Positions 1 through 64,000 of a DNA stretch of 64,000 bases are shown here, piece by piece. Location of the stretch: positions 124,001 to 188,000 of the IMG/VR virus record IMGVR_UViG_3300024308_000188. The stretch is one strand, 5' to 3'. The position numbers and the translations under genes are program-made. The notes below the pieces were generated by a model that ran no database searches, was not told where the DNA came from, and saw only the letters and a program-made list of their open reading frames with translations. The first letter of the stretch is position 1. The number at the start of each line of letters is the position of its first letter.

Positions 1-1
1 T

Positions 2-127
2 GATCTGCTTACCGGAATTCCAGCTGGTGAAACTAAAATGGAATCCATTGAACATCTTGTAACAGCAGTTAAGATAGTCACAACTGGCGAAGCCCGTATA
101 GTTCTGTCTATCAAAGACAGTATATAA
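2..127 (+). CDS. 3' end of a gene entering from the left window edge
   Basis: Open frame from base 2 (DLLTGIPAGETKMESIEHLVTAVKIVTTGEARIVLSIKDSI) to TAA 125-127. Confidence 0.55.
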   Translation, partial: DLLTGIPAGETKMESIEHLVTAVKIVTTGEARIVLSIKDSI

Positions 128-129
128 AT

Positions 130-480
130 TTCCCTGACCTGCCAAACTTTGCATGTATTTGTTTGGCAACTAAACTCAGGAACTGGATTGTGTCTGCGCT
201 ACATCCTTTCCGATAGTTTGTGTAAGAATTTCTTACGGTCTTTTTTATTTCGGCACTCTAGCGTCCTCTAAGTGCTGTTTCTGGTCGCAAGACTGGTTTT
301 ACAAAACAAGCTTATTCGTTTGCATCGACATGCGAGATACGTGAGTAGCTGTCATGAGAAATTCTTTGTTTTGTATTAGCGCCACCGAATCTGATTGGCG
401 ATCTGATCACGTTTATCAAAGCATATAAGATAGATGGTTATAGTGTAATGCTTTCCACTAGAAGCTGTTTGTTGAAATTG
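130..480 (+). ncRNA. candidate structured non-coding RNA region A
   Basis: No ORF of 60 aa or more; consecutive stems TGCCAAAC/GTTTGGCA, GGAT/ATCC, CGGCACT/AGTGCTG, CTGGTC-GCAA-GACTGG, TTGCAT/ATGCGA, CGCCA/TGGCG. Confidence 0.45.
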
Positions 481-524
481 CTTTTCAGTGACTTTCCATG
501 TTTCAACAGGTAAACATGGTTAAT

Positions 525-599
<75 letters not shown>

Positions 600-618
600 T
601 TTTCAACAGGTAACAAAA

Positions 619-702
619 ATGCTTCCAGATTATTCAGAATTAAAACCCTATCTGCTTTCTCTTGTTTTAGTTTTTGTTATTTTGATTGCGCTTAGTTTTT
701 GA
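619..702 (+). CDS. 27 aa single-TM membrane peptide
   Basis: MLPDYSELKPYLLSLVLVFVILIALSF; AGGT upstream of ATG; below the ORF track cutoff. Confidence 0.45.
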   Translation: MLPDYSELKPYLLSLVLVFVILIALSF

Positions 703-832
703 TTCCAACACTAAACTTATTTCAGTTAGCTAAGTAACTTAAGATAGTCCTGCACTTAGCCGCGTAGGAGACTATGAAAAGTTTGTGGTTTAAGTGTATC
801 ACTGAACAGGAATCTTTATTTGGTAATCATTT

Positions 833-1165
833 ATGGAACCAGAGTTTTTAAATTGCCCTGAATTTTATTCTAAACATTTTCTTGAACTTAACAATAAAGA
901 AAAATTCTGCGCTTTTTATTGGAGTCAGATGCGAAGATTTACAACGCTTAAGCAAGCTTTAACTTCTTTACCTGCAAATAGAATACCTTACAGATGCGCT
1001 TTAATTGTTTTGCGCGAAAAGAAATGTCGTTGGCCTGAAGTAGAATTCTTGATAGCCCAAACTTCTTACTCAAAAGGTTTGTATTTGAATTACATGAAAA
1101 TTTTAGTTGAACGAAACCAATTGACTACAGAAGAATTTGAAGATATTTTGAATATGTTAAAGTAG
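833..1165 (+). CDS. hypothetical protein
   Basis: 110 aa ORF with phage-like composition. Confidence 0.6.
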   Translation: MEPEFLNCPEFYSKHFLELNNKEKFCAFYWSQMRRFTTLKQALTSLPANRIPYRCALIVLREKKCRWPEVEFLIAQTSYSKGLYLNYMKILVERNQLTTEEFEDILNMLK

Positions 1166-1174
1166 ATTCCACTT

Positions 1175-1640
1175 TAGATCTGCAAGCAGAGACATTTTTT
1201 GTCTTAGGTCAGAACAGCCGTTGCTTGTGCGCTGGTATGCAGTGCAAAGTTTATTATGTCAAGCTAGATCCCTTGACTAGACTTTATACGAAGTAGCCTA
1301 ACTTCGAGATTTTTAGTGGAATCTCCTTTAACATCTTTGTCTGTTCGATCTCCTTTTAGGTACGTGGGGTTCCAAGCAAGTTGTGTCGAACAGGCATTCT
1401 AATTTTTCGCGGCATTAGTTTAAGCAGTCCTTGAAAAAGTTTTGTGTGAGGCGGATTCTTCCTTGCCGCTGTGCTGATGAACTTATAGAGGAAAAACAAC
1501 GAGACAATACTTGCGTCCCTCCAAGTCGGTTAGTATTGTGAGTATCTCACGCACTCATTCGTTATTTCAAAACATGAACGTGCTGACGCGAACTCCCGCT
1601 GAGAGTACAAACCTTAATCTAGCATTAAGCAATGTTTAGA
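1175..1640 (+). ncRNA. candidate large structured non-coding RNA region B (~460 nt)
   Basis: No ORF; at least 12 stems tile the region, e.g. CTGTTCGA/TCGAACAG, ACAATACT/AGTATTGT, GTCAAG/CTTGAC, CGAAGT/ACTTCG, CTTAAT/ATTAAG; G-U pairs favour the + strand. Confidence 0.55.
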
Positions 1641-1973
1641 CTTTGAATTGTTGTAGGTTTTTGGACTTTTTTCCTTGCTCCAATTCTTGGGTCGTGTATT
1701 TGAAATGCCGCTATACAGGAATATTCATGGTAACTATATTCATCTTTTTTCTAACGATTTGTATTAACCGCGAAAACAATTTACGGCGGTCATCCGTAGA
1801 AAGTTTTCGTATAACAACTAACATTCAACGCATAACAGATTACTTTGACCTTAAAGGTTGGTTAACTGTTCGCGTTGTACAAGTTGAGCATAAACCTGCT
1901 CACTATAAGCACTCGTTGATATGATGCTTGGCGATTTGTTATTTACATGACTCCTTATCTTGTTGAGAGGGTA

Positions 1974-2177
1974 AGAACAAATCTCGGTAGCCGTAATACC
2001 GATATTAAATAATCCAGCAGGTGGGTTTGTTGTTCGCATTTTGGACAAGGAAACCAAACCCACCGAATCAAATAGATTTTTGTTCTGACGGTAAGATTCA
2101 ACTTTCGCACTGGCTTTGTTCGAGCACCAGTACATATTACAGTCTGTTGCGTTTTGCCGTCAGAACAAAAATCTATT
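1974..2177 (+). ncRNA. structured element C with a 21 bp perfect inverted repeat
   Basis: AATAGATTTTTGTTCTGACGG (2071-2091) pairs with 2157-2177; GGTGGGTTTG (2020-2029) pairs with 2055-2064. Confidence 0.5.
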
Positions 2178-2183
2178 AAACAC

Positions 2184-2209
2184 AAGGCCACTTTGCTGTG
2201 GCCTTTTTT
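2184..2209 (+). terminator. intrinsic terminator
   Basis: AAGGCCAC-tttgct-GTGGCCTT followed by TTTT. Confidence 0.8.
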
Positions 2210-2231
2210 GATCTTAACTGGGGAAATAACT

Positions 2232-2867
2232 ATGCAAGGTAAATTTTTTGTACTTGAAGGATTGGATGGTGTTGGTAAAAGTGAACAAGCAAAAATATTG
2301 ACGGCAAATCTTACTAAAATATTTGGCCCGACTATTCAAGTACGCGAACCTGGAGGAACTCCGATTGCAGAACAGATACGTACTGTGGTAAAAGGTAATG
2401 CTAATAACTCTGATGAAAAGTTTACTGTAGAAGCAGAAACTCTTTTAATGTTTGCTGCCAGAGCGCAATTGGTTCCTTACGTAAGATCACAACTTGCCGC
2501 TGGCGTTAATGTTGTTGCAGATCGTTGGGATTTTTCAACAAGAGCTTTTCAGTGTGGAGGTAAAGGTTTTCCACTTGAGCACTTTTATAACCTGCGTAAA
2601 ATACTGAGTTTAGATACCTTGGTTCCTGATATGATTTTTTACGGAACTAACTCAGGCAAAGTAAAAGAGCCTGAAGATCGAATTGAGTTTGAGTATTTTG
2701 AGTTCAGAGAAAAGATTGGTGCCGAATATGACCGCATGTTTGCTCTTAGCAATATGGATCATACTGTTGCGAAAAGTTTAGTCACTTTCGACATAAATGG
2801 AGTTAGTATTGAAGATACTGCGGAAATGATTTTAATGTGTGCGCGTAAAGCTTTTGGTGATGTATGA
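2232..2867 (+). CDS. tmk: thymidylate kinase
   Basis: FVLEGLDGVGKS P-loop, REPGGT, LLMFAARAQ, DRWDFST motifs; start moved to MQGKF after a GGGA RBS. Confidence 0.93.
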   Translation: MQGKFFVLEGLDGVGKSEQAKILTANLTKIFGPTIQVREPGGTPIAEQIRTVVKGNANNSDEKFTVEAETLLMFAARAQLVPYVRSQLAAGVNVVADRWDFSTRAFQCGGKGFPLEHFYNLRKILSLDTLVPDMIFYGTNSGKVKEPEDRIEFEYFEFREKIGAEYDRMFALSNMDHTVAKSLVTFDINGVSIEDTAEMILMCARKAFGDV

Positions 2868-3307
2868 GAATATTATGCCACTTAAACAGCCCTAGACTCA
2901 CATTTTCTGGTGTGCGTTGGACAATGGCCGAAGCCTATCGAAAACTTTCTGATTTTGCAGAACTTAGTTCTGCGGATAAAAATCGAATAGTGGCCGAAGC
3001 AGGACAAGCTACCGTTCGCGTATTTTCAAGCGTATTCATTGATAAAGATCTTGTTACTGAGATTACTTTCCTACCTACCAATGAAATGACTTTGCAGCAA
3101 ATTGAAGAATACGAAATTCTATCTGTCGATCTTTCCGATGAAAAATTAAAACCTGCCGAACTCAGTGCTTTGATTGATCGCATATCAAATCCCGATAAAG
3201 GCAAGATAATGATTTTATCTGGAACCAAAGTTAAAGAAGCTCCGAGGCTTTCTCCTTCTTTAACACGCGCAATTAAAAAAGCACTGAAAATAAAACATCC
3301 AAGTTAG
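2864..3307 (+). CDS. hypothetical protein
   Basis: ATGA overlap with tmk stop; 147 aa. Confidence 0.7.
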   Translation: MRILCHLNSPRLTFSGVRWTMAEAYRKLSDFAELSSADKNRIVAEAGQATVRVFSSVFIDKDLVTEITFLPTNEMTLQQIEEYEILSVDLSDEKLKPAELSALIDRISNPDKGKIMILSGTKVKEAPRLSPSLTRAIKKALKIKHPS

Positions 3308-3310
3308 ATC

Positions 3311-3342
3311 AAAAAAGGGAACCTCTTTCGGGGTTCCCTTTT
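3311..3342. terminator. bidirectional intrinsic terminator
   Basis: AAAAAAGGGAACCTC-TTTC-GGGGTTCCCTTTT between convergent genes. Confidence 0.85.
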
Positions 3343-3346
3343 GCAT

Positions 3347-3550
3347 TTATTCTGACAGTTGTTTAAAGCGATCTAAAAATTGACCGTCCTTGGCTTTTTC
3401 TGGACTTGCCAATAGTAATGTTGCAAGTCTGTATATTCCACGTTGTTTGTTATCACTGCTATTACGCAATTCAAAATTTTCTGCAATTGACTTTTCAAGA
3501 TCCTCCAGAGTTTTAGTTCCTTCGATCACTTCTTGAATAACTTCTTTCAT
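3347..3550 (-). CDS. hypothetical protein (67 aa, isolated minus-strand gene)
   Basis: AAGGAG RBS 7 nt before ATG (MKEVIQEVIEG); converges on the bidirectional terminator. Confidence 0.75.
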   Translation of the reverse strand: MKEVIQEVIEGTKTLEDLEKSIAENFELRNSSDNKQRGIYRLATLLLASPEKAKDGQFLDRFKQLSE

Positions 3551-3629
3551 AATAATCTCCTTTAGTAGTACCCTTAAATTACTAACAAGTATGACCTTCA
3601 AATTTAACAAAAATCGTTGAAAGTTGCTG

Positions 3630-3687
3630 AACTGATCCAAGTGTGTCAAAAATAGCTATATACATGATCCTACATTTTTGCTATAAT
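3630..3687 (+). promoter_or_regulatory. conserved composite promoter, copy 1
   Basis: ACTGATCCAAGTGTGTCAAAAA, then 32 nt from TGTCAA to TATAAT (3682-3687). Confidence 0.8.
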
Positions 3688-3726
3688 AGGCACATTGAAA
3701 CAGCGAAGAATCTACGAGGTATTAAA

Positions 3727-4053
3727 ATGAAAGTGTCGGTATCAAATAAAAAGTTTGTTAGAAGCTGCGGTGTAGGTTTGACAGAAGTTAAACTGCTGGA
3801 TTTTATTAAATTAGATGCAGCTTTATTGGGAAAAGATCCTTTACTAGATTCTGAAACATTCTATCAGGTTATATCTATTCAGGAGTTAAATAAAAGTTAT
3901 ATTGAAAGTTTGGATGCTTTTTGTCCACAATCTTTCGTACTCGTTCTTTTAGATAACCATGTTCGCAGAACCGCAAAAGGCTCTTTTGAAAAACTGTGTT
4001 TTTCAGTAGAAATAACTGAAGATGAACTTTACAATGTAACAGTTAAGAAGTAA
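3727..4053 (+). CDS. hypothetical protein
   Basis: GAGG RBS before MKVSVSNKK. Confidence 0.7.
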   Translation: MKVSVSNKKFVRSCGVGLTEVKLLDFIKLDAALLGKDPLLDSETFYQVISIQELNKSYIESLDAFCPQSFVLVLLDNHVRRTAKGSFEKLCFSVEITEDELYNVTVKK

Positions 4054-4063
4054 GGAAAAGTTT

Positions 4064-4435
4064 ATGAATGATTTAATTAAAGTAGCACCGGTTGTTGAAG
4101 GTGAGTTGATAGTTGATCCTATTGAATACTCGATTACTATTGAACAAATACAATCTTTTTTAGTCAGGACGATGAATCAACCTGTATCTACACGCATCAG
4201 ATTTTACAATGATGTTATTTTTGAAAAATATTCTTACATTCATTTTGATGAAGAAAACGGATGGCAATTCTATCACGGTCATGATGAAAAGTTTATGCCT
4301 TGGTCTTGGGTAGATGACATTGAAGAAATCTATCGTGATTGTGATATTCAAGAAATACTTGATTACAACGATGGTTGGGTATTTTACGATCTTGACGGTG
4401 GCCGTAATAAACAACTTGTGTTGGGTGATGTATGA
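4064..4435 (+). CDS. hypothetical protein
   Basis: AAGGA RBS; 123 aa. Confidence 0.75.
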   Translation: MNDLIKVAPVVEGELIVDPIEYSITIEQIQSFLVRTMNQPVSTRIRFYNDVIFEKYSYIHFDEENGWQFYHGHDEKFMPWSWVDDIEEIYRDCDIQEILDYNDGWVFYDLDGGRNKQLVLGDV

Positions 4436-4827
4436 TCAAAAAGTTTGTTGATAACCTGCGAAATTACTTTCGGTGGAAAGACGGCAGACAAGGAACCGGA
4501 TATAAAAAGTTTGAGATTTTAATCAGCAAGCGCTTTAATCTGGATTTTCATATTCTGCGCTATGAAGCCGGAAGCAGCATTCCATACCACTTTGATCGTG
4601 TTGGTAAGGATTACGAACACCATAGAATCAACATTGTGATTTTTCCTGCAAAAGTTGGCGGTGAATTTCGTTATGATCAATTCAATAAGTTTGGTCATAA
4701 AAACAAGGTTACACACTTCGGCCCGTTAGTTTATTTTCGACCTGATTTAATTGGACACTCTGTTTCTTACATTGAGTCTGGCACTCGTTATGTATTATCA
4801 ATTGGTTTTCTGAAAAAGGTGAAATAA
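4432..4827 (+). CDS. 2OG-Fe(II) dioxygenase superfamily protein
   Basis: LRYEAGSSIPYHFD (HxD), GGEF, HSVSYIESGTRYVL (distal His and Arg). Confidence 0.82.
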   Translation: MIKKFVDNLRNYFRWKDGRQGTGYKKFEILISKRFNLDFHILRYEAGSSIPYHFDRVGKDYEHHRINIVIFPAKVGGEFRYDQFNKFGHKNKVTHFGPLVYFRPDLIGHSVSYIESGTRYVLSIGFLKKVK

Positions 4828-4828
4828 C

Positions 4829-5440
4829 ATGAAAGACTTAACAAACAAAATGGTTGAAGTTTCTCGTTGGTTAGCATTGCAAAGTACATTTTTATCAAGG
4901 GGTTTGCGTTCTTTGGCCGATGCTGAAAAGTTGTGGCAAGCTTTTGAAGGCAAGTATGCTGATTCAGAAGATTCCCGTGAAAAACGAATTGAGATCTTGG
5001 GTTACGATCCAATCGATTTAACAGCTGAAAAAATCTCTACTGGAAAGAAACCAACTGTAAGTACGGCAGATCGTTTATTACCAAAGACCTGCTATTTTGT
5101 CGGTGAGGATGGAGTTATTTTTTCTATTTACCCACGCGATTTTAAAACTAGCGAAGGACGTTACATTATTCGCACCAACTTTGCTGGCTACAACGGATTG
5201 ATTTACATTCAAGGAAATGAAGTAAACGCGATTGCACCTGCCGATGAAAACGGCCAAAGTTTGATCCTGAATAGTTATCAGCTGTGGACATCATTGCCAG
5301 AGTTGGCTGTTGAAATAGATTCTGACAAGACTAAATTGGATGCAAACTTTTTAGCCGAATTCGACAAAATGAAACATGCAATGTATGTTTCAATGGTTGG
5401 AAAAGAAATGGCCGATTCTATCTTTGATTTTGAGCAATAA
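4829..5440 (+). CDS. hypothetical protein
   Basis: 203 aa ORF abutting the previous gene. Confidence 0.75.
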   Translation: MKDLTNKMVEVSRWLALQSTFLSRGLRSLADAEKLWQAFEGKYADSEDSREKRIEILGYDPIDLTAEKISTGKKPTVSTADRLLPKTCYFVGEDGVIFSIYPRDFKTSEGRYIIRTNFAGYNGLIYIQGNEVNAIAPADENGQSLILNSYQLWTSLPELAVEIDSDKTKLDANFLAEFDKMKHAMYVSMVGKEMADSIFDFEQ

Positions 5441-5444
5441 CATC

Positions 5445-5529
5445 AACTAAACCAAGTGTGTCAAAAATAGGGGTGGCTTCGGCTGCCCTTTTTTGGTATA
5501 ATGTATTCAATGGTTAAGGCAAGAACCAT
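5445..5529 (+). promoter_or_regulatory. composite promoter copy 2 with embedded terminator and AGGCAA leader hairpin
   Basis: CCAAGTGTGTCAAAAA; GGGTGGC-TTCG-GCTGCCC-TTTTTT inside the spacer; TATAAT 5497-5502; ATGGTT-aaggcaag-AACCAT. Confidence 0.85.
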
Positions 5530-5562
5530 GTCAAATCTTGCCAAACATAAGAGAATCTAGTT

Positions 5563-5970
5563 ATGTCACAAGCACGAATCAATTTGAAAAGTTTAATGCG
5601 CGTTACACTGAAAGATCGTAAAGGCACTTTCACTATACTGTCTTTTCGTTTTTCATCGAATCCAACTAAAACCATGATCACTTGCATGGCGGATTCTGAC
5701 GACGAAATTTGTCATACCACGGAAGAAAATGTCGAAAAAGTTGTTTGCTACGATATTCGCAGCAATGGCTTGCAGGAAAGTACGGTCATGAACTATCTGA
5801 CTGACGATAAACATTTTGATGTTAATGATCCTGAAGCTGACATCTACGCTGCGGTTTCAGATGCGCTAAGTGCCAAAGGTGCTAACCGAATCAAAGACGA
5901 ATTCCAGCGCCAAATAAACACACTGGACTACGATTCGATCAAAGAAAAGTTGGTAGCTCTGGCTCAGTAA
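5563..5970 (+). CDS. hypothetical protein
   Basis: 135 aa ORF downstream of promoter copy 2. Confidence 0.75.
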   Translation: MSQARINLKSLMRVTLKDRKGTFTILSFRFSSNPTKTMITCMADSDDEICHTTEENVEKVVCYDIRSNGLQESTVMNYLTDDKHFDVNDPEADIYAAVSDALSAKGANRIKDEFQRQINTLDYDSIKEKLVALAQ

Positions 5971-6017
5971 AATCATTCGGTGGCTTTCGGGCCACCAACT
6001 TTTTGGGAGAAAAGTTT

Positions 6018-6707
6018 ATGCGTAAACTTACCACGGAAGTAGTTTTTCAAGTGCTTCATTTGCTGATGCAATCAACTAAGGCTATGCCTGAAGTTTCTTT
6101 GCAGGGAAGTCGCGTGTACATTTTCGGCAAACTTTTTGCACAATCAAATGAGGCTCGTGAAATTCTCAGACTGTGTGCAAAGCAATGTCACAGGCAAGAA
6201 CGAGCTGAACCAACTTTACCGACTGTCGCAAGTAAGTTTTTCATGGATCGTTATGAGAACGATTTTATCAAGACAGTCGTTCAAAATACAGCGACAGGTC
6301 GAATTACTGAATTTACTTTGATGGACATTACTATCGGTCTTGCGCCTGAAGCAAGTTATGATGTTTTCGATCAAACGATGGAAGCCAACGCTTTTTCTCA
6401 GTACCTGAAGTTTCATGTGACACAAGCTCATACAAAAGTTTGTTTCGCAAAGAATATCGATATGAGAATCAATCATGGTTTACCTATCGGCCTTAGCATT
6501 CACCAACTGGTCAACAAAAAAGTTGGTGTTTTTCTCAGTAACGATCTGGTCAATGTTGACGTTCTTTCTTACACAGATTTGAAAGATGTTGCTAAAACTC
6601 GTGATGGACGTAAGCAACCTTTTGCCCTCGACATACAAGTTTTGTGTGAAGGCAAAAAACTTTTCATCAAGTCAAATTTAATAAGCAGTTTAGTTGCTGA
6701 TAAATAA
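6018..6707 (+). CDS. hypothetical protein
   Basis: GGAG RBS before MRKLTTE. Confidence 0.75.
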   Translation: MRKLTTEVVFQVLHLLMQSTKAMPEVSLQGSRVYIFGKLFAQSNEAREILRLCAKQCHRQERAEPTLPTVASKFFMDRYENDFIKTVVQNTATGRITEFTLMDITIGLAPEASYDVFDQTMEANAFSQYLKFHVTQAHTKVCFAKNIDMRINHGLPIGLSIHQLVNKKVGVFLSNDLVNVDVLSYTDLKDVAKTRDGRKQPFALDIQVLCEGKKLFIKSNLISSLVADK

Positions 6708-6718
6708 CCGGAGAATCT

Positions 6719-7507
6719 ATGAAGTTATTCAAATTAGAATGTAACAAACCACAGAAAAACGGCTCAAGCTTACCTCTGCAAATTTTGTCGCTGGTGAAAC
6801 GCCTTACTCTTGGTGATGTTTATGATGTGGTAATGAACATAGAAAACATTACCAAAGACGTATCTGATTGTGAACCCGAAAACTATGTTTATCGGATCAC
6901 ACTGCTTTCAGCGCAAAACGAAATTTCTTATGTTGATGGAAATATCGACGAAGTATATTCTGCTTTAAAAGTGGTTGTTGCTGATCTTCGTAAGCTGGAA
7001 ATGAATTCCACAATTTTTGCAGACTGGATATTAAAAGGCATGGCCGCTGATATTTTATCGCACGATGCGCTTGACGATCTGGACTTGCCGGAAATTGCCA
7101 ATGAACTTTGTGAAGGTCTTGACCAGCTGGATCTGGATATTAACTTTGATGATATATCCAATCTTGTTAGTATCGAACTGGAAAAGTTTAAGGTATTTGC
7201 TTTAGCCGCGATGAAAACAAAATTCGTGTTTTTAGATGAAAACAAAATCGAAGAGTTTTCATCAGCTACCGAAATTGTTGACTTCTTTACCAAAAATAAA
7301 AATGTAGGAATGCCTGCATCCATTTACGTAACGAACGATCAATTGAATATTAAAAATTCAACAGCCGCTTTCCGTCAGATCAGTCAGATTCTTACTGATA
7401 ACTTCGGGCCGACTGCGGTAAAACGTCAGAAGAAAGTTGATAAAGCTTTTATTGTTGCATCTATTGAAGATGCGTTGGCTTCAGCCTTGAATTACGTGCG
7501 TTCTTAA
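6719..7507 (+). CDS. hypothetical protein
   Basis: GGAG RBS; 262 aa. Confidence 0.75.
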   Translation: MKLFKLECNKPQKNGSSLPLQILSLVKRLTLGDVYDVVMNIENITKDVSDCEPENYVYRITLLSAQNEISYVDGNIDEVYSALKVVVADLRKLEMNSTIFADWILKGMAADILSHDALDDLDLPEIANELCEGLDQLDLDINFDDISNLVSIELEKFKVFALAAMKTKFVFLDENKIEEFSSATEIVDFFTKNKNVGMPASIYVTNDQLNIKNSTAAFRQISQILTDNFGPTAVKRQKKVDKAFIVASIEDALASALNYVRS

Positions 7508-7558
7508 AACTAAACTGAGGGGAACAGAAGTTCCCCTACCGCTTGAAAGGAAAATCAA

Positions 7559-8314
7559 ATGCGACAATTATATACCGTACCAAACAAACCTGCTACTGCG
7601 GATTTATCAAGCTTAATAAAGATCATGTATGATCAACAAGCGCGGATTAGTATCTCAGGCAGTTATCTTGGTGAGTGTCTTTATGAACCTGACAGTTTAG
7701 CAACTTTAATAGTTCGTGGCACTATAAAGATTAGTGTTGAAAAAGTTTATCAGTTGTTCAACGTGACTTCACGAAAAATGTTCGTTGAAGAAAACAAGGT
7801 TATCATTATTAATAACTCTTGTCACTTACACGTTGAGCTTATTTGGGATGGTTCGTTTCCGACTATTGACGAAGAACGCATCTACAAAATAAAATGTTTG
7901 TTGAACTGTAGTAATTACAGTCCAGACCCAAGTATATCAGTATCGCCACGAGCGGCACTTGATGTACTGAAAGATGATTTAGAAAATTACATAGATCATC
8001 TGAATGAAGTTTTAGAGTTTGAAGGCAAATCTTATTCTGCACACACTCTGAAAAACTTTAACTATGATATGCGGTTTGGTCTTAATCTTTTTAGCATTCA
8101 AAAAGGATCGCGCATAACATATCTTGACCGTGGCAAGTTGAAATCTGCTACGGTTGTAAATTTCAATCCGGTAAACTTTGCACTGATTAAACAGGAAGGT
8201 ATGCCGACACGAGATCTTCATTTGATCAACATTGAGTTTAAAGAAGGCGGTTATATGTCTTACAAAACTCTTTACTTAAATCAGATTGTCGCAATAGGAG
8301 GCAATAATGAATAG
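7559..8314 (+). CDS. hypothetical protein
   Basis: AAGGA RBS; 251 aa. Confidence 0.75.
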   Translation: MRQLYTVPNKPATADLSSLIKIMYDQQARISISGSYLGECLYEPDSLATLIVRGTIKISVEKVYQLFNVTSRKMFVEENKVIIINNSCHLHVELIWDGSFPTIDEERIYKIKCLLNCSNYSPDPSISVSPRAALDVLKDDLENYIDHLNEVLEFEGKSYSAHTLKNFNYDMRFGLNLFSIQKGSRITYLDRGKLKSATVVNFNPVNFALIKQEGMPTRDLHLINIEFKEGGYMSYKTLYLNQIVAIGGNNE

Positions 8315-8987
8315 CAAACAAAAAATTATTGCGGATAATCTGGTTATGGTTAAACGCATTGCCAACAGTTTAATTGGCAAACTTTCCGCGAGTATACAGC
8401 TGGATGATTTAATCCAAGCTGGTATGCTTGGAATACTGGAGTCGATTGATCGTTATGATTCAAACTCTGGCACTTCTTTTCAAACTTTTGCTGGAATTCG
8501 AGTTTACGGTTCAATGTTAGACGAGGCCAGAAAACTAGGTTGGATTCCTAAAAATGTTTGTGCAGAAGCTCGTAAACTAAATGAAGTGCGTTCTGCATTA
8601 GAGCAGAAGTTTTTGCGCGTTCCAACAAATATTGAAGTTGCTCATGAACTGAATATTTCTATCGAAGAGTTTAATAAACTCGAACGTGAAACACACAGCA
8701 TTCATGTGTTACTTGACAGTGAACTCAATGAAAGCAACTTTGACGGTTTTTGCACTGAAGTGGATTTTGTGGATCGTCAGTGCGAGGTCACAAAGTTAGG
8801 ATCTGCTTTAAAAGTATTCGTATCAAAACTGCCAAAGCAGGAATCTATTGTAGTTAATCTTTACTATATGCGCGATCTTAACATGGAAGAGATTGGAAAT
8901 CGTATGGAACTTTGTGTGCCTCGCATAAGTAATCTTCATAAACAAGCATTGAAAAGAATGCAATTAAACATGCGTTCTTGGGTATAA
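8307..8987 (+). CDS. fliA: RNA polymerase sigma factor, FliA/WhiG (sigma28) family
   Basis: Region 2 LDDLIQAGMLGILESIDRYD..GTSFQTFAGIRVYGSMLDEARKLGWIPK, region 3 PTNIEVAHEL, region 4 LNMEEIGNRMELCVPRISNLHKQALKRM; GGAGG RBS. Confidence 0.9.
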   Translation: MNSKQKIIADNLVMVKRIANSLIGKLSASIQLDDLIQAGMLGILESIDRYDSNSGTSFQTFAGIRVYGSMLDEARKLGWIPKNVCAEARKLNEVRSALEQKFLRVPTNIEVAHELNISIEEFNKLERETHSIHVLLDSELNESNFDGFCTEVDFVDRQCEVTKLGSALKVFVSKLPKQESIVVNLYYMRDLNMEEIGNRMELCVPRISNLHKQALKRMQLNMRSWV

Positions 8988-8997
8988 GGAAAGTACA

Positions 8998-9588
8998 ATG
9001 AAATTTTATCATAACTTAAAGTTTAAAATTCTTGTGTTCTTTAACAACTTAAGCTTCAAACTCAACTTCATTATACACATGAACAGTTTAAGGTTAAGTC
9101 TGAACGACGATCTTGTCAATAAATCTGAAGAACAGGATTTGATAGTCGTGTATTCACGCATAGACAGATTCTTGCAAAACAATTTGTTTATAGAAAAACA
9201 TATAGCAGGTATGGTTGCCACTGATAAACAAGGTCATAAAATGTCTTATCAAGATCGCACCATGCGTTGGCTTCCCATGATTTTCGTATTGATTATGCAC
9301 TACATGGTTCAAAGCGAAAGTCCTTTCGATAAGACTACTGTAAATCAGATAATGAAACTTATAAACAAAGACGTAAATCAAACTTACGTTGTGGACGTTT
9401 CAACTATTGGGTTGCAATCTTTTAACGACCAAATGCTTTGGCATCAGTTTGTTTTGCACTCAAGGATCTTTTATGCACTTGGCTTATTGATGCAGCAATG
9501 CGACTTAGTTGACTCTAAATTTCTTGCTGGAACCAGATCTAAATCTATTGTCTGTTCAGAAGAGAATCAGCCAGAACCTGCGGAGTAG
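8998..9588 (+). CDS. hypothetical protein
   Basis: AAGGA RBS; 196 aa. Confidence 0.7.
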   Translation: MKFYHNLKFKILVFFNNLSFKLNFIIHMNSLRLSLNDDLVNKSEEQDLIVVYSRIDRFLQNNLFIEKHIAGMVATDKQGHKMSYQDRTMRWLPMIFVLIMHYMVQSESPFDKTTVNQIMKLINKDVNQTYVVDVSTIGLQSFNDQMLWHQFVLHSRIFYALGLLMQQCDLVDSKFLAGTRSKSIVCSEENQPEPAE

Positions 9589-9591
9589 TTT

Positions 9592-9873
9592 ATGAACTCT
9601 GATAAGTTTAATGCGTACATAGTTTCTGTTACCGAATTCGATCACGGTATGTCTCGTCCAGATGGACACATTGTTTGCTTTGATGTTGAAGAAGGTAAAA
9701 AGTTTGCTATTGCAAAACAAGGCTACGTTTACAAAGATGCTGATGTTCGCAGTGAAATATCTGGACAGTTTAAGCGCTGCTTACTTAGTCCTATTGGCAT
9801 CGAAACCGTTCAAAAATTTAATGGCTTGGTTTGGTCTAACGATATAATCAAGCACGTAATGATCATCGAATAA
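9592..9873 (+). CDS. hypothetical protein
   Basis: GGAG RBS; 93 aa. Confidence 0.7.
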   Translation: MNSDKFNAYIVSVTEFDHGMSRPDGHIVCFDVEEGKKFAIAKQGYVYKDADVRSEISGQFKRCLLSPIGIETVQKFNGLVWSNDIIKHVMIIE

Positions 9874-9886
9874 TTGAGGAATTTTT

Positions 9887-10468
9887 ATGAGTACGAATGA
9901 TGTATTAACCTATTTAATGGCTATGCGTTCTTTTCCAACCGACAATAAACTTCGCACAAATATAGTTAAACACTGCGCCACTGTATTAGGTGAATTAACT
10001 TTACCTACTGACGGTGAATCAATAAGAATCAACGATTCTTTTGAAAGCAAAGTTCGCAAAGAAGTATTTGCGGAATTAAAGAAGATGCGTTCTGCTCATT
10101 TGGTGACTGCGGTTGTGATGCGTAATTTTTTGCAGTTTGTCGAACTTGTGTCCTTTGATACAGACAAAGTATTGCTGCAAACTTTATTACGCACAGTTTA
10201 TCTTGATAATACTTTGCCTGATGATAAAATGACAGGTGTGTTTTATCAAATGGTTTTGGCTGATGTCCGAAACAGTTTGAACAAACGCGATGCTACTGCT
10301 GGTGCAGTAACAGCTTCTGCGTTACGCTCAATTGTTTTTACTTATCTGTCTTTGGTTGCCGATGATTCTATGGTAGACAGTTTTGAGATTTATCTGAAGT
10401 TCTCTGACGCTTTCTCTATAGAACAAAAACGTGCTGGTGAAGCCAGCATTTATTGGAGTCCAAAATGA
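9887..10468 (+). CDS. hypothetical protein
   Basis: GAGG RBS; 193 aa. Confidence 0.75.
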   Translation: MSTNDVLTYLMAMRSFPTDNKLRTNIVKHCATVLGELTLPTDGESIRINDSFESKVRKEVFAELKKMRSAHLVTAVVMRNFLQFVELVSFDTDKVLLQTLLRTVYLDNTLPDDKMTGVFYQMVLADVRNSLNKRDATAGAVTASALRSIVFTYLSLVADDSMVDSFEIYLKFSDAFSIEQKRAGEASIYWSPK

Positions 10469-10923
10469 GTCAACTTGATTTTCCGTTAATTCATCCGGTT
10501 CATTTTACAGCCGAAACATTAGAGACAACTTGCCAGCTATTTGCTGAAAGTTTAATCGAAGGCTTTAACGTAGAGCTGGTTGTTGAAGGCCGTGTTTTTC
10601 GTAGCTACTTTTTCGATAAGAAATTTTGGCCGCTTTCTGAAATGGAAGTACGTGTTGCTGCAATGCAAACTTTTGTAAGTAACCTCGGCGTGAATATTTT
10701 AGCTGGCATACATTTAACGAAGCGCAAAGAATTCGATCTTATTGAATTCAATTTGCATTTGGAGTACGCCCAGTTCAATTTGGAAAATGATCAACGGCCT
10801 TATATGTATAATCCAGAAGTGTTAATTTTTGTTTGGATTGTTTACAGACGTATGCCGACAATAACCGCTTCTGAATTTATGAAGTTAATGCAAATTGCGA
10901 TTGCCAATCTGGTAAGGAAATAA
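10465..10923 (+). CDS. hypothetical protein
   Basis: GGAG RBS before MSQLD; ATGA-type overlap. Confidence 0.72.
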   Translation: MSQLDFPLIHPVHFTAETLETTCQLFAESLIEGFNVELVVEGRVFRSYFFDKKFWPLSEMEVRVAAMQTFVSNLGVNILAGIHLTKRKEFDLIEFNLHLEYAQFNLENDQRPYMYNPEVLIFVWIVYRRMPTITASEFMKLMQIAIANLVRK

Positions 10924-10925
10924 AA

Positions 10926-11669
10926 ATGAACTATCAAATGCTTTCTCTTTTAATCGAAGATTTCCACAAAGAACTGGATCATCAAATTCAATATCTGGTT
11001 TCCGGTGAAACAACCGTGGATCAGTATGATTCTGTTGTTAGCGCTGTCTTTGAAATGTTTGAAGATGAAACCAAAATAACTCAGTATGGTTTCTCTAGTT
11101 TGTCCAAAGGCGGTCGTATTCTCAAGTACCTCAACACCAGACTTTATGCGTCTGACAGCTTGGCAATGCAACAGTATTATCCTGTTATATCCTGCTACAA
11201 ATCAAGCTGCCGGATTATCATGGAAGAAAATATGGCGAACAAAAATGCTTTCATGTCTCGCATCCTTTACTTTATTAATAGCGAACATGAAACGCATTCA
11301 GCTACTGCTGTAGCCAGTTGTTTTGCTGATGCTCCAAATGCAGCTTGGCTTTTTACCTCAAGGTTAGAAGGCGGTTATTTTTCTGTACGTAACTCTACAG
11401 AACTTTGCGTGAAATATTTAAAGAACGAGCTTTATATAAATCCTCGTTTTGGCTTAACTGAGATAATGACTGAGCTTATGGCTTTAAGTGAATTCAGTTT
11501 TTTCTTCCAGAACAATCTTAAGATACTGGAAAATAAATGGTACTTTATGTACGTGGTATGTTCTTTCCTTGAAGAATTTATGCCACACATTTATTTACCG
11601 AATCGCGCTGTATTAAACTACGAAGATAACTTAGTTGACGCATTGCGTAAGTTTAGTGATGGAGAGTAG
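10926..11669 (+). CDS. hypothetical protein
   Basis: 247 aa ORF in the co-oriented run. Confidence 0.72.
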   Translation: MNYQMLSLLIEDFHKELDHQIQYLVSGETTVDQYDSVVSAVFEMFEDETKITQYGFSSLSKGGRILKYLNTRLYASDSLAMQQYYPVISCYKSSCRIIMEENMANKNAFMSRILYFINSEHETHSATAVASCFADAPNAAWLFTSRLEGGYFSVRNSTELCVKYLKNELYINPRFGLTEIMTELMALSEFSFFFQNNLKILENKWYFMYVVCSFLEEFMPHIYLPNRAVLNYEDNLVDALRKFSDGE

Positions 11670-11676
11670 AAACTTT

Positions 11677-12120
11677 ATGCAGTTGAATAATCTAAGTAAG
11701 TTCACTAGACGCGATCAAATTCAGTGGCTTGAGTCTGAAATTCGTAGACTATCTACGCAAAGAACGCCAGTCAAACTTAAGAAAGAGGCCATGTTAAATG
11801 ATCTGATCTCTTTAGTTCGCGCCCAAGCTGAACCAGCTTTGCCTTCGATTATTTATTGCGCTCGAATAGTCGAACAGTCTGAAGGTGAAAAAGATCTTCA
11901 TGGCTGGTTAGTTGCTGTAACACCTGAAAAGTTTGAAGAAGCAGTTTTTCATTTGTTACGTAAAGGAAATGGTAAGCGTTATTATCGACTTGAAAACGAG
12001 GAAGCTTTTCAGTTTAAGCCTAAGCTTGAATTGTTTCATCTTAATCCTCGTATTCTTGCCGGAGGTTGGGCCAGAATAAATCAGGAAAATATAGACGCTT
12101 ATGTTTATGAAAAGTTGTGA
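11677..12120 (+). CDS. hypothetical protein
   Basis: GGAG RBS before MQLNNL. Confidence 0.7.
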   Translation: MQLNNLSKFTRRDQIQWLESEIRRLSTQRTPVKLKKEAMLNDLISLVRAQAEPALPSIIYCARIVEQSEGEKDLHGWLVAVTPEKFEEAVFHLLRKGNGKRYYRLENEEAFQFKPKLELFHLNPRILAGGWARINQENIDAYVYEKL

Positions 12121-12752
12121 GGTATTGGATGGAGTTTATTATCGAGTATCAATTTTTCTTGTATGCTACTTTAGCAGGTTTCATTAGTGCGTTTTTCAGA
12201 TCCATACAAAGTAAAAACGTACAGGCTAATCTAAAATTCTCGGCCTTTGGTGTAGGCTGGTTTATGGGATTAGCTGATGCAGCTTCGATTGCTATTGTAG
12301 CGAATAATGGATTTGTGTTTGGTGTATTCACAGGTCTAGGTATCGGTTTAGGTTACGTTGCTGGCATGGTAACTCATGATCGGCTAATGCGTAAGAGACG
12401 TTTGCTGCGTAAGAAAGAAAAACGAGCAAAACTTTATTCTCGAATCAGAAAAGTTGTAAAGCAACTTGATGAAAAAGAAACTAAAGTCGAAACCGTTTAT
12501 ATGGATGACGATCAAATAATTCAAGATATTTTAGCTGACACGAATGAAGAAGATGTCAAAGGTTGGCAAAGTATCTCATTTGATAATCTTGTTAAGTTTC
12601 ACCACACAACAGGACGCGACATTCGCAATCAGTACAAAATGTGGGATTCGAAAAACCCATATAATCAGGATCGATCATCTGCACGTCGATCTATGGATAT
12701 AATTAAACGTATCTGGAAAATTCATAATCCAGATAAAACTGAACACGACTGA
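12117..12752 (+). CDS. membrane protein with a C-terminal soluble domain (DUF6794-like)
   Basis: N-terminal hydrophobic helices, basic stretch, FHHTTGRDIRNQYKMWD motif; family call tentative. Confidence 0.55.
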   Translation: MRYWMEFIIEYQFFLYATLAGFISAFFRSIQSKNVQANLKFSAFGVGWFMGLADAASIAIVANNGFVFGVFTGLGIGLGYVAGMVTHDRLMRKRRLLRKKEKRAKLYSRIRKVVKQLDEKETKVETVYMDDDQIIQDILADTNEEDVKGWQSISFDNLVKFHHTTGRDIRNQYKMWDSKNPYNQDRSSARRSMDIIKRIWKIHNPDKTEHD

Positions 12753-12784
12753 GTAATGTTTTGCTCAGTCATTAAGAGGTAGAT

Positions 12785-12877
12785 ATGAGCAAAGAACTTT
12801 TGGAAAAACAAAAGCGTTTGGTCTGGCAGAATAAAGCGAATATGATTCGTGTTCTGCGTCAAATTAAACGTGTGTAA
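12785..12877 (+). CDS. 30 aa basic peptide
   Basis: AGAGG RBS; MSKELLEKQKRLVWQNKANMIRVLRQIKRV. Confidence 0.55.
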   Translation: MSKELLEKQKRLVWQNKANMIRVLRQIKRV

Positions 12878-12879
12878 TC

Positions 12880-12937
12880 AACTGATCTGAGTGCGTCAAA
12901 AATAGACATAGACGCACTTGGTCATTTTTGGTATAAT
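12880..12937 (+). promoter_or_regulatory. composite promoter copy 3
   Basis: ACTGATCTGAGTGCGTCAAAAA, 32 nt spacing, TATAAT 12932-12937. Confidence 0.78.
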
Positions 12938-13004
12938 GGCATCATACAAACAAGGGAAGTGCTGTACTTTCACATGCACAAAAGTTTGTTAGGAGAAGAA
13001 GTAA

Positions 13005-13229
13005 ATGCAAACTCAGCGTTGGCAACGTCGATTATTCGGTGCTGTAATTAGTGCCACTTTATTACTTTTATCGTGCGCTCTTTTTGATGTGTACTCGACT
13101 AAAGCTGCCGCGTATTTTGTTTATGGTTGTTTAGTAGTATTTTTTACTTTAACAACTTTTGGATTTGTAGTATCAACTGTTTACCACAAAATCAATCGGA
13201 CTAAAGCTCCAAAGAAATTGTGGAAATAA
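13005..13229 (+). CDS. small two-TM membrane protein
   Basis: AGGAG RBS; two hydrophobic segments. Confidence 0.7.
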   Translation: MQTQRWQRRLFGAVISATLLLLSCALFDVYSTKAAAYFVYGCLVVFFTLTTFGFVVSTVYHKINRTKAPKKLWK

Positions 13230-13255
13230 AAAGTTTATCATTTGAGGATCAATAA

Positions 13256-14875
13256 ATGAGCAAAGTCACTTCATCATTAAGTTTCGTTTTATCTGCAATG
13301 GCGTTAGAAATTTGCGCTACTCCAGAAGCTTTTCGCACACAAGCAAAAGCTTCAAAAGTTCCACTGAATTTAATTAACGATGTTTGTGTTCAAGCACAAA
13401 TTCTCGTTGAGAATTTAACTGAGAAATCTTCACTGGCCAATTCTGAACAAAAAAGTTTGTCAGATACTCTGTCTGGCTTTCGTGCCTTTCATGTTCGTCA
13501 CTGCCAAGGTAAAGCAGAAATCCGCGAACCTCTTCGCAATTTTTGTGAATCGGCTGTTATTAAACAGACCAATACTGTTCGTAGTTCTAACAACAGCCTT
13601 GTTCTTCGCATGGTCGATCTTATTGATCAGTACGGCTTGGTAGGAAAGTTTATTACCACTCAGGAAATGGATAAACTTATGTTTCTTGATAAGATTCCAA
13701 TGGTGTGTCAGGCATTTGCGGTACATGGTAAAGAAACTCTGATGTATCAAATAAATCGTCTGGATGTTACTTCAGAAATTTCCGACGAATTTGTTGAGGC
13801 AGCCATTTGGTTAAATCAGACTTATTACAAGTCTGTGGACATCGGTGAATTAACTGATGCTTCACACATTCATCAGAAAGTTTCTACTATGATCGACTTC
13901 ATGGCAAACTATGCCAGAAGTAAATCTAAGTTCTATTCTTATATCCTGAACTTTAAATATCGCTATATTAATTCGTATATGGAACATCCAGACGCGAATG
14001 AAGCCAAAAAGTACAGAGAGTTATCAGCATTTATTTTAAACAACTTTGCAAAAGCCGAGGCCGCTATGAATGAAGAACAAAAAGCTCCAAGCAGTTCAAG
14101 TAAAAAACTTGAATTGGCATCTTTGTTGCGTGAGCCGACTGAAGATAAAAAAGTCTCAGAGCAAAAACAACTTCCACTGGAATCAGATTCCATTCCAGTT
14201 GATGAACTTGTTGAAGTTCCAGCAGAAAGTGCTTCTGAAAAAGTTCGGCCTGTTAAAAAGCCAAAAAGAATTAAACTAAATCCAAAGTTCAAAAAAGAAG
14301 AAAAGCCTGTTGTAATTCGCGGTGTCGGCCCTGCTTTAATGTCAATGGTTTCCAGCTTTAACGCCACGCATTTAGATACGCCAAGGCTTATGCTTATTGA
14401 TCTGGATGAAGATACCCAGTCTGATATTATTTCAGTCTTGGGTCAAACTTCACTTTACGGCTTCGTTCTGGATATTCCAGATACTGAATTTTTTGAAGAG
14501 CAGAGCTATACTTTTGCAGAATCTTTGGACGGCAAAGTTTATATGTTCGGCATTCATTATGTTTCATCTAAAGGCCGTGTTGGTCTGACAATACAAAACT
14601 TTATACAACAAGTTGAAACAGCGGCAGATGCTATCAGAGTTTTCTACAACTATCTGGTTGAAAGTCAGACGCGAATCTCTGGAGAACCTTTGGTTGTAGA
14701 AGTTAGCAAACGCACAAAAGTTGGTACTGAAAAACCCGTGTACGAAAATTGTGATGAATACTCAGAAAACTTCATTTTGGAATTTGCTCATTTGGGGCTG
14801 ATTACTTATGAAGAAGAAGTTGTGAAAACAACTCGTGCTGTTTTCAAAGTACCGGCAACTGTTTCTGTAGAATAA
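13256..14875 (+). CDS. hypothetical protein, 539 aa, with a charged disordered linker
   Basis: GAGGA RBS; long ORF. Confidence 0.8.
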   Translation: MSKVTSSLSFVLSAMALEICATPEAFRTQAKASKVPLNLINDVCVQAQILVENLTEKSSLANSEQKSLSDTLSGFRAFHVRHCQGKAEIREPLRNFCESAVIKQTNTVRSSNNSLVLRMVDLIDQYGLVGKFITTQEMDKLMFLDKIPMVCQAFAVHGKETLMYQINRLDVTSEISDEFVEAAIWLNQTYYKSVDIGELTDASHIHQKVSTMIDFMANYARSKSKFYSYILNFKYRYINSYMEHPDANEAKKYRELSAFILNNFAKAEAAMNEEQKAPSSSSKKLELASLLREPTEDKKVSEQKQLPLESDSIPVDELVEVPAESASEKVRPVKKPKRIKLNPKFKKEEKPVVIRGVGPALMSMVSSFNATHLDTPRLMLIDLDEDTQSDIISVLGQTSLYGFVLDIPDTEFFEEQSYTFAESLDGKVYMFGIHYVSSKGRVGLTIQNFIQQVETAADAIRVFYNYLVESQTRISGEPLVVEVSKRTKVGTEKPVYENCDEYSENFILEFAHLGLITYEEEVVKTTRAVFKVPATVSVE

Positions 14876-14929
14876 ACAAACGTGGCCTCTTAATTGGGGC
14901 CGCAAACTTTTGCGTATGGGAATTGTGAT

Positions 14930-15430
14930 ATGCAAACTAGATTAGAGATTTTAAAAGACCTTAGACGTTATGGTTGTCGTATAGAAACAACTCATTTGAG
15001 CTATGGTCGAACAGAAGATAAAATCTTCTTCCCTTATCCAAAATTAAATCCTGTACACGTTTCAAAATACAATCGCTTTGATCCTAATCCGATTTTGTAT
15101 ACCTATAAGGCGAATGATCAAGAACAGAAAAGTTTGAAGTGTGTTATTACAGGAAGTTCTTGGAACGCATCAAACTCTGAAGCTTTTGTTCGCTACTATG
15201 CACATCAAATGAAAATGTGCATCAGCGATCCATTAGTCCTTAAAGATTTGCATTACAAAAACAGAAACTCACTTAGAGATCTGGATTTGTTTTGTTTTCG
15301 TAAAGGTTTCTTTTGTATATCAGTCAATAAAGATAAAAGTATTGTAAGGGTAATTCATCATGATCCGGTCAAGCTCGATTATTACAAGTGGAAAAACTTT
15401 TCATTTGATCGCCGCACTAACGGCCATTAG
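14930..15430 (+). CDS. hypothetical protein
   Basis: GGGA RBS before MQTRLE. Confidence 0.7.
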   Translation: MQTRLEILKDLRRYGCRIETTHLSYGRTEDKIFFPYPKLNPVHVSKYNRFDPNPILYTYKANDQEQKSLKCVITGSSWNASNSEAFVRYYAHQMKMCISDPLVLKDLHYKNRNSLRDLDLFCFRKGFFCISVNKDKSIVRVIHHDPVKLDYYKWKNFSFDRRTNGH

Positions 15431-15638
15431 TTTATTTTCTTTTTGCCTCGATAAATACTTTAGACAAGTTGGAATTTTATCAGCGGCCCCTATAATTATT
15501 TCAACTTTATTTTCAATCGTTAGCCTTTATTTGCTGATAAAAGATTCAGAAGCTAATCCTGATCGCACTGGAATATCCGCGTACAAAAATGATTTGATTT
15601 TTGCTCCGCAACTTTTAATACTTCTTTTACTGGTGTAA
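15360..15638 (+). CDS. small membrane protein (start uncertain)
   Basis: Hydrophobic segments; fills the gap before uvsE. Confidence 0.55.
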   Translation: MIRSSSIITSGKTFHLIAALTAISLFSFCLDKYFRQVGILSAAPIIISTLFSIVSLYLLIKDSEANPDRTGISAYKNDLIFAPQLLILLLLV

Positions 15639-15639
15639 T

Positions 15640-16662
15640 ATGAAAATTGGCTTCGCTTGTAAATACATGCACCCTGACAGATCACTAAAAGCAAGTGAAC
15701 TTAAAAAGTTGGAAGAACCTTACAATATGAGAACCACAACTGTCAAGTGGTGCAAAGACAATCCTGACCTTTGGCAAGAACGTCTTTGGGAAATAATGGA
15801 ATTTAATATCAAAGCTATCTACAACATGATCGGCTATGTTAGATCGTTGCCTAAGATTGCACAAATGGTTCGTCTTAGTAGTGATGCTTTTCCTCTTTTT
15901 ACGCATCCTGATTTTTCTCATTTTTACAAACGTAAAGACGTAGAGCGTTACCTAGAAAAACATTTGGCCAATGTGCGAACTTTTGCTGGTGACGTTAGAC
16001 TTAGTTTTCATCCAGCGCAATTTTGTGTGCTTGCCAGTGAGAATCCAAATGTTGTTGAAAAGAGTATTGAAGAATTTGAGTATCATGCTTATATCGCAGA
16101 ACTTATGGGCTATGGTAGAAAGTTTCAAGATTTTAAATGCAACATTCATTTGAATGGTAAAGGTGGTGAATCTGTTTTCAGAAAAACCTACAAAAGATTA
16201 AGTGCGGCTGCCCGTAACATAATCACTGTGGAAAATGATGAATACAGTTCTGGCTTGGATGACGTTTTAGCTATAGCCGACTTGGTTCCTATTGTTCTGG
16301 ATATTCACCATCATTGGATTCATAGCGGCGGTTACATTAAACCTGATTCTAAACGTGCGTTACAAGTTATAGAAAGTTGGAGAGGCGTCAGGCCAGTTAT
16401 TCACTATGCGTATTCGCGTGAGGAATATCTGGTCAATGAAAAGTTTTCACGTAGACCTACTTTGGCAAAAATGGAGACTGATAGTAGAAAGTTGCGTGAG
16501 CACAGTGACCAATATCCAAACTGGCACTCGAATGCTTGGGCGCTAAGTTTTCTACCAAGCTTCGATATTATGTGTGAGGCGAAACATAAAAACATTGCTT
16601 CACAGCAATTAATTGATCAATACCTGAAATCTATTTCTGGAGGAAGGAATGTCAATTTATGA
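15640..16662 (+). CDS. uvsE: UV DNA damage endonuclease
   Basis: KIGFACKY, VRLSSD, RLSFHPAQFCVLAS, TVENDE, VLDIHHHW, HSD, DIMCEAKHK motifs of the UvdE/UvsE family. Confidence 0.95.
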   Translation: MKIGFACKYMHPDRSLKASELKKLEEPYNMRTTTVKWCKDNPDLWQERLWEIMEFNIKAIYNMIGYVRSLPKIAQMVRLSSDAFPLFTHPDFSHFYKRKDVERYLEKHLANVRTFAGDVRLSFHPAQFCVLASENPNVVEKSIEEFEYHAYIAELMGYGRKFQDFKCNIHLNGKGGESVFRKTYKRLSAAARNIITVENDEYSSGLDDVLAIADLVPIVLDIHHHWIHSGGYIKPDSKRALQVIESWRGVRPVIHYAYSREEYLVNEKFSRRPTLAKMETDSRKLREHSDQYPNWHSNAWALSFLPSFDIMCEAKHKNIASQQLIDQYLKSISGGRNVNL

Positions 16663-16981
16663 TGGAAGTGGCCGACCTAGAAAACCACACAAACTTGAAA
16701 AAAGTTTGGTTCCCAAAAAGCTAATTAGCACCAAAGAAATATGTGACGCTGTATTTGGTGTTGAATCTAAATTTATAAATGTCGATACGGAGAAATGCCA
16801 CTACAAAAGAATTCAAAAAAGTGCAAAAACCTTAGAAGAATGTTTGGATAAACTTAACGAGGTTGTCCAACAGAAATTGGATGTGAACAAATACAAGATC
16901 TATGTATTACCTTGTTTACTTGCTTTTCATCCTGATTATGTTCGTGTTGAAATCCCATTTTATTATCAAAGGAAGTCGTAA
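16649..16981 (+). CDS. hypothetical protein
   Basis: GGAGG RBS; overlaps uvsE end. Confidence 0.7.
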   Translation: MSIYDGSGRPRKPHKLEKSLVPKKLISTKEICDAVFGVESKFINVDTEKCHYKRIQKSAKTLEECLDKLNEVVQQKLDVNKYKIYVLPCLLAFHPDYVRVEIPFYYQRKS

Positions 16982-17451
16982 TGAAAAAAGCTGGCAATAG
17001 AATTCAAATAACAGCAGAAGTTCAATCGGTAGTTCGTAGTGTTGACTCTCAATTATCTAAGGCAGTTGACAAAGGATTTATAACAGGACAACAAAAAACA
17101 TTGGCCGTTAATCTGATAGGTCGCTCTGCAAATAAAAGGACTAAGAAGAATCTTGGTATTTTACGGCCATTCAAACATGATACAACGAATAAAGAAATGA
17201 TGGGAGAACGTGATTCTGGAAAAATTGCTTTAAGCTTTCCTTTTGCCTTTGTTGATTGTTACGGAACTTTCTGGCTATGCTGTGATTCAGATACTGGTCT
17301 TTATTTAGAATGCAAGATCGATTCTAAATTTGATACTGTTTACACGCAACGCTTTTATTTAAAGGGCAATACAAAAAGTTGTATAAAGAAACTGTGCCGA
17401 TTCTTAGAATCATCGAACAACTTGGAAACTTCTCTTCGTAATCTGAACTAA
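16981..17451 (+). CDS. hypothetical protein
   Basis: TAATG coupling; 156 aa. Confidence 0.72.
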   Translation: MKKAGNRIQITAEVQSVVRSVDSQLSKAVDKGFITGQQKTLAVNLIGRSANKRTKKNLGILRPFKHDTTNKEMMGERDSGKIALSFPFAFVDCYGTFWLCCDSDTGLYLECKIDSKFDTVYTQRFYLKGNTKSCIKKLCRFLESSNNLETSLRNLN

Positions 17452-17535
17452 ACCAAGTGTGTCAAAAACAGCGGTTGTTATGAATGGCCGCTTTTGGTAT
17501 AATGTCGTCATTGGTAAGGCAAGAGTGTCTACCAA
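17446..17535 (+). promoter_or_regulatory. composite promoter copy 4 with AGGCAA leader hairpin
   Basis: CCAAGTGTGTCAAAAA; -35 TTGTTA, 17 nt, TATAAT 17498-17503; TTGGTA-aggcaagagtgtc-TACCAA. Confidence 0.85.
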
Positions 17536-17560
17536 ATAACCCACATTTGAGGATCAAGAA

Positions 17561-18052
17561 ATGTATCAAGTAACATTAGTATATGAAAGCAACGTAACTG
17601 TAACTTCGCGTAAACCAATAGAACCAAAAAATGGTTTTGTTAAGATCGAAAATCTTTTGGTTCCTGCTCAAAAAGTTGATTGTGTTTTCATGGAAGAATC
17701 TGACTACTTAATAACATATCCTATTATTAAAACAGAAGTTCTTTTTGTTGACGCTGTTTCGTTTAACGAAAAAGGTGAATTGCAGGTTGATTCGTTTTGC
17801 GCGAACGCTGTTGCAGGTTTCAAACTTTTAGGCCACACGATTTTAGAGGCCAGCCGCCAAACATTATATGAAGGCGAGTTCACTATGCACTCAGATGGCT
17901 ATCGTGAAATTTCTGAAGAAGCGTACAACAGACTTAATATTATGCGCTGCCTTTATTATGTGGAAGGCTCAAACATTTCAGGATATGCCGATGCCAATAA
18001 AGTTGTAGTGCTTTATGCGGATCGTTTAGAACCTCGTTACTTTAAAGTTTAG
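17561..18052 (+). CDS. hypothetical protein
   Basis: GAGGA RBS; 163 aa. Confidence 0.75.
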   Translation: MYQVTLVYESNVTVTSRKPIEPKNGFVKIENLLVPAQKVDCVFMEESDYLITYPIIKTEVLFVDAVSFNEKGELQVDSFCANAVAGFKLLGHTILEASRQTLYEGEFTMHSDGYREISEEAYNRLNIMRCLYYVEGSNISGYADANKVVVLYADRLEPRYFKV

Positions 18053-18063
18053 CGGAGAACTTT

Positions 18064-18708
18064 ATGAAGAAAATAACACGACAAAAAACAACTAAAAGTA
18101 AAGCAAAGAAAGAAAAGCCTACTTTAGTTACTCCATTGTTTCCAGCTGCTTACTTTGGTTTTGATCTGGTATCAAAAGCCGCTGGCTATTCTTTTGAAGT
18201 AGATTGGGATAATTACGCTGTTGGTTTATCTGGACGGCAAAATCTTTCCGATCTGAAAGAACTGATTAGTCTGCTTGAGCATTTTATTCAAATTGAAAAG
18301 ACTAATAAGGTTTATCAATATTCAGAATTAGATATTTCCGATTTTGAACTTGAAACTTATGAACCTTTTGAATCTGGTATGTCTCAAACTGCCATAGTCA
18401 TTGATTGTTCGGTGTATAAAAACAGATACGCTTTATTCTGTACCGCAGACACGATCAACTTTTCCACGCTGAATATTGATTCCTGCGAAGATATTGAAGT
18501 TGTTCTGGTGCTGGAATGTAATCACAACCGAGCGCGTATCGTCAGACTTTCTAAGCTATTGCAATCAAAGGCTGTTATGACGCTTGCCGCCCAGTTTGAA
18601 TATGTTGCTTATGCACCAATTTCTGATAAACAAACTTTGATGGAAAAAGTCTTATACTCTGATACAGAAGAAGTATATTTGGAAAGACTTTCCCGTTTAG
18701 AAAAGTAA
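18064..18708 (+). CDS. hypothetical protein with a Lys-rich N-terminus
   Basis: GGAG RBS; MKKITRQKTTKSKAKKEKP. Confidence 0.75.
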   Translation: MKKITRQKTTKSKAKKEKPTLVTPLFPAAYFGFDLVSKAAGYSFEVDWDNYAVGLSGRQNLSDLKELISLLEHFIQIEKTNKVYQYSELDISDFELETYEPFESGMSQTAIVIDCSVYKNRYALFCTADTINFSTLNIDSCEDIEVVLVLECNHNRARIVRLSKLLQSKAVMTLAAQFEYVAYAPISDKQTLMEKVLYSDTEEVYLERLSRLEK

Positions 18709-18725
18709 TGTGTGTGATAAATCAA

Positions 18726-18766
18726 GGACTGGCTGTTATGACCGAATGGCAGCTAGTCCGTTTATT
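18726..18766 (+). terminator. probable terminator hairpin
   Basis: GGACTGGCTG/CAGCTAGTCC 10 bp stem followed by GTTTATT. Confidence 0.6.
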
Positions 18767-18861
18767 CAAAACTTTGTTCGGTATTGAACTAGATTTAATA
18801 ACAATACAAACTTTTCGCCATGACATTGAAGCAAAATTGTCGATGCGAATTAAGGATCAAA

Positions 18862-19035
18862 ATGTTTGTTGAATATTGCTTACGGGTAATCGCGCTGATT
18901 GCTGTTATTCTTTTAATTGTTTGCGTTTTGCCATTTCCTTTTGTTAAAGCGCATCCGATATTAACGCCGACTATTGGATCAATGTGTGTTATTTATTTAA
19001 TATACTTTGTATTCTATAGGCCACGGCACTTTTAA
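18862..19035 (+). CDS. small membrane protein
   Basis: AAGGA RBS; two hydrophobic segments. Confidence 0.65.
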   Translation: MFVEYCLRVIALIAVILLIVCVLPFPFVKAHPILTPTIGSMCVIYLIYFVFYRPRHF

Positions 19036-19059
19036 ACGTAACCACTTGAGGATCTAGAA

Positions 19060-19644
19060 ATGGTTAAGAATGTAATCAACTTTATTTTGCGCTACACAGT
19101 CGGATTAGTAATAGCTCTTTTTATCGAATTACTTTTCCGAATTGTCGTAGCTTGTTTACCCTTTTATTCAAAACTGGATAAAAAGTTTGCTGCCAAAGCG
19201 AAACACATCGATACAGTGGCTGCCGAACTTAAATCTACTCGTATTACTTTGTGGACAAAAAATAAAATGTGTCAGTCGGAAGAAATGCTCAGCCGATCTA
19301 TGTGTCGTCGTTTTAACGCGCTGTATCGCTTTATGTCTTTGGACTTTGTAGAAAGCTTGATGTTGAATGATGAAAAATCTACAACTTGGCTGCAACACAG
19401 AGAAAAAGCTTTGGATGAATTTTACACTCTTTTGCTTTTGGCTAGAAATGAGCAAAATGATCCTTCTTTTACTCGTGAAAAGTTTGAGATAGAATTACGT
19501 AGAACTGCCAGCTATTTTGATGCTTGGTCAACATTGATGAATTTGATGAATGAAATGTTTGGCCGTTTAGGTCTAATTGTTTTGGCGGTCAAACTGGATT
19601 TAGTAACTGTAAATCTTAAGGTAAAGTGTAATGACAAAGAATGA
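19060..19644 (+). CDS. hypothetical protein with N-terminal TM
   Basis: GAGGA RBS; 194 aa. Confidence 0.72.
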   Translation: MVKNVINFILRYTVGLVIALFIELLFRIVVACLPFYSKLDKKFAAKAKHIDTVAAELKSTRITLWTKNKMCQSEEMLSRSMCRRFNALYRFMSLDFVESLMLNDEKSTTWLQHREKALDEFYTLLLLARNEQNDPSFTREKFEIELRRTASYFDAWSTLMNLMNEMFGRLGLIVLAVKLDLVTVNLKVKCNDKE

Positions 19645-19852
19645 AAAGCTTCTCAGGTCTTTGAAACGCAAATTGGCTTTGTTGGATCTTACTGATGCTG
19701 AATATGCTTTGTTGGGTTTGGAGCCGCCAAAAAGAAAGCCACCTAAGCGTTTGATCGAAAAGGCAGCTAAACTTGTTCGTGCCTTAAAACGCAAGGCCAA
19801 GAAAAAAGCTGATAAGAAAAGTTTAGATCCGGTAATCTGGCATACTAGCTAG
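19631..19852 (+). CDS. small, highly basic protein
   Basis: 73 aa, K/R-rich (KRKAKKKADKK). Confidence 0.68.
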   Translation: MTKNEKLLRSLKRKLALLDLTDAEYALLGLEPPKRKPPKRLIEKAAKLVRALKRKAKKKADKKSLDPVIWHTS

Positions 19853-19862
19853 GAGAATAAAA

Positions 19863-20435
19863 ATGCAGTTAGTGTCTTATATTTTTAATCACCGTTGGGA
19901 TTCGGAATGGAAATCTATTCCTGCAACAATGCGTGACGTAATTCGTCCGGCCCAAACTCGCAACGATAAGTTGGATGCTTTCAATAAAGCCAACGATGTT
20001 ATGTTGCGTAGTATTTTATTGAATAATGAAAATCCAATATTGGATTTTAGTTTGAATCGTGAAATCGTTGTTCCTGAGAAAAAGTCTGAGCAAAGCAGCG
20101 TGTGGTATTTACGTGCTTTACCTTTGAACCAAAGTCAGCCGATTGATGCGGATTATTTGCTGGATCTTCAGGAAACTATATCAGCGTACCGCAAAAAGAC
20201 TGTGGAAAACTCTGACTGCGCTTTTTGTTTACCTCAAAGCGAGAACAACGATTTACGTAATGTTGTTTGGTTTGATCTGGACTCCGGTACTTTTCTTACC
20301 TACAACAAAAATTTCTGCACTCGCATTCAAAGACACTTTCATGATTTGGCGAAACGCCATGTTATGGATTATATCTCAGATGCGGGTGAAGAACTCCAGA
20401 AGCTTTACTCTGCTTCTGTTTATAGCTCACGTTAA
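19863..20435 (+). CDS. hypothetical protein
   Basis: AGGAG RBS; 190 aa. Confidence 0.75.
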   Translation: MQLVSYIFNHRWDSEWKSIPATMRDVIRPAQTRNDKLDAFNKANDVMLRSILLNNENPILDFSLNREIVVPEKKSEQSSVWYLRALPLNQSQPIDADYLLDLQETISAYRKKTVENSDCAFCLPQSENNDLRNVVWFDLDSGTFLTYNKNFCTRIQRHFHDLAKRHVMDYISDAGEELQKLYSASVYSSR

Positions 20436-20437
20436 AT

Positions 20438-20596
20438 ATGTGTGCTTGTTTAGGTTGTGAATCAAAACGCAAGCTCAACAAACGTCTTAAGCAAAAGCTC
20501 GTAGAGCACAAACGCTTGATGAAATTGTATGAGCGCAAGTTAATGGCTTTGGGTGTAGATCCTAAAAGCCTTGAATCAAAGAGAGAATCTAAATGA
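20438..20596 (+). CDS. 52 aa basic protein
   Basis: Fills the gap exactly; TGA overlaps the next ATG; MCACLGCESKRKLNKRLKQKLVEHK... Confidence 0.6.
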   Translation: MCACLGCESKRKLNKRLKQKLVEHKRLMKLYERKLMALGVDPKSLESKRESK

Positions 20597-21222
20597 AAGA
20601 ACCTAAGAAACTTGCAAAGAAACCTTTGGCTAAAAAGCCTTCGCTTCCATTGAAGAAGTCTTTTATTAAGTCTCAGGCCGAGCAAAAATCTGTTCCTGCT
20701 AAAGCAGAGAAAAAAGAACCTGTCACTTTAACTTACAACAGCCAGATTGAAAAGTTGGAATGGTTATCAAACTTTCAACCTTGTCTGATCGTTGTGGTTA
20801 TTGATCGTACTACTGGCGAAACATTAAAGTTTAGCAGTGTAGAACAAGGCTTCCATTACTTCAAAACTCGCAGTCCTGAATTCCGCCAAAAGATTTACAA
20901 CTGCGTCAAAGCAAAAGACGCTCGTTATCATGGCAGTGAAAAATCTGGTTGCCCTATGCGACCTGACTGGAAAGAAATTCGCAAGAGCGTGATGAAAAAT
21001 CTTCTTCTTGCAAAATACGGCCAAAACTTGATTTTGAAAAAGTGGCTTCTTGCTACTGAAGATGCTAAGTTGGTTGAACTTGCACCTTGGGACAAAGAAA
21101 AGTTTTGGGGTGTTGACGAACAAGGGAACGGATCAAACAATTCTGGTTTACTTACAGAAGAAGTTCGTGAAATTCTGGCCGATAAATCAATCACAACTGT
21201 TTATATGGATCGTTACTTATGA
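20593..21222 (+). CDS. NADAR (YbiA-like) family protein with a K/P-rich N-terminal extension
   Basis: FSSVEQGFHYFK, DWKEIRKSVMKNLLLAKYGQN, LLATEDAKLVE, FWGVDEQGNGSNNSGLLTEEVRE. Confidence 0.88.
   Translation: MKEPKKLAKKPLAKKPSLPLKKSFIKSQAEQKSVPAKAEKKEPVTLTYNSQIEKLEWLSNFQPCLIVVVIDRTTGETLKFSSVEQGFHYFKTRSPEFRQKIYNCVKAKDARYHGSEKSGCPMRPDWKEIRKSVMKNLLLAKYGQNLILKKWLLATEDAKLVELAPWDKEKFWGVDEQGNGSNNSGLLTEEVREILADKSITTVYMDRYL
21159..21185 (+). promoter_or_regulatory. possible sigma28-type promoter
   Basis: AGAAGTTC-N11-GCCGATAA versus consensus TAAAGTTT-N11-GCCGATAA, 33 nt before the ATG at 21219. Confidence 0.4.
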
Positions 21223-22037
21223 CACAGTTAACTGATGCAAAACTCGATACAATGGTTTCTGCCGTCCAACAATTCGTTGCTCGTACAGTCGTTGACGATT
21301 TAGTTATTGCTTTGACGACCGAACAGCTTTTAAAATTGATCGCAGTTAATTCTGCTGATCTGAAAGCTGATCCTTCTGCGATTTTAAAGTTGCAGGAAAT
21401 GCTGATGTTAAGCGGTGTATGTTTGGTTAGCTTACCGACAGAACAGCGTGAATCAGCCACTGAAGGCAAGGCCAAAAAGTTGTATTACATTTTCCGTGAT
21501 ACAAATACTTTCCTGACAGATGCTGAAAAATATTCAATGGATGATTTTGATGATCTGTTAAATAGTAAACAAGTTTTGTTTGCAGATATTCAAAATCTGA
21601 AGCGTTTAAATTTACCGGAAGATAAAGTTGCTTCCGTTGTATGTGAAGCCGTTGGCCACAGTCGTTTGTCTATTCGACAGACAGGTAAATGCTCTCGCTG
21701 CGGATCTAAAATCCCTGCAACTTCTTTTACAGTCCTTATTACGGATAAAGGAAATGTTGGCATTGTGCCAACTAAGTTCCGTCCGATAGATCGCTTGGAT
21801 TGGAAAGATTTGATATTTGTTCCTGAGAAAACTTTGCAAATTTTGGCACGTAGTAAAAAGTTTAAGACTGTTGTTGATGTGAATAACAGTTACGATCTTG
21901 TTGTGCCGAAACAGGACAAATCTGAATTAATGTCCGACGACGATAAGCTTGAGATACATAAAATAGTCGCAAGCAAGTTGGAAGGTAAGGACAAAAAATC
22001 TCACGATAAGAAATCTCGTGAAAAAGATAAGAAGTAG
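21219..22037 (+). CDS. hypothetical protein with a CxxC motif and basic C-tail
   Basis: CSRCG; ends KDKKSHDKKSREKDKK. Confidence 0.75.
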   Translation: MTQLTDAKLDTMVSAVQQFVARTVVDDLVIALTTEQLLKLIAVNSADLKADPSAILKLQEMLMLSGVCLVSLPTEQRESATEGKAKKLYYIFRDTNTFLTDAEKYSMDDFDDLLNSKQVLFADIQNLKRLNLPEDKVASVVCEAVGHSRLSIRQTGKCSRCGSKIPATSFTVLITDKGNVGIVPTKFRPIDRLDWKDLIFVPEKTLQILARSKKFKTVVDVNNSYDLVVPKQDKSELMSDDDKLEIHKIVASKLEGKDKKSHDKKSREKDKK

Positions 22038-22105
22038 ATTTTACTTCGTTAAATAGTATTGCCAGATAAACTGGCCGAATCAAATATAACAACAGAGAAT
22101 TAATT

Positions 22106-22378
22106 ATGACACAGCAAAATACCGCGCAAGTTTGTGACTCAACTGAAGTTGTTGAATTTAGTACAAGCACCTCGGAAATAGTTGATGTTTTACACGATGC
22201 TGCCACGCGAACTTATTGGCAGCGTTACTTTGAAGCTGATTGTCAATATCCAGAACTTACTGACGAAAAACTTAAAGAGTATATCGAAAATCTTAGTTTC
22301 TATAAAAATGAAGATGACGAATATTCTTTTGAATTGTTCGGTGAAGGTTTTGTCGTTAAATTAAATTTCTTAGATTAA
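22106..22378 (+). CDS. hypothetical acidic protein
   Basis: 90 aa ORF. Confidence 0.7.
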   Translation: MTQQNTAQVCDSTEVVEFSTSTSEIVDVLHDAATRTYWQRYFEADCQYPELTDEKLKEYIENLSFYKNEDDEYSFELFGEGFVVKLNFLD

Positions 22379-22393
22379 TGTAAAGGAAACTTT

Positions 22394-24103
22394 ATGAAAA
22401 GTATCACAGTTCGTATTACTCACCTTATTGCTGTTGGTGAACTTTTTCAATCTCAAACAAACAAAGCTATGGCCGCTATCATCCCAAAAGATGATGCTTT
22501 GCCAACTTACAAAATTGAAACCGATGATTACAGACTGATTGAACAACTTTCTGGCGCTGTACTTTTGGTTCCTAAAAATCCGATTGATGCTGATTGCTCA
22601 AGTACAATTCAGCTGACCGAAATGGAAGTTGGTTATGGTGACTCTATCTATCCGGTTTATTCTGCGGTTACGCATGACAAAAAATCTGGAAAAACTCGTC
22701 CAATCTTTTTTATTGCGGGTATGGTTCAAACAATTTATGGTAGTTCTTTGTTCTTGCCGACTTTGACCGTACCGGCTGATGAAGTTGATATTGCGGCTTT
22801 GGTAAAAGATCCTGAAGAATCTGCAACAGGATTTGAAAAGCCACAGGCTTCATCTTTAGAGTTTATTCCAACAGACGAAGGCGCAAAAGTTGTTGCGCCT
22901 GAACCCGTTGTCGAAAACAGCGAGTCCAATGTAGAACCTGAAGAAGTTGAGTTTGATTTGATTCCAACAACTTCAGCTTTACTCGAAACTGATGCTACTC
23001 AATTGAATAAAGATGCTTTTGATGCCGCTGTTGAAAATTCAGGCTACGCGCATTTGTTTTCTTTGGATAGTTACAAAGTTTACGCGAATATTCAAAACGC
23101 TGAGTTTATCCAACAGTTAACAGAATCTTTAAGAGAAAGCGGTGATGTCAGCGCTTTCATTTATGAAGCTTTTGTTGGCCTTACAACAGACGATACAAGT
23201 TTAGTTTGGGATCAGGAATTTTGCGCCAACTATTTGGCCCCTGTTCTGTCACACTTGACCGCTTTGGCTGAAGGCCAGACGCGCGTTATTAAAGTTAGTA
23301 GTCAGTTTGATTGTACTTCGTTTGAAAGTTTTTGTGCTGCCTTACGAATCATAAAACATTTAAGTCTGCCGTTTGAATCGTCGCTTGATGCTCCAACAGT
23401 TGAAGCTTTCTTGCTTGATACAGCTTATGTAACAAACGAAGTTTTGGGCGCAATCCTAAACATTTATGTTGCGATCAATGAAGGTAAAACTACAACAGCT
23501 TGGTCTAAGCGCGGTAAAGCGTGTATTGTTTTAAGCTTGCTCGGCTTTATTGATGTGAATCCAGAAACACGATTCACAGAAGATGGTGCATTGTATGCTG
23601 TTGACCTGATCCGAACTTATTACACAACAGAAGATCAGTTTGAAGATAGCGGCTGCACTAATTTACTTCGCTATGTTCCTGAAGTTATTGACCAACTTTT
23701 CGAAGCTTTAAAAGTTCGCAAGCTGGTTGACAATCGCTGTTTATCCGAAACATCTATCGAGAAACGCGCTAAAATTGTTCGCGCTGTTTTGAATGATGTT
23801 ATTACAGTGAACGCTTTATCTTCGTGCGTACCAGACGTTTACGAAGCTTTATGTAAAGTTGAAAAACGTCTGTCTGATACTGGAGTTATTGTTGTCGGTG
23901 ATTCATGGTTAGCTCAACTCGAAGCCGCCTTACTTGCGGCTGATGATCTGGATATTGAATTCGCAGAGTATTCCACAAAGACTTTTCCGGTGGCACTGTC
24001 AGTTTGTTCAATCCTTCATCCTGAAATTGAAGTAACTTCTATTAATAGTGTTGATAGCAAAGAACAGCGCGTTAAAAATCTTATTGATGCACTGTTGACC
24101 TAA
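22394..24103 (+). CDS. hypothetical protein, 569 aa
   Basis: AAGGA RBS; long acidic ORF. Confidence 0.82.
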   Translation: MKSITVRITHLIAVGELFQSQTNKAMAAIIPKDDALPTYKIETDDYRLIEQLSGAVLLVPKNPIDADCSSTIQLTEMEVGYGDSIYPVYSAVTHDKKSGKTRPIFFIAGMVQTIYGSSLFLPTLTVPADEVDIAALVKDPEESATGFEKPQASSLEFIPTDEGAKVVAPEPVVENSESNVEPEEVEFDLIPTTSALLETDATQLNKDAFDAAVENSGYAHLFSLDSYKVYANIQNAEFIQQLTESLRESGDVSAFIYEAFVGLTTDDTSLVWDQEFCANYLAPVLSHLTALAEGQTRVIKVSSQFDCTSFESFCAALRIIKHLSLPFESSLDAPTVEAFLLDTAYVTNEVLGAILNIYVAINEGKTTTAWSKRGKACIVLSLLGFIDVNPETRFTEDGALYAVDLIRTYYTTEDQFEDSGCTNLLRYVPEVIDQLFEALKVRKLVDNRCLSETSIEKRAKIVRAVLNDVITVNALSSCVPDVYEALCKVEKRLSDTGVIVVGDSWLAQLEAALLAADDLDIEFAEYSTKTFPVALSVCSILHPEIEVTSINSVDSKEQRVKNLIDALLT

Positions 24104-24160
24104 ACTTTTCTAGGTGTGTCAAAAATGAGTGTTGCCTATTATAGTCTGTTTTGATATAAT
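24102..24160 (+). promoter_or_regulatory. composite promoter copy 5
   Basis: GGTGTGTCAAAAA; -35 TTGCCT, 17 nt, TATAAT 24155-24160. Confidence 0.8.
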
Positions 24161-24186
24161 AGGCACATTCAAACAAAGGAGAAAAC

Positions 24187-24441
24187 ATGCAAGCTAATAT
24201 ACTTAGCGTTAATAATGGGTTCCCATTCAATATGACTGTTGAGCAATTAAAGCCAAACGCAGTTGTAGAAATTCATATTAACGGACGCCAACAAAATTGT
24301 TTGATTATTTCCGTTGAAAAAGTTAAACAAGGTTTTAAAGGCGAAAGATTTTTTATGGCAATGACTCAACAAGGTGATCAATTTAGAGCAAGCCAGTTGA
24401 GCATTATTCGTTTAGTGAATCACAGCTTGACCTACGGGTGA
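24187..24441 (+). CDS. hypothetical protein
   Basis: AGGAG RBS; 84 aa. Confidence 0.72.
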   Translation: MQANILSVNNGFPFNMTVEQLKPNAVVEIHINGRQQNCLIISVEKVKQGFKGERFFMAMTQQGDQFRASQLSIIRLVNHSLTYG

Positions 24442-24444
24442 TAT

Positions 24445-24861
24445 ATGAAAAAAGAAATTGTTGGAATTCCGGCACTTCAAACATACGCCGAGAAGTTCTT
24501 TGCTAAAGTTCCTGATGCTGACTTTCAAACACTCAGGTTATATGCTGAAAAACGTCCGGCCTTTGCTGAGAACTTAATAACAGCTGGAAAAAGTTTGCGC
24601 TATTCATCAAAAGATTACGCAATCACTTTGACTCGCATCAGTGAAAAAGTTTATCAATTACTTTTGGATCGTATTGATTCCGAAGGTAACTCGCAAAAAG
24701 ATTTATACAGACTTACGCCATTCTATGCAATGCGTTTGTTTGCAAGTTTTGCTATGGCTTGTGTTCCACGCAAATCACGCGATCTTGAATTGGTTCTTGA
24801 TCGTCACCAAGCTAGACGAATTGATCCAAGCGTGTCAAAAACAGTGGTTGATCGACACTAA
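24445..24861 (+). CDS. hypothetical protein
   Basis: 138 aa; 3' end carries promoter copy 6. Confidence 0.7.
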   Translation: MKKEIVGIPALQTYAEKFFAKVPDADFQTLRLYAEKRPAFAENLITAGKSLRYSSKDYAITLTRISEKVYQLLLDRIDSEGNSQKDLYRLTPFYAMRLFASFAMACVPRKSRDLELVLDRHQARRIDPSVSKTVVDRH

Positions 24862-24908
24862 GCTTTTTGGTAAAATACAGTCATTGGTTAAGGCAATAAG
24901 GCCACCAG
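24819..24908 (+). promoter_or_regulatory. composite promoter copy 6 with AGGCAA leader hairpin
   Basis: TGATCCAAGCGTGTCAAAAA; -35 TTGATC, 17 nt, TAAAAT 24871-24876; TGGT-taaggcaataaggcc-ACCA. Confidence 0.75.
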
Positions 24909-24937
24909 TTAAACATATTATGATGGGAATCTAGATC

Positions 24938-25714
24938 ATGAAAAGTGTACAAGAGTTAAACAACGCTAGTATGTCAGACCTTTTAACTTTCGCGGAAGAA
25001 AAAGGTTTAACCATTCCTGAACAAATGCGTTCAACAAAATATCAAAAAGCTGTTGTTGAGTATTTGACCCGAAATGCAATCTACGCAAACAAAGCACCTG
25101 TTCAGGTTGTTATCGACACTACTCAGGAATGCAAACTTTTGGTTTCAAGCGAATGTGTTGATGCTTATGTAGAATTTTTAGCACAAACAGCTGCAAAAGG
25201 TCGTGCGCCTGACTTTATGAATTCAGGTTATGAAATTCGTGAAGATCTTGGTGTGGTTACTGATGCACGTTTGCTGTTTAACTACGGCATGGTAAAACGT
25301 GTTGAAAAGTTTATTCAGTTACCTAAACTTGGGCTGCATATTAATTCTTTGAAAGATAAGTTTTCCGTTTTTGTTGTTGACGTTCCGTACAGGGTTGAAT
25401 TTTCATTTGCCGACGAATTCAAAATTCAACCTATAACCCCAAATTCAATAATGGTTGACGGCCAACTTTTTACAAATTGCAGTTACAGCGTTCGTATTCT
25501 TCGTGAAGATGAAGAAGATATGGAAGAAGATGATGCTGATTTACCTGTAGAAAACTTTGTCGATTTTCAGGAAATGAGTTTGCCAGCTTTGCAGCGTTAC
25601 GCTCGTGAAAATCTGCCGGATAAAGGTGCAAGTATTGATCACGGTATTTTCACCAGCCAAAGTTTCCTGCAAGAATATTTGGATGCTGTTATAAACGGAA
25701 TTGATATAGAATAA
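24938..25714 (+). CDS. hypothetical protein with terminal Rho_N/HeH-like helical modules
   Basis: N-term ELNNASMSDLLTFAEEKGLTIP; C-term DFQEMSLPALQRYAREN. Confidence 0.7.
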   Translation: MKSVQELNNASMSDLLTFAEEKGLTIPEQMRSTKYQKAVVEYLTRNAIYANKAPVQVVIDTTQECKLLVSSECVDAYVEFLAQTAAKGRAPDFMNSGYEIREDLGVVTDARLLFNYGMVKRVEKFIQLPKLGLHINSLKDKFSVFVVDVPYRVEFSFADEFKIQPITPNSIMVDGQLFTNCSYSVRILREDEEDMEEDDADLPVENFVDFQEMSLPALQRYARENLPDKGASIDHGIFTSQSFLQEYLDAVINGIDIE

Positions 25715-25778
25715 AGTTTTGGCAAAGGTGATTTTATCAAGTCGCCTTTTACGCAAGCTTTAGCAAAAGGATATTTAT

Positions 25779-26030
25779 ATGAGAAAAGAATTAGTTGGTG
25801 CAATCGTCGCTTCTCAATTTAATCAGATTGCGATAGCCGAGGATATTAGTGAAGCCGAAGTTAAGCGTATTGTTAAAAGTTTAAAAGAAGATTACAGTGA
25901 GCCGCAGCAAGATTCTTGGCACGATGAAGGTATAGCTACTCGTTATCGTGCAACAAAAAAGTTGATTCCAAAAAGTTTACGTAGAGCAAAACGTGCTGTA
26001 CAAAAGAAGGCACGTAAAGCTCAACGATAA
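25779..26030 (+). CDS. hypothetical protein with a basic C-tail
   Basis: AAGGA RBS; 83 aa. Confidence 0.72.
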   Translation: MRKELVGAIVASQFNQIAIAEDISEAEVKRIVKSLKEDYSEPQQDSWHDEGIATRYRATKKLIPKSLRRAKRAVQKKARKAQR

Positions 26031-26032
26031 TC

Positions 26033-26090
26033 AACTGATCGAGGTGTGTCAAAAATAGTGGTTGTTATGAGCTACCACTTTTGATATAAT
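26033..26090 (+). promoter_or_regulatory. composite promoter copy 7
   Basis: ACTGATCGAGGTGTGTCAAAAA; TTGTTA, 17 nt, TATAAT 26085-26090; spacer hairpin AGTGGT/ACCACT. Confidence 0.85.
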
Positions 26091-26151
26091 TACACCATCG
26101 AAACAACAGAGAAAGTTTGTCTGAAGTTTCGTTCCCGATAAAAAGTTTGTT

Positions 26152-26241
26152 ACTAAACAAAGTGTGTCAAAAATAGTGGTTGTTATGAGCTGCCACTTTT
26201 AGTATAATGTATACATTGGTTAGGCAATAAAGCTCAGCCAA
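26152..26241 (+). promoter_or_regulatory. composite promoter copy 8 (tandem with copy 7) with AGGCAA leader hairpin
   Basis: ACTAAACAAAGTGTGTCAAAAA; TTGTTA, 17 nt, TATAAT 26203-26208; TTGGTT-aggcaataaagctc-AGCCAA. Confidence 0.85.
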
Positions 26242-26277
26242 AGTAAAAAGTTTATCAATCATTTGAGGATCTCGACC

Positions 26278-26883
26278 ATGATTAAAAAGTTTCCAAAGAA
26301 AGGTGAAAACAAAGCTCCAGTAAGTGTAAAACCTTCTGGTAAAGTTAAACCAAGTGCTAAATTTCCTGCAAAAGATACTCCGGTTAAAAAACCAAAAGCA
26401 AGTATTCCTGTTGCGGTAAGGTCAACTTTAAAAAGTGCTGGCATCGAAGTAAACAACATCGACAACTTAGATGCAAAATCATTAACTCGTGTTCTTTCTG
26501 CCGTAGATCAACTTTCAACTTTGATAAAAGAAAAGTTGGTTGATCTGAAAGGTTCTGGTACTGCCAAAACTGTAAATAAAACAGTGACTGGCAAAGCAAG
26601 TAAAAAGCAAGCGGTAGCGCAGTTCGTTGCTCCATCCACAGAGTTACGAAAGGTTTATCGTGAAGCAGGTTTGAGCGAAACTAAAGATTCGTTCAAGGCG
26701 AATTTAGCCAAAGCTAAAGAATTCGGCGTTGCATTATCAATGTTCAACAAGTCGATATTCGTAGATGATCAGGAACTTCTGGTTTACGGTGTTTCAGTGC
26801 GTGGTGGCGTTTGCCGCTTAATCTGTAAAAATGCCAAAGGCAAGGATGTTCGCGTTGAGTCAGATACTGTAATCAGTTTCTAA
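26278..26883 (+). CDS. basic protein with a K/P-rich N-terminus
   Basis: GAGGA RBS before MIKKFPKKGENKAP. Confidence 0.8.
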   Translation: MIKKFPKKGENKAPVSVKPSGKVKPSAKFPAKDTPVKKPKASIPVAVRSTLKSAGIEVNNIDNLDAKSLTRVLSAVDQLSTLIKEKLVDLKGSGTAKTVNKTVTGKASKKQAVAQFVAPSTELRKVYREAGLSETKDSFKANLAKAKEFGVALSMFNKSIFVDDQELLVYGVSVRGGVCRLICKNAKGKDVRVESDTVISF

Positions 26884-26931
26884 CAAAAAGTTTGTTTGAT
26901 TAATGTGTGGGGCAATCCTGCCCCGACCGTT

Positions 26932-26939
26932 CTGTAAAT
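26932..26939 (+). promoter_or_regulatory. CTGTAAAT candidate phage promoter
   Basis: Intergenic, just after the hairpin GGGGCA/TGCCCC; recurs at 31983, 32652, 50233 and 54376. Confidence 0.5.
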
Positions 26940-26971
26940 ATTTATTTGAATCCAATGTAAGGAAAGTTGAA

Positions 26972-28435
26972 ATGAAAGTAACTCCTAATGAAGCTTTAGT
27001 CGGTAAAAAAATTACTCTGTTAGATGGTTCGCGTGACACTATCACAGAGACAACTAAAACTGGTTACAAACTGCAAGGTCGTCGTAAAGGCGTTGCCGCA
27101 AATTGTGTTGTACGTGATGGTCAAAAGTTTGAAGAAATCGATCAGCCTGTTGACGGTGCAAAAGTTGGTTCTGGTTATGTGACTTTGCCAAAAGTTAAAA
27201 AAGCTCCGGCCAAAGCCGACAAAAAAGCTCCAGCAAAAGCTCCGGCCAAAGCCGACAAAAAACCAGCTGGCAAAAAAGTTGCTGAAACAAAACCTGCACG
27301 TAAGTCTGCCGCCAAAGTTGTGGAAGAACTGGAAGAAGTTGACGCCATTACTATCGAAAATGTTACTGAACAGTCAGGTGAAATTCGTTCAGCGGTTGAA
27401 GAAATTCTGCGCGAACATTTGCCAAAACGCTTTGACAATTTCGTTAGCGTAAACACTGGCGCACAGATCGAAGAAGAAGGTGGCGATCCGACCGTTATTC
27501 TTTGCATGTCAGATTTAACTTTTGACATTCCTGAAGAAGAGGAAGAGTTAGAAGAAGAACTAGAAGAACTGGAAGAAGAGGAAGAAGCTGTAGAATTTAA
27601 CTTCAGCGAAGAAACTTTATCTCTGGTTGAAGAAGGTCTGTGGGAAAGTCAGGTTGCCGCGAATTCAAAAGTTGCTCAACGTGTGTTTGCCGCACTGCAA
27701 CTGGACGAAGAAGAAATGGAAGAGTTTGTCATCGGTTCACGCTTAGTTGACGAAGATGGTAAAACTTACTACTTTGCTGGTATGCAACGTGATCCAGTTC
27801 GTTTGATTCTGGAAGATGAAAACGGTGAACCAAAAGATGTTGGTTCAAAAGACTTTGAAAGTTTAGACTTTGTTCCTTTCTCTGAAGAAGAGGAAACAGA
27901 AGTTGATGAACTGGAGGAAGAAGAAGTTGATGAACTGGACGAGCTGGACGAAGCCGAAGAAGAGGAAGAAGAATCTGAAGATGATTCAAATCTTTTAGAA
28001 GGCTGTGAATCTGCTGAAGAAGCCGCTGACGCACTGGCCGATTACTCTGAATCAGAAATCCGCACTTTCATCTTTGGTGCTGTTGATTTAGGTGAAGAAG
28101 GTAGCGAAGATTACGAAGCTACTGTTGATTACATCGAAGGTTTGGATAAAGAAGAACTGATCGAATACGTGGTCAGCCTGTTCTTTGAAGAAACTGACGA
28201 AGAGGAAGAGGAAGAAGAAGTTGAGGAAGGCATTACTGCCGAGGAAATCAACGAAATCCGCGACTTCGATTCTTTACTGGAAATTGCAAAACAATACAGC
28301 GATAAAGTTGGTAAAGTTTCGCAGAACATCCGTCACTTCCGTAAAATCAAAGCGTTGAAAGCTTTACTGATTGAAAAGTTGGTTGACGCTGAAGAAACTA
28401 CTGGCGAAGAGGACTTCGAGTTCGAGAGCGAGTAA
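26972..28435 (+). CDS. bipartite low-complexity protein: histone-like KKAPAK repeats plus a very acidic C-terminal two-thirds
   Basis: KKAPAKADKKAPAKAPAKADKK followed by multiple poly-Glu tracts; AAGGA RBS before MKVTPNE. Confidence 0.82.
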   Translation: MKVTPNEALVGKKITLLDGSRDTITETTKTGYKLQGRRKGVAANCVVRDGQKFEEIDQPVDGAKVGSGYVTLPKVKKAPAKADKKAPAKAPAKADKKPAGKKVAETKPARKSAAKVVEELEEVDAITIENVTEQSGEIRSAVEEILREHLPKRFDNFVSVNTGAQIEEEGGDPTVILCMSDLTFDIPEEEEELEEELEELEEEEEAVEFNFSEETLSLVEEGLWESQVAANSKVAQRVFAALQLDEEEMEEFVIGSRLVDEDGKTYYFAGMQRDPVRLILEDENGEPKDVGSKDFESLDFVPFSEEEETEVDELEEEEVDELDELDEAEEEEEESEDDSNLLEGCESAEEAADALADYSESEIRTFIFGAVDLGEEGSEDYEATVDYIEGLDKEELIEYVVSLFFEETDEEEEEEEVEEGITAEEINEIRDFDSLLEIAKQYSDKVGKVSQNIRHFRKIKALKALLIEKLVDAEETTGEEDFEFESE

Positions 28436-28527
28436 TTCTCTAGCTTAAGAGGAAGATGAAGAAGAGGAAGAATCTTTAACCAAGTAAATTGGCGGTAGGA
28501 ATTCCTACCGCCTAATCTGGAAAATTT

Positions 28528-29805
28528 ATGAATCAGCACACAAAGTTGATCTATTCAAGCATTTTGCATGAACAAGCGCCAAACGCTTTAACAAATTGTT
28601 TGATTACTACTGCTGTGCCTTTGTCTGGTGATCGTTGGGTAGCGCGAGGTAGCGCAAGCAGCGAACATCATTTCATGTTGCGTATATCACGTTCGCACCT
28701 TATTAATTTGTACAATCAAATTTGTCGTGGTAGTTATGTTGCTTGTGAAAAAGTTGCATTACTTTACGAATGCGGTTTAGCTTTGCCCCAAAGCAATATA
28801 AATAAAATGCTTTGGAATGAAGTCGCTGGTTATGATGCGGTTCAGTTGCCTGATTCCGTATTAACGAAAAAAGATCTAAGATCAGTTTTAAAAGAACACA
28901 TGCGCTCCGCTTTAGATTGCAGTGTGACTTATGTTCCTTCTGATCACTATTTAAAATTGATGAAGAGCATTTCTCAGTTCAAAATAGTAGATGGGCCAGC
29001 AAAATCTTGTTTAGGTAAAAGTTTTGTTCGTGTTCAAACTGACGCTTATGATATGTACTGCGTTTATAAAAAAGTTGCTGGTCAGACTAAGTTAGTTTCT
29101 GCTTTTCTGAATTACGTAGACTCCAAACAAAAAGAAAAGTTTGTTGATTTTACGTATCAAGCTTCAAACATTGTTCCACCGAATTTACCTGACGGTGCTT
29201 TTGGTAAAAGTGAGCAGTATTATGTTGTTTACGGCAAACTTGAGCGCAACGAATACGATCCTGAAATGGATTATGCTTCGGTGATTCATGAATGGATTAT
29301 TCACGATGTTGATCGTTTAGCTGAGATATATCGTGAACGTGCGGATCGAAAAAGTCCATATATTGGATTCTTAGATAAGTATCGTGAAAAGAAAGCAAAG
29401 GCAGTGCTTTATCTTTCAGAGTTCAATCAAATAAAACGGCCAACAAGACGCCAGATTAATTTGGCTGAAGCCGCTAAAAAGTTGATTGATGCTTTTGAAG
29501 AAAAGCGAGAAGCCAATCGTGAATTGCGTAAAAAAGCTCGTGAAGTTGCGAAAGCAAATGACCCAGTGAATTTATTTTGTTTTAAAGCATTAGATTTATT
29601 TCTTTGCTCAAATTCAAATGAGATCACATGCACTCCACCGAGCGTTAAACACCCTCAGATTATGAGCAAACTAAAAAGTTTGGGTTTTGTTTGTTGTGAT
29701 TCAAAAACAGCTCAGAGTTCCAGCCTCGAAAGCAGAAAGGGCAAAAATGGAACTCAGCCAGTTGTGAGAATTTCAAAACCTAAAATGTACTGGCAAAAAG
29801 CCTAG
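28528..29805 (+). CDS. hypothetical protein, 425 aa
   Basis: Long ORF after the hairpin GGCGGTAGG/CCTACCGCC. Confidence 0.8.
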   Translation: MNQHTKLIYSSILHEQAPNALTNCLITTAVPLSGDRWVARGSASSEHHFMLRISRSHLINLYNQICRGSYVACEKVALLYECGLALPQSNINKMLWNEVAGYDAVQLPDSVLTKKDLRSVLKEHMRSALDCSVTYVPSDHYLKLMKSISQFKIVDGPAKSCLGKSFVRVQTDAYDMYCVYKKVAGQTKLVSAFLNYVDSKQKEKFVDFTYQASNIVPPNLPDGAFGKSEQYYVVYGKLERNEYDPEMDYASVIHEWIIHDVDRLAEIYRERADRKSPYIGFLDKYREKKAKAVLYLSEFNQIKRPTRRQINLAEAAKKLIDAFEEKREANRELRKKAREVAKANDPVNLFCFKALDLFLCSNSNEITCTPPSVKHPQIMSKLKSLGFVCCDSKTAQSSSLESRKGKNGTQPVVRISKPKMYWQKA

Positions 29806-29813
29806 AGGACATT

Positions 29814-31964
29814 ATGCTAAAACCAAAACATAAGTTGTTGCCTAAAGTTAGTGCAGCTGCCGCTGCTTCTATGCAACAATCTAAAGTAGTGCCGAACTCA
29901 GCGCCTGTTGTGGCTGAACCAAAAACAAATGTTGGAGAAACCGCAATGTACGTTAACGAAGTTAAAATTCCTGCTCCAGAGAAAAAGCAATTCAATCCAT
30001 CTGTTGATTACACTAATCCGGTGAATCTTGAAGAGTTAAGTTTGAAAGGCCACAAAGATCTGTTGAACCATTTAGGTGGTAATGCGGAAGCTTTGTTGAA
30101 AGGTATTAAAAACGGTGCTGAATCTCGCAACAAACTTCGTGCCGAAATTGATCCGTTATTGGCCGCTTTATCTGGCGGAAATCCAGCAAACTCTACTTTT
30201 GATGAAGCTGATTTTGCCGAATTCGATCCGATGGTCGATTACTCAGACGCTTCAAAAGTTGAACAACTTTCTGATGACGGTCTGGCCGATCTGCTTATTC
30301 ACTTAGGCGGTTATGCCGATGAAGCTACAGAAAACGCTGAAACTTCAGACGAAGCTCGTCAAATGTTGATTGCAGCAATCAACAAAATTTATGCTGAAGA
30401 TTCAGATGAAAGCACAACTGTAGTTGTTGATGCTGTGCCGACTGCCAGCGATTTTGAAGCCGAAGAGTCGAGCGAATTTGATTTTGCAGAAAACGAAACT
30501 GTTTCAACAGCGCAGGTTATGCAGGAAATCACCGGAACTGAAAAAGTTGATGATTCAGATTTTGATGAACTTCTGGAACATGCTACCAACGGTGACGAAG
30601 ATAAATTTCTGGAAGTTTTGGACTCTATGGATCGCAAAGCCTTGCTTTCTCATTTTGAACAGCACATTAGCTTAACAGCTGATCAGCTTTCAGAAATTTC
30701 TGACTTAGGTACTTCAGAAATTCGTGAAGAATTACGCGGTCAGTATTCTGACGTTCTGGCCGTTGCTGAAAACAAAGCTTTGGCTGAAGTAGAAGCCGAA
30801 GATGATTCAGAAACTTCTGACGAAACTGACGACTTTGAAACTCATGAAGAAGAAGTCGAAGAAGTTGAACGCGACGATCCTGAAAACTATGTTTCTGATG
30901 AAGATGAAGAAGATGGTGTTCAGATTGAATTCACCGAAGAACAATTGGCTGAAATGGATGCCGAAATCGAAGCAGAAATGCAAGCTGAGGCTGAAGCTGA
31001 AGCTTTGAATGCCGAAGTGATTCGTCACTTAGAAGAAGTAGATTATTTAGGTTCAGAAGTTCCGCACTTTGAACTTACAACTTCTTCTCGCATTATTCTG
31101 GTTTTATCGGCTGGCACACAGCAAACTCGTGAAATCGATCAGGAAGAACTGGCCGCAATTTACATTGGCGAAAATGCAATGTGTGCCAATCATCCGTTAC
31201 GCCGTCGTGAAACCGATGACAAAAACATGGGCTGGTTTGTAGATCCAATGCAATCATTATCGCAAATGGTTGCAGAGTTTAACATGAAGCAGCGCGTTTA
31301 CTGCGGCCCAACAATTGCTGTTCATCAAACCGTTTATGGTATTTGTGAGAACCTGCAAAAAGTTGCAAAAGCTTTGGTCTACGGTTTAACCGATGACAAC
31401 GTATTACCAGAAGGTATCGATTTAAGCGACTTAGCTTCTATCAATGTTCAACCTTCAGTCGGTGATACTGAAAATGAAATCGTGTACAACTTTTTCGTAT
31501 CTCTGAACGTCCCAATGTTGGGCCGTAGCCGTGATTCAGAAAAGTTGCGCGGAAATCTGACGGCACTAAAAAAATCTGCTCAAGCAATTGCTGATGAAGC
31601 GACAGAAGAGTCGATTGAAATCATGGTTACTTTTGCAGCCGATTTAGATCTGCTGTTAAAATCTCGTGCTGTTGTTGATCTGTTTAACAAAACAGGCTAC
31701 TATAGCCGCGAACAGTTAGTTGAATATGTTCGTGAAAAAGCAGAACAGGCCGCTGAAATGCAGGACTCTGAATTTGAATTCGATGGTGAATTGGATGAAG
31801 AGTACGAAAGCGAAGAAGTTGAAGAAACAGAAGAAGAAATTGATTCAGAAGAAGAAACTGAGTCAGAAGTCGAAACCGACATTGTTCACACTCTGTTATC
31901 TGATTTTGATTCAATTTCTTACCTGTTGCCGTGGTCTGCAAACTCAATGATTGTCATTGAGTAA
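29814..31964 (+). CDS. large, highly acidic protein with repeated short helical modules
   Basis: 716 aa, D/E-rich linkers, basic N-terminus MLKPKHKLLPK; GAGGA RBS. Confidence 0.82.
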   Translation: MLKPKHKLLPKVSAAAAASMQQSKVVPNSAPVVAEPKTNVGETAMYVNEVKIPAPEKKQFNPSVDYTNPVNLEELSLKGHKDLLNHLGGNAEALLKGIKNGAESRNKLRAEIDPLLAALSGGNPANSTFDEADFAEFDPMVDYSDASKVEQLSDDGLADLLIHLGGYADEATENAETSDEARQMLIAAINKIYAEDSDESTTVVVDAVPTASDFEAEESSEFDFAENETVSTAQVMQEITGTEKVDDSDFDELLEHATNGDEDKFLEVLDSMDRKALLSHFEQHISLTADQLSEISDLGTSEIREELRGQYSDVLAVAENKALAEVEAEDDSETSDETDDFETHEEEVEEVERDDPENYVSDEDEEDGVQIEFTEEQLAEMDAEIEAEMQAEAEAEALNAEVIRHLEEVDYLGSEVPHFELTTSSRIILVLSAGTQQTREIDQEELAAIYIGENAMCANHPLRRRETDDKNMGWFVDPMQSLSQMVAEFNMKQRVYCGPTIAVHQTVYGICENLQKVAKALVYGLTDDNVLPEGIDLSDLASINVQPSVGDTENEIVYNFFVSLNVPMLGRSRDSEKLRGNLTALKKSAQAIADEATEESIEIMVTFAADLDLLLKSRAVVDLFNKTGYYSREQLVEYVREKAEQAAEMQDSEFEFDGELDEEYESEEVEETEEEIDSEEETESEVETDIVHTLLSDFDSISYLLPWSANSMIVIE

Positions 31965-31982
31965 GCTGCTGGTCTGCTAAAA

Positions 31983-31990
31983 CTGTAAAT
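31983..31990 (+). promoter_or_regulatory. CTGTAAAT candidate phage promoter
   Basis: Intergenic; followed by the long leader hairpin GGCAGGTC/GACCTGCC. Confidence 0.5.
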
Positions 31991-32087
31991 ACATAGGCAG
32001 GTCGGGAGGAATTTTAGAATTCTGACCTGCCGATGATAATGTAATAACTGTCGCTTTTGACTAAAATCGCAAAGGAAATTTATAGCT

Positions 32088-32609
32088 ATGTCAAACCAAA
32101 AGAAACTGCCTTTAACCAAAGGCAAAGCCCCTGTAAAAGCTGCCGGTAAAGTACCTGCCAAAGCTCCTGCTACAAAAGTTAAGAAAGCTGGCCAGCCTTC
32201 AATGCTTGATAAGTTTGAAAGCAAACTTTCCAAAATTTCTTTACGCAAGCACAACCCTAAAATGGAATTACGTGTTCGTATTGTTGCGAAACGCACTGCC
32301 CAACACCTGCAAGGTTATTTGCTGAAAATCGAAGGTGAATCTTTTGTTTTCTCACACACAAAACCTCGTTCTTCCAAGCAAACAGTTTCAATCTTTCCAG
32401 CGAAAGATGTAATCATGTACACTGGTGCTGTAGGTGAACGCGCTCAAATCACCGTGATGTCACAAGAAGTTGTTCGTGAAATCAAACGTGCCAATGTTGA
32501 AACTCGCGGTTCTGCCAATGTTATCACAAATCTGGACACTGGTGACGTTACTGTTTTTAATACGTCAAATACTGACGGCTTTGAAATGCAGACCGAACTG
32601 GCCGAGTAA
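32088..32609 (+). CDS. basic protein: K/A/P-rich N-tail plus a small beta domain
   Basis: KKLPLTKGKAPVKAAGKVPAKAPATKVKK; AAGGA RBS. Confidence 0.8.
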   Translation: MSNQKKLPLTKGKAPVKAAGKVPAKAPATKVKKAGQPSMLDKFESKLSKISLRKHNPKMELRVRIVAKRTAQHLQGYLLKIEGESFVFSHTKPRSSKQTVSIFPAKDVIMYTGAVGERAQITVMSQEVVREIKRANVETRGSANVITNLDTGDVTVFNTSNTDGFEMQTELAE

Positions 32610-32651
32610 TTCTTTTCAAGTATTCCCTTAGTTTAGTCTGCTTTGGGAATA

Positions 32652-32659
32652 CTGTAAAT
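32652..32659 (+). promoter_or_regulatory. CTGTAAAT candidate phage promoter
   Basis: Intergenic, abutting the hairpin AGTATTCCC/GGGAATACT. Confidence 0.5.
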
Positions 32660-32721
32660 TCTTTAGTATACCTAAATGGTATAAACAATTTTTTATAACA
32701 GTAGAACATTGGGAAAATATC

Positions 32722-33447
32722 ATGTCAAAGAAAAAGACCGCCGGAAAAACAGTTGCTTCTGCGTTACTGGAATTGCTGACAGTTTGTGTTGAAGAAGGTG
32801 TTATCGAAGCTGATGACGTTGTTGCCGCTGTAGGCGCTCCTGCCGGTAAATCCTCCAAAGGCAAAAAATCCAAAAAGGATGAAGAAGTCGAAGAGGAAGA
32901 AGAGGAAGAAGAGTCTGATGAACCAGACTTTGAAGAAATGAATCTGAAGCAGCTGAAAAAGTTTGCTAAAGACAACGAAATCGAGATCCCTAAAAAGATC
33001 AAAGATGAAGATGACCTGCGCGAGTTTTTAGCTGAGCAGTATTCCGAAGAGGAAGAGGAAGAAGAGGAAGAAGAGGAAGAAGAATCTGATTCTCCTGACT
33101 TCGAGGACATGGATCACAAAGCACTGAAAAAGTTTGTGAAAGAAAATGATCTGGAAGTTCCTGCCAAAGTTCTGAAAGACGAAGATGACCTGCGCGAGTG
33201 GTTGGAAGAAAACTATTCCTCTGACGAAGAAGAGGAAGAAGAGGAAGAAGAGTCTGAAGAACCAGACTTTGAAGAAATGGATTTAAAAGAAATGAAGGCT
33301 TTCGCAAAAGAAAACGATCTTGAGCCGCCTAAGAAGGCGCTGAAGAACGAAGATACTCTGCGTGAGTGGCTGGAAGAAAACTATTCCTCTGACGAAGAAG
33401 AGGAAGAGGAAGAAGAGGAAGAAGAGGAAGAGTGGGAAGAAGATTAA
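32722..33447 (+). CDS. extremely acidic protein with three tandem ~40 aa helical modules separated by poly-Glu
   Basis: 3x PDFE(E/D)M..K.LK.F.K.N.LE.P.K.LK.ED.LREWL.E.YS-E(n). Confidence 0.85.
   Translation: MSKKKTAGKTVASALLELLTVCVEEGVIEADDVVAAVGAPAGKSSKGKKSKKDEEVEEEEEEEESDEPDFEEMNLKQLKKFAKDNEIEIPKKIKDEDDLREFLAEQYSEEEEEEEEEEEEESDSPDFEDMDHKALKKFVKENDLEVPAKVLKDEDDLREWLEENYSSDEEEEEEEEESEEPDFEEMDLKEMKAFAKENDLEPPKKALKNEDTLREWLEENYSSDEEEEEEEEEEEEEWEED
32923..33440 (+). repeat. three ~170 bp direct repeats plus GAAGAGGAA tracts
   Basis: CCAGACTTTGAAGAAATG, GAAGATGACCTGCGCGAG and GAAGAAAACTATTCCTCTGACGAAGAAGAGGAAG recur. Confidence 0.85.
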
Positions 33448-33535
33448 TCCCTGACCTCTAACTAACCTTCTTTAAAATTTAAAGCGATGTGTATTGCATC
33501 GCTTTCCTTTAATTCGCAATAAGAGAAATTGAAAA

Positions 33536-34003
33536 ATGAGTAAACAAGCTATTTCCGCACTGAACAAAAGTGCAACTGCTTCTACAAAGCAAGCCGCTGC
33601 TTTACGCAAACAAGCAGAAGCTTTAGTTAAAGCCGCTGAACAAGCAGAAGCAGTTGCTGCCGCTACAAAACAGCAAGCCGAAGCTTTAGCAGGTAATCCA
33701 GCTCCTGCCGCAAAAGCTCCTGCCAAAGCTGACAAAAAAGCTCCGGTAGCCGATAAGAAAGCTCCGGCCAAAGCGGATAAGAAAGCTGACAAAAAAGCTG
33801 ACAAAAAAGCTCCGGCCAAAGCGGATAAGAAAGCTGATAAAAAGTCTGCTGACAAAAAAGCTCCGGCCAAGTCAGACAAGAAAGCTGACAAAAAGCCAGC
33901 TGATAAAAAGTCTGCTGACAAAAAAGCTCCGGCCAAGTCAGACAAGAAAGCTGACAAAAAGCCTTCTACAAAAAAGAAAAATAACGACTTCGATTTTGAA
34001 TAA
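33536..34003 (+). CDS. histone H1-like / AlgP-like Lys-Ala-Pro DNA-condensing protein
   Basis: N-terminal Ala-rich coiled coil followed by repeated KKAPAKADKK / KADKK units. Confidence 0.8.
   Translation: MSKQAISALNKSATASTKQAAALRKQAEALVKAAEQAEAVAAATKQQAEALAGNPAPAAKAPAKADKKAPVADKKAPAKADKKADKKADKKAPAKADKKADKKSADKKAPAKSDKKADKKPADKKSADKKAPAKSDKKADKKPSTKKKNNDFDFE
33712..33963 (+). repeat. tandem imperfect repeats encoding KKAPAK(A/S)DKK
   Basis: AAAGCTCCGGCCAA, GCTGACAAAAA and GATAAGAAAGC repeated. Confidence 0.85.
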
Positions 34004-34025
34004 TAAATTTTAGTCGTTATAAAAC

Positions 34026-34050
34026 AAAAGCCGCTTCTTGCGGCTTTTTT
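34026..34050 (+). terminator. intrinsic terminator
   Basis: AAAAGCCGC-ttctt-GCGGCTTTTTT. Confidence 0.85.
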
Positions 34051-34082
34051 CGTAAAAGTTCTCTAGCGAATGGAATTGAGAA

Positions 34083-34511
34083 ATGAACACGAGTTTGGCT
34101 CATGTAACCAATAATCTGCTTCACATAAAAGATCCTGTTGAGCTTTATGCTTACATGGTTTCTTACCGCACTTCGCTTCGCCTCAACTTACTTGAGCTAG
34201 AGCAACAAAAAACTGAACAAACAAACTTAGTTGCAAAGGGAAATAGAATCCTTACTAAAAACAAGGACAATCTAGATCCAGAAGATATTGCAATTTGGGA
34301 AGGTTCAGTATCTTGCGCCAAAGCCTCTTTGGAAATTCTAAAAGTTAGTCTGATGGAAACCTCTATGGTTCTTGATGCTGTTAATGCAAATATTTCCTTG
34401 CTAGGGAAACATTATAATCTCAGCGAAGAAAAGATTTTATCTACTCAGATTGATAGCATTAACGAATATTTCCGAAAATGTTTGGGGATAACTTTAAATG
34501 CCGAGCATTAA
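34083..34511 (+). CDS. hypothetical coiled-coil protein
   Basis: 142 aa ORF. Confidence 0.7.
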   Translation: MNTSLAHVTNNLLHIKDPVELYAYMVSYRTSLRLNLLELEQQKTEQTNLVAKGNRILTKNKDNLDPEDIAIWEGSVSCAKASLEILKVSLMETSMVLDAVNANISLLGKHYNLSEEKILSTQIDSINEYFRKCLGITLNAEH

Positions 34512-34875
34512 AAAGCGCTTGACTTCTTTGCAGAATCAAGGAACTTCGTGGTTTGAAAAGTTTGAGGCTAAGGTTGATGTTTTCCGGCAAGATGTTTTCC
34601 GAGCTTTTATTTTGGATGGTTATATTTTCCTGATAACAGCTACAGGTAACTCAATCACAGCACCTATTGAAATTGTCGCCACCGTTCTTGACGAAAATTT
34701 TTCTCAGATACCAGTCAAGTTGGATTCTTCTGATCTGAAATTGGTTAATGCTTATGTAAAAGTTCTTAACCTTATTTCTTCTGGAAGATTACCAGATGCT
34801 GATCCAGATCTGACTTCAAAAATAATTCAAGTGTTGGAGTCTCGTTATTTCAATACAAATAACAATACGCCTTAA
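34498..34875 (+). CDS. hypothetical protein
   Basis: Overlapping start; 125 aa. Confidence 0.7.
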   Translation: MPSIKKRLTSLQNQGTSWFEKFEAKVDVFRQDVFRAFILDGYIFLITATGNSITAPIEIVATVLDENFSQIPVKLDSSDLKLVNAYVKVLNLISSGRLPDADPDLTSKIIQVLESRYFNTNNNTP

Positions 34876-34887
34876 GGAAAGATCCCA

Positions 34888-36870
34888 ATGGCTAAAGCAA
34901 AAGCAAAATCTGCAAATACTTATGATGAAGATAGTATTCAGGTTCACAAAGGTTTAGCTGGTGTTAGATTAAACGCTGGCATGTACATGGGTGAGCTTGG
35001 CGATTCAATGATGTATCGCATGGGCAAAGAAGCTGTTGAAAACAGCCGCGATGAATACGAAGCTGGACGCAACAACGCAATCTATGTAGCCTTTAATAAC
35101 AAAACAAGTGAATACGTTTTTGCCGACTGCGCTCAAGGTATTCCTGTTGGAATGAAAACAGTTGAAGGTAAAAAAGTAAGCGCATTAACAGTAATTCTTA
35201 CTGAACTTCATGCTGGCGGAAAATTTGATGTAAAAGCTTATCAGACTTCAGGTGGTACGCACGGTGTTGGTATTTCTGCGGTCAATGCTTTATCAAAAGA
35301 ACTTGAGGTCTGGACTTGTCGTGAAGATCAGTGGTACTACCAAAGTTTTTCATGCGGAAAAGAAACCAGTCCTGTTAAAAAGGTTCCAGACACTTTCCTC
35401 AAGAAAAAGTTTGGTTATCTTTTGCCGCTCAAGAAAAAGTTTAAGCGACTTGGCACTATCATTCGCTTGGTTCCAGATCAAAGCGTGATAAGCGTTGATG
35501 CTAGTCGTACCTCAAAACTTAAAACATATACCCAAGCTGTTTTGGAAGAACAAAAGTTTGCTGATTATTTAAAGTTCATGAGTACCATGAATAGCAAGCT
35601 TTATATCGGTTTCCTAAACCTTGAAACAAACAAAGAACAGGTTTTCTACAATGATAAAGGTTTGGGTGCTGTAGTCAGTTCAATAATTTCTGATCATGAT
35701 TTAGAGCCTTTGGGTAAGCCATTCGAGTTCGATGGCTCAAGCCTGAAAGTTGCTATTCAATGGTCTAATCACTATGACAGTGATCTGTTCAGAAGTTATG
35801 TAAATAGTAGTCCAACAATAGATCATGGTACGCATGTAAATGGTTTCCGTGCGGCCATGTCAAAAGCTTTGAAAAACTATCTGCCCAAAAAAGCAGGTAA
35901 GTTTAAGCCAGAAGATCTTTATGTTGGCGCAGTTGCTATTATCAACTGGAAAATGAACAGCGCTCAATTTAGTGGTCAGGTAAAAGATAAACTGGTATCT
36001 AAAATCGATAACGAAGTTTGTGATTTACTGACTCAACCATTAACCGATTTTTTTGCAAAGAACAAAACATTAGCCAAGCAGATTATAAAACGCGCAAGTG
36101 ATGTTGCGGCTTCCCGTGAAGATCTTGCTAAAACAATGAAAGGCATGAGCGAAGTTAAAAAAGGTGGAAGTAAGCTGCCGATAAAACTTTATGAAGCTCC
36201 AGATTGTAAACCGCATGAGCGTGAGCTGTATTTTGTCGAAGGCGATTCGGCTGGCGGTACTGCCAAAAATGCTCGTGGCTTTAATCAGGAAGTTTTAAAA
36301 CTTGGCGGTAAAATTCCAAACGCATTGAATGTTAGTCTAAGTGCCTTACTTTCAAATGACCGCATTCAAGATATGCTGAACAGTTTGGGAGTTGACATAA
36401 AAAGTTTGGATGTTAAAGCTGATAATCCTACATTCAGTACAAAGAATCTGCGAGTTGCTGTTGCAATGTTGCTTGCTGATGCTGATGCTGATGGATCTCA
36501 CATTAACGTACTTATCACCGCATTTTTCTATAAACTTATGCCCGACTTTATTAAAGAAGGTCGTTTGTTTGTTGTTGACGCTCAATTGTACAACGCACTC
36601 GTTAATGGTGTGCATTACAGCGGAAACACAATGGAAGAGTGTTTAGCTAAGTTACCAAAAAATGCTCCGAAGGGAAGTGTGTTCCGTGCAAAAGGTTGGG
36701 GAGAGACAGATGCAGATTTACTTGAAGCCATAGCATTTGATATTAACAACAGAAAGTTGATTCAAATTGAATATGGCAAAGTTCAAGAAGATCTTGCGTT
36801 TTACAGATCAGTTGTAGGTGAAGATGCCTCTGCCAGACGGCAATTGTTGGGGTTAAGTTCCAACGATTAA
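34888..36870 (+). CDS. gyrB: type IIA topoisomerase, GyrB/ParE-like subunit
   Basis: GHKL ATPase (EAVENSRDE, D..QGIP, LHAGGKFD, SGGTHGVGISAVNALS), TOPRIM EGDSAGG and DADADGSHI, KGWGE. Confidence 0.95.
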   Translation: MAKAKAKSANTYDEDSIQVHKGLAGVRLNAGMYMGELGDSMMYRMGKEAVENSRDEYEAGRNNAIYVAFNNKTSEYVFADCAQGIPVGMKTVEGKKVSALTVILTELHAGGKFDVKAYQTSGGTHGVGISAVNALSKELEVWTCREDQWYYQSFSCGKETSPVKKVPDTFLKKKFGYLLPLKKKFKRLGTIIRLVPDQSVISVDASRTSKLKTYTQAVLEEQKFADYLKFMSTMNSKLYIGFLNLETNKEQVFYNDKGLGAVVSSIISDHDLEPLGKPFEFDGSSLKVAIQWSNHYDSDLFRSYVNSSPTIDHGTHVNGFRAAMSKALKNYLPKKAGKFKPEDLYVGAVAIINWKMNSAQFSGQVKDKLVSKIDNEVCDLLTQPLTDFFAKNKTLAKQIIKRASDVAASREDLAKTMKGMSEVKKGGSKLPIKLYEAPDCKPHERELYFVEGDSAGGTAKNARGFNQEVLKLGGKIPNALNVSLSALLSNDRIQDMLNSLGVDIKSLDVKADNPTFSTKNLRVAVAMLLADADADGSHINVLITAFFYKLMPDFIKEGRLFVVDAQLYNALVNGVHYSGNTMEECLAKLPKNAPKGSVFRAKGWGETDADLLEAIAFDINNRKLIQIEYGKVQEDLAFYRSVVGEDASARRQLLGLSSND

Positions 36871-36882
36871 GAGGATCGTGAA

Positions 36883-37272
36883 ATGGGACAACGCTACTAT
36901 GCTCTAATGGACTTAAGCTTTATTCCAATAAAGATGAATCCAGATCACATGCGAAATAATAGTTTGACTGTGTTTTGGGTTCGACTTTCATTTATCAACA
37001 CAAAGATTAAACGGGCCGCTTTGATTGTACTTAGTAATGATGGTACAATCGTAAAAAGTGTTTGGCCCACAAAATCGAAAACAATATCTTCAGTTATATT
37101 GAATGTGTTTGAGAGAACTTCTCTTGATGGTGACGATTGGAATTGGGACGAGCTTTTAAAAATAAGTCTGGCGCGAAAGCGTATGATTCAGTATTATGGA
37201 TCAAGAGAGTCTTATCGCAGACGTATTGCTTTGCTTCCAGTTACGCAAAATAGTTTGCATAATATTTGTTGA
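36883..37272 (+). CDS. hypothetical protein
   Basis: GAGGA RBS; 129 aa. Confidence 0.7.
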   Translation: MGQRYYALMDLSFIPIKMNPDHMRNNSLTVFWVRLSFINTKIKRAALIVLSNDGTIVKSVWPTKSKTISSVILNVFERTSLDGDDWNWDELLKISLARKRMIQYYGSRESYRRRIALLPVTQNSLHNIC

Positions 37273-37281
37273 GGAAATTGC

Positions 37282-37707
37282 ATGATTAAAAAACAAATTG
37301 TATTCATGTATATGGCTCAAGGTGTAGTCGAAGAAAGTTGTCGATGGATAAAAGCTGAACTTGAAGTCAACGACAATCCTAAAAAATTGTTGGAAACTCG
37401 ATTGCAGTGTATGGCCTTAGCTATTGTGGATGCGAACGGATTTTTCATAAAACGCCCTCCACAAAATATTATTGGTAGCGTTTCCCGTGTTTACACTACA
37501 GGTCTTTATTGGTTGGGTAAGAATAGTAAATTCCTGACAGACACGTTGCTTAATGAATTGAGTGAAAAGAAAACTCTTTCAACATTAGGACTGGACTCTG
37601 TGAGAGCATATGTTTCTTATTTGAGTTCAAATAATCCGTATGATCAAGTTCAATTCACTTCATTCCTGAAAGAAGTGTTACCTAAAGGAACACCATCTTT
37701 AGTATGA
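37282..37707 (+). CDS. hypothetical protein
   Basis: GAGGA RBS; 141 aa. Confidence 0.7.
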   Translation: MIKKQIVFMYMAQGVVEESCRWIKAELEVNDNPKKLLETRLQCMALAIVDANGFFIKRPPQNIIGSVSRVYTTGLYWLGKNSKFLTDTLLNELSEKKTLSTLGLDSVRAYVSYLSSNNPYDQVQFTSFLKEVLPKGTPSLV

Positions 37708-37765
37708 ACTGATCCAAGTGTGTCAAAAATCAGGGGTTTATTTCAATACCTTATTTTGGTATAAT
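37707..37765 (+). promoter_or_regulatory. composite promoter copy 9 (upstream of gyrA)
   Basis: AACTGATCCAAGTGTGTCAAAAA; 33 nt from TGTCAA to TATAAT 37760-37765. Confidence 0.78.
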
Positions 37766-37805
37766 CCGGCCTGTTCGCTTACACAAAAAGTTGGTAAACT
37801 AAACA

Positions 37806-39449
37806 ATGAAATCAAAAAAGCCGCCAGCAAAAACAAAGAAAGTTTCTAAGACTGAGTTGGGAGATATTAAACAACATAAAAAGTCGAAGAAAAATTTACC
37901 CGCAGTTGTTGAACCTAATCAATTCAAACTGCCTTCCACTGTACTGATGAAAACTATTGTCAAAGAAGATTTGGCAAACTTTGCAAAAAGAAATTTAACT
38001 CATTACGGTGAATACGTTGTACAAGATCGTGCTGTTCCAGAATTCCGTGATGGATTAAAGCCAGTTCACCGCCACATTATTTATGCAATGTCTCAGCTGA
38101 ATTTATTCGGTTCTGACTTTAAAAAGTGTGCGCGTATTGTTGGTGATACAATTGGTAAGTATCATCCTCACGGTGACTCTGCAACGTATGGTGCATTAGT
38201 TACGTTAGCCAATACAATTCCAAAACTTATTCAAGGTCGAGGAAATTTTGGCAGTCCACTCGATATGGCGGCAGCTCAGCGTTATACTGAAGCGCGTTTG
38301 AGTGATTACAGCAAACTTTTTCTTTTGGATAAAGGTTATCTTGAAGTTGTTCCGCGTATAAACAACTTTGATGACAGCGAAAAAATTCCGTTGTATTTGC
38401 CTTCGCTTCTTCCAACAATGCTGTTGATTGGAAATGCTGGTGGTATTGCCTACGGTGTTCGTGCTTGTAATCCTGCTTTTGAAATTGAAGGCGTTACAAA
38501 ACTTATTCAAATTGTATTGGAAAAAGGCGATTTGAAATCTTCTGATTGTGTAAAGCATTTAAAAATTCAAGCTCCTTTTGGATCTGATTGCGTTAGCACA
38601 CCAGAAGAACTTGCAAGCTTTATTGAAACAGGTAGAGCAAAGGCAATAAAATATTGTCCGAAAGTTCAAGTTGATTACAAAAATAAAATCGTTGAAATTG
38701 TTTCTTATTCTCCCGGTTTCGCATCTGAAGATGGCGTTGCTAAAAAACGTGATAAGATTTTAGAATTACCCGAAGTTAGTCGTTGGGTAAGTGACTGTGG
38801 TGATAAACGTCCGAACGCTGGCCCTTATGGTGCATATTATTATGTTGTACCAAAACGTGGAATGTCAGATGACGGCCTTTTTGATTTAGCTGAAAAAATT
38901 CGTAAGATGTTGACTGGCAGTGAGTTCTATAACTTAGGACTTACAATAAACAACGTCGATGGAACTGCTAAATTCCTTTACTGTAACTTTGCGACCTATA
39001 TTAAAAACTGGGTTCGCTATCGTGTGGAATTGGAAAAGCGTTATCTGGAAAACATTATTGCAAAACGCGAACGCGATTTGTGGGAATACAACGTATTGTC
39101 CTACGCTGTTATCAACAAGAATAAAATCTTGGAAGTAATGAAAAAAGCTTTGGACAAAGATGATCCAGATACTTACACTGCAAAAACATTGAAGATTCCT
39201 CAAGATGAAGCTACTTTCATTTTGGAATTGAAAATGCGTAGGCTGGCAAAACTTGAACTGAAAGCGCTACAGGACAAGATTAAAATTGCTACTGCCGACA
39301 TTAAAGGATGGAAACGCGATCACAAAGATCCTAATCCTCGTATCGCTTCTTCCTTGACCGAATCTGTAAATAAGTATGTACGGATGGTAAATGCTTCAAT
39401 CGCAGACACTAAAAAGTCTGAGAAGAAGCGCAAGAAAAAAGCAGACTGA
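37806..39449 (+). CDS. gyrA: type IIA topoisomerase, GyrA/ParC-like subunit lacking the C-terminal pinwheel
   Basis: [53 protein letters not shown] (catalytic Tyr); only 547 aa. Confidence 0.95.
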
Positions 39450-39550
39450 CGCTGCTTTAGGATAAAGGCAAGAGGATTATAATTTATAATCCTCAACACC
39501 TTTCGGGCCTAGCCCATTATAACAAACAGAAAATTAGGGAAATTAACACA

Positions 39551-40936
39551 ATGTCAGAAGTCCTTTACGCGACGGTACTTCAATCATTGATGTCGAGCAT
39601 TAGCTCAACAGACAATTTGATTAAAAAGGCTGCAACACCTAAAAAGTTTGCTAAAGCTAGTGAAACACTGGCTGACCTATCATCTACTATAGATGCTTTA
39701 GCTGACTTCGATTCTAGCTCAAAGCGGGATCGTAAATTTACCGCACAGCGAAAACCTGCTCGGTATTTAGCTAACACTATACGTTCTTTAAAGGATGCGT
39801 TGGAAAATCGTGAGATTAATCTCACTAGATTTTGTGAATTGATCAGAACAGAAATGTCTGACAGATTGCAAGATCTAAAAGATTCTTCGCAGACCCATAT
39901 AAAAAGGATCGAGCAAAATCCAGATCTTTTAATGGAAGTAAGTGACGACGAAGTTGGCCATGCCATTTTTGTTGAATCCTACAAAAAAGTTTCTGGTGCT
40001 TCAAAATCCAAGGCAGAACCTGTCGAGGAGTACGAAGAGATTGCCGATTTTTCTCAAGCTCAATATGAATTTGTGACAAACAGATTGGCTGTTCATAGTC
40101 AAGCTGTACACAAAGCATTAGTCAGCAAAATAAAATCTGATAAATTAAATTTCTCCAGAAGTGCTGTAATACCAACGCAGTGCCCTGTTACAGTTAACTT
40201 TGAAAATGTTGCTTTACGCAGCACAAAACTTTTACGTCACATATTTACTGGTGTCGATGCGCTTGGCTTTGCTGGCCCTGATAGCAGTGATGTTGCTTTA
40301 ATTTTACCTAATCAAATTCTTTTGCAGTTTAGCAAAAGTCAAAGCGAATTGTTGATTGCTACAAAACACGACGATTCAAAGTTTGCCGATGCCGTAACAA
40401 AAAACAAGTCTGCAATGAAAGCGGAAAAAAGTTTGTTACGTAAACTTCTGACCGAACGTGAAAAACTAAATAACAGAAAAGAAGGGGCAAAGCGTACTGG
40501 AACTCTGGACTCTGAATTACGTAAAAAACTTGAAGCCGAACTGAAATCGGTTCAAGTTAAAATAGATACTTCTGAAAAGATGATCTCTATTTTGAAACGT
40601 CATGGAGTAGAAGCTAAAAGTATCTATGATTCCAAGGCTCGATTCCTTGACAAGAAAACCTCAAATGTTTATTTTGAGCGCGTTAATCAATTTCTTGATG
40701 ACGCTAGATCTCGCGGCCATGAATATAGTTTAATGTCAAATGATTTTGCTACCAGTCCTACTAATAGCGATATTTCCTTGGCATGGATCGTACCAACAGC
40801 CGTCTATAAAAAGTTGTATGCTCAAACAAAAGGCAATATCAAAGTTTTGTCATGGGGACTTCCACTTTCAAATAAAAGTTTAGGAGTTTCAAATGGAAAA
40901 CAAACTGCCAGTGGTAAAAAGAGCCGACGGCTGTGA
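39551..40936 (+). CDS. hypothetical protein with a coiled coil
   Basis: 461 aa ORF. Confidence 0.8.
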   Translation: MSEVLYATVLQSLMSSISSTDNLIKKAATPKKFAKASETLADLSSTIDALADFDSSSKRDRKFTAQRKPARYLANTIRSLKDALENREINLTRFCELIRTEMSDRLQDLKDSSQTHIKRIEQNPDLLMEVSDDEVGHAIFVESYKKVSGASKSKAEPVEEYEEIADFSQAQYEFVTNRLAVHSQAVHKALVSKIKSDKLNFSRSAVIPTQCPVTVNFENVALRSTKLLRHIFTGVDALGFAGPDSSDVALILPNQILLQFSKSQSELLIATKHDDSKFADAVTKNKSAMKAEKSLLRKLLTEREKLNNRKEGAKRTGTLDSELRKKLEAELKSVQVKIDTSEKMISILKRHGVEAKSIYDSKARFLDKKTSNVYFERVNQFLDDARSRGHEYSLMSNDFATSPTNSDISLAWIVPTAVYKKLYAQTKGNIKVLSWGLPLSNKSLGVSNGKQTASGKKSRRL

Positions 40937-41444
40937 GTTATGTTGTATTTGTATGAATTGGTTTGCCAATATACATTGGCACCACACTATTCCAAGATCG
41001 TTAGGTGGTAGTGATAGTTTGCAAATTCCTATCGATGGAGCTTGCCATACAACACTTCATGCTCATGCAGATGCTATAGTTGCACGTATTGGTGCTAAAA
41101 ACCCAAAACCCTTAAGGAAATTTTGGGCTGACCCTGAGACAGAACTTAGAGCTAAAACTTGGTTAGAAATTTTGGTCAAGGCATTATTGAGTCCTCCAGT
41201 TTCTTCCAATGCTAAAATGACTTTACTTCCTATGGTACATGCCGATCCAGCAACTCGGCAAGGATTAGAGTTACTCAAAAAAGATCTTCCGGGGATAACC
41301 AATATGGAGCAGACGATCTTATATTGTATCAATCACACGTTGAGATCCAAAGGATTAAAAAATGACAACAAAAAGACAGACATCAGTAAACAAAGCGCAG
41401 ATAAAGATAAAAGTCATAACAGAAGAAAAACTAACTTGTGGTGA
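40893..41444 (+). CDS. HNH endonuclease-domain protein
   Basis: CCIC....IHWHHTIPRSLGGSD...IDGACHTTLH. Confidence 0.75.
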   Translation: MENKLPVVKRADGCELCCICMNWFANIHWHHTIPRSLGGSDSLQIPIDGACHTTLHAHADAIVARIGAKNPKPLRKFWADPETELRAKTWLEILVKALLSPPVSSNAKMTLLPMVHADPATRQGLELLKKDLPGITNMEQTILYCINHTLRSKGLKNDNKKTDISKQSADKDKSHNRRKTNLW

Positions 41445-42447
41445 GTGCATTGGACTCACACGAGAACGGTTGATTGCTGGTGACGATACGCCTTGCATTA
41501 AACAAGGTCGCTTTGAATACTCTTCGAGCTGTGAAAATTTTAAACCCAACAGTGTGGCTCTGGCCGAGAGCATCGAGAAAAATGGCAGTTCACTTTATGA
41601 GCTTGCCGATATTATGCGTGAATTTGATAATGGACAGCTAAGACTTTTTGGTGCAGCTATTTTAAACGAACATATTACTCGCAAACAAGGATATACATTC
41701 TTACAAAAAGTTTATGTTCGTTTCCGTGGAACTTTGGCTTCGGATTATTTATCAAATTTCATGACAGCACGTATTCTTTCAGCTGATAAAGATTATGTGC
41801 GTGTGTGCAGTGATGATGGAAAGATTGTACTGACTTTCCAAAATCTAGGAAAAGAGAAGAATATATTTACGGTTTCTCAGTTTTCTATTTTCCGCCGTCA
41901 GATGGAATTCAAAGGTCGAGTTGTAGATCCTAAGTTGGACAGACCGACCGCTAAAAATGTAAAAGCTCTTGAACTTCCATTTGAATTAAAATTGAATACC
42001 AATGGAGTCATGGGTTACATTGATGACATAGGATCTTTGGCTAAACGCAACAAAATTAAACGTGAAAGCTCTGATCAGCAAGTTTACAGCCTTGTTGATA
42101 TTGCTCGTGATATTGACCGTGGTTATGCAAAAGCTCATAAAGAAACGGATGAAGATCATTACGAACTGGATGAACTTGACTACAAGCGTGAAACCACGAT
42201 TGAAGATATTCAGGAAATGGAAGAAGCGCAACTTCTGAAGTTTGCCAAAAAGAACAAAATTCGTATACCTCGTGATATTAAAGAAAGCGATGACGTCGAT
42301 GACTTAAGACAACATTTGTCAACAGCTTATCTTGAAAAATTGGAACTGGAATTGGCAGAGGCTCAGGCCGAAACGAAAAACTCTGGTAAGAAACGAAGTC
42401 TTAAAGGCGGTAAGATCAAAACTGAACTTGGCGATATGGCAGACTAA
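41362..42447 (+). CDS. hypothetical protein: Cys-rich N-terminus, C-terminal copy of the acidic-cluster module
   Basis: CGECIGL..C..C; EDIQEMEEAQLLKFAKKNKIRIPRDIKESDDVDDLRQHL. Confidence 0.75.
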   Translation: MTTKRQTSVNKAQIKIKVITEEKLTCGECIGLTRERLIAGDDTPCIKQGRFEYSSSCENFKPNSVALAESIEKNGSSLYELADIMREFDNGQLRLFGAAILNEHITRKQGYTFLQKVYVRFRGTLASDYLSNFMTARILSADKDYVRVCSDDGKIVLTFQNLGKEKNIFTVSQFSIFRRQMEFKGRVVDPKLDRPTAKNVKALELPFELKLNTNGVMGYIDDIGSLAKRNKIKRESSDQQVYSLVDIARDIDRGYAKAHKETDEDHYELDELDYKRETTIEDIQEMEEAQLLKFAKKNKIRIPRDIKESDDVDDLRQHLSTAYLEKLELELAEAQAETKNSGKKRSLKGGKIKTELGDMAD

Positions 42448-42470
42448 CCTTCTTATTCAGGGATTTAAAA

Positions 42471-43601
42471 ATGCAAATAGAGTCCAGATCTATAGTAAGC
42501 GTTTTTCAAAAAGTTTTGGGTGTTGAATATGATACTCAGCAATGCAAAGATTTGTTTAATTATGTTGTTGAACACTTTTGTATGCAAACAAACATCGCGG
42601 ATTTCCATAAAAAGATTTCCTCTGTTGTAAATTTTAATGATACGGAACTTTCTGCCAGCCAGTTTAGATTACTGCTTTCTGAAACAGGTTATGTTGTTTT
42701 GAATTTGCGTTACTATGCAACATTCTTGTCTGGTTATCGTGGTTTGAACAGTATGGTGGCCGAAGAAAACTATGCGCGATTTGATTTATGCCGTTGTGAT
42801 GCTGTGCGAGTATTTCACGCAGTTAAAATACACAGAACGGCAATAAACAAATTTTTGGTTAAACGTAAGCAAACAAGCAAACTTTTTTGCCCAAGTGAAT
42901 TTGAGCAGGTTCGTAATGGCTTTGCTCAGTATGCCGAGCCGATTCAACGCTTTATACGTTATAAGACTAAAAGCAAACTGAAATTTGTTTATCAGTCTAA
43001 CAATATTGATAAGAAGGATTTTCACTCTGAACTTACTATAGCTGCTTTAAGAGCATACTATAAAAGACAGCCGTGCAATTTAAGTTATGACCACATGCTG
43101 AATTATTTAAGAGCCAGTGTTCGTAATACAACTTGCAATCTTATCGATAAGTACACAACTGAAAAACGTCAAACACTTATTGGTGATGGTGAAGGAGCAG
43201 ATCGTCGTTATCGGTTGAACGTAGAAGCTATGAGTCAAATAACTCCACGTTACAATGGTGACGGTGAAGAAATTTCAATCGAAGATCGTTTCGATGAATC
43301 TGCTCACACTAAATCTGGAAGTGATTTTGATTTCAGCGTAGATCGTATGCTTGATCGTTTACGCAACACCAAAAAAGGATTCATCCTTGCTGTTTATGTT
43401 GGACGGGAAGTAGCCAAGTTTACACAGTGGCTCCGTGAGAAAAGATACATTCGTACAGAAGATAAAAGTTGTCAAGATTTTTTAGCTGAGCGCGGTTTTG
43501 ATGAAACTGCAAGTGTTGTAGCTAAATTTATGGGATCTGATGTCGATTACGTTCATAAAAAACTACGGGAAGTTGCGTTAGAACTTGGCGTCATGAATTA
43601 G
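42471..43601 (+). CDS. putative sigma-factor-like transcription protein
   Basis: Region-2-like KKDFHSELTIAALRAYY...NYLRASVRNTTCNLIDKY; C-terminal HTH-like DETASVVAKFMGSDVDYVHKKL. Confidence 0.45.
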   Translation: MQIESRSIVSVFQKVLGVEYDTQQCKDLFNYVVEHFCMQTNIADFHKKISSVVNFNDTELSASQFRLLLSETGYVVLNLRYYATFLSGYRGLNSMVAEENYARFDLCRCDAVRVFHAVKIHRTAINKFLVKRKQTSKLFCPSEFEQVRNGFAQYAEPIQRFIRYKTKSKLKFVYQSNNIDKKDFHSELTIAALRAYYKRQPCNLSYDHMLNYLRASVRNTTCNLIDKYTTEKRQTLIGDGEGADRRYRLNVEAMSQITPRYNGDGEEISIEDRFDESAHTKSGSDFDFSVDRMLDRLRNTKKGFILAVYVGREVAKFTQWLREKRYIRTEDKSCQDFLAERGFDETASVVAKFMGSDVDYVHKKLREVALELGVMN

Positions 43602-43610
43602 GTAAGTAAA

Positions 43611-44057
43611 ATGACAACTACATCAAATTTGTTATTAAAAAGTAGTAAAGTGGACGGTGACTTATTGATAAAAAGGTCACTATTGTTTGGGTTGGTTTCT
43701 GAGGGCTTGTTCGAGGAAAAGAACAATCTGCTTTATGTTGTACTCAAAACGCTTAAGCGCTATCCGAGTATATCTAATAGCATGTTGTCCTACAATCTGT
43801 CTAAGCGTTTTCCATTTTCAGAAAAAGTTATTATGCAAATGGTAGATGCTTTAACAACGGATGCAGCTGGCACACCTCCTTTAGTGTGGAGTCGCAAGAA
43901 TACTCAGGATGCTAAACGCCCTGAAAAAGTTTTTTACTCTATCCAAAATGCAGAACTTGCTGACCAGTGGTTATCTGCTTTAGAGTTGGAAAATTCGGCT
44001 TTGAAATTGGTTAACGTAGTAATCGGTGCGCTTGAACAAAAAAGCAAAGGGAGTTAA
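43611..44057 (+). CDS. hypothetical protein
   Basis: 148 aa ORF directly before dnaB. Confidence 0.72.
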   Translation: MTTTSNLLLKSSKVDGDLLIKRSLLFGLVSEGLFEEKNNLLYVVLKTLKRYPSISNSMLSYNLSKRFPFSEKVIMQMVDALTTDAAGTPPLVWSRKNTQDAKRPEKVFYSIQNAELADQWLSALELENSALKLVNVVIGALEQKSKGS

Positions 44058-44060
44058 CCA

Positions 44061-45428
44061 GTGTCTAAGAAATTGTTTTCGCCACTAGCGGAAATGACTT
44101 TGTTAAAGACGATAACCGACACTGACGTTCCAGAAAAACAAAGAACAATGTTGCTTGCAAAAACTGATGCAAGTCTTTTTCATACACCTGCAACAAAGAA
44201 AGCTTTCTTGCGTGTGAAAAAATTGACTGAAGCAAAGCAACGTGTTCCTGTTTGGGATGATATAGTTGATGATCCTACGTTCGATGCAAAAGTCCGAGAA
44301 TTTTTAGCGGACTCAGATGCTAAGCCTGTAAAAAGTAAAATAAAGGCAAGGACTCTAATTGAGCGTTTAGATCGTTACCGCAAATTACGCGGTCTATTTG
44401 ATATGGGAAAGGATATTATTTCCTATTTCGATTTACAGGATTCTTTAGATCCTGAAGAACTTGCAGATAAGTTAGCGCTTCAACTAGCCAATAACCGTAA
44501 AGAGTTTGGAAAGCAACAAGAAATACACACGTTTGGTGTTGGTGGATCTATTCGTGCTTTGGTACGCAGAACTTTGCATAAACCAACAGAACGAATGTAC
44601 AAAACTGGTTACGCAGATTACGATAGGCGTAATGGTGGATTGCCGACAACTGGAGTTATGTTACTTGCTGGTACAACGAGCGGTGGTAAATCCGTTCTCG
44701 CATCAAACTTGGAACATAATCTAACTTCTTTAAATTCTGGACTTTCAGCTATCAAGATAACTCTTGAAATGACGGCAGAGCAAGAAACCAACAGGGTTCT
44801 TTCAATGCTTACTGGAATTCCATTATGGAAGTTCAAACAAAATAAGCTTACTAAACAGGAGAAGAAAAGAATAGAACGTGCTGCCTTAAAGCACGATAAG
44901 AAACTGAAAAAACTTGGCAGCAAATTTAGTTATTCGAGTCCTGATGGTTCAATGACGATAGATGATGTCATTAACATGGTCAAACCTTTTGGTTACAATG
45001 TTGTTATTCTCGACTACATTAGTTTGCTTGAAGGTGTTGACGATGATAACCAGTGGCGTATGCTAAGCGCTATTTGTCGTAAAGCAAAAGTTTATGCAAC
45101 AGAATTCAAAGTGTTGTTTATAATTCTTGCTCAGTTAGATAGCGATAGTAACAATCTGAGATATTCTCGTGGTATGAAAGAACACGCTGACATTGTGTGG
45201 ACTTGGAACTATAGTAAACCTGAAGTTCGTGCTACGAAGATATTACCAATCGATGTTGTTAAAGCGCGTGACGGTGAATTATTCCGTCTTGAGTTGCAAG
45301 AGACATTTGAAACAATGCGTGTTTCAAACTTACCCGGAGTTGCAGGTTCTCAATTTGGAGCAAGCGCTGCTGGCGGGTCTGACGTTGATGAAGATGATGA
45401 AGATGCTGGTCTTAATGCTTTATCGTAA
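44061..45428 (+). CDS. dnaB: DnaB-like replicative helicase
   Basis: LLAGTTSGGKS (Walker A), LEMT, VILDYISLL, ILAQL, LRYSRGMKEHAD, VVKARDGE. Confidence 0.92.
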   Translation: MSKKLFSPLAEMTLLKTITDTDVPEKQRTMLLAKTDASLFHTPATKKAFLRVKKLTEAKQRVPVWDDIVDDPTFDAKVREFLADSDAKPVKSKIKARTLIERLDRYRKLRGLFDMGKDIISYFDLQDSLDPEELADKLALQLANNRKEFGKQQEIHTFGVGGSIRALVRRTLHKPTERMYKTGYADYDRRNGGLPTTGVMLLAGTTSGGKSVLASNLEHNLTSLNSGLSAIKITLEMTAEQETNRVLSMLTGIPLWKFKQNKLTKQEKKRIERAALKHDKKLKKLGSKFSYSSPDGSMTIDDVINMVKPFGYNVVILDYISLLEGVDDDNQWRMLSAICRKAKVYATEFKVLFIILAQLDSDSNNLRYSRGMKEHADIVWTWNYSKPEVRATKILPIDVVKARDGELFRLELQETFETMRVSNLPGVAGSQFGASAAGGSDVDEDDEDAGLNALS

Positions 45429-45437
45429 ACTTAGATA

Positions 45438-45458
45438 AGAGGCACATTTTGTGCCTCT
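45438..45458 (+). terminator. hairpin or terminator after dnaB
   Basis: AGAGGCAC-atttt-GTGCCTCT. Confidence 0.6.
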
Positions 45459-45480
45459 ATTCTTTGGGGAAATAAAAAAT

Positions 45481-46290
45481 ATGTTTAGTTCACCAGAAAA
45501 TAGTCCTTATGGAGTGTTGCCAGAACATACAATACCTTTGGTTGAAATAGAAGAATCTTTGTGTGAACCTTATATTCATGGTCAAACAGTAAAAGTCAAA
45601 AAGCTTCCAAGGTTTCAACCAGTATGTCACATTATAATTCGCCCACCTGAAGCCAAACAAGTTGTTGTAGAAGAAAGTTTCGAGCAAGATTTTATTCAAC
45701 AAAAATACACAACTGTAGATCTCAGCAAACTTTCTCGCTACAAAAGAACAGCCGAACAAAAAGAAGTCATGCAGGAAGTTGACATCGAAGTTGATATTTC
45801 TCCACCTGACAATCTGATACGTTTAAAAACTGCCCATATAAAAAACTTTCCTAAAATACTTCAAACTAAATCAGGTTTGATAAAAGATGTTTTTATAAAA
45901 GAATATCTTCCTCAAATTTTAGGTATTGATGAAGCTTCTGCTTATGTAGAGGCATTCGCAAAAGACGGACTCGGCTTATCTGAATTTGAGATAAGCGTTG
46001 ATATGATTCCATATATTCATAACGCGATCAAGACTGATTTCGTTAGCCTTATCCTAAAACAATTGACTAACCTAAGTGAAGAAACCCGACAAGCTTATAT
46101 TATAGGTTATGTAACTGATGCTCTTGCATCTGCGCGTTATCTAGCTAAAAATAATCTTGCGGCTCAACAGCACAGACGTTACCAAGAAAGACTGGACAAT
46201 CCTGCCGGATATGTTGCTGGCGTTGGAATGAAAAAATCTAAGGTAATTCGTGATGGTAAAGCAGATAAAGAAAAAGAAGCCAATAGGTAA
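45481..46290 (+). CDS. hypothetical protein upstream of TerL (small terminase by position only)
   Basis: GGGGA RBS before MFSSPE; overlaps the TerL start. Confidence 0.6.
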   Translation: MFSSPENSPYGVLPEHTIPLVEIEESLCEPYIHGQTVKVKKLPRFQPVCHIIIRPPEAKQVVVEESFEQDFIQQKYTTVDLSKLSRYKRTAEQKEVMQEVDIEVDISPPDNLIRLKTAHIKNFPKILQTKSGLIKDVFIKEYLPQILGIDEASAYVEAFAKDGLGLSEFEISVDMIPYIHNAIKTDFVSLILKQLTNLSEETRQAYIIGYVTDALASARYLAKNNLAAQQHRRYQERLDNPAGYVAGVGMKKSKVIRDGKADKEKEANR

Positions 46291-49201
46291 AGCCAAAAAA
46301 CCTAGTGCAATTAAACCATTAGATGATTTATTCAATTTGTTGGGTGAAGATGACGATGAAAGCGTCACAATAGTACATGACGACGATGACGACGATGATG
46401 GCCATCATTTTAAGCATGATTTAGAAGATGGCCATGAAGTCTTAGATCTCGAACAACTTATATATGATGAACTGGATAATGCTAGGCCGATCTCTAAAGA
46501 TTTGCGTATAGACGACAGTTCTATGCCGATAGCAAAAAACTTCTTACAGTTTGCTAATGATGAAAGTTTTCTTAGTTCCACGCCTTATCTCGAACAGGCC
46601 ATAATAGGTATCAAACTTTTTGCTGAGTATTGTCCAAGACCTGAATGTTCTGATTTAAAATGGTTTTCTGATGATGGACATTCGGCAGATGAACCATTAG
46701 CAACACTTTCCAGAAAAGTGTCTCTTTTACATCATGGTGTTTGTCCAAAGTGTGGCGCACGTAAATCCGAACTTATTGCAAGTGGTGAACTAAATTTCTA
46801 TAACGAACTTGTAGTTGTTGCTGGACAGCGTTGTGTTACTGGCGATACTCATATTTTCACTGGAAAAGGTATTGAAAGAATTGGAGATCTTGTTCCGCGC
46901 AATGCTAAACAAGGTTACAATGATTTTAAATATCCTGTATTCAACGGTGAAAAGCTTGAGACAACAAAAGAATTTTATATAACGAAAGCCGAACACGTTT
47001 ACACACTACAGCTGGATAATGGATCTACTTTAAGTGGAACTCTTGACCATCCTGTTCGTGTTGAAAAGTTTGGTTATCGTGCTTTGCACCAAATAAAAGC
47101 TGGTGAGCAAGTTGTTGTACAAACCGGACAAAATTGTTGGGGAAATTTAAACTGCCCTTATACAGTTGATGAATTACGCTCTATAGGATCTGATATTACA
47201 AATCGACTAGACTTGTTGGTTGATACAGTAGCTGGTAAAGGCTTACATCCAGATCTTTTAAAATACAGTATGAAAAATTGTCGAGAATTTCTACGTGGAG
47301 TATTCGACAACAACACAACGCAATATCCTGTTGCTTACCACCAATTAGTAAAAGATGTTTATGCCTTGCTGCTAAACATTGGCATTCTGCCTACAATTCA
47401 AAATACCTCAGAAACAATCTCCATTTCTATCTCAAACGAAAACCGAAATATATTATTTGATGATCACAGATCCGTCAAAAGAAATCGGCATCTTTTATCC
47501 GTTGTTAGCTGCGGAGTTACAGATAGAACTGAAGTCATGTACGATGTTACAATGCCTATCACACAACATTTTATTACCAATGGCATTGATTCACATAACA
47601 GCGGCAAGTCTGCGGTTGTTACCATGATAAGTGCTTATATAGTGCATTTGTTTTTGATGTGTGGTAAGCCCACTGAACTTTTCAATATTCGTAATAACGA
47701 AATATTGCATGGAACTTTCCTTGCGCTTACACTTGGACAAGCAACACAAAACTTATGGGAACCTTTTCTCGGTTACATAAATAATAGTCCTTGGTTTAAA
47801 GCTTATCACTTAATGCTTCGTCGTTATGAAAAGAAATACGGAGAAGTTCTACTAAAGCTAAAAGATACCTTTATTGATTATCGTCATAGAAACCTTAAAC
47901 TTTATCCGGCAACTCCAGACAAACGTGTACTTCGTGGTCGTACTCGTATACTCGGAGCCCTGGATGAACTTGGGTGGTTTGATTCTAATCGTGATAGTAA
48001 AAAAGTTAAGGATAACGCGCACGAAGTTTATAAAGCAATGTCAAACAGTTTGGCTACTGCCAGACAAAGTGAAAAGCGTTTAGTCGAACAAGGCTTTGAT
48101 CAATTCATGTTAACCGGATATATGTTGAACGTAAGTTCTCCAAATAATATCCGTGACAAAATCATGGAACTTTATAAACAAAGTTTGGGCAGTCGTAAGA
48201 TGCTTGGCCTTCATCGTCCAACATGGAAAATGAATCCACATATTCCATTTGATGGTGAATTGATACGTGAAGAATATCGTAAAGATCCTATTGGAGCTGC
48301 ACGAGACTTTGGAGCCGAGCCAAGTTTATCAAGTAATCCGTTTATGAGTAATCACAGATTACTTGAAGAGACTGTTAGAACTAGCGGTAAAAATTGGGTT
48401 AAATATGCGCTCAAAACTATTCGTATCAGTCGAGACGAAAAGCACAGAACCGTTGAGTTACTTAACGTCAAACAAAATGGCTCTAGGAGTGTTATGGCTA
48501 TTGATGCTGGATTCTCTAACAACTGTTTTGCCATAGTCTGTGGATCTTTGCATGATGGTATTCCTCACATGGATTGCCTTTTAGAAATAAATGCTCTTCC
48601 TGGTATTCCAATAAGTTTCACTTCTGTTTTTGCAGATGCTGTACTTCCACTTATTGAACAGCGCAATTGCAGTATTCTTTTGGCAGACCGTTGGAATAGT
48701 ATCAAGTTATTGCAAGATGCTCAAGCCACCTATGATAGTTTAAAAGTGTCAGGTCAATATAGCTTACGCTACAACGATATGTACGAAGTTAAAACAGCTA
48801 TTGAAATGGGTCAATTCAAAATACCAAACATTGAAGATCCTAGCATTAAAAATATCCTTGCTAGTAACCTCGATGATTATCCAGCGTGTTTTGAAGGTAG
48901 ACCTGTACATCATTTGCTGCTGCAACTTGCAACCGTTGTTGATGTTGGTAAGAAATCTGTTGAAAAAGGAAATGGATTCACCGATGATCTTTGGAGAGCA
49001 GCCGCGCTTTGTTATTTTGGTTTAACTAATCCAGATTATCAAGAGCATTTGGTTGGTGAGGTTGAAAGTAAAAAAGTTCAACCACCGTTAGCCCTGTTGA
49101 AGAAACTCACGGGCGGAATGAATGCGCTTACTGTTACAACCGGAAACAAAACGTATTCGGGTTCGACAAAATTCATCGGTGTAAAACGAACAGGAAAATA
49201 A
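46250..49201 (+). CDS. terL: terminase large subunit, intein-containing
   Basis: Walker A VAGQR/SGKS split by the intein; LRGRT, Walker B GALDELGWF, motif III NVSSP; nuclease AIDAG...FTDDLWRA. Confidence 0.9.
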   Translation: MMVKQIKKKKPIGKAKKPSAIKPLDDLFNLLGEDDDESVTIVHDDDDDDDGHHFKHDLEDGHEVLDLEQLIYDELDNARPISKDLRIDDSSMPIAKNFLQFANDESFLSSTPYLEQAIIGIKLFAEYCPRPECSDLKWFSDDGHSADEPLATLSRKVSLLHHGVCPKCGARKSELIASGELNFYNELVVVAGQRCVTGDTHIFTGKGIERIGDLVPRNAKQGYNDFKYPVFNGEKLETTKEFYITKAEHVYTLQLDNGSTLSGTLDHPVRVEKFGYRALHQIKAGEQVVVQTGQNCWGNLNCPYTVDELRSIGSDITNRLDLLVDTVAGKGLHPDLLKYSMKNCREFLRGVFDNNTTQYPVAYHQLVKDVYALLLNIGILPTIQNTSETISISISNENRNILFDDHRSVKRNRHLLSVVSCGVTDRTEVMYDVTMPITQHFITNGIDSHNSGKSAVVTMISAYIVHLFLMCGKPTELFNIRNNEILHGTFLALTLGQATQNLWEPFLGYINNSPWFKAYHLMLRRYEKKYGEVLLKLKDTFIDYRHRNLKLYPATPDKRVLRGRTRILGALDELGWFDSNRDSKKVKDNAHEVYKAMSNSLATARQSEKRLVEQGFDQFMLTGYMLNVSSPNNIRDKIMELYKQSLGSRKMLGLHRPTWKMNPHIPFDGELIREEYRKDPIGAARDFGAEPSLSSNPFMSNHRLLEETVRTSGKNWVKYALKTIRISRDEKHRTVELLNVKQNGSRSVMAIDAGFSNNCFAIVCGSLHDGIPHMDCLLEINALPGIPISFTSVFADAVLPLIEQRNCSILLADRWNSIKLLQDAQATYDSLKVSGQYSLRYNDMYEVKTAIEMGQFKIPNIEDPSIKNILASNLDDYPACFEGRPVHHLLLQLATVVDVGKKSVEKGNGFTDDLWRAAALCYFGLTNPDYQEHLVGEVESKKVQPPLALLKKLTGGMNALTVTTGNKTYSGSTKFIGVKRTGK
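46832..47599 (+). mobile_element. intein (256 aa) in the TerL Walker A motif, with a degenerate LAGLIDADG remnant
   Basis: Starts CVTGDTHIFT; block B GTLDHPV; block E-like EFLRGVFD; ends YDVTM..HFITNGIDSHN, +1 Ser. Confidence 0.92.
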
Positions 49202-49243
49202 ATTGATTAGGGGATAAACTTTATCCCCTATCAGGAGAAACCT

Positions 49244-49927
49244 ATGTCAAATCAATATGTCTATAGTGCTAAGCAGCACTCAGACTTTCTGCAAAAACAT
49301 AATGTACTTAAAGCCGCAAATTTTCTTGAGTTTGTCTCTGCCCCTCAGTTTTTAGGGCAATCTGTTATTTGGGAAAAGATGTCTACTGCAAGTGTAATGG
49401 ACTACGCACACAAAATTACATTTTTTCAAAATAGTGTAATGGGTGATGTTAACTATTATGAAGCATTATTTTTATATGCGATACATACTCAAATAACAAC
49501 ACTCAATTTTCACGAACACAACGCACAACCTAAACACCTTTATTTGTGTCGTACTGAACGTGCATATATGTTCAATCGATTCAAAGATATTTTCCGAGAT
49601 AGTCCTTGGTTCTCAAATTTACTTAAATCATTGGCTGAATACAATAGCAATTCTTTTAAAGCCCTAACAATTAAAGACTGTGACATGGAATTCTCTTTGT
49701 GTGGGAATTTAGTTATTCGATTTGTTGGAGCTATTAACACAGATAATGATCTAAGATTGATGCGCGGTAAATTCATTGTAGGTATTCTGAACTTCCAAAG
49801 TTCGCTATTTCCTAGTGTGAAATTGCCTTATGAAAAACCTCGCCTTATCTATGATAAGTTTTTGTCCGAAAATGTAGATCCTGCTGATTTGCCGTATTTG
49901 CCATACATAAACGCTTGTTTAGAATAA
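49244..49927 (+). CDS. degenerate paralogue of the TerL ATPase domain
   Basis: ANFLEFVSAPQFL, FRDSPWFSNLL and DLRLMRGKFIVGIL align with TerL KNFLQFANDESFL, INNSPWFKAYH and DKRVLRGRTRILGAL; no Walker A. Confidence 0.6.
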   Translation: MSNQYVYSAKQHSDFLQKHNVLKAANFLEFVSAPQFLGQSVIWEKMSTASVMDYAHKITFFQNSVMGDVNYYEALFLYAIHTQITTLNFHEHNAQPKHLYLCRTERAYMFNRFKDIFRDSPWFSNLLKSLAEYNSNSFKALTIKDCDMEFSLCGNLVIRFVGAINTDNDLRLMRGKFIVGILNFQSSLFPSVKLPYEKPRLIYDKFLSENVDPADLPYLPYINACLE

Positions 49928-49950
49928 GTAGGGTACATGCTCTAATTCGA

Positions 49951-49963
49951 TAATTTAAGGGTA
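49951..49963 (+). promoter_or_regulatory. TAATTTAAGGGTA motif (second copy on the minus strand at 3569-3581)
   Basis: Identical 13-mer just before the RBS of two unrelated small genes. Confidence 0.45.
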
Positions 49964-49983
49964 TAAACACAAGGAAACTGATC

Positions 49984-50220
49984 ATGAACCAAACTCAAAG
50001 AAAAAAGCCTTTAGATCCATTCGCACTTGTTAAACAGCAAAAGCTTTCAAGTGAAAGTAGTGCGATTAAGAGTGAAAGTAGTGTAGATAACACTCGTGCT
50101 GGTGTGTGTCCAAAGTGTGGTGTTCCTATGGATATAGTTAAAGCTAACACACATAGCATGAGCACAGTGGATGCTTATATGTGCGCTCCATGTTGCGTGG
50201 TTACACCTATTCCTGCGTAA
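49984..50220 (+). CDS. small zinc-ribbon protein
   Basis: GVCPKCG...YMCAPCC; AAGGA RBS. Confidence 0.75.
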   Translation: MNQTQRKKPLDPFALVKQQKLSSESSAIKSESSVDNTRAGVCPKCGVPMDIVKANTHSMSTVDAYMCAPCCVVTPIPA

Positions 50221-50232
50221 CATCCACTAAAT

Positions 50233-50240
50233 CTGTAAAT
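50233..50240 (+). promoter_or_regulatory. CTGTAAAT candidate promoter upstream of the portal
   Basis: Intergenic, within the palindrome ATCTGTAA/TTACAGAT. Confidence 0.5.
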
Positions 50241-50266
50241 ACAATTACAGATATGGAGAATACATA

Positions 50267-52201
50267 ATGTTCAGTTTTAAGAAAACAATTCCTTCCACTT
50301 CTCGAAGTCGAGATCAAGAAGGGTTAGGTACGTCATCTAAAGATCGTGTTAGTGTTCGCAAAGCTGCTGAGGCAGAACAAAAGAAAACACGATCCGAACA
50401 ACAAGGCTTCAGATCTGAAAGTAACGCTTCAGCTGGCGCACGTATGAGTAGTTTAGACGTAAACTTAGATACCTCTTTATTGTTAGAAGGTATGGACAGT
50501 GATTTAAAAGATCAGCAACTGTTCAGAGTTTATCGTGATATGTACTGGCACGATCCTGTTTGTGGATCTTGTGCAGATTTATACTCAACACTTCCTTTTT
50601 CTGAATTTAGTTTGGCCGGAGCTTCGGACAAATATTTAGATCAATACAGAGAAGTAGTTGAACTCTTGAATCTGCGTACAGCAATGCCTCGTATTAGTAT
50701 TGACCATCAAGTTACTGGCGCATTCACTGCAACTATTTTGTACAACAGCCAGAAAAAGCAATTCATTGATTTGATGTGTCACAAATATGAAAACCTTACC
50801 GTACACTCTTTGCCATTATTTGGTCAAGATCCAATAATGTACTTGCAGCTTGATGCTGATATGAAACGTACTTTGGGTTTGCCTTCAAAACGCATAGAGC
50901 AAATACGTCAAAGTCTTGGTATAGAATTTTTTAACAAACTACTCAACGATCAAATTGAATTAGATCCAGTAGGTACTTTGTATGTTCCACGTAAAACTTT
51001 CTCTTATGGTGAAGGTGTTAGTTACTTTAAACGAGTGCTTCCACTTTGGTTGATTGAGAAAAATTTATATCGCGGAACACTGATTGAAAGTGGACGTAGA
51101 CAACGAGCCATACTTCACTTAATGTTAGGTGAAGAAGGTTGGGAACCTACACCACAAGATTACGAACAAGCAACTGATTTATTTCTTGATGCTGATGCTG
51201 ATCCTATAGGTGCTGTTGTCGCAACACGTTTAGGTATTAGCGTTAGCGAGTTAAGACCAGGTGGTGACTTTTGGAAAGTTACTGACATTTGGGATCAAAC
51301 AACTCCAGCAAAAATGAGAGCGCTTGGAATAAGTGAAGCTTTCTTGAGTGGTGACGCAAGTTATCAAACAATGGAAGGCTCAATGACTGTTTTCACTGAA
51401 ACAATGAGAGCATATCGTGATATGCAAACTCGTTGCATTTTCTACGATAAAGTATTTCCGTTAGTTTCTATGATGCACGGTAATACAATTCGTAAAGGTA
51501 AGATTGTTAAACGTGAAGGCTTGATGTCTGGAACTACAGAAGAACGCTTACGTTTAATGCAAGATGGTTCAAAACTTTTAATTCCAAATGTACATTGGGC
51601 AAAAAGTTTAAAGCCTGAGCAAGATCAATCTTATATGGAAATTCTTGATCGTATGACTGCTGCTGGAATTCCAGTTCCAATACGAATGATGGCTGCTGCT
51701 GGTGGATTTAACTTGGATCAGCTGTTATTAAATCAAGATGAAGATTTTGCTATTCAACGTCAACTTCTTGATTACAAAAAACGTGTTGCCGATATGACCG
51801 CTAAATATGCTGCTGCCGAAGGCGGTGGCGCTGAAGGCGGTGGCGGAGGAATGGGATCTTTCAGTTCTTCAAGTTCTGATCGTTATTTCAATCCAGATCG
51901 TTATCTCGATAAAGTAACTGCACAGCCACGGGGATTCAGTAATATTCTTGGAGGTGCTTCGCAAAATCTTTTACGTCACGATTTTGGTGAAGGAAGCGAG
52001 TTATATACTCACGATCATAGCGGTAAGAAAAAGCATGTATTTAATCAGACTGCGAAAAACAAGATGATCAATGCCAAAATTACAAAAGCCTTAGTTGCTA
52101 TGAGTAAGAGTGGTAATGCACCATTGTTAACGCACGAAACAACGACAAATTTAAAGCCAACGCAAAGAGAAATGCAACGGCTTCTTGGAGTAGTTAAATG
52201 A
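50267..52201 (+). CDS. probable portal protein
   Basis: 644 aa near TerL; RDMYWHDPVCGSCADLYSTLPFSEF resembles the portal wing helix; Gly/Ser-rich C-terminal tail. Confidence 0.62.
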   Translation: MFSFKKTIPSTSRSRDQEGLGTSSKDRVSVRKAAEAEQKKTRSEQQGFRSESNASAGARMSSLDVNLDTSLLLEGMDSDLKDQQLFRVYRDMYWHDPVCGSCADLYSTLPFSEFSLAGASDKYLDQYREVVELLNLRTAMPRISIDHQVTGAFTATILYNSQKKQFIDLMCHKYENLTVHSLPLFGQDPIMYLQLDADMKRTLGLPSKRIEQIRQSLGIEFFNKLLNDQIELDPVGTLYVPRKTFSYGEGVSYFKRVLPLWLIEKNLYRGTLIESGRRQRAILHLMLGEEGWEPTPQDYEQATDLFLDADADPIGAVVATRLGISVSELRPGGDFWKVTDIWDQTTPAKMRALGISEAFLSGDASYQTMEGSMTVFTETMRAYRDMQTRCIFYDKVFPLVSMMHGNTIRKGKIVKREGLMSGTTEERLRLMQDGSKLLIPNVHWAKSLKPEQDQSYMEILDRMTAAGIPVPIRMMAAAGGFNLDQLLLNQDEDFAIQRQLLDYKKRVADMTAKYAAAEGGGAEGGGGGMGSFSSSSSDRYFNPDRYLDKVTAQPRGFSNILGGASQNLLRHDFGEGSELYTHDHSGKKKHVFNQTAKNKMINAKITKALVAMSKSGNAPLLTHETTTNLKPTQREMQRLLGVVK

Positions 52202-52983
52202 AGTTAGTCCGTGACCTTTTTTATAAAGGAACTGCGGCAATATCTGACTGGCTTGTATTCCACCGATTCATTCGTCAGCCATTATCTTTCTTTGAGGATA
52301 ATCTGAGGAAAGGAATTTTGTCTGAAGTAAAAGCAATTGAAGATATTCTCTTTGCTTTTACTTCAGAACATTCCGCTTGGTTTACAGACAGACACTTCAA
52401 TCAATACGGTGCATTTATGTGCCGTGATTTGATAAACAAAGAACTTTTCGATATAAATGATTATGTAGCTACGGATCTATATGATGCTGTGGCGCGGTCA
52501 TCCATCAAAAGTAATTTTTCAGTTGAAGTGCAAAAGATGGTTGCTGAGCTTTCTAAGAAATTTTCAGAAGATCCTCGTTTCCAAAACACAACAACTGAAA
52601 CTTATTTGAATTTATTTCACAGAACGCTACCTTTATTGTTTTTGAGATTTTTTGCACCAAAAGATTTGGTGAATTTCTCTAACAATTTCTTATATGCTAT
52701 CGCAGCATTAGTAGCGTTTGATCGTAAAGGCTACTCAGAGTTTACCTCACCTGAAGCCATAAAAACAAAAACCTTTCTTGAGGATTTTTTGTTTGAAGTT
52801 GTCAACGATAGCTTTCACATATACAGCTACAATTTTTATATGGTTGTGCGTCGTATGTTTCCTGAAAGAATGTCTAACAGAATGGCAACCGTGCAATTCA
52901 AATTCAAATCCCTTCAAAGTGATAATTACATATATGCGCCAAAACGCATGGTTAGTGATGTTGCCCTGTTCAGGAGAAAATGA
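52198..52983 (+). CDS. hypothetical protein
   Basis: ATGA overlap; 261 aa. Confidence 0.75.
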   Translation: MKLVRDLFYKGTAAISDWLVFHRFIRQPLSFFEDNLRKGILSEVKAIEDILFAFTSEHSAWFTDRHFNQYGAFMCRDLINKELFDINDYVATDLYDAVARSSIKSNFSVEVQKMVAELSKKFSEDPRFQNTTTETYLNLFHRTLPLLFLRFFAPKDLVNFSNNFLYAIAALVAFDRKGYSEFTSPEAIKTKTFLEDFLFEVVNDSFHIYSYNFYMVVRRMFPERMSNRMATVQFKFKSLQSDNYIYAPKRMVSDVALFRRK

Positions 52984-53363
52984 TGGAACTTTCTTGGTCA
53001 GAATTTCTGAAGAAATTTGAGGAAAAAGAATCTGGATCGAACATACGCTTGCTTATTCAAGATGTGAATTTACCTGCGTTTTGTGTTGGGATTATTTTTA
53101 GAAGCAATCAAGGAGTGCTAGAACCTATTGTTAGATTCTTCACTACAAAAGACGCGACTGATGCACTACAAGCAAATGCCGAGAATCTCGTTTCTTTAAA
53201 TTCGTGCTATGTAATTCCACACGTTCTTTACTATCCGGCTGGTTTGCTGGTTAATCGTGTAATGGCTTGGATGTCAGGATCTACAACTCTTGCTGGTGTT
53301 CCGTTTAATTCAATGCAATACAAAACAACATTGACATACAGGGATCATAAACAAGATGAATAA
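52980..53363 (+). CDS. hypothetical protein
   Basis: AGGAG RBS; overlap. Confidence 0.72.
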   Translation: MMELSWSEFLKKFEEKESGSNIRLLIQDVNLPAFCVGIIFRSNQGVLEPIVRFFTTKDATDALQANAENLVSLNSCYVIPHVLYYPAGLLVNRVMAWMSGSTTLAGVPFNSMQYKTTLTYRDHKQDE

Positions 53364-53625
53364 TGAAGAGTTAAATGCCGCTTGGTCAGAACTTACAAAA
53401 CAGCCTGTTAAAGCTTGGGCAGAAGATCAGGTTAAACTTGATTTAAGCTTTATAACCGATCTTGAGTTGCAAGTTAAGATTGCAACAAGCTTTAGCGGAT
53501 CTGTTTCTGAACAATTTTATAAGTTGCCTTCTAGTCAACAAGATGCTTACTTGTTTTATTTTATGATGGCAACCATACCGAACAAACTGCTTATGCAAGC
53601 AGTTTTATCTCAACTTAAAAAGTAA
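53356..53625 (+). CDS. hypothetical protein
   Basis: Overlap; 89 aa. Confidence 0.7.
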   Translation: MNNEELNAAWSELTKQPVKAWAEDQVKLDLSFITDLELQVKIATSFSGSVSEQFYKLPSSQQDAYLFYFMMATIPNKLLMQAVLSQLKK

Positions 53626-53633
53626 AGGAAGTA

Positions 53634-54011
53634 ATGATGGAAACTTTGTTTGATTTTTCTCAGGTTGATTTGAGTTCTGCCCCTGCACTGGTTATATTAC
53701 CTGTTGGAAATTTCAATGGGGAAGATCTGGAAACCTTAAAACGCTTTGAACAAGAGTACGATAAATACGTAAATCTTGGTGAGATCGTTAACTACGAAAC
53801 AGCTGAAATTTTAGTGGATGCTTTTGGTGAATTTCAGGAAGAAAACGAATTGTATGTTGGTGACGAATCTTCAGCTGAAGAAGATGGTGTTGAAAACATT
53901 GCAATGATTTCAGGCGTTACGTTATTAGCGCTTGGTACTCGTCAAACCATTTTGATTACAATCATACCGTCCTTTGAAGATGCTGAATCTGAAGAAGATG
54001 ACTTTGAATAA
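53634..54011 (+). CDS. hypothetical acidic protein
   Basis: AAGGA RBS; 125 aa. Confidence 0.75.
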   Translation: MMETLFDFSQVDLSSAPALVILPVGNFNGEDLETLKRFEQEYDKYVNLGEIVNYETAEILVDAFGEFQEENELYVGDESSAEEDGVENIAMISGVTLLALGTRQTILITIIPSFEDAESEEDDFE

Positions 54012-54025
54012 CAGTTAACCCAAGG

Positions 54026-54052
54026 AAGGGCGGCCCAGTGTCGCCCTTTTTT
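54026..54052 (+). terminator. intrinsic terminator
   Basis: AAGGGCGGC-ccagt-GTCGCCCTT-TTTT. Confidence 0.8.
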
Positions 54053-54067
54053 ATTAGGAATTTCATT

Positions 54068-54370
54068 ATGAATATTCAACTTGTACATTCCTCAGTTTTA
54101 ACCGTTAATCATTTTGTACGCAATCAAATGGCAGGAGAACTTACTGTTGTTTTATGTGATACAAGCGATACACTAGAAGCCCAGCGCTATATGGAAACCT
54201 TCAAAAAGAAAGTCCAACAGGTAATGCCGCTTATGGTTCCAGATAAGTTAAGTTGCTACTGCTATACAAATGGCCGCCTTAATTGCAGAAAGCTACACAG
54301 GAATCTTTCTACCTTTATTCAAAATCATCCAGACCAGAAATTAATTAATCAACGAGCCGAGTGGCATTAG
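54068..54370 (+). CDS. hypothetical protein
   Basis: AGGA RBS before MNIQLV. Confidence 0.65.
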   Translation: MNIQLVHSSVLTVNHFVRNQMAGELTVVLCDTSDTLEAQRYMETFKKKVQQVMPLMVPDKLSCYCYTNGRLNCRKLHRNLSTFIQNHPDQKLINQRAEWH

Positions 54371-54375
54371 TAAAA

Positions 54376-54383
54376 CTGTAAAT
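54376..54383 (+). promoter_or_regulatory. CTGTAAAT candidate phage promoter
   Basis: Intergenic, 25 nt before the next ATG. Confidence 0.5.
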
Positions 54384-54408
54384 CTTTCTTTAGTAACAGG
54401 AGAGATTT

Positions 54409-55110
54409 ATGATATGCACTTTATATTCGTGTGGTTGCAGTAACACAGCTAAAAAGCAAGGGCCAGATTTCTGTGACATACATGGAAGGCAGTATATAAT
54501 CAGAGGCAGCTGGCCGAATCCTTTAAAGAAAAGAAAGTTTGTGCGCGATAAGTATTCTGTTTATTTATGTGCTAATCCAGAAGATGTGCCGTTCAAACCT
54601 GTGATAACAGATCTTGTTGTCATAAACAATATGTATGACTTAACAGTCGAAAACATAAAGCATTTCTTTGGTGGAAATAAAGTTCTTTGTTTGCTCTTAG
54701 AAAACATGAAAGCAGAATCTGACATAAGATCTTTTATTTTTGCTGGCGTCCCTATGAACATGGGTACTGTAGGAAAAAGTTTCCAGTTTGTGGACATACA
54801 TACAGTAGAAAATGGATCTATTATTTCAGAATACAAAACGCTTTCTGGAATACTCGCTCCGAAAAAGCTTGAAGAATTTGCTGAGTGTCATCGCAGCGTT
54901 GGTTGCTTTTTTGAAAAGTGGCTTATTACACAAGTTAAGCCAAAACGAGTTGTTCACGTAAATGCTAAATCTTTACGTTGGTTAAAAGCAGCTAAAGAAA
55001 CTGAAACTCCTTACACAGCGCAAACTGTAAATCCATTAGTATACAATCTAATGGTCGATTCGGATAAATTGGAAAGAATTCAATTATCCGAACATGGGAT
55101 AATCAAATGA
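54409..55110 (+). CDS. possible degenerate N4/N6 DNA methyltransferase-fold protein
   Basis: DLVVINNMY at the expected DPPY position; C-terminal WLITQVKPKRVVHVNAKS..WLKAAK....YTAQTVNPLVY resembles the beta-class SAM module without FxGxG. Confidence 0.4.
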   Translation: MICTLYSCGCSNTAKKQGPDFCDIHGRQYIIRGSWPNPLKKRKFVRDKYSVYLCANPEDVPFKPVITDLVVINNMYDLTVENIKHFFGGNKVLCLLLENMKAESDIRSFIFAGVPMNMGTVGKSFQFVDIHTVENGSIISEYKTLSGILAPKKLEEFAECHRSVGCFFEKWLITQVKPKRVVHVNAKSLRWLKAAKETETPYTAQTVNPLVYNLMVDSDKLERIQLSEHGIIK

Positions 55111-56075
55111 ATAAAATCAAACCTAATCCGGTTATAGATATTATTGACGGCCACAACTGGCTTAATCGAGCATATTACTCCAGTTTAAAGAACAAGGGAA
55201 TGACGTTAAAGGACGGAACACCTACCGGAGCAGCTAAAACTTTTTGCGTTATGCTAAATGCTCTTATTCGCAGAAGATTAGCGTCACGAGGTCAAGTTAT
55301 TTTAGCTGTTGTATTTGACCACAAAAAAGGTTCGGACAAGCGCAAGAAAATAATGCGCGATTTCATGGAAAAGCGTTTACGCGGAGAAGATGCTGCTAAA
55401 TTTCCAGAAAAATATTTAAGTGGTTATAAAGGTAATCGTTTTTCTGACGGTGACGATGCTAAAAGTATTGCACTTCGCCCACAATTAAAAATGATTATTG
55501 ATATTTTGACTGCGCGTGGAATTCACCCTATAACTTCTGTTCACGGTGAGGCCGACGATATTATAGGAAGCTTGTGTTTCCAACTAAAATGTCGTAAATA
55601 TATTTGGAGTCGTGACGGTGATTTCGCTCAGTTATTAAAACCTGATACAAGGTTACGTTTACCAAAACAAGACAACAGTGAAGAACAAGATATTACATAT
55701 CAAAGTTGTCTTGAAAAGTATGGCGTTATTCCTCCAATGTTTGTGGATCTTTTGGCACTGACAGGAGATCAGAGCGATAACATTCCAGGCATTCCAGGCG
55801 TCGGAGATAAAACAGCTATCGAATTGTTGATGCAGTATGAAGATCTTGATTCTATATTCCAAGCAGAACATAAAGGCGCTTTGGGAAAAAAACTCAAAGA
55901 TCCATTTTATCAAGATCTTTGTTTTATGTGCAGAGATTTAGTTGAGATCAAGAAAGACTTAAAGGTAGATACACGATTATCGACCTATCTGTTGGAACCT
56001 TGGTCTAAAAAAGTCGAACGAAAAGTTCGTTCTGTAGAAAAACAGTTTGAGTTCAAAGAAACATTCAACTGTTAG
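55107..56075 (+). CDS. 5'-3' exonuclease / flap endonuclease (PolA N-terminal / T4 RNase H family)
   Basis: IIDGHNWLNRAYY, VVFD, YKGNR, EADDIIGSL, SRDGDFAQL, LTGDQSDNIPGIPGVGDKTA. Confidence 0.95.
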   Translation: MNKIKPNPVIDIIDGHNWLNRAYYSSLKNKGMTLKDGTPTGAAKTFCVMLNALIRRRLASRGQVILAVVFDHKKGSDKRKKIMRDFMEKRLRGEDAAKFPEKYLSGYKGNRFSDGDDAKSIALRPQLKMIIDILTARGIHPITSVHGEADDIIGSLCFQLKCRKYIWSRDGDFAQLLKPDTRLRLPKQDNSEEQDITYQSCLEKYGVIPPMFVDLLALTGDQSDNIPGIPGVGDKTAIELLMQYEDLDSIFQAEHKGALGKKLKDPFYQDLCFMCRDLVEIKKDLKVDTRLSTYLLEPWSKKVERKVRSVEKQFEFKETFNC

Positions 56076-56089
56076 CGAGGGGAAATATT

Positions 56090-56764
56090 ATGACAACATT
56101 AGAACAAAGACTTCAACAGCTGGTTAAAGGTGGCTTGGGCTGCAAAACAAATTCAGTTAACTATATGATAACCGATCATTTCTTGGACGCTATAGTACAC
56201 AGCGTAAGAAATAATTTTTCTGATTTGGTTGTTGCCTCAAATACGTCCCATGTTCCTAAAGGTCTTGTGGGTTCTTTGCATAAGTTTATACCTGAACTTA
56301 TTAAAGCAGAAGCTGCTTGCAAATTCACCGGACGTACTGCACTAGGAAAGCATTTTAAATATTCTTGCTATCCGGCTTCAGAGTTACCTAACATAGTTGA
56401 CCAGAGAAATGCCGGACGCAAACTCGATATTACTACAATATTCGTGCAAAATACTTTTGGACACAAAGTTCCAGATAATAAAGTTCACCACGTTGATCTG
56501 GATTCTGTAGAATCTGGCTTTAATCAATTGTTGGAAGATTTTGATAAACCGACCAACATCGGACTTTATTTTTTCGGTAACGATTCTTCTTATGGTACAC
56601 CTTGGGAAGAAATAGAAGATGCTTTAAATCGGTCTTTTGATGGTACTCGCCACAACTTAACAGTTTTCCTTCCTGCATCTGTTGTTCGAGATCATAATTT
56701 TTTCAAAAGACTGAGTTTGACTTCAGTTCCTAAGTATTACAGCAAAGTCAAAAACAAAAACTAA
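56090..56764 (+). CDS. divergent macrodomain-like protein (T4 Tk.4 / Poa1p type)
   Basis: VVASNTSHVPKGLVGSLHKFIPEL...LGK, TIFVQNTFG, DLDSVESGFNQL and GTPWEEIEDAL follow the Tk.4-like motif order; Gly loops degenerate. Confidence 0.5.
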   Translation: MTTLEQRLQQLVKGGLGCKTNSVNYMITDHFLDAIVHSVRNNFSDLVVASNTSHVPKGLVGSLHKFIPELIKAEAACKFTGRTALGKHFKYSCYPASELPNIVDQRNAGRKLDITTIFVQNTFGHKVPDNKVHHVDLDSVESGFNQLLEDFDKPTNIGLYFFGNDSSYGTPWEEIEDALNRSFDGTRHNLTVFLPASVVRDHNFFKRLSLTSVPKYYSKVKNKN

Positions 56765-56816
56765 AAAGTTTGGGGGCTTAGGCTCCCAACCTGTTAGTTC
56801 TGATAACAGGTGAATC

Positions 56817-57650
56817 ATGATCACTCAATTTTCAGCTAATGAAGCTGTTCGTTGTTTTATAAGTCAAGAGTCCTCAGACTTGTCTTTGTTAGAAGATAAT
56901 TCGGAGGCTTTAGAGAGACTCACAACAAAATACAATCGTACTTATATCTTCAAGGTAACTAAAGATCGTATTGATTGCTTTAGTACAAGCATGACACGAG
57001 TTATGAATGCCGTGCTTTATCATGGATATGATATTCCTTGCTATTTGGTTCCTGCTTCCTCAAATTCTTTAACTGACAGGCTGGCTAGACTTATCGAGCA
57101 TAGTGAATTAATAAATACATTGAGAAGCAATTTTACAGAAAGCTTTGTTACCGTTACAAAAATAGAAGATACTTGGTATTTCAAATATGGCCATAAAGAT
57201 TCTATTTCTGATAAAGCGTTAACATCTTTTGGATTTCCAATTTGTTCAAAGTTAAATCGCTTAATTGATTCTCAGCTTGATGTGTCGGGCATAGGTAAAA
57301 TTTTTCTGATAAAAGATCAGACTCTTATGTTGAACGTACAGTCTTTGCTTGAAATGAAATATTCATTTGATTTAATTGAAAGCAGAGCCGAAAACAAATC
57401 CACCTCTGACGAAATGGATATTTGGCGTTTGACATCTTGGATGAATGAATATGCTCTTTTCATATACAGAACTTACGACCTTGATATTTGCACTAGCTTG
57501 AGCGGTAAATATTTTGGATTAAATCACGACAGAGTTTGCATTAAGTCTATTGACGGGCATTTACGCATTGTAAGTAATTCAAGCCCAAGACATCACGACT
57601 TGCATTATCTTCATATTTTAAATCAAGTAGAAGCCATAATGGAGGCTTAG
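56817..57650 (+). CDS. hypothetical protein
   Basis: AGGT RBS; 277 aa. Confidence 0.75.
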   Translation: MITQFSANEAVRCFISQESSDLSLLEDNSEALERLTTKYNRTYIFKVTKDRIDCFSTSMTRVMNAVLYHGYDIPCYLVPASSNSLTDRLARLIEHSELINTLRSNFTESFVTVTKIEDTWYFKYGHKDSISDKALTSFGFPICSKLNRLIDSQLDVSGIGKIFLIKDQTLMLNVQSLLEMKYSFDLIESRAENKSTSDEMDIWRLTSWMNEYALFIYRTYDLDICTSLSGKYFGLNHDRVCIKSIDGHLRIVSNSSPRHHDLHYLHILNQVEAIMEA

Positions 57651-57652
57651 TT

Positions 57653-58108
57653 TTGCAGATACAACCTTATTCAAGTACAACTTGGTGGCGTGATATTTTA
57701 AATCAATCGCTGCCTTCCCATCTTTTGCTTGTCGATGTTCAGTTGACAGAGTTTCCTGTAAGTACATCCAAGCATTGGGGTAAGCTTGAGTTGATTCAAG
57801 ATCCTGAAGATCAAGAGTCGCAGAGTTACAATGAGTATCTTCAATCTTTTATAGATGAAGGAAATATTTTTAATTATGGTGCAGAACGTCTTGAAGATTG
57901 CACTTTGTTTATGACAGTAGCTACTGTGATAATGGAAAAACAAGACGGCGAATTATTTGCTCAAATTGAAATTCCTCTTGTTATTGATCAGACTACAGTA
58001 AGTCCTGATGTAGTTGGTATAAGAAAAACTGTTCTTACCACTGTCAAAACGCAGTTAGATGAATTGTTATCTGATATTCCAGAATTTATTCCTCACAGGC
58101 TAAACTAA
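57653..58108 (+). CDS. hypothetical protein
   Basis: GGAGG RBS before TTG. Confidence 0.68.
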   Translation: MQIQPYSSTTWWRDILNQSLPSHLLLVDVQLTEFPVSTSKHWGKLELIQDPEDQESQSYNEYLQSFIDEGNIFNYGAERLEDCTLFMTVATVIMEKQDGELFAQIEIPLVIDQTTVSPDVVGIRKTVLTTVKTQLDELLSDIPEFIPHRLN

Positions 58109-58109
58109 G

Positions 58110-58790
58110 ATGAAAGCAAAACAACTATTAGCTGAGTACGGAAAGTGTTACAGCATTGTTCACCGCACAGCAAACTCAAAATTCAATACAACGATGGGTG
58201 TTGTTTGTGAGTGCGAAAAACGACTTGAATCTATTACAAATGAATTGATTAAGTTACCTGAAAAATCTCAGTACGCAAGTCCTTATGTTCGTATTCGTTA
58301 TGGAAATCGGTTATGCACTATTGATGAACTTGCTTCTGCTTTTGATTGTTCACCAGTTTATATAGCTGCATATTATGGAATTTATGGTGCTGATATTAAA
58401 GGTATGTTACGCGATCTTGGTCGTGACTACATTGAATACCACGGCCACCACTATGATCTTTTAGAGATAGGGAATAGAATAAATGTTCCTTGGTCGCTAA
58501 TGAAAGACATTGAAGATCCAGAAGTTTTGTACAAGCTGCATGATCACTATCTGAGAATTTTATTCATAGATAAAAATGTTTCTCACGGCAAACCAAATAA
58601 AGAACCTTCTGAGAAAATTAAAAAGGAATACGATATTATACTGAAGAAAATTCTTCAGGCATTTAATACACTTCCTAAGCTTGAAAGTTACTTGGCGGAT
58701 AAAGCAAAATGTAATTCTGCCGCGCAAGCACGTAGCGTTAAACGTAGGGCAAAACCTGCCGATATTTTTGATAACATTGATAGAGGATAA
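58110..58790 (+). CDS. hypothetical, possible DNA-binding protein with two small HTH-like repeats
   Basis: IRYGNRLCTIDELASAFDCSP and IEYHGHHYDLLEIGNRINVP. Confidence 0.55.
   Translation: MKAKQLLAEYGKCYSIVHRTANSKFNTTMGVVCECEKRLESITNELIKLPEKSQYASPYVRIRYGNRLCTIDELASAFDCSPVYIAAYYGIYGADIKGMLRDLGRDYIEYHGHHYDLLEIGNRINVPWSLMKDIEDPEVLYKLHDHYLRILFIDKNVSHGKPNKEPSEKIKKEYDIILKKILQAFNTLPKLESYLADKAKCNSAAQARSVKRRAKPADIFDNIDRG
58739..58765 (+). promoter_or_regulatory. sigma28-type promoter upstream of the peptidase
   Basis: TAAA-N15-GCCGATAT (consensus TAAA-N15-GCCGATAA), 28 nt before the ATG at 58794. Confidence 0.55.
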
Positions 58791-58793
58791 TTC

Positions 58794-59600
58794 ATGTTTT
58801 TCACAAACTCAAATCCGTATATGACCGCTACTGAAGCCAAAGTGAACTTGAATCCAAAGGGATTTATTTTGGTTGAACAGCAGGTAAGTGCCGAAGAAGT
58901 ACATCAAACTCTTTTAGATCGTTACCGTGATAAAGATGGTGATGGTTACTTAGATATTAATCCTGACGAACTTTTAAGCGACAACTTTAAATATAAAGAG
59001 TTGATTCGTAGTGATAACGCCACTAAGTATGGCCTTGAAAATCGTGTACCTGCCAACATGATTCACATTGTTGAAAATGCACGTTACACAGCTAAAACTT
59101 GTTTGGAAGTTATTCGTAATAAGTTTGGCGGCTTCACACCTAACAGTTGGTATCGCGGCCCTGAAGTTGAGTACATGGCTACCTATAAAGACGGCTTTAG
59201 TAAATACGTTACAAAGTCTTATCGTCGCAGCAACAACAGTGAGCCTACAGCCGCTGAATTAGTTACCATAATTAATTCAACTATGTATCATCGTGATTTA
59301 GTTCGGAATGCACTGAATTCAAAAACTCACACGTATGCGATTATTTTAGAACTTTGGGATCGCTATTACGCTGGCAAGCAGCATCCGTTAGGTGAAGCTG
59401 TTGATCTTGAAGTTACTAAGAGTGGAAGTAATGGCTCATTGTTTAACTGGATCAAAAACGACAGTAAGATTCAGTACGATCAGTTGATTCTGGAATTTCA
59501 CAAACCAAATATGGGTGCATTTACTGGTTGGGTTCATATTAGCACAACGGAAACCGCACGTACTGGTAAAAAGAATCGGTTGAGCGCATTCAGCATTTAA
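58794..59600 (+). CDS. peptidase M15A family zinc peptidase (endolysin-like)
   Basis: LSDNFKYKELIRS, NSWYRG, QHPLGEAVDL, YDQLILEF, GWVHIS. Confidence 0.88.
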   Translation: MFFTNSNPYMTATEAKVNLNPKGFILVEQQVSAEEVHQTLLDRYRDKDGDGYLDINPDELLSDNFKYKELIRSDNATKYGLENRVPANMIHIVENARYTAKTCLEVIRNKFGGFTPNSWYRGPEVEYMATYKDGFSKYVTKSYRRSNNSEPTAAELVTIINSTMYHRDLVRNALNSKTHTYAIILELWDRYYAGKQHPLGEAVDLEVTKSGSNGSLFNWIKNDSKIQYDQLILEFHKPNMGAFTGWVHISTTETARTGKKNRLSAFSI

Positions 59601-59603
59601 TAT

Positions 59604-59623
59604 ACGAGGCCGCAGCCTCGTTT
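59604..59623 (+). terminator. probable terminator
   Basis: ACGAGGC-cgca-GCCTCGT-TT. Confidence 0.6.
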
Positions 59624-59639
59624 CCTATTGGAGATTCTT

Positions 59640-59858
59640 ATGTTTGAGTATCAAACTCCTCAATTGTTTCAAGCCGATGATATTCGGGACTCTGAAACGC
59701 AAACACAAATTACTCGTCAGGGTGCAAGTTGTTGGACTGCTTCTCGTCCATTATCGCTTCCAAGTTTACGTACTCGTTTAAGTTTAGCTTGGAAAGTATT
59801 TACTGGACAAGCTGATGCTTTAGTGTGGCGTGGAGATCAGGGAAAACAAACAAAATGA
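59640..59858 (+). CDS. hypothetical phage protein
   Basis: GGAG RBS; RLSLAWKVFTGQADALVW. Confidence 0.7.
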   Translation: MFEYQTPQLFQADDIRDSETQTQITRQGASCWTASRPLSLPSLRTRLSLAWKVFTGQADALVWRGDQGKQTK

Positions 59859-59983
59859 TGTATATGAAAAAGATGAATCCTTTTATTCGTGCTGTACTTA
59901 TTTACATTGCAAGTACAATTGTAGTATCTACTTTACTCGTGGCAAGCAACGCACTCAGTTATGTAGCAAAAGAACTAGATTAA
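59855..59983 (+). CDS. 42 aa membrane peptide
   Basis: ATGA overlap; MMYMKKMNPFIRAVLIYIASTIVVSTLLVASNALSYVAKELD. Confidence 0.5.
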   Translation: MMYMKKMNPFIRAVLIYIASTIVVSTLLVASNALSYVAKELD

Positions 59984-59998
59984 AGGTTACGGCACTCT

Positions 59999-60514
59999 AT
60001 GACTTCAGATCAATTTTGGACAATTTACAACATGATCAAGGCCAAGCCTGTAATAAGTAAAAGTGTACATGCTGTGCATGACGTCTTGTGTGGTAGCCTG
60101 TCTGTTAGTGAATCCGCTGCTAAATATGGTGTGAGTATTCCAGTTGTTTTTGATGGTGTAAAGCGCTACACTAAATATCACGCTGATTTATGTATAGCCT
60201 ATGGTTATTCGGATCGTGAGATAATTCAGTTACGTATTGCTTCATCTTCGCGTGATTGGATTTTAATGCAACGTCCGTTTGCTGCACGTAATTATAAATT
60301 TGTTGCTGAGCTTGCGTTAAAATCTGATCCAAACGCGAAAACGGCAATGATAGACAACTTTATTGCAAGCGTGATTAAACTTGTTAAACAAAACAAGTGC
60401 ATTCAACCTGATGTGAAGTTAAGGGCTTTAGTTTACAGTTGGCACAGCATTCCAGCAATGGATGCGTTAAACTCTTTGGAATTGAAACCTCAACCGCAGC
60501 AATTAGTCTGTTAA
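59999..60514 (+). CDS. putative HTH protein (TrfB/KorA-like N-terminus)
   Basis: AVHDVLCGSLSVSESAAKYGVSIPVVFDGVKR. Confidence 0.5.
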   Translation: MTSDQFWTIYNMIKAKPVISKSVHAVHDVLCGSLSVSESAAKYGVSIPVVFDGVKRYTKYHADLCIAYGYSDREIIQLRIASSSRDWILMQRPFAARNYKFVAELALKSDPNAKTAMIDNFIASVIKLVKQNKCIQPDVKLRALVYSWHSIPAMDALNSLELKPQPQQLVC

Positions 60515-60527
60515 AGGAATTAATTTA

Positions 60528-60734
60528 ATGTCAACAAGCTCTAATGTTCCACCGCATCCAGAAATTAAATATTTCCCCACTGGAAATTCACGATTGCGCC
60601 CTCACACTTTAGAAGATGGCACTGTTTTGCTTGTATATCAAATTGAGTTGGCTTCAAATATGAATCAAGTTAAAATATATCGTGACGCCACTGTGCAAGA
60701 TTTATCTCTTAATATTCCTCTTGTAAAAAACTAG
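60528..60734 (+). CDS. hypothetical protein
   Basis: AAGGA RBS; 68 aa. Confidence 0.68.
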   Translation: MSTSSNVPPHPEIKYFPTGNSRLRPHTLEDGTVLLVYQIELASNMNQVKIYRDATVQDLSLNIPLVKN

Positions 60735-60749
60735 AAAAGGAAATCAATT

Positions 60750-61271
60750 ATGAAAATTTTGGTATCTTTAAATAAAAATAAACCTAAGTCTTTTCCTCAG
60801 AAAAGTGCTCAAGTAATTTGCGGCTTTCCTGGAATTGGTAAAACTCATTTCTTCAATCGCCAGCAAGAGTTGGGATTTACTGTTATGGACAGCGATAGTT
60901 CAAAATTCCCTAAAGATGATTTTCCGGCAAATTACATTAAACACATTGAAGAAGCTCGTTACCAGTGCGATTATTTACTCGTTAGTTCGCATGATGCTGT
61001 ACGCCAAGCTTTGGTAGATGCTGGAATTGAATTCACTTTGATTTATCCAGAAAAGAATTTAAAAGTAGAGTACATGCAGCGTTATGCTAAGCGTGGATCT
61101 CCAAAAGAATTCTTAACCATGATGAACAAGAACTGGGCAAATTTTTTAACCAGTTGTGTTGATCAACAAGGTTGCACTCATGTTGTGTTAAAAGCAAAAC
61201 AATTTATGTCGGATGTGATTGGCACACAGGAGAAAGTTGATGAATTTACAACAGATGAAAGTCAGGGTTAG
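60750..61271 (+). CDS. small P-loop NTPase / kinase-like protein
   Basis: VICGFPGIGKT, DSDSS. Confidence 0.78.
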   Translation: MKILVSLNKNKPKSFPQKSAQVICGFPGIGKTHFFNRQQELGFTVMDSDSSKFPKDDFPANYIKHIEEARYQCDYLLVSSHDAVRQALVDAGIEFTLIYPEKNLKVEYMQRYAKRGSPKEFLTMMNKNWANFLTSCVDQQGCTHVVLKAKQFMSDVIGTQEKVDEFTTDESQG

Positions 61272-62112
61272 AAACTGGCTTACTAATTGTTTTGGTGTTG
61301 AACACACAAATGACAAAAGTGAACGCAGTTTTCGTTTTGCAGAAGAATGTGTAGAATTGTGTCAGGCTATAGGTTTATCGCGTGACCAAATGAATAGTAT
61401 TTTAGATCACGTTTATAGCCGACCAAAAGGTGAAGTAGATCAGGAAGCAGCAGGTACACTGATCACATTATTATCAGTGTGTGATTTGCATAGCGTTTCA
61501 CTTGAATCAATTTTTAAAAGTGAAATGAATCGCGCTGAAAATAATATTGAGGCTATTCGTGCTAAGCATAATACAAAACCTGCACATTTGGCCAAACATA
61601 TTTCTTATTCACAAAATCAAGAAATTTTAAATCGATCAAAGATAAAGCACGTTACTAAGAAATTGTGTGATTTCTTTAACGCACCTATTTCCTTTGCTTT
61701 TCACATGGGAACCGCATCTTCGGAATATTTCGCAATAAGTGTTAAATCTATTTCAGCAGTTATTCAGGCAGATCCTACATTGCTGGACATAAGGGTATAT
61801 AAAGAGTGGCGCGAAAAACAACCAAAACTGTTTTTCTTGGATTCTTATACCACTATAGAAAGAATCACCGGCATCTTTGAAGGCATTAAACTTGATAAGA
61901 AACAGACTAAATTTTGGGTAACTCGCATTGCACCAAACTCAAAAGATTTGAATAATATAGTAGAGCTTACGGAAGCTCTGGACTTGGACTCAATTGGTTT
62001 TTGCTTACAAGGAATTGCATTTCCAAAGGTTGTTCAGTGTGAGTTCGGTAGCCCTGTTCCATCAGACAATGAATACTTATTTATATTCAATAAACAAATA
62101 TTGAATGACTGA
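61243..62112 (+). CDS. MazG-like NTP pyrophosphohydrolase domain fused to an unknown C-terminal domain
   Basis: ERSFRFAEECVELCQAIG...DHVYSRPKGEVDQEAAGTLITL; AGGAG RBS before MNLQQ. Confidence 0.65.
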   Translation, partial: NLQQMKVRVRNWLTNCFGVEHTNDKSERSFRFAEECVELCQAIGLSRDQMNSILDHVYSRPKGEVDQEAAGTLITLLSVCDLHSVSLESIFKSEMNRAENNIEAIRAKHNTKPAHLAKHISYSQNQEILNRSKIKHVTKKLCDFFNAPISFAFHMGTASSEYFAISVKSISAVIQADPTLLDIRVYKEWREKQPKLFFLDSYTTIERITGIFEGIKLDKKQTKFWVTRIAPNSKDLNNIVELTEALDLDSIGFCLQGIAFPKVVQCEFGSPVPSDNEYLFIFNKQILND

Positions 62113-62121
62113 GGGTAAATT

Positions 62122-62955
62122 ATGCAATCTTTTTTCCAATTTTGTACAAAATACCATGATGGAATGTGGCCTGATTTAATTTTGATCGGAAGTCAGATAT
62201 TCGGTCAAGTTAAGCCTGATGAATTCTTAAAAAGAGACGGTATAAACATTCCGAAACCTTGCACTTATTTAGATGTTGGTAACTTGCAGTTAGATGCTAG
62301 TTACTACAGGGAACAGGCTTTGACATCTAGCCTTCTTATAGGTCAAAGATCCGGTAAATCTTATTTGTTAAGAGCTTTAGTGAGCTATATATCTAGCTTC
62401 TCAGAAGAATTTAATTTAGGTCAGAATTCTACACAGTCAAAAGATTATTTTCATATTGATGTGCCGAATGCAAATGTTGAAGATCATGTAAGAAGTATAT
62501 GTGAAACTTTAACAGCCTTTAAAGCAGCCTTTACTGTGGAAATGTTTGAATCAGGAAATCAGACAGCTGCACGAATTCTAATGAATTCTGGATTCACCGT
62601 GGTTTTGTGTGATGGTATTCCAAATTCAGGAAACGCTGATTATTTTGAACTTGGAAGATGTATTGGTTATATATCTGAAGAGTTAGCTTGGAGATATAAA
62701 GCAGTAAAAAATAAATCAATGAATCCAATTGACCGACTTAATTCTTTAAAGATGTCGAGCATTGCACATAATGCACCTCTCTTTATTTCGATAAGTTCGG
62801 TTTTCGATGATGATACCTTTTTAAAATGTCGCGTTAATTTATTCATACGTCGCGCTACTTGGGAAGTCAACCCAAATATAAAAGGATCTTTACTTGGAGA
62901 GTTATTCATCGCAGATCCTACAGGAGCCATGCGTGATTTTGGATCACGAGTTTAA
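62122..62955 (+). CDS. truncated terminase-ATPase paralogue (no intein, no nuclease domain)
   Basis: IGQRSGKSYL Walker A; RRATWEVNPNIKGSLLGELFIADPTGAMRDFGS matches TerL RPTWKMNPHIPFDGELIREEYRKDPIGAARDFGA. Confidence 0.72.
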   Translation: MQSFFQFCTKYHDGMWPDLILIGSQIFGQVKPDEFLKRDGINIPKPCTYLDVGNLQLDASYYREQALTSSLLIGQRSGKSYLLRALVSYISSFSEEFNLGQNSTQSKDYFHIDVPNANVEDHVRSICETLTAFKAAFTVEMFESGNQTAARILMNSGFTVVLCDGIPNSGNADYFELGRCIGYISEELAWRYKAVKNKSMNPIDRLNSLKMSSIAHNAPLFISISSVFDDDTFLKCRVNLFIRRATWEVNPNIKGSLLGELFIADPTGAMRDFGSRV

Positions 62956-62974
62956 ATTTACTTGTTGAAAAAAG

Positions 62975-63001
62975 AAAAGGGAACCGTAATGGCTCCCCTT
63001 T
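62975..63001 (-). terminator. terminator between convergent operons
   Basis: Minus strand GGGAGCC-attac-GGTTCCC-TTTT. Confidence 0.72.
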
Positions 63002-63002
63002 C

Positions 63003-63467
63003 TCATATTGCTACGACTAATGCAAGTGCAGTAATTATTTTCAGTGTTATGCTTTCAATACTATTCCGCAATTGTTCTTCCCTTCTGCTTTCCCTTTCAT
63101 CATTCAAAACAACTTCCATTTTCAATGCTCTGTATTCTTCCAGCTCAGCAAGTTCACGTATTAAGTTTGCGCGTTGGACAGTTAATTCTAAAATTAAATT
63201 GGCCTGTTCCACAAGTGCTGCATTAGATTCAGCACTGATATAAGCTTGCTCTACTTTTACTAAGTCGTCAGGATCTACAAGTGCCCATGTTTTTCCATTT
63301 GCATCTTTATAACTTCCTACATCATGCGTGAAGGCTTCTGGAATACTCACAGGAGTTACTTCTTTGTGTACGAATTCTGCAATCTTTTTGGTCTGTATTT
63401 CTCTCGGCTCTGGCGCACTAGCACATCCAAAAAGAAACATTGATAAAACAATTAGAGCGTATTTCAT
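63003..63467 (-). CDS. lipoprotein with a coiled coil and hydrophobic C-terminus (spanin-like)
   Basis: MKYALIVLSMFLFG/C lipobox; heptad-rich helix; ends LKIITALALVVAI. Confidence 0.65.
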   Translation of the reverse strand: MKYALIVLSMFLFGCASAPEPREIQTKKIAEFVHKEVTPVSIPEAFTHDVGSYKDANGKTWALVDPDDLVKVEQAYISAESNAALVEQANLILELTVQRANLIRELAELEEYRALKMEVVLNDERESRREEQLRNSIESITLKIITALALVVAI

Positions 63468-63973
63468 TTCATTCCCCTGTTTTCTTCCCAAGCACGAAAT
63501 CCAACTAAACGAAGTGCATTGTACATTGCCCAAGATTTTCTGTCGGTTACGCCTTCAACAATTAAACCTATTTTAAAAATTAAGTCCGCATCTTTCTGCG
63601 TGTAAAATTGCCCTGATGGAGAAGGAATATCATTTCTATAAAGTAGATCATGAATAACCGATGCCTTTAGTCCACTACCAAATGGAGGAAACAGCGACCA
63701 TAGAAATCGAGGACTACTAATAAGATCAGATTCAAAACCTTCTCTTGCTGTTAGCGTTACGATCTTAAACTTACGCAACTTATTAGCTGTTGGAAGTATA
63801 GGGCAATTATTTTCTATGTCCCAACAAAAATCCATACTAAAATCTTCAAGTAAATTAAACTTGTAGCCGCCATCATGTGCTTGAATTTTCAAACTATCGT
63901 GAAATTTCGCAGAGAAGGCATTGGCTACAGAAATTTGCTCTGAATGTTTTACCAAGTAATTTTCTGTAGCCAT
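63464..63973 (-). CDS. DUF1353 family protein
   Basis: GFESDLISSPRFLWSLFPP, ASVIHDLLY, ADLIF, AMYNALRLVG; GGAG RBS. Confidence 0.8.
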   Translation of the reverse strand: MATENYLVKHSEQISVANAFSAKFHDSLKIQAHDGGYKFNLLEDFSMDFCWDIENNCPILPTANKLRKFKIVTLTAREGFESDLISSPRFLWSLFPPFGSGLKASVIHDLLYRNDIPSPSGQFYTQKDADLIFKIGLIVEGVTDRKSWAMYNALRLVGFRAWEENRGMK

Positions 63974-64000
63974 TAACTATCTCCGTTTTTTCATGCTTTC

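Follow-up and report, generated by a model that had tools for sequence, protein, structure and literature searches.

A conserved module of acidic and basic disordered proteins beside the topoisomerase genes of a jumbo phage

The stretch of DNA analysed here (the window) spans 64,000 nucleotides, from position 124,001 to 188,000 of the IMG/VR record IMGVR_UViG_3300024308_000188. Within it, a block of genes coding for strongly acidic and strongly basic proteins lies just before the genes of a type II topoisomerase (Table 1). The initial annotation had pointed to six charged ORFs within 8 kb, some of them with their own CTGTAAAT site, and this observation holds, as all six are present on the + strand with the composition described and in-frame variants of them occur in other samples. 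However, some details of that description need to be amended. In particular, the H1-like protein is not a pure polycation but a polyampholyte with more K than D, carrying a coiled-coil-like segment at its N-terminus and an acidic-aromatic tip; the 716-aa acidic protein has a conserved, non-repetitive C-terminal region; and a 425-aa gene in the middle of the block had been overlooked. Moreover, other polyelectrolyte proteins exist elsewhere in the genome.

Table 1. Features of the block and its surroundings, in window coordinates. L-numbers denote relatives of the phage, as defined in the text, and L031 is another relative.
Position	Strand	Feature	Description	Supporting evidence
24132..24160	+	Early sigma-70-type promoter	GTGTCAAAAA ... 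TGATATAAT, before the 84-aa gene at 24187; probably starts the transcription unit that runs into the block	Same extended architecture at window 5494, 12929, 17495 and 37757, and in L006, L008 and L032
26062..26208	+	Two sigma-70-type promoter matches	TTGTTA-17-TATAAT, upstream of gene 26278	One to three tandem copies of the early-type promoter at the same place in L031, L032, L006 and L008
26278..26883	+	201-aa protein	K/P/A-rich N-terminal tail (net +20), helix-linker-helix-like middle part, small conserved C-terminal beta domain	Orthologues of 196-205 aa in L032, L006 and L008
26932..26939	+	CTGTAAAT promoter element	40 nt before the start of gene 26972	Conserved before the orthologous gene in L032, L006, L008 and L031
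26972..28435	+	487-aa protein, net -90	In order: conserved about 60-aa N-terminal domain, K/A/P tract (KKAPAKADKK), poly-Glu tracts, conserved middle domain, helix-linker-helix module, C-terminal DFEFESE	PHROG 33433 (E 8e-15); alignment with Y3_315, JA29_301, Yen_216 and NCTB_073, which shows 26972, not 26903, to be the true start
28528..29805	+	425-aa presumed pseudo-ligase	Unbiased composition; predicted NAD+-DNA-ligase adenylation (nucleotidyltransferase) fold without the motif I lysine; presumed nick or DNA binder; one Sel1-like repeat near residues 60-100	AF2 model with pLDDT 87.7 and pTM 0.83; top Foldseek hits in PDB and AFDB are NAD+ DNA ligases; Sel1 proteins hit by the family profile
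29814..31964	+	716-aa acidic protein, net -119	Helix-linker-helix-like modules and acidic tracts in the N-terminal half, conserved C-terminal region (about residues 400-645), EFEFD at residue 653, acidic tail; starts 9 nt after the stop of the pseudo-ligase gene	Alignments; Atlas model with pLDDT 0.37; AF2 model of the C-terminal region too poor to use
31983..31990	+	CTGTAAAT promoter element	105 nt before gene 32088	Conserved in L030, L031, L032 and L006
32088..32609	+	173-aa protein	K/P/A-rich tail and conserved beta-rich domain with invariant HxKPRSSK.TVS motif; tail N-terminal in this clade, C-terminal in Y3, JA29, Yen9-02 and PaBG	PHROG 22271 (E 8.5e-14); Atlas model with pLDDT 0.71 and no structural match
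32652..32659	+	CTGTAAAT promoter element	70 nt before gene 32722	Conserved in L030, L031, L032 and L006
32722..33447	+	241-aa hyperacidic protein, 42% D/E	Conserved basic-plus-hydrophobic N-terminal helix, then three units of poly-Glu plus a PDFEEM-led helix-linker-helix module; 168-nt tandem unit in the DNA, 2.2 copies	PHROG 3281 matched by all three modules (E 5.6e-16); sub-threshold Rho_N, HA and Ish1 matches; orthologues with 43-67% D/E in Y3, NCTB, JA29, Yen9-02, PaBG, L040 and L041; close three-module orthologue in L032
33481..33505	+	Stem-loop	11-bp stem followed by a T-rich stretch, between the hyperacidic and H1-like genes; could be a partial terminator or a processing site	
33536..34003	+	155-aa H1-like protein	About 55-aa helical, coiled-coil-like N-terminus, K/A/P/D (KADKK) repeats (net +23), C-terminal DFDFE; exact 66-nt duplication	Orthologues end in DFDFEE, EFAFDN, DFDFDME, EFDFDN, FEFELDD, EFEFDV, DFEDFDDLD, EFDFQE and DFDFDD; N-termini give weak hits to coiled-coil families
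34083..34875	+	Two small conserved ORFs (142 and 125 aa)	No assigned function; separate the block from gyrB in nearly all relatives examined	
34888..39449	+	Phage type II topoisomerase	GyrB-like subunit (34888-36870) and ParC/GyrA-like subunit (37806-39449), the latter with its own early promoter at 37757	Pfam DNA_gyraseB, Toprim and DNA_topoisoIV in the 95%-identical relative

The charged genes are clustered more than expected by chance. Indeed, 4 of the 11 genes of the genome with strongly charged tracts fall within 7 consecutive genes (permutation p about 0.01), and five of seven consecutive genes score above 55% disordered by charge-hydropathy, against a genome median of 26%. The whole block is also conserved in gene order, gene size and charge pattern in at least ten diverged lineages of the PaBG/Lu11/NCTB/Y3/JA29 ("Lupandier") jumbo phages, namely Erwinia phage Y3, phage NCTB, Dickeya JA29, Yersinia fHe-Yen9-02, Pseudomonas PaBG and five metagenomic lineages (L030, L032, L006/L008, L040 and L041), although sequence identity is often only 15-30%. 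The block lies before gyrB in nine of these ten lineages, while in PaBG it is not next to the topoisomerase. Against a relative whose flanking topoisomerase genes are 94-95% identical, the proteins of the block are 74-91% identical with only in-frame gaps, and the two indel sets seen inside the coding repeats in other samples, +6 nt and a net -9 nt, are in frame as well. It could be argued that the genes are unrelated, fast-evolving accessory ORFs whose low-complexity tracts arose by replication slippage and that merely happen to be neighbours, since the repeats are dynamic, other charged proteins are scattered through the genome and few family matches were found in any library. Yet this possibility is very unlikely, as order, sizes, charge signs, the N-terminal helix of the hyperacidic protein, the HxKPRSSK motif of the barrel protein and the C-terminal F-x-F tip are kept in ten lineages, the promoters are conserved, the indels are in frame and the genes are clustered within this genome alone. 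Thus, a joint function of the acidic and basic proteins is likely.

A short motif is shared among the proteins of the block and has emerged as new from this analysis. [DE]F[DE]F[DE] occurs three times in the block against 0.14 expected, with 0 of 1000 shuffles reaching three, once in the H1-like protein and in two acidic proteins, and its all-phenylalanine form occurs nowhere else in the 246 ORFs. The looser form [DE]-F-x-F-[DE] ends the H1-like protein in nine of ten lineages, with the spaced variant DFEDFD in PaBG.

The promoter class of the block is also a new finding. CTGTAAAT occurs 11 times in the window against 3.7 expected, and while the copy at 26570 is inside a gene, three copies stand before genes of the block and are conserved at the orthologous positions in relatives with 41-45% protein identity. 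The same element precedes the genes for DNA polymerase, SbcC, clamp loader, primase, helicase, SSB, sigma factor and an exonuclease. The temporal class of the promoter is inferred from the genes it precedes, and as it also precedes the portal gene it is not purely a replication signal. In contrast, gene 26278 and the start of the transcription unit have early sigma-70-type promoters, which would be compatible with a role in host takeover or anti-defence. In this view, the hyperacidic proteins would act as disordered DNA mimics that soak up host DNA-binding proteins, such as nucleoid proteins or restriction and other defence nucleases, while the polycationic proteins would compact or silence the host chromosome, as Chlamydia Hc1 does when made in E. 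coli. Indeed, a very high negative charge density (42-67% D/E here) is the hallmark of DNA-mimic proteins such as Ocr, ArdA and Arn, and these phages have no recognised nucleus shell or tubulin (group assignment from PMC7412058; no tubulin match in the 214.5-kb record, in a search that did not extend to chimallin) and so need other protection. Nevertheless, this reading appears unlikely, as the block keeps its composition in phages of very different hosts, including Pseudomonas, Erwinia, Dickeya, Yersinia and uncultured aquatic and subsurface samples, which fits a phage-intrinsic target better than a host-specific one, and three genes carry the promoter of the replication genes rather than the early one. 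Moreover, known mimics are small folded early proteins, whereas these are long, modular and linked to a ligase-fold protein and the topoisomerase, and no Pfam, PHROG or NCBIfam match to any anti-restriction family was found.

The link of the block with DNA is supported by the 425-aa protein and by the position of the block at gyrB in nine of ten lineages. Besides the predicted fold, a profile alignment (hhalign) to the phage's own LigA gives E 6.8e-5, and the motif I lysine is present in 1 of 24 family members. The equivalence of the missing lysine rests on our reading of the alignment around motif I rather than on a residue-level structural superposition. A real NAD+ ligase is encoded elsewhere in the genome.

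Virion data from a relative, a further new element, bear on whether the proteins could be structural. None of the PaBG homologues (gp122-132) is among the 14 identified bands of the virion proteome (PMC7412058), the only one available for a relative, although these were only 14 Coomassie bands. An alternative possibility is that the polycations are packaged with the DNA to neutralize its charge, as internal head proteins do, while the polyanions chaperone them or act as scaffold-like assembly factors that are expelled or degraded. In support of it, the portal gene has the same CTGTAAAT element, one module gives a weak match to a DNA-packaging family (PF11123, E 0.004, below threshold), terminase and portal genes lie 12-16 kb downstream, and charge neutralization is a real problem for capsids holding genomes above 200 kb. 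This reading is nonetheless improbable, since a different set of highly acidic (785 aa, net -185) and K/A/P-rich (566 and 347 aa) genes sits beside the major capsid gene and better fits a head-internal or scaffold role, and since the block lies among repair and replication genes (UvdE, topoisomerase, DnaB) and contains a ligase-fold protein.

All in all, the conserved synteny, the promoter type of three of the genes, the ligase-fold protein and the absence from the PaBG virion proteome favour an intracellular, DNA-directed role during replication over a structural one. The initial annotation had proposed a phage nucleoid or condensate system that could compact DNA, chaperone it for packaging or build a shell-less replication compartment, a proposal that is only partly supported, as nothing in these data shows compaction, coacervation, a compartment or protection from nucleases, and a complex prediction of the H1-like protein against three proteins of the block gave no answer. 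Our preferred, still tentative reading, to which we assign a probability of about 40%, is that the region is one conserved functional module of the Lupandier-type jumbo phages, made during the DNA-replication phase, that coats and organizes phage DNA next to the phage topoisomerase II. What the analysis establishes is the make-up of the module: three proteins that each join a small folded domain or coiled coil to a lysine-rich, H1-tail-like disordered segment (26278, 32088, 33536), three that join long poly-Glu/Asp tracts to short helix-linker-helix modules and conserved folded regions (26972, 29814, 32722), and one folded protein with the adenylation fold of NAD+-DNA ligase without the catalytic lysine (28528), whose gene is directly followed by that of the largest acidic protein. 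How these parts would work, including their expression during replication and any binding to DNA or to one another, is instead inferred, and DNA binding by the K-rich tails and the helix-linker-helix modules is deduced only from composition and sub-threshold matches. In this view, the lysine-rich tails would bind phage DNA non-specifically and neutralize it, and the pseudo-ligase would anchor the assembly at nicks or other DNA features. The polyanionic proteins would compete with DNA for the polycations, acting as chaperones that keep the coat dynamic, so that polymerase, topoisomerase and later the packaging motor can get through, while the [DE]-F-x-F-[DE] tips would act as short docking motifs that tie the proteins to one another or to replisome proteins. 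The result might be a mere coat, a compacted nucleoid or a liquid-like compartment.

Different known systems can be compared with this module. The bacterial H1-like nucleoid proteins (Chlamydia Hc1/Hc2, Pseudomonas AlgP, the mycobacterial HupB tail and Rv3852) and the C-terminal tail of eukaryotic linker histone H1 have K/A/P-rich repetitive disordered tracts of the kind that bind and compact DNA non-specifically, as found here. Gene 26972 gives a weak compositional match to the Rv3852 family (E 0.0015, far below the cut-off), and an Hc1-type protein (PF07432) has been predicted in another jumbo-phage lineage (PMC12619734). However, the likeness of the H1-like protein to H1 is compositional only, as Pfam searches found no Hc1 (PF07432) or linker-histone globular domain in any of seven orthologues, its repeats contain regular Asp or Glu (KADKK, KAEK), it has a coiled-coil-like N-terminal part and a conserved acidic-aromatic tip, and it always sits beside a hyperacidic partner gene. 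The eukaryotic polyanion/polycation chaperone pairs (prothymosin-alpha with H1, nucleoplasmin, nucleolin), some of which the initial annotation had mentioned, are also oppositely charged disordered proteins, and nucleolin alternates acidic and basic tracts within one chain, as 26972 does. The presumed logic, in which the polyanion keeps polycation-DNA binding reversible, is the same, but there is no sequence or domain relationship, the setting is a phage in a bacterium, and the acidic proteins here carry helix-linker-helix modules and conserved folded regions.

With regard to NAD+-dependent DNA ligase (LigA) and the heterodimeric ligase of the T5-like phage PR1 (PDB 9i5i, 9hu3), the 425-aa protein differs in that it has no Pfam DNA_ligase_aden match, the motif I lysine is absent in 23 of 24 family members, no OB, HhH or BRCT region was recognized and a complete LigA is encoded elsewhere; it is probably a non-catalytic DNA or nick binder. 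The HeH/SAP/Rho_N helix-extended-helix nucleic-acid-binding modules share with the about 40-residue modules of the block the pattern of a hydrophobic helix, a short P/K-rich linker and a second helix. The modules give Rho_N, Ish1 and HA matches (E 0.003-0.03), and the nearest named Atlas neighbours of the 716-aa protein by sequence features are SAP, Rho_N and Ish1, but all matches are below the curated thresholds, no orthologue does better and a profile of the modules finds no solved structure, thus making the assignment a lead rather than a finding. Phage-driven phase separation (SPO1, PMC13401047) and the chimallin phage nucleus are both ways for a phage to organize its DNA transactions in space; no homology to either was seen in the Pfam, PHROG or NCBIfam scans of the block and there is no evidence for a compartment, although multivalent, oppositely charged disordered proteins such as those of the block are typical condensate builders. 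Finally, the acidic C-terminal tails of single-strand-binding proteins (E. coli SSB DDDIPF, T4 gp32, T7 gp2.5 and gp4) are short tails with terminal aromatic residues that dock onto replisome partners. Although the motif differs, having two phenylalanines spaced by one residue, and the carriers are not OB-fold SSBs, the [DE]-F-x-F-[DE] tips have the same character, and three of the genes of the block share their promoter type with the replication genes.

The block lies in a window formed by bases 124001-188000 of a 214,526-bp linear IMG/VR virus record, about 85% complete by CheckV, with about 37-42% G+C, which comes from subsurface metagenomes and also appears in wastewater libraries. The record is probably a fragment, as a 99%-identical locus lies on a 319.5-kb IMG/VR contig and a relative with 74-95% protein identity lies on a 329-kb contig, and statements about absent genes thus hold only for the part in hand. 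Based on topoisomerase similarity (44-50%) and shared gene order, the phage belongs to the jumbo-phage group of Pseudomonas PaBG and Lu11, phage NCTB, Dickeya JA11/JA29/AD1, Erwinia Y3/Yoloswag/Alexandra and Yersinia fHe-Yen9-02, which is referred to as the "Lupandier" group (PMC7412058) or subgroup 2.2 (PMC7824862). A nucleotide search of GenBank phages returned nothing.

The cluster of acidic and basic proteins described in the initial annotation is real, as every ORF named there is present on the + strand with the composition ascribed to it. The genes are designated here by their start in the window; the true start of the second gene is 26972, since the orthologues begin there and a CTGTAAAT element lies between 26903 and 26972. 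Genes with strongly charged tracts are clustered in this genome, with 4 of 11 falling in 7 consecutive genes (p about 0.01), and five of seven consecutive genes score above 55% disordered on a charge-hydropathy scale, against a genome median of 26%. The repeats are real and not assembly artefacts. Indeed, read mapping recovered the locus in four runs from two studies (two DNA and two "RNA" metagenome runs), and the two indel sets inside the coding repeats are in frame, namely +GAAGAG in a poly-Glu run and a net 9 nt lost in the H1-like repeats; the "RNA" runs cannot show transcription, because depth is flat and DNA carry-over is likely. In the 329-kb relative the proteins of the block are 74-91% identical with only in-frame gaps, against 94-95% for the topoisomerase subunits. 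An exact 66-nt tandem duplication in the H1-like gene and a 168-nt (56-aa) tandem unit in the hyperacidic gene, together with the in-frame indels of other samples, indicate that repeat number is evolving now.

The same series of genes occurs in the same order in Y3, NCTB, JA29, fHe-Yen9-02, PaBG and five metagenomic lineages (L030, L032, L006/L008, L040 and L041), thus making the block an ancient conserved unit. The series starts with a protein of about 500-630 aa with a conserved N-terminal domain, a basic tract and acidic tracts, followed by a protein of about 420-470 aa with ordinary composition and, directly after it, a large acidic protein (356-1062 aa, net charge down to -201) with a conserved C-terminal region. 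Then come a protein of about 165-195 aa with a conserved beta-rich domain and a lysine-rich tail (the barrel protein), a protein of 150-310 aa with 42-67% Asp+Glu and a conserved N-terminal helix, an H1-like protein of 140-200 aa, and one or two small ORFs, usually two. The series is followed by gyrB, except in PaBG. Pairwise identities are often 15-30%, so composition and architecture are what selection keeps. In particular, the lysine-rich tail of the barrel protein is N-terminal in this clade, NCTB, L040 and L041 but C-terminal in Y3, JA29, Yen9-02 and PaBG, meaning that the tail is needed while its position is free. The genes just upstream may belong to the same unit, and comprise a 569-aa acidic protein (net -44, with orthologues of 668-673 aa in L032 and L006) and a 258-aa protein (24938) with Rho_N-like helix-linker-helix segments at both ends, followed by a very basic 83-aa protein. 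An 11-bp stem-loop between the hyperacidic and H1-like genes could set the ratio of the two products by partial termination or RNA processing. On the downstream side, the gyrB-like gene of L032 (an IMG/VR contig of 286.6 kb) is interrupted by what look like in-frame insertions, with an ORF of more than 1058 aa against 660 aa here, two sequence stretches typical of intein splice junctions and a homing-endonuclease-like segment, and these are probably inteins.

Positions of the features discussed in the text, in coordinates of the window, of the whole record (genome) or of the relative L032
Feature	Reference	Position	Strand
Early-class promoters	window	5494, 12929, 17495, 24152, 37757	+
Upstream acidic 569-aa and 258-aa (24938) genes	window	22394-25714	
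Very basic 83-aa gene	window	25779-26030	
Ligase-fold 425-aa gene	window	28528-29805	+
168-nt tandem unit, hyperacidic gene	window	33058-33420	
66-nt tandem duplication, H1-like gene	window	33832-33963	
In-frame indels in other samples	window	32889; 33745-33757	
11-bp stem-loop	window	33481-33505	
AAACTGTAAAT promoter, before portal gene 50267-52201	window	50233	
AAACTGTAAAT promoters	window	54376, 55025	
AAACTGTAAAT promoters outside the window	genome	79242, 100799, 104330, 112413, 116459, 117515	
Major capsid gene	genome	31629-32723	
Second polyelectrolyte set	genome	33507-38745 and 40555-41775	-
NAD+-dependent DNA ligase (LigA)	genome	51415-53379	-
PF01653 match within LigA	genome	52528-53151	
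256-aa protein with PAGKKP(A/S)A repeats	genome	93023-93793	-
gyrB-like gene with probable inteins	L032	15760-18936	

A short motif is shared among proteins of the block. The H1-like protein ends in DFDFE, and its orthologues end in DFDFEE, EFAFDN, DFDFDME, EFDFDN, FEFELDD, EFEFDV, DFEDFDDLD, EFDFQE and DFDFDD. In this genome, [DE]F[DE]F[DE] also ends the 26972 protein (DFEFE) and precedes the acidic tail of the 716-aa protein 29814 (EFEFD), which amounts to three sites in the block against 0.14 expected, with no shuffle in 1000 reaching three, while the all-phenylalanine form occurs nowhere else among the 246 ORFs. This looks like a docking motif, although no receptor is identified.

The initial annotation overlooked the 425-aa gene 28528 in the middle of the block. 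The protein has about 24 full-length relatives among 1.84 billion representative proteins, and with that alignment AlphaFold2 gives a confident model (pLDDT 87.7, pTM 0.83) with the adenylation (nucleotidyltransferase) domain fold of NAD+-dependent DNA ligase. Indeed, Foldseek against PDB, AFDB and BFVD returns NAD+-dependent DNA ligases after the protein's own orthologues, and a profile comparison with the phage's own bona fide LigA (PF01653 at 71.5 bits) aligns residues 342-416 with the motif IIIa-IV region (E 6.8e-5). By contrast, the protein has no Pfam hit, so that neither membership of PF01653 nor the C-terminal OB, Zn, HhH and BRCT domains are supported, and the PF01653 search of the genome finds only the true LigA. 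At the position matching KEDG (K111) of the phage's LigA, the AMP-accepting lysine of motif I (KxDG) is replaced in 23 of 24 family members, with Ala in the window protein, while the following Asp is mostly kept; the positional equivalence comes from our reading of the alignment. As the LigA encoded elsewhere in the genome is complete with an intact KEDG motif, the ligase-fold protein is an extra, diverged copy or an ancient offshoot. The label "Sel1 repeat protein" was rejected, since it covers only one repeat-like segment and the predicted fold is ligase-like; the Atlas has no model of this protein. The protein is thus read as a ligase-derived pseudo-enzyme, most simply a putative binder of nicks or DNA. 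The downstream acidic gene starts 9 nt after its stop here, and within 22 nt or overlapping it in most relatives, which suggests a complex.

Three promoter-like classes emerge. The first, early class is a strikingly uniform, long conserved sigma-70-type promoter (GTGTCAAAAA, about 26 nt, TGnTATAAT), in the form CCAAGTGTGTCAAAAA, about 26 nt, then TTTTGGTATAATG (an extended -10), which is conserved in the relatives L006, L008, L031 and L032 and of which copies also stand before gene 26278 and its orthologues. The upstream GTGTCAAAAA element is longer than a plain -35 hexamer and may be a regulator or UP-like site. In the second class, CTGTAAAT, usually preceded by AAA, lies 24-116 nt before the genes for DNA polymerase, SbcC, clamp loader, primase, helicase, SSB, the phage sigma factor, an exonuclease and the portal, and also before 26972, 32088 and 32722, and those three sites are conserved in relatives with only 41-45% protein identity. 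In this AAACTGTAAAT promoter class, a G/T-A-rich element (often AGTA) follows 5-7 nt downstream. A reading of CTGTAAAT as a late, virion-only promoter was rejected, because it mostly precedes replication genes. The third class, TATAATTTAG, precedes several genes in the structural region, on the minus strand outside the window. The block is therefore co-regulated mainly with the replication genes, as judged from promoter sequence, whereas the temporal label "middle" is an inference; no transcriptome exists for this phage group.

Pfam, PHROG and NCBIfam scans of all block proteins gave only unknown-function PHROGs and sub-threshold or compositional matches. The H1-like protein has the Lys/Ala/Pro-rich repetitive basic tail of linker histone H1 and Chlamydia Hc1, with KKAPAKADKK-type repeats and 28% K+R, and the same holds in all orthologues. 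However, no linker-histone or Hc1 match (PF00538, PF07432) was found for 33536 or six orthologues even at E up to 1, so that the likeness to H1 is compositional; its N-terminus weakly matches coiled-coil families. A 256-aa protein encoded outside the window, with net charge +62 and about twelve PAGKKP(A/S)A repeats, is even more AlgP/H1-like, yet it stands alone without an acidic neighbour. The three modules of the hyperacidic protein, and similar segments in 26972, 29814 and the upstream gene 24938, follow a helix, P/K-linker, helix pattern. They match Rho_N (E 0.003-0.012), Ish1 (0.022) and HA (7.7e-5), all below the gathering scores, while PHROG 3281 is matched three times (E 5.6e-16). The nearest named Atlas neighbours of the 716-aa protein are SAP, Rho_N and Ish1, but the orthologues give no such matches and a profile of the modules against PDB sequences found nothing meaningful, so the HeH assignment stays a lead. 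The barrel protein 32088 has an invariant HxKPRSSK.TVS motif and no recognisable relatives; the possibility that it is Hfq/Sm-like found no support, as PF23874 gave no match and the Atlas score was only 0.65. Atlas look-ups gave no usable structural neighbours for 32088 or 29814, and an AlphaFold2 model of the 29814 C-terminal region, built from five sequences, reached a pLDDT of 46.5 and was unusable.

The conserved block, the replication-type promoters, the predicted ligase fold, the topoisomerase neighbourhood and the absence of the PaBG homologues from its virion proteome point to an intracellular, DNA-directed function during replication, although the proteome comprises only 14 bands, none of which is gp122-132, and its sensitivity was low. 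A packaging role cannot be excluded but appears unlikely, also because a second set of extreme polyelectrolytes beside the major capsid gene is a more natural head-internal or scaffold set. This set includes a 785-aa protein (net -185, with a C-terminal PHROG 20988 domain), two K/A/P-rich paralogues (347 and 566 aa, the latter net +66) and a basic 406-aa protein. Similarly, host-directed mimicry or compaction remains possible though improbable: no Pfam, PHROG or NCBIfam match to phage DNA-mimic anti-restriction families (Ocr, ArdA, Arn) was found, and the acidic tracts are homopolymeric and predicted disordered rather than a folded surface copying B-DNA charge spacing. The mechanism proposed is a dynamic polycation coat on phage DNA, buffered by polyanions, tied together by F-x-F tips and anchored by the pseudo-ligase. 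While the conservation, charge pattern, promoter positions and shared motif are results of the analysis, this mechanism is inferred, as is DNA binding by the H1-like tails, and any DNA compaction, functional mimicry or demixing is hypothetical. A complex prediction of 28528, 32722 and 32088 against the H1-like protein scored 0.26, below the 0.32 mark, and is no evidence either way.

All in all, the initial interpretation of the cluster as a phage nucleoid or condensate system is only partly supported. The block does have the multivalent, oppositely charged disordered chains expected of condensate scaffolds, as indicated by charge and disorder profiles, repeated modules and the shared short motif. 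As for the phage nucleus, PF00091 finds no tubulin (PhuZ) gene in the record, about 85% complete, while the same search detects tubulin or FtsZ in 13 of 14 control genomes, and the phage group is not counted among Chimalliviridae (PMC7412058, PMC7824862). A more speculative and rather unlikely possibility is that Lupandier-type jumbo phages, in this view lacking a protein shell, may wrap their replicating genome in a self-made, dynamic "phage chromatin" or coacervate. H1-like polycations and poly-Glu/Asp partners would form the matrix, F-x-F tips would cross-link it, a dead DNA ligase would anchor it to nicks, and the adjacent topoisomerase II would keep it untangled. Such an assembly would concentrate the replisome and exclude host nucleases, thus representing a shell-less functional analogue of the phage nucleus.

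How jumbo phages without a chimallin nucleus organise and protect a genome above 200 kb inside the cell has no answer so far, and the block is a concrete, conserved candidate, for which cultured relatives exist in tractable hosts (Pseudomonas PaBG, Erwinia Y3, Dickeya JA29 and AD1, and Yersinia fHe-Yen9-02). Even if the condensate idea fails, the pseudo-ligase and the F-x-F motif remain new, well-defined handles on jumbo-phage DNA metabolism. The block is not mentioned in the two comparative papers that cover this phage group (PMC7412058, PMC7824862), nor in a 2026 review of jumbo phages, in which histones, condensates, phase separation and disorder do not appear. Phage-encoded DNA-organising proteins are themselves known, as an H1-like (Hc1) protein has been predicted in another jumbo lineage and phase separation has been shown for phage SPO1; what is new here is a multi-gene module in which histone-tail-like polycations and polyanionic partners are combined with a pseudo-ligase and a shared motif.
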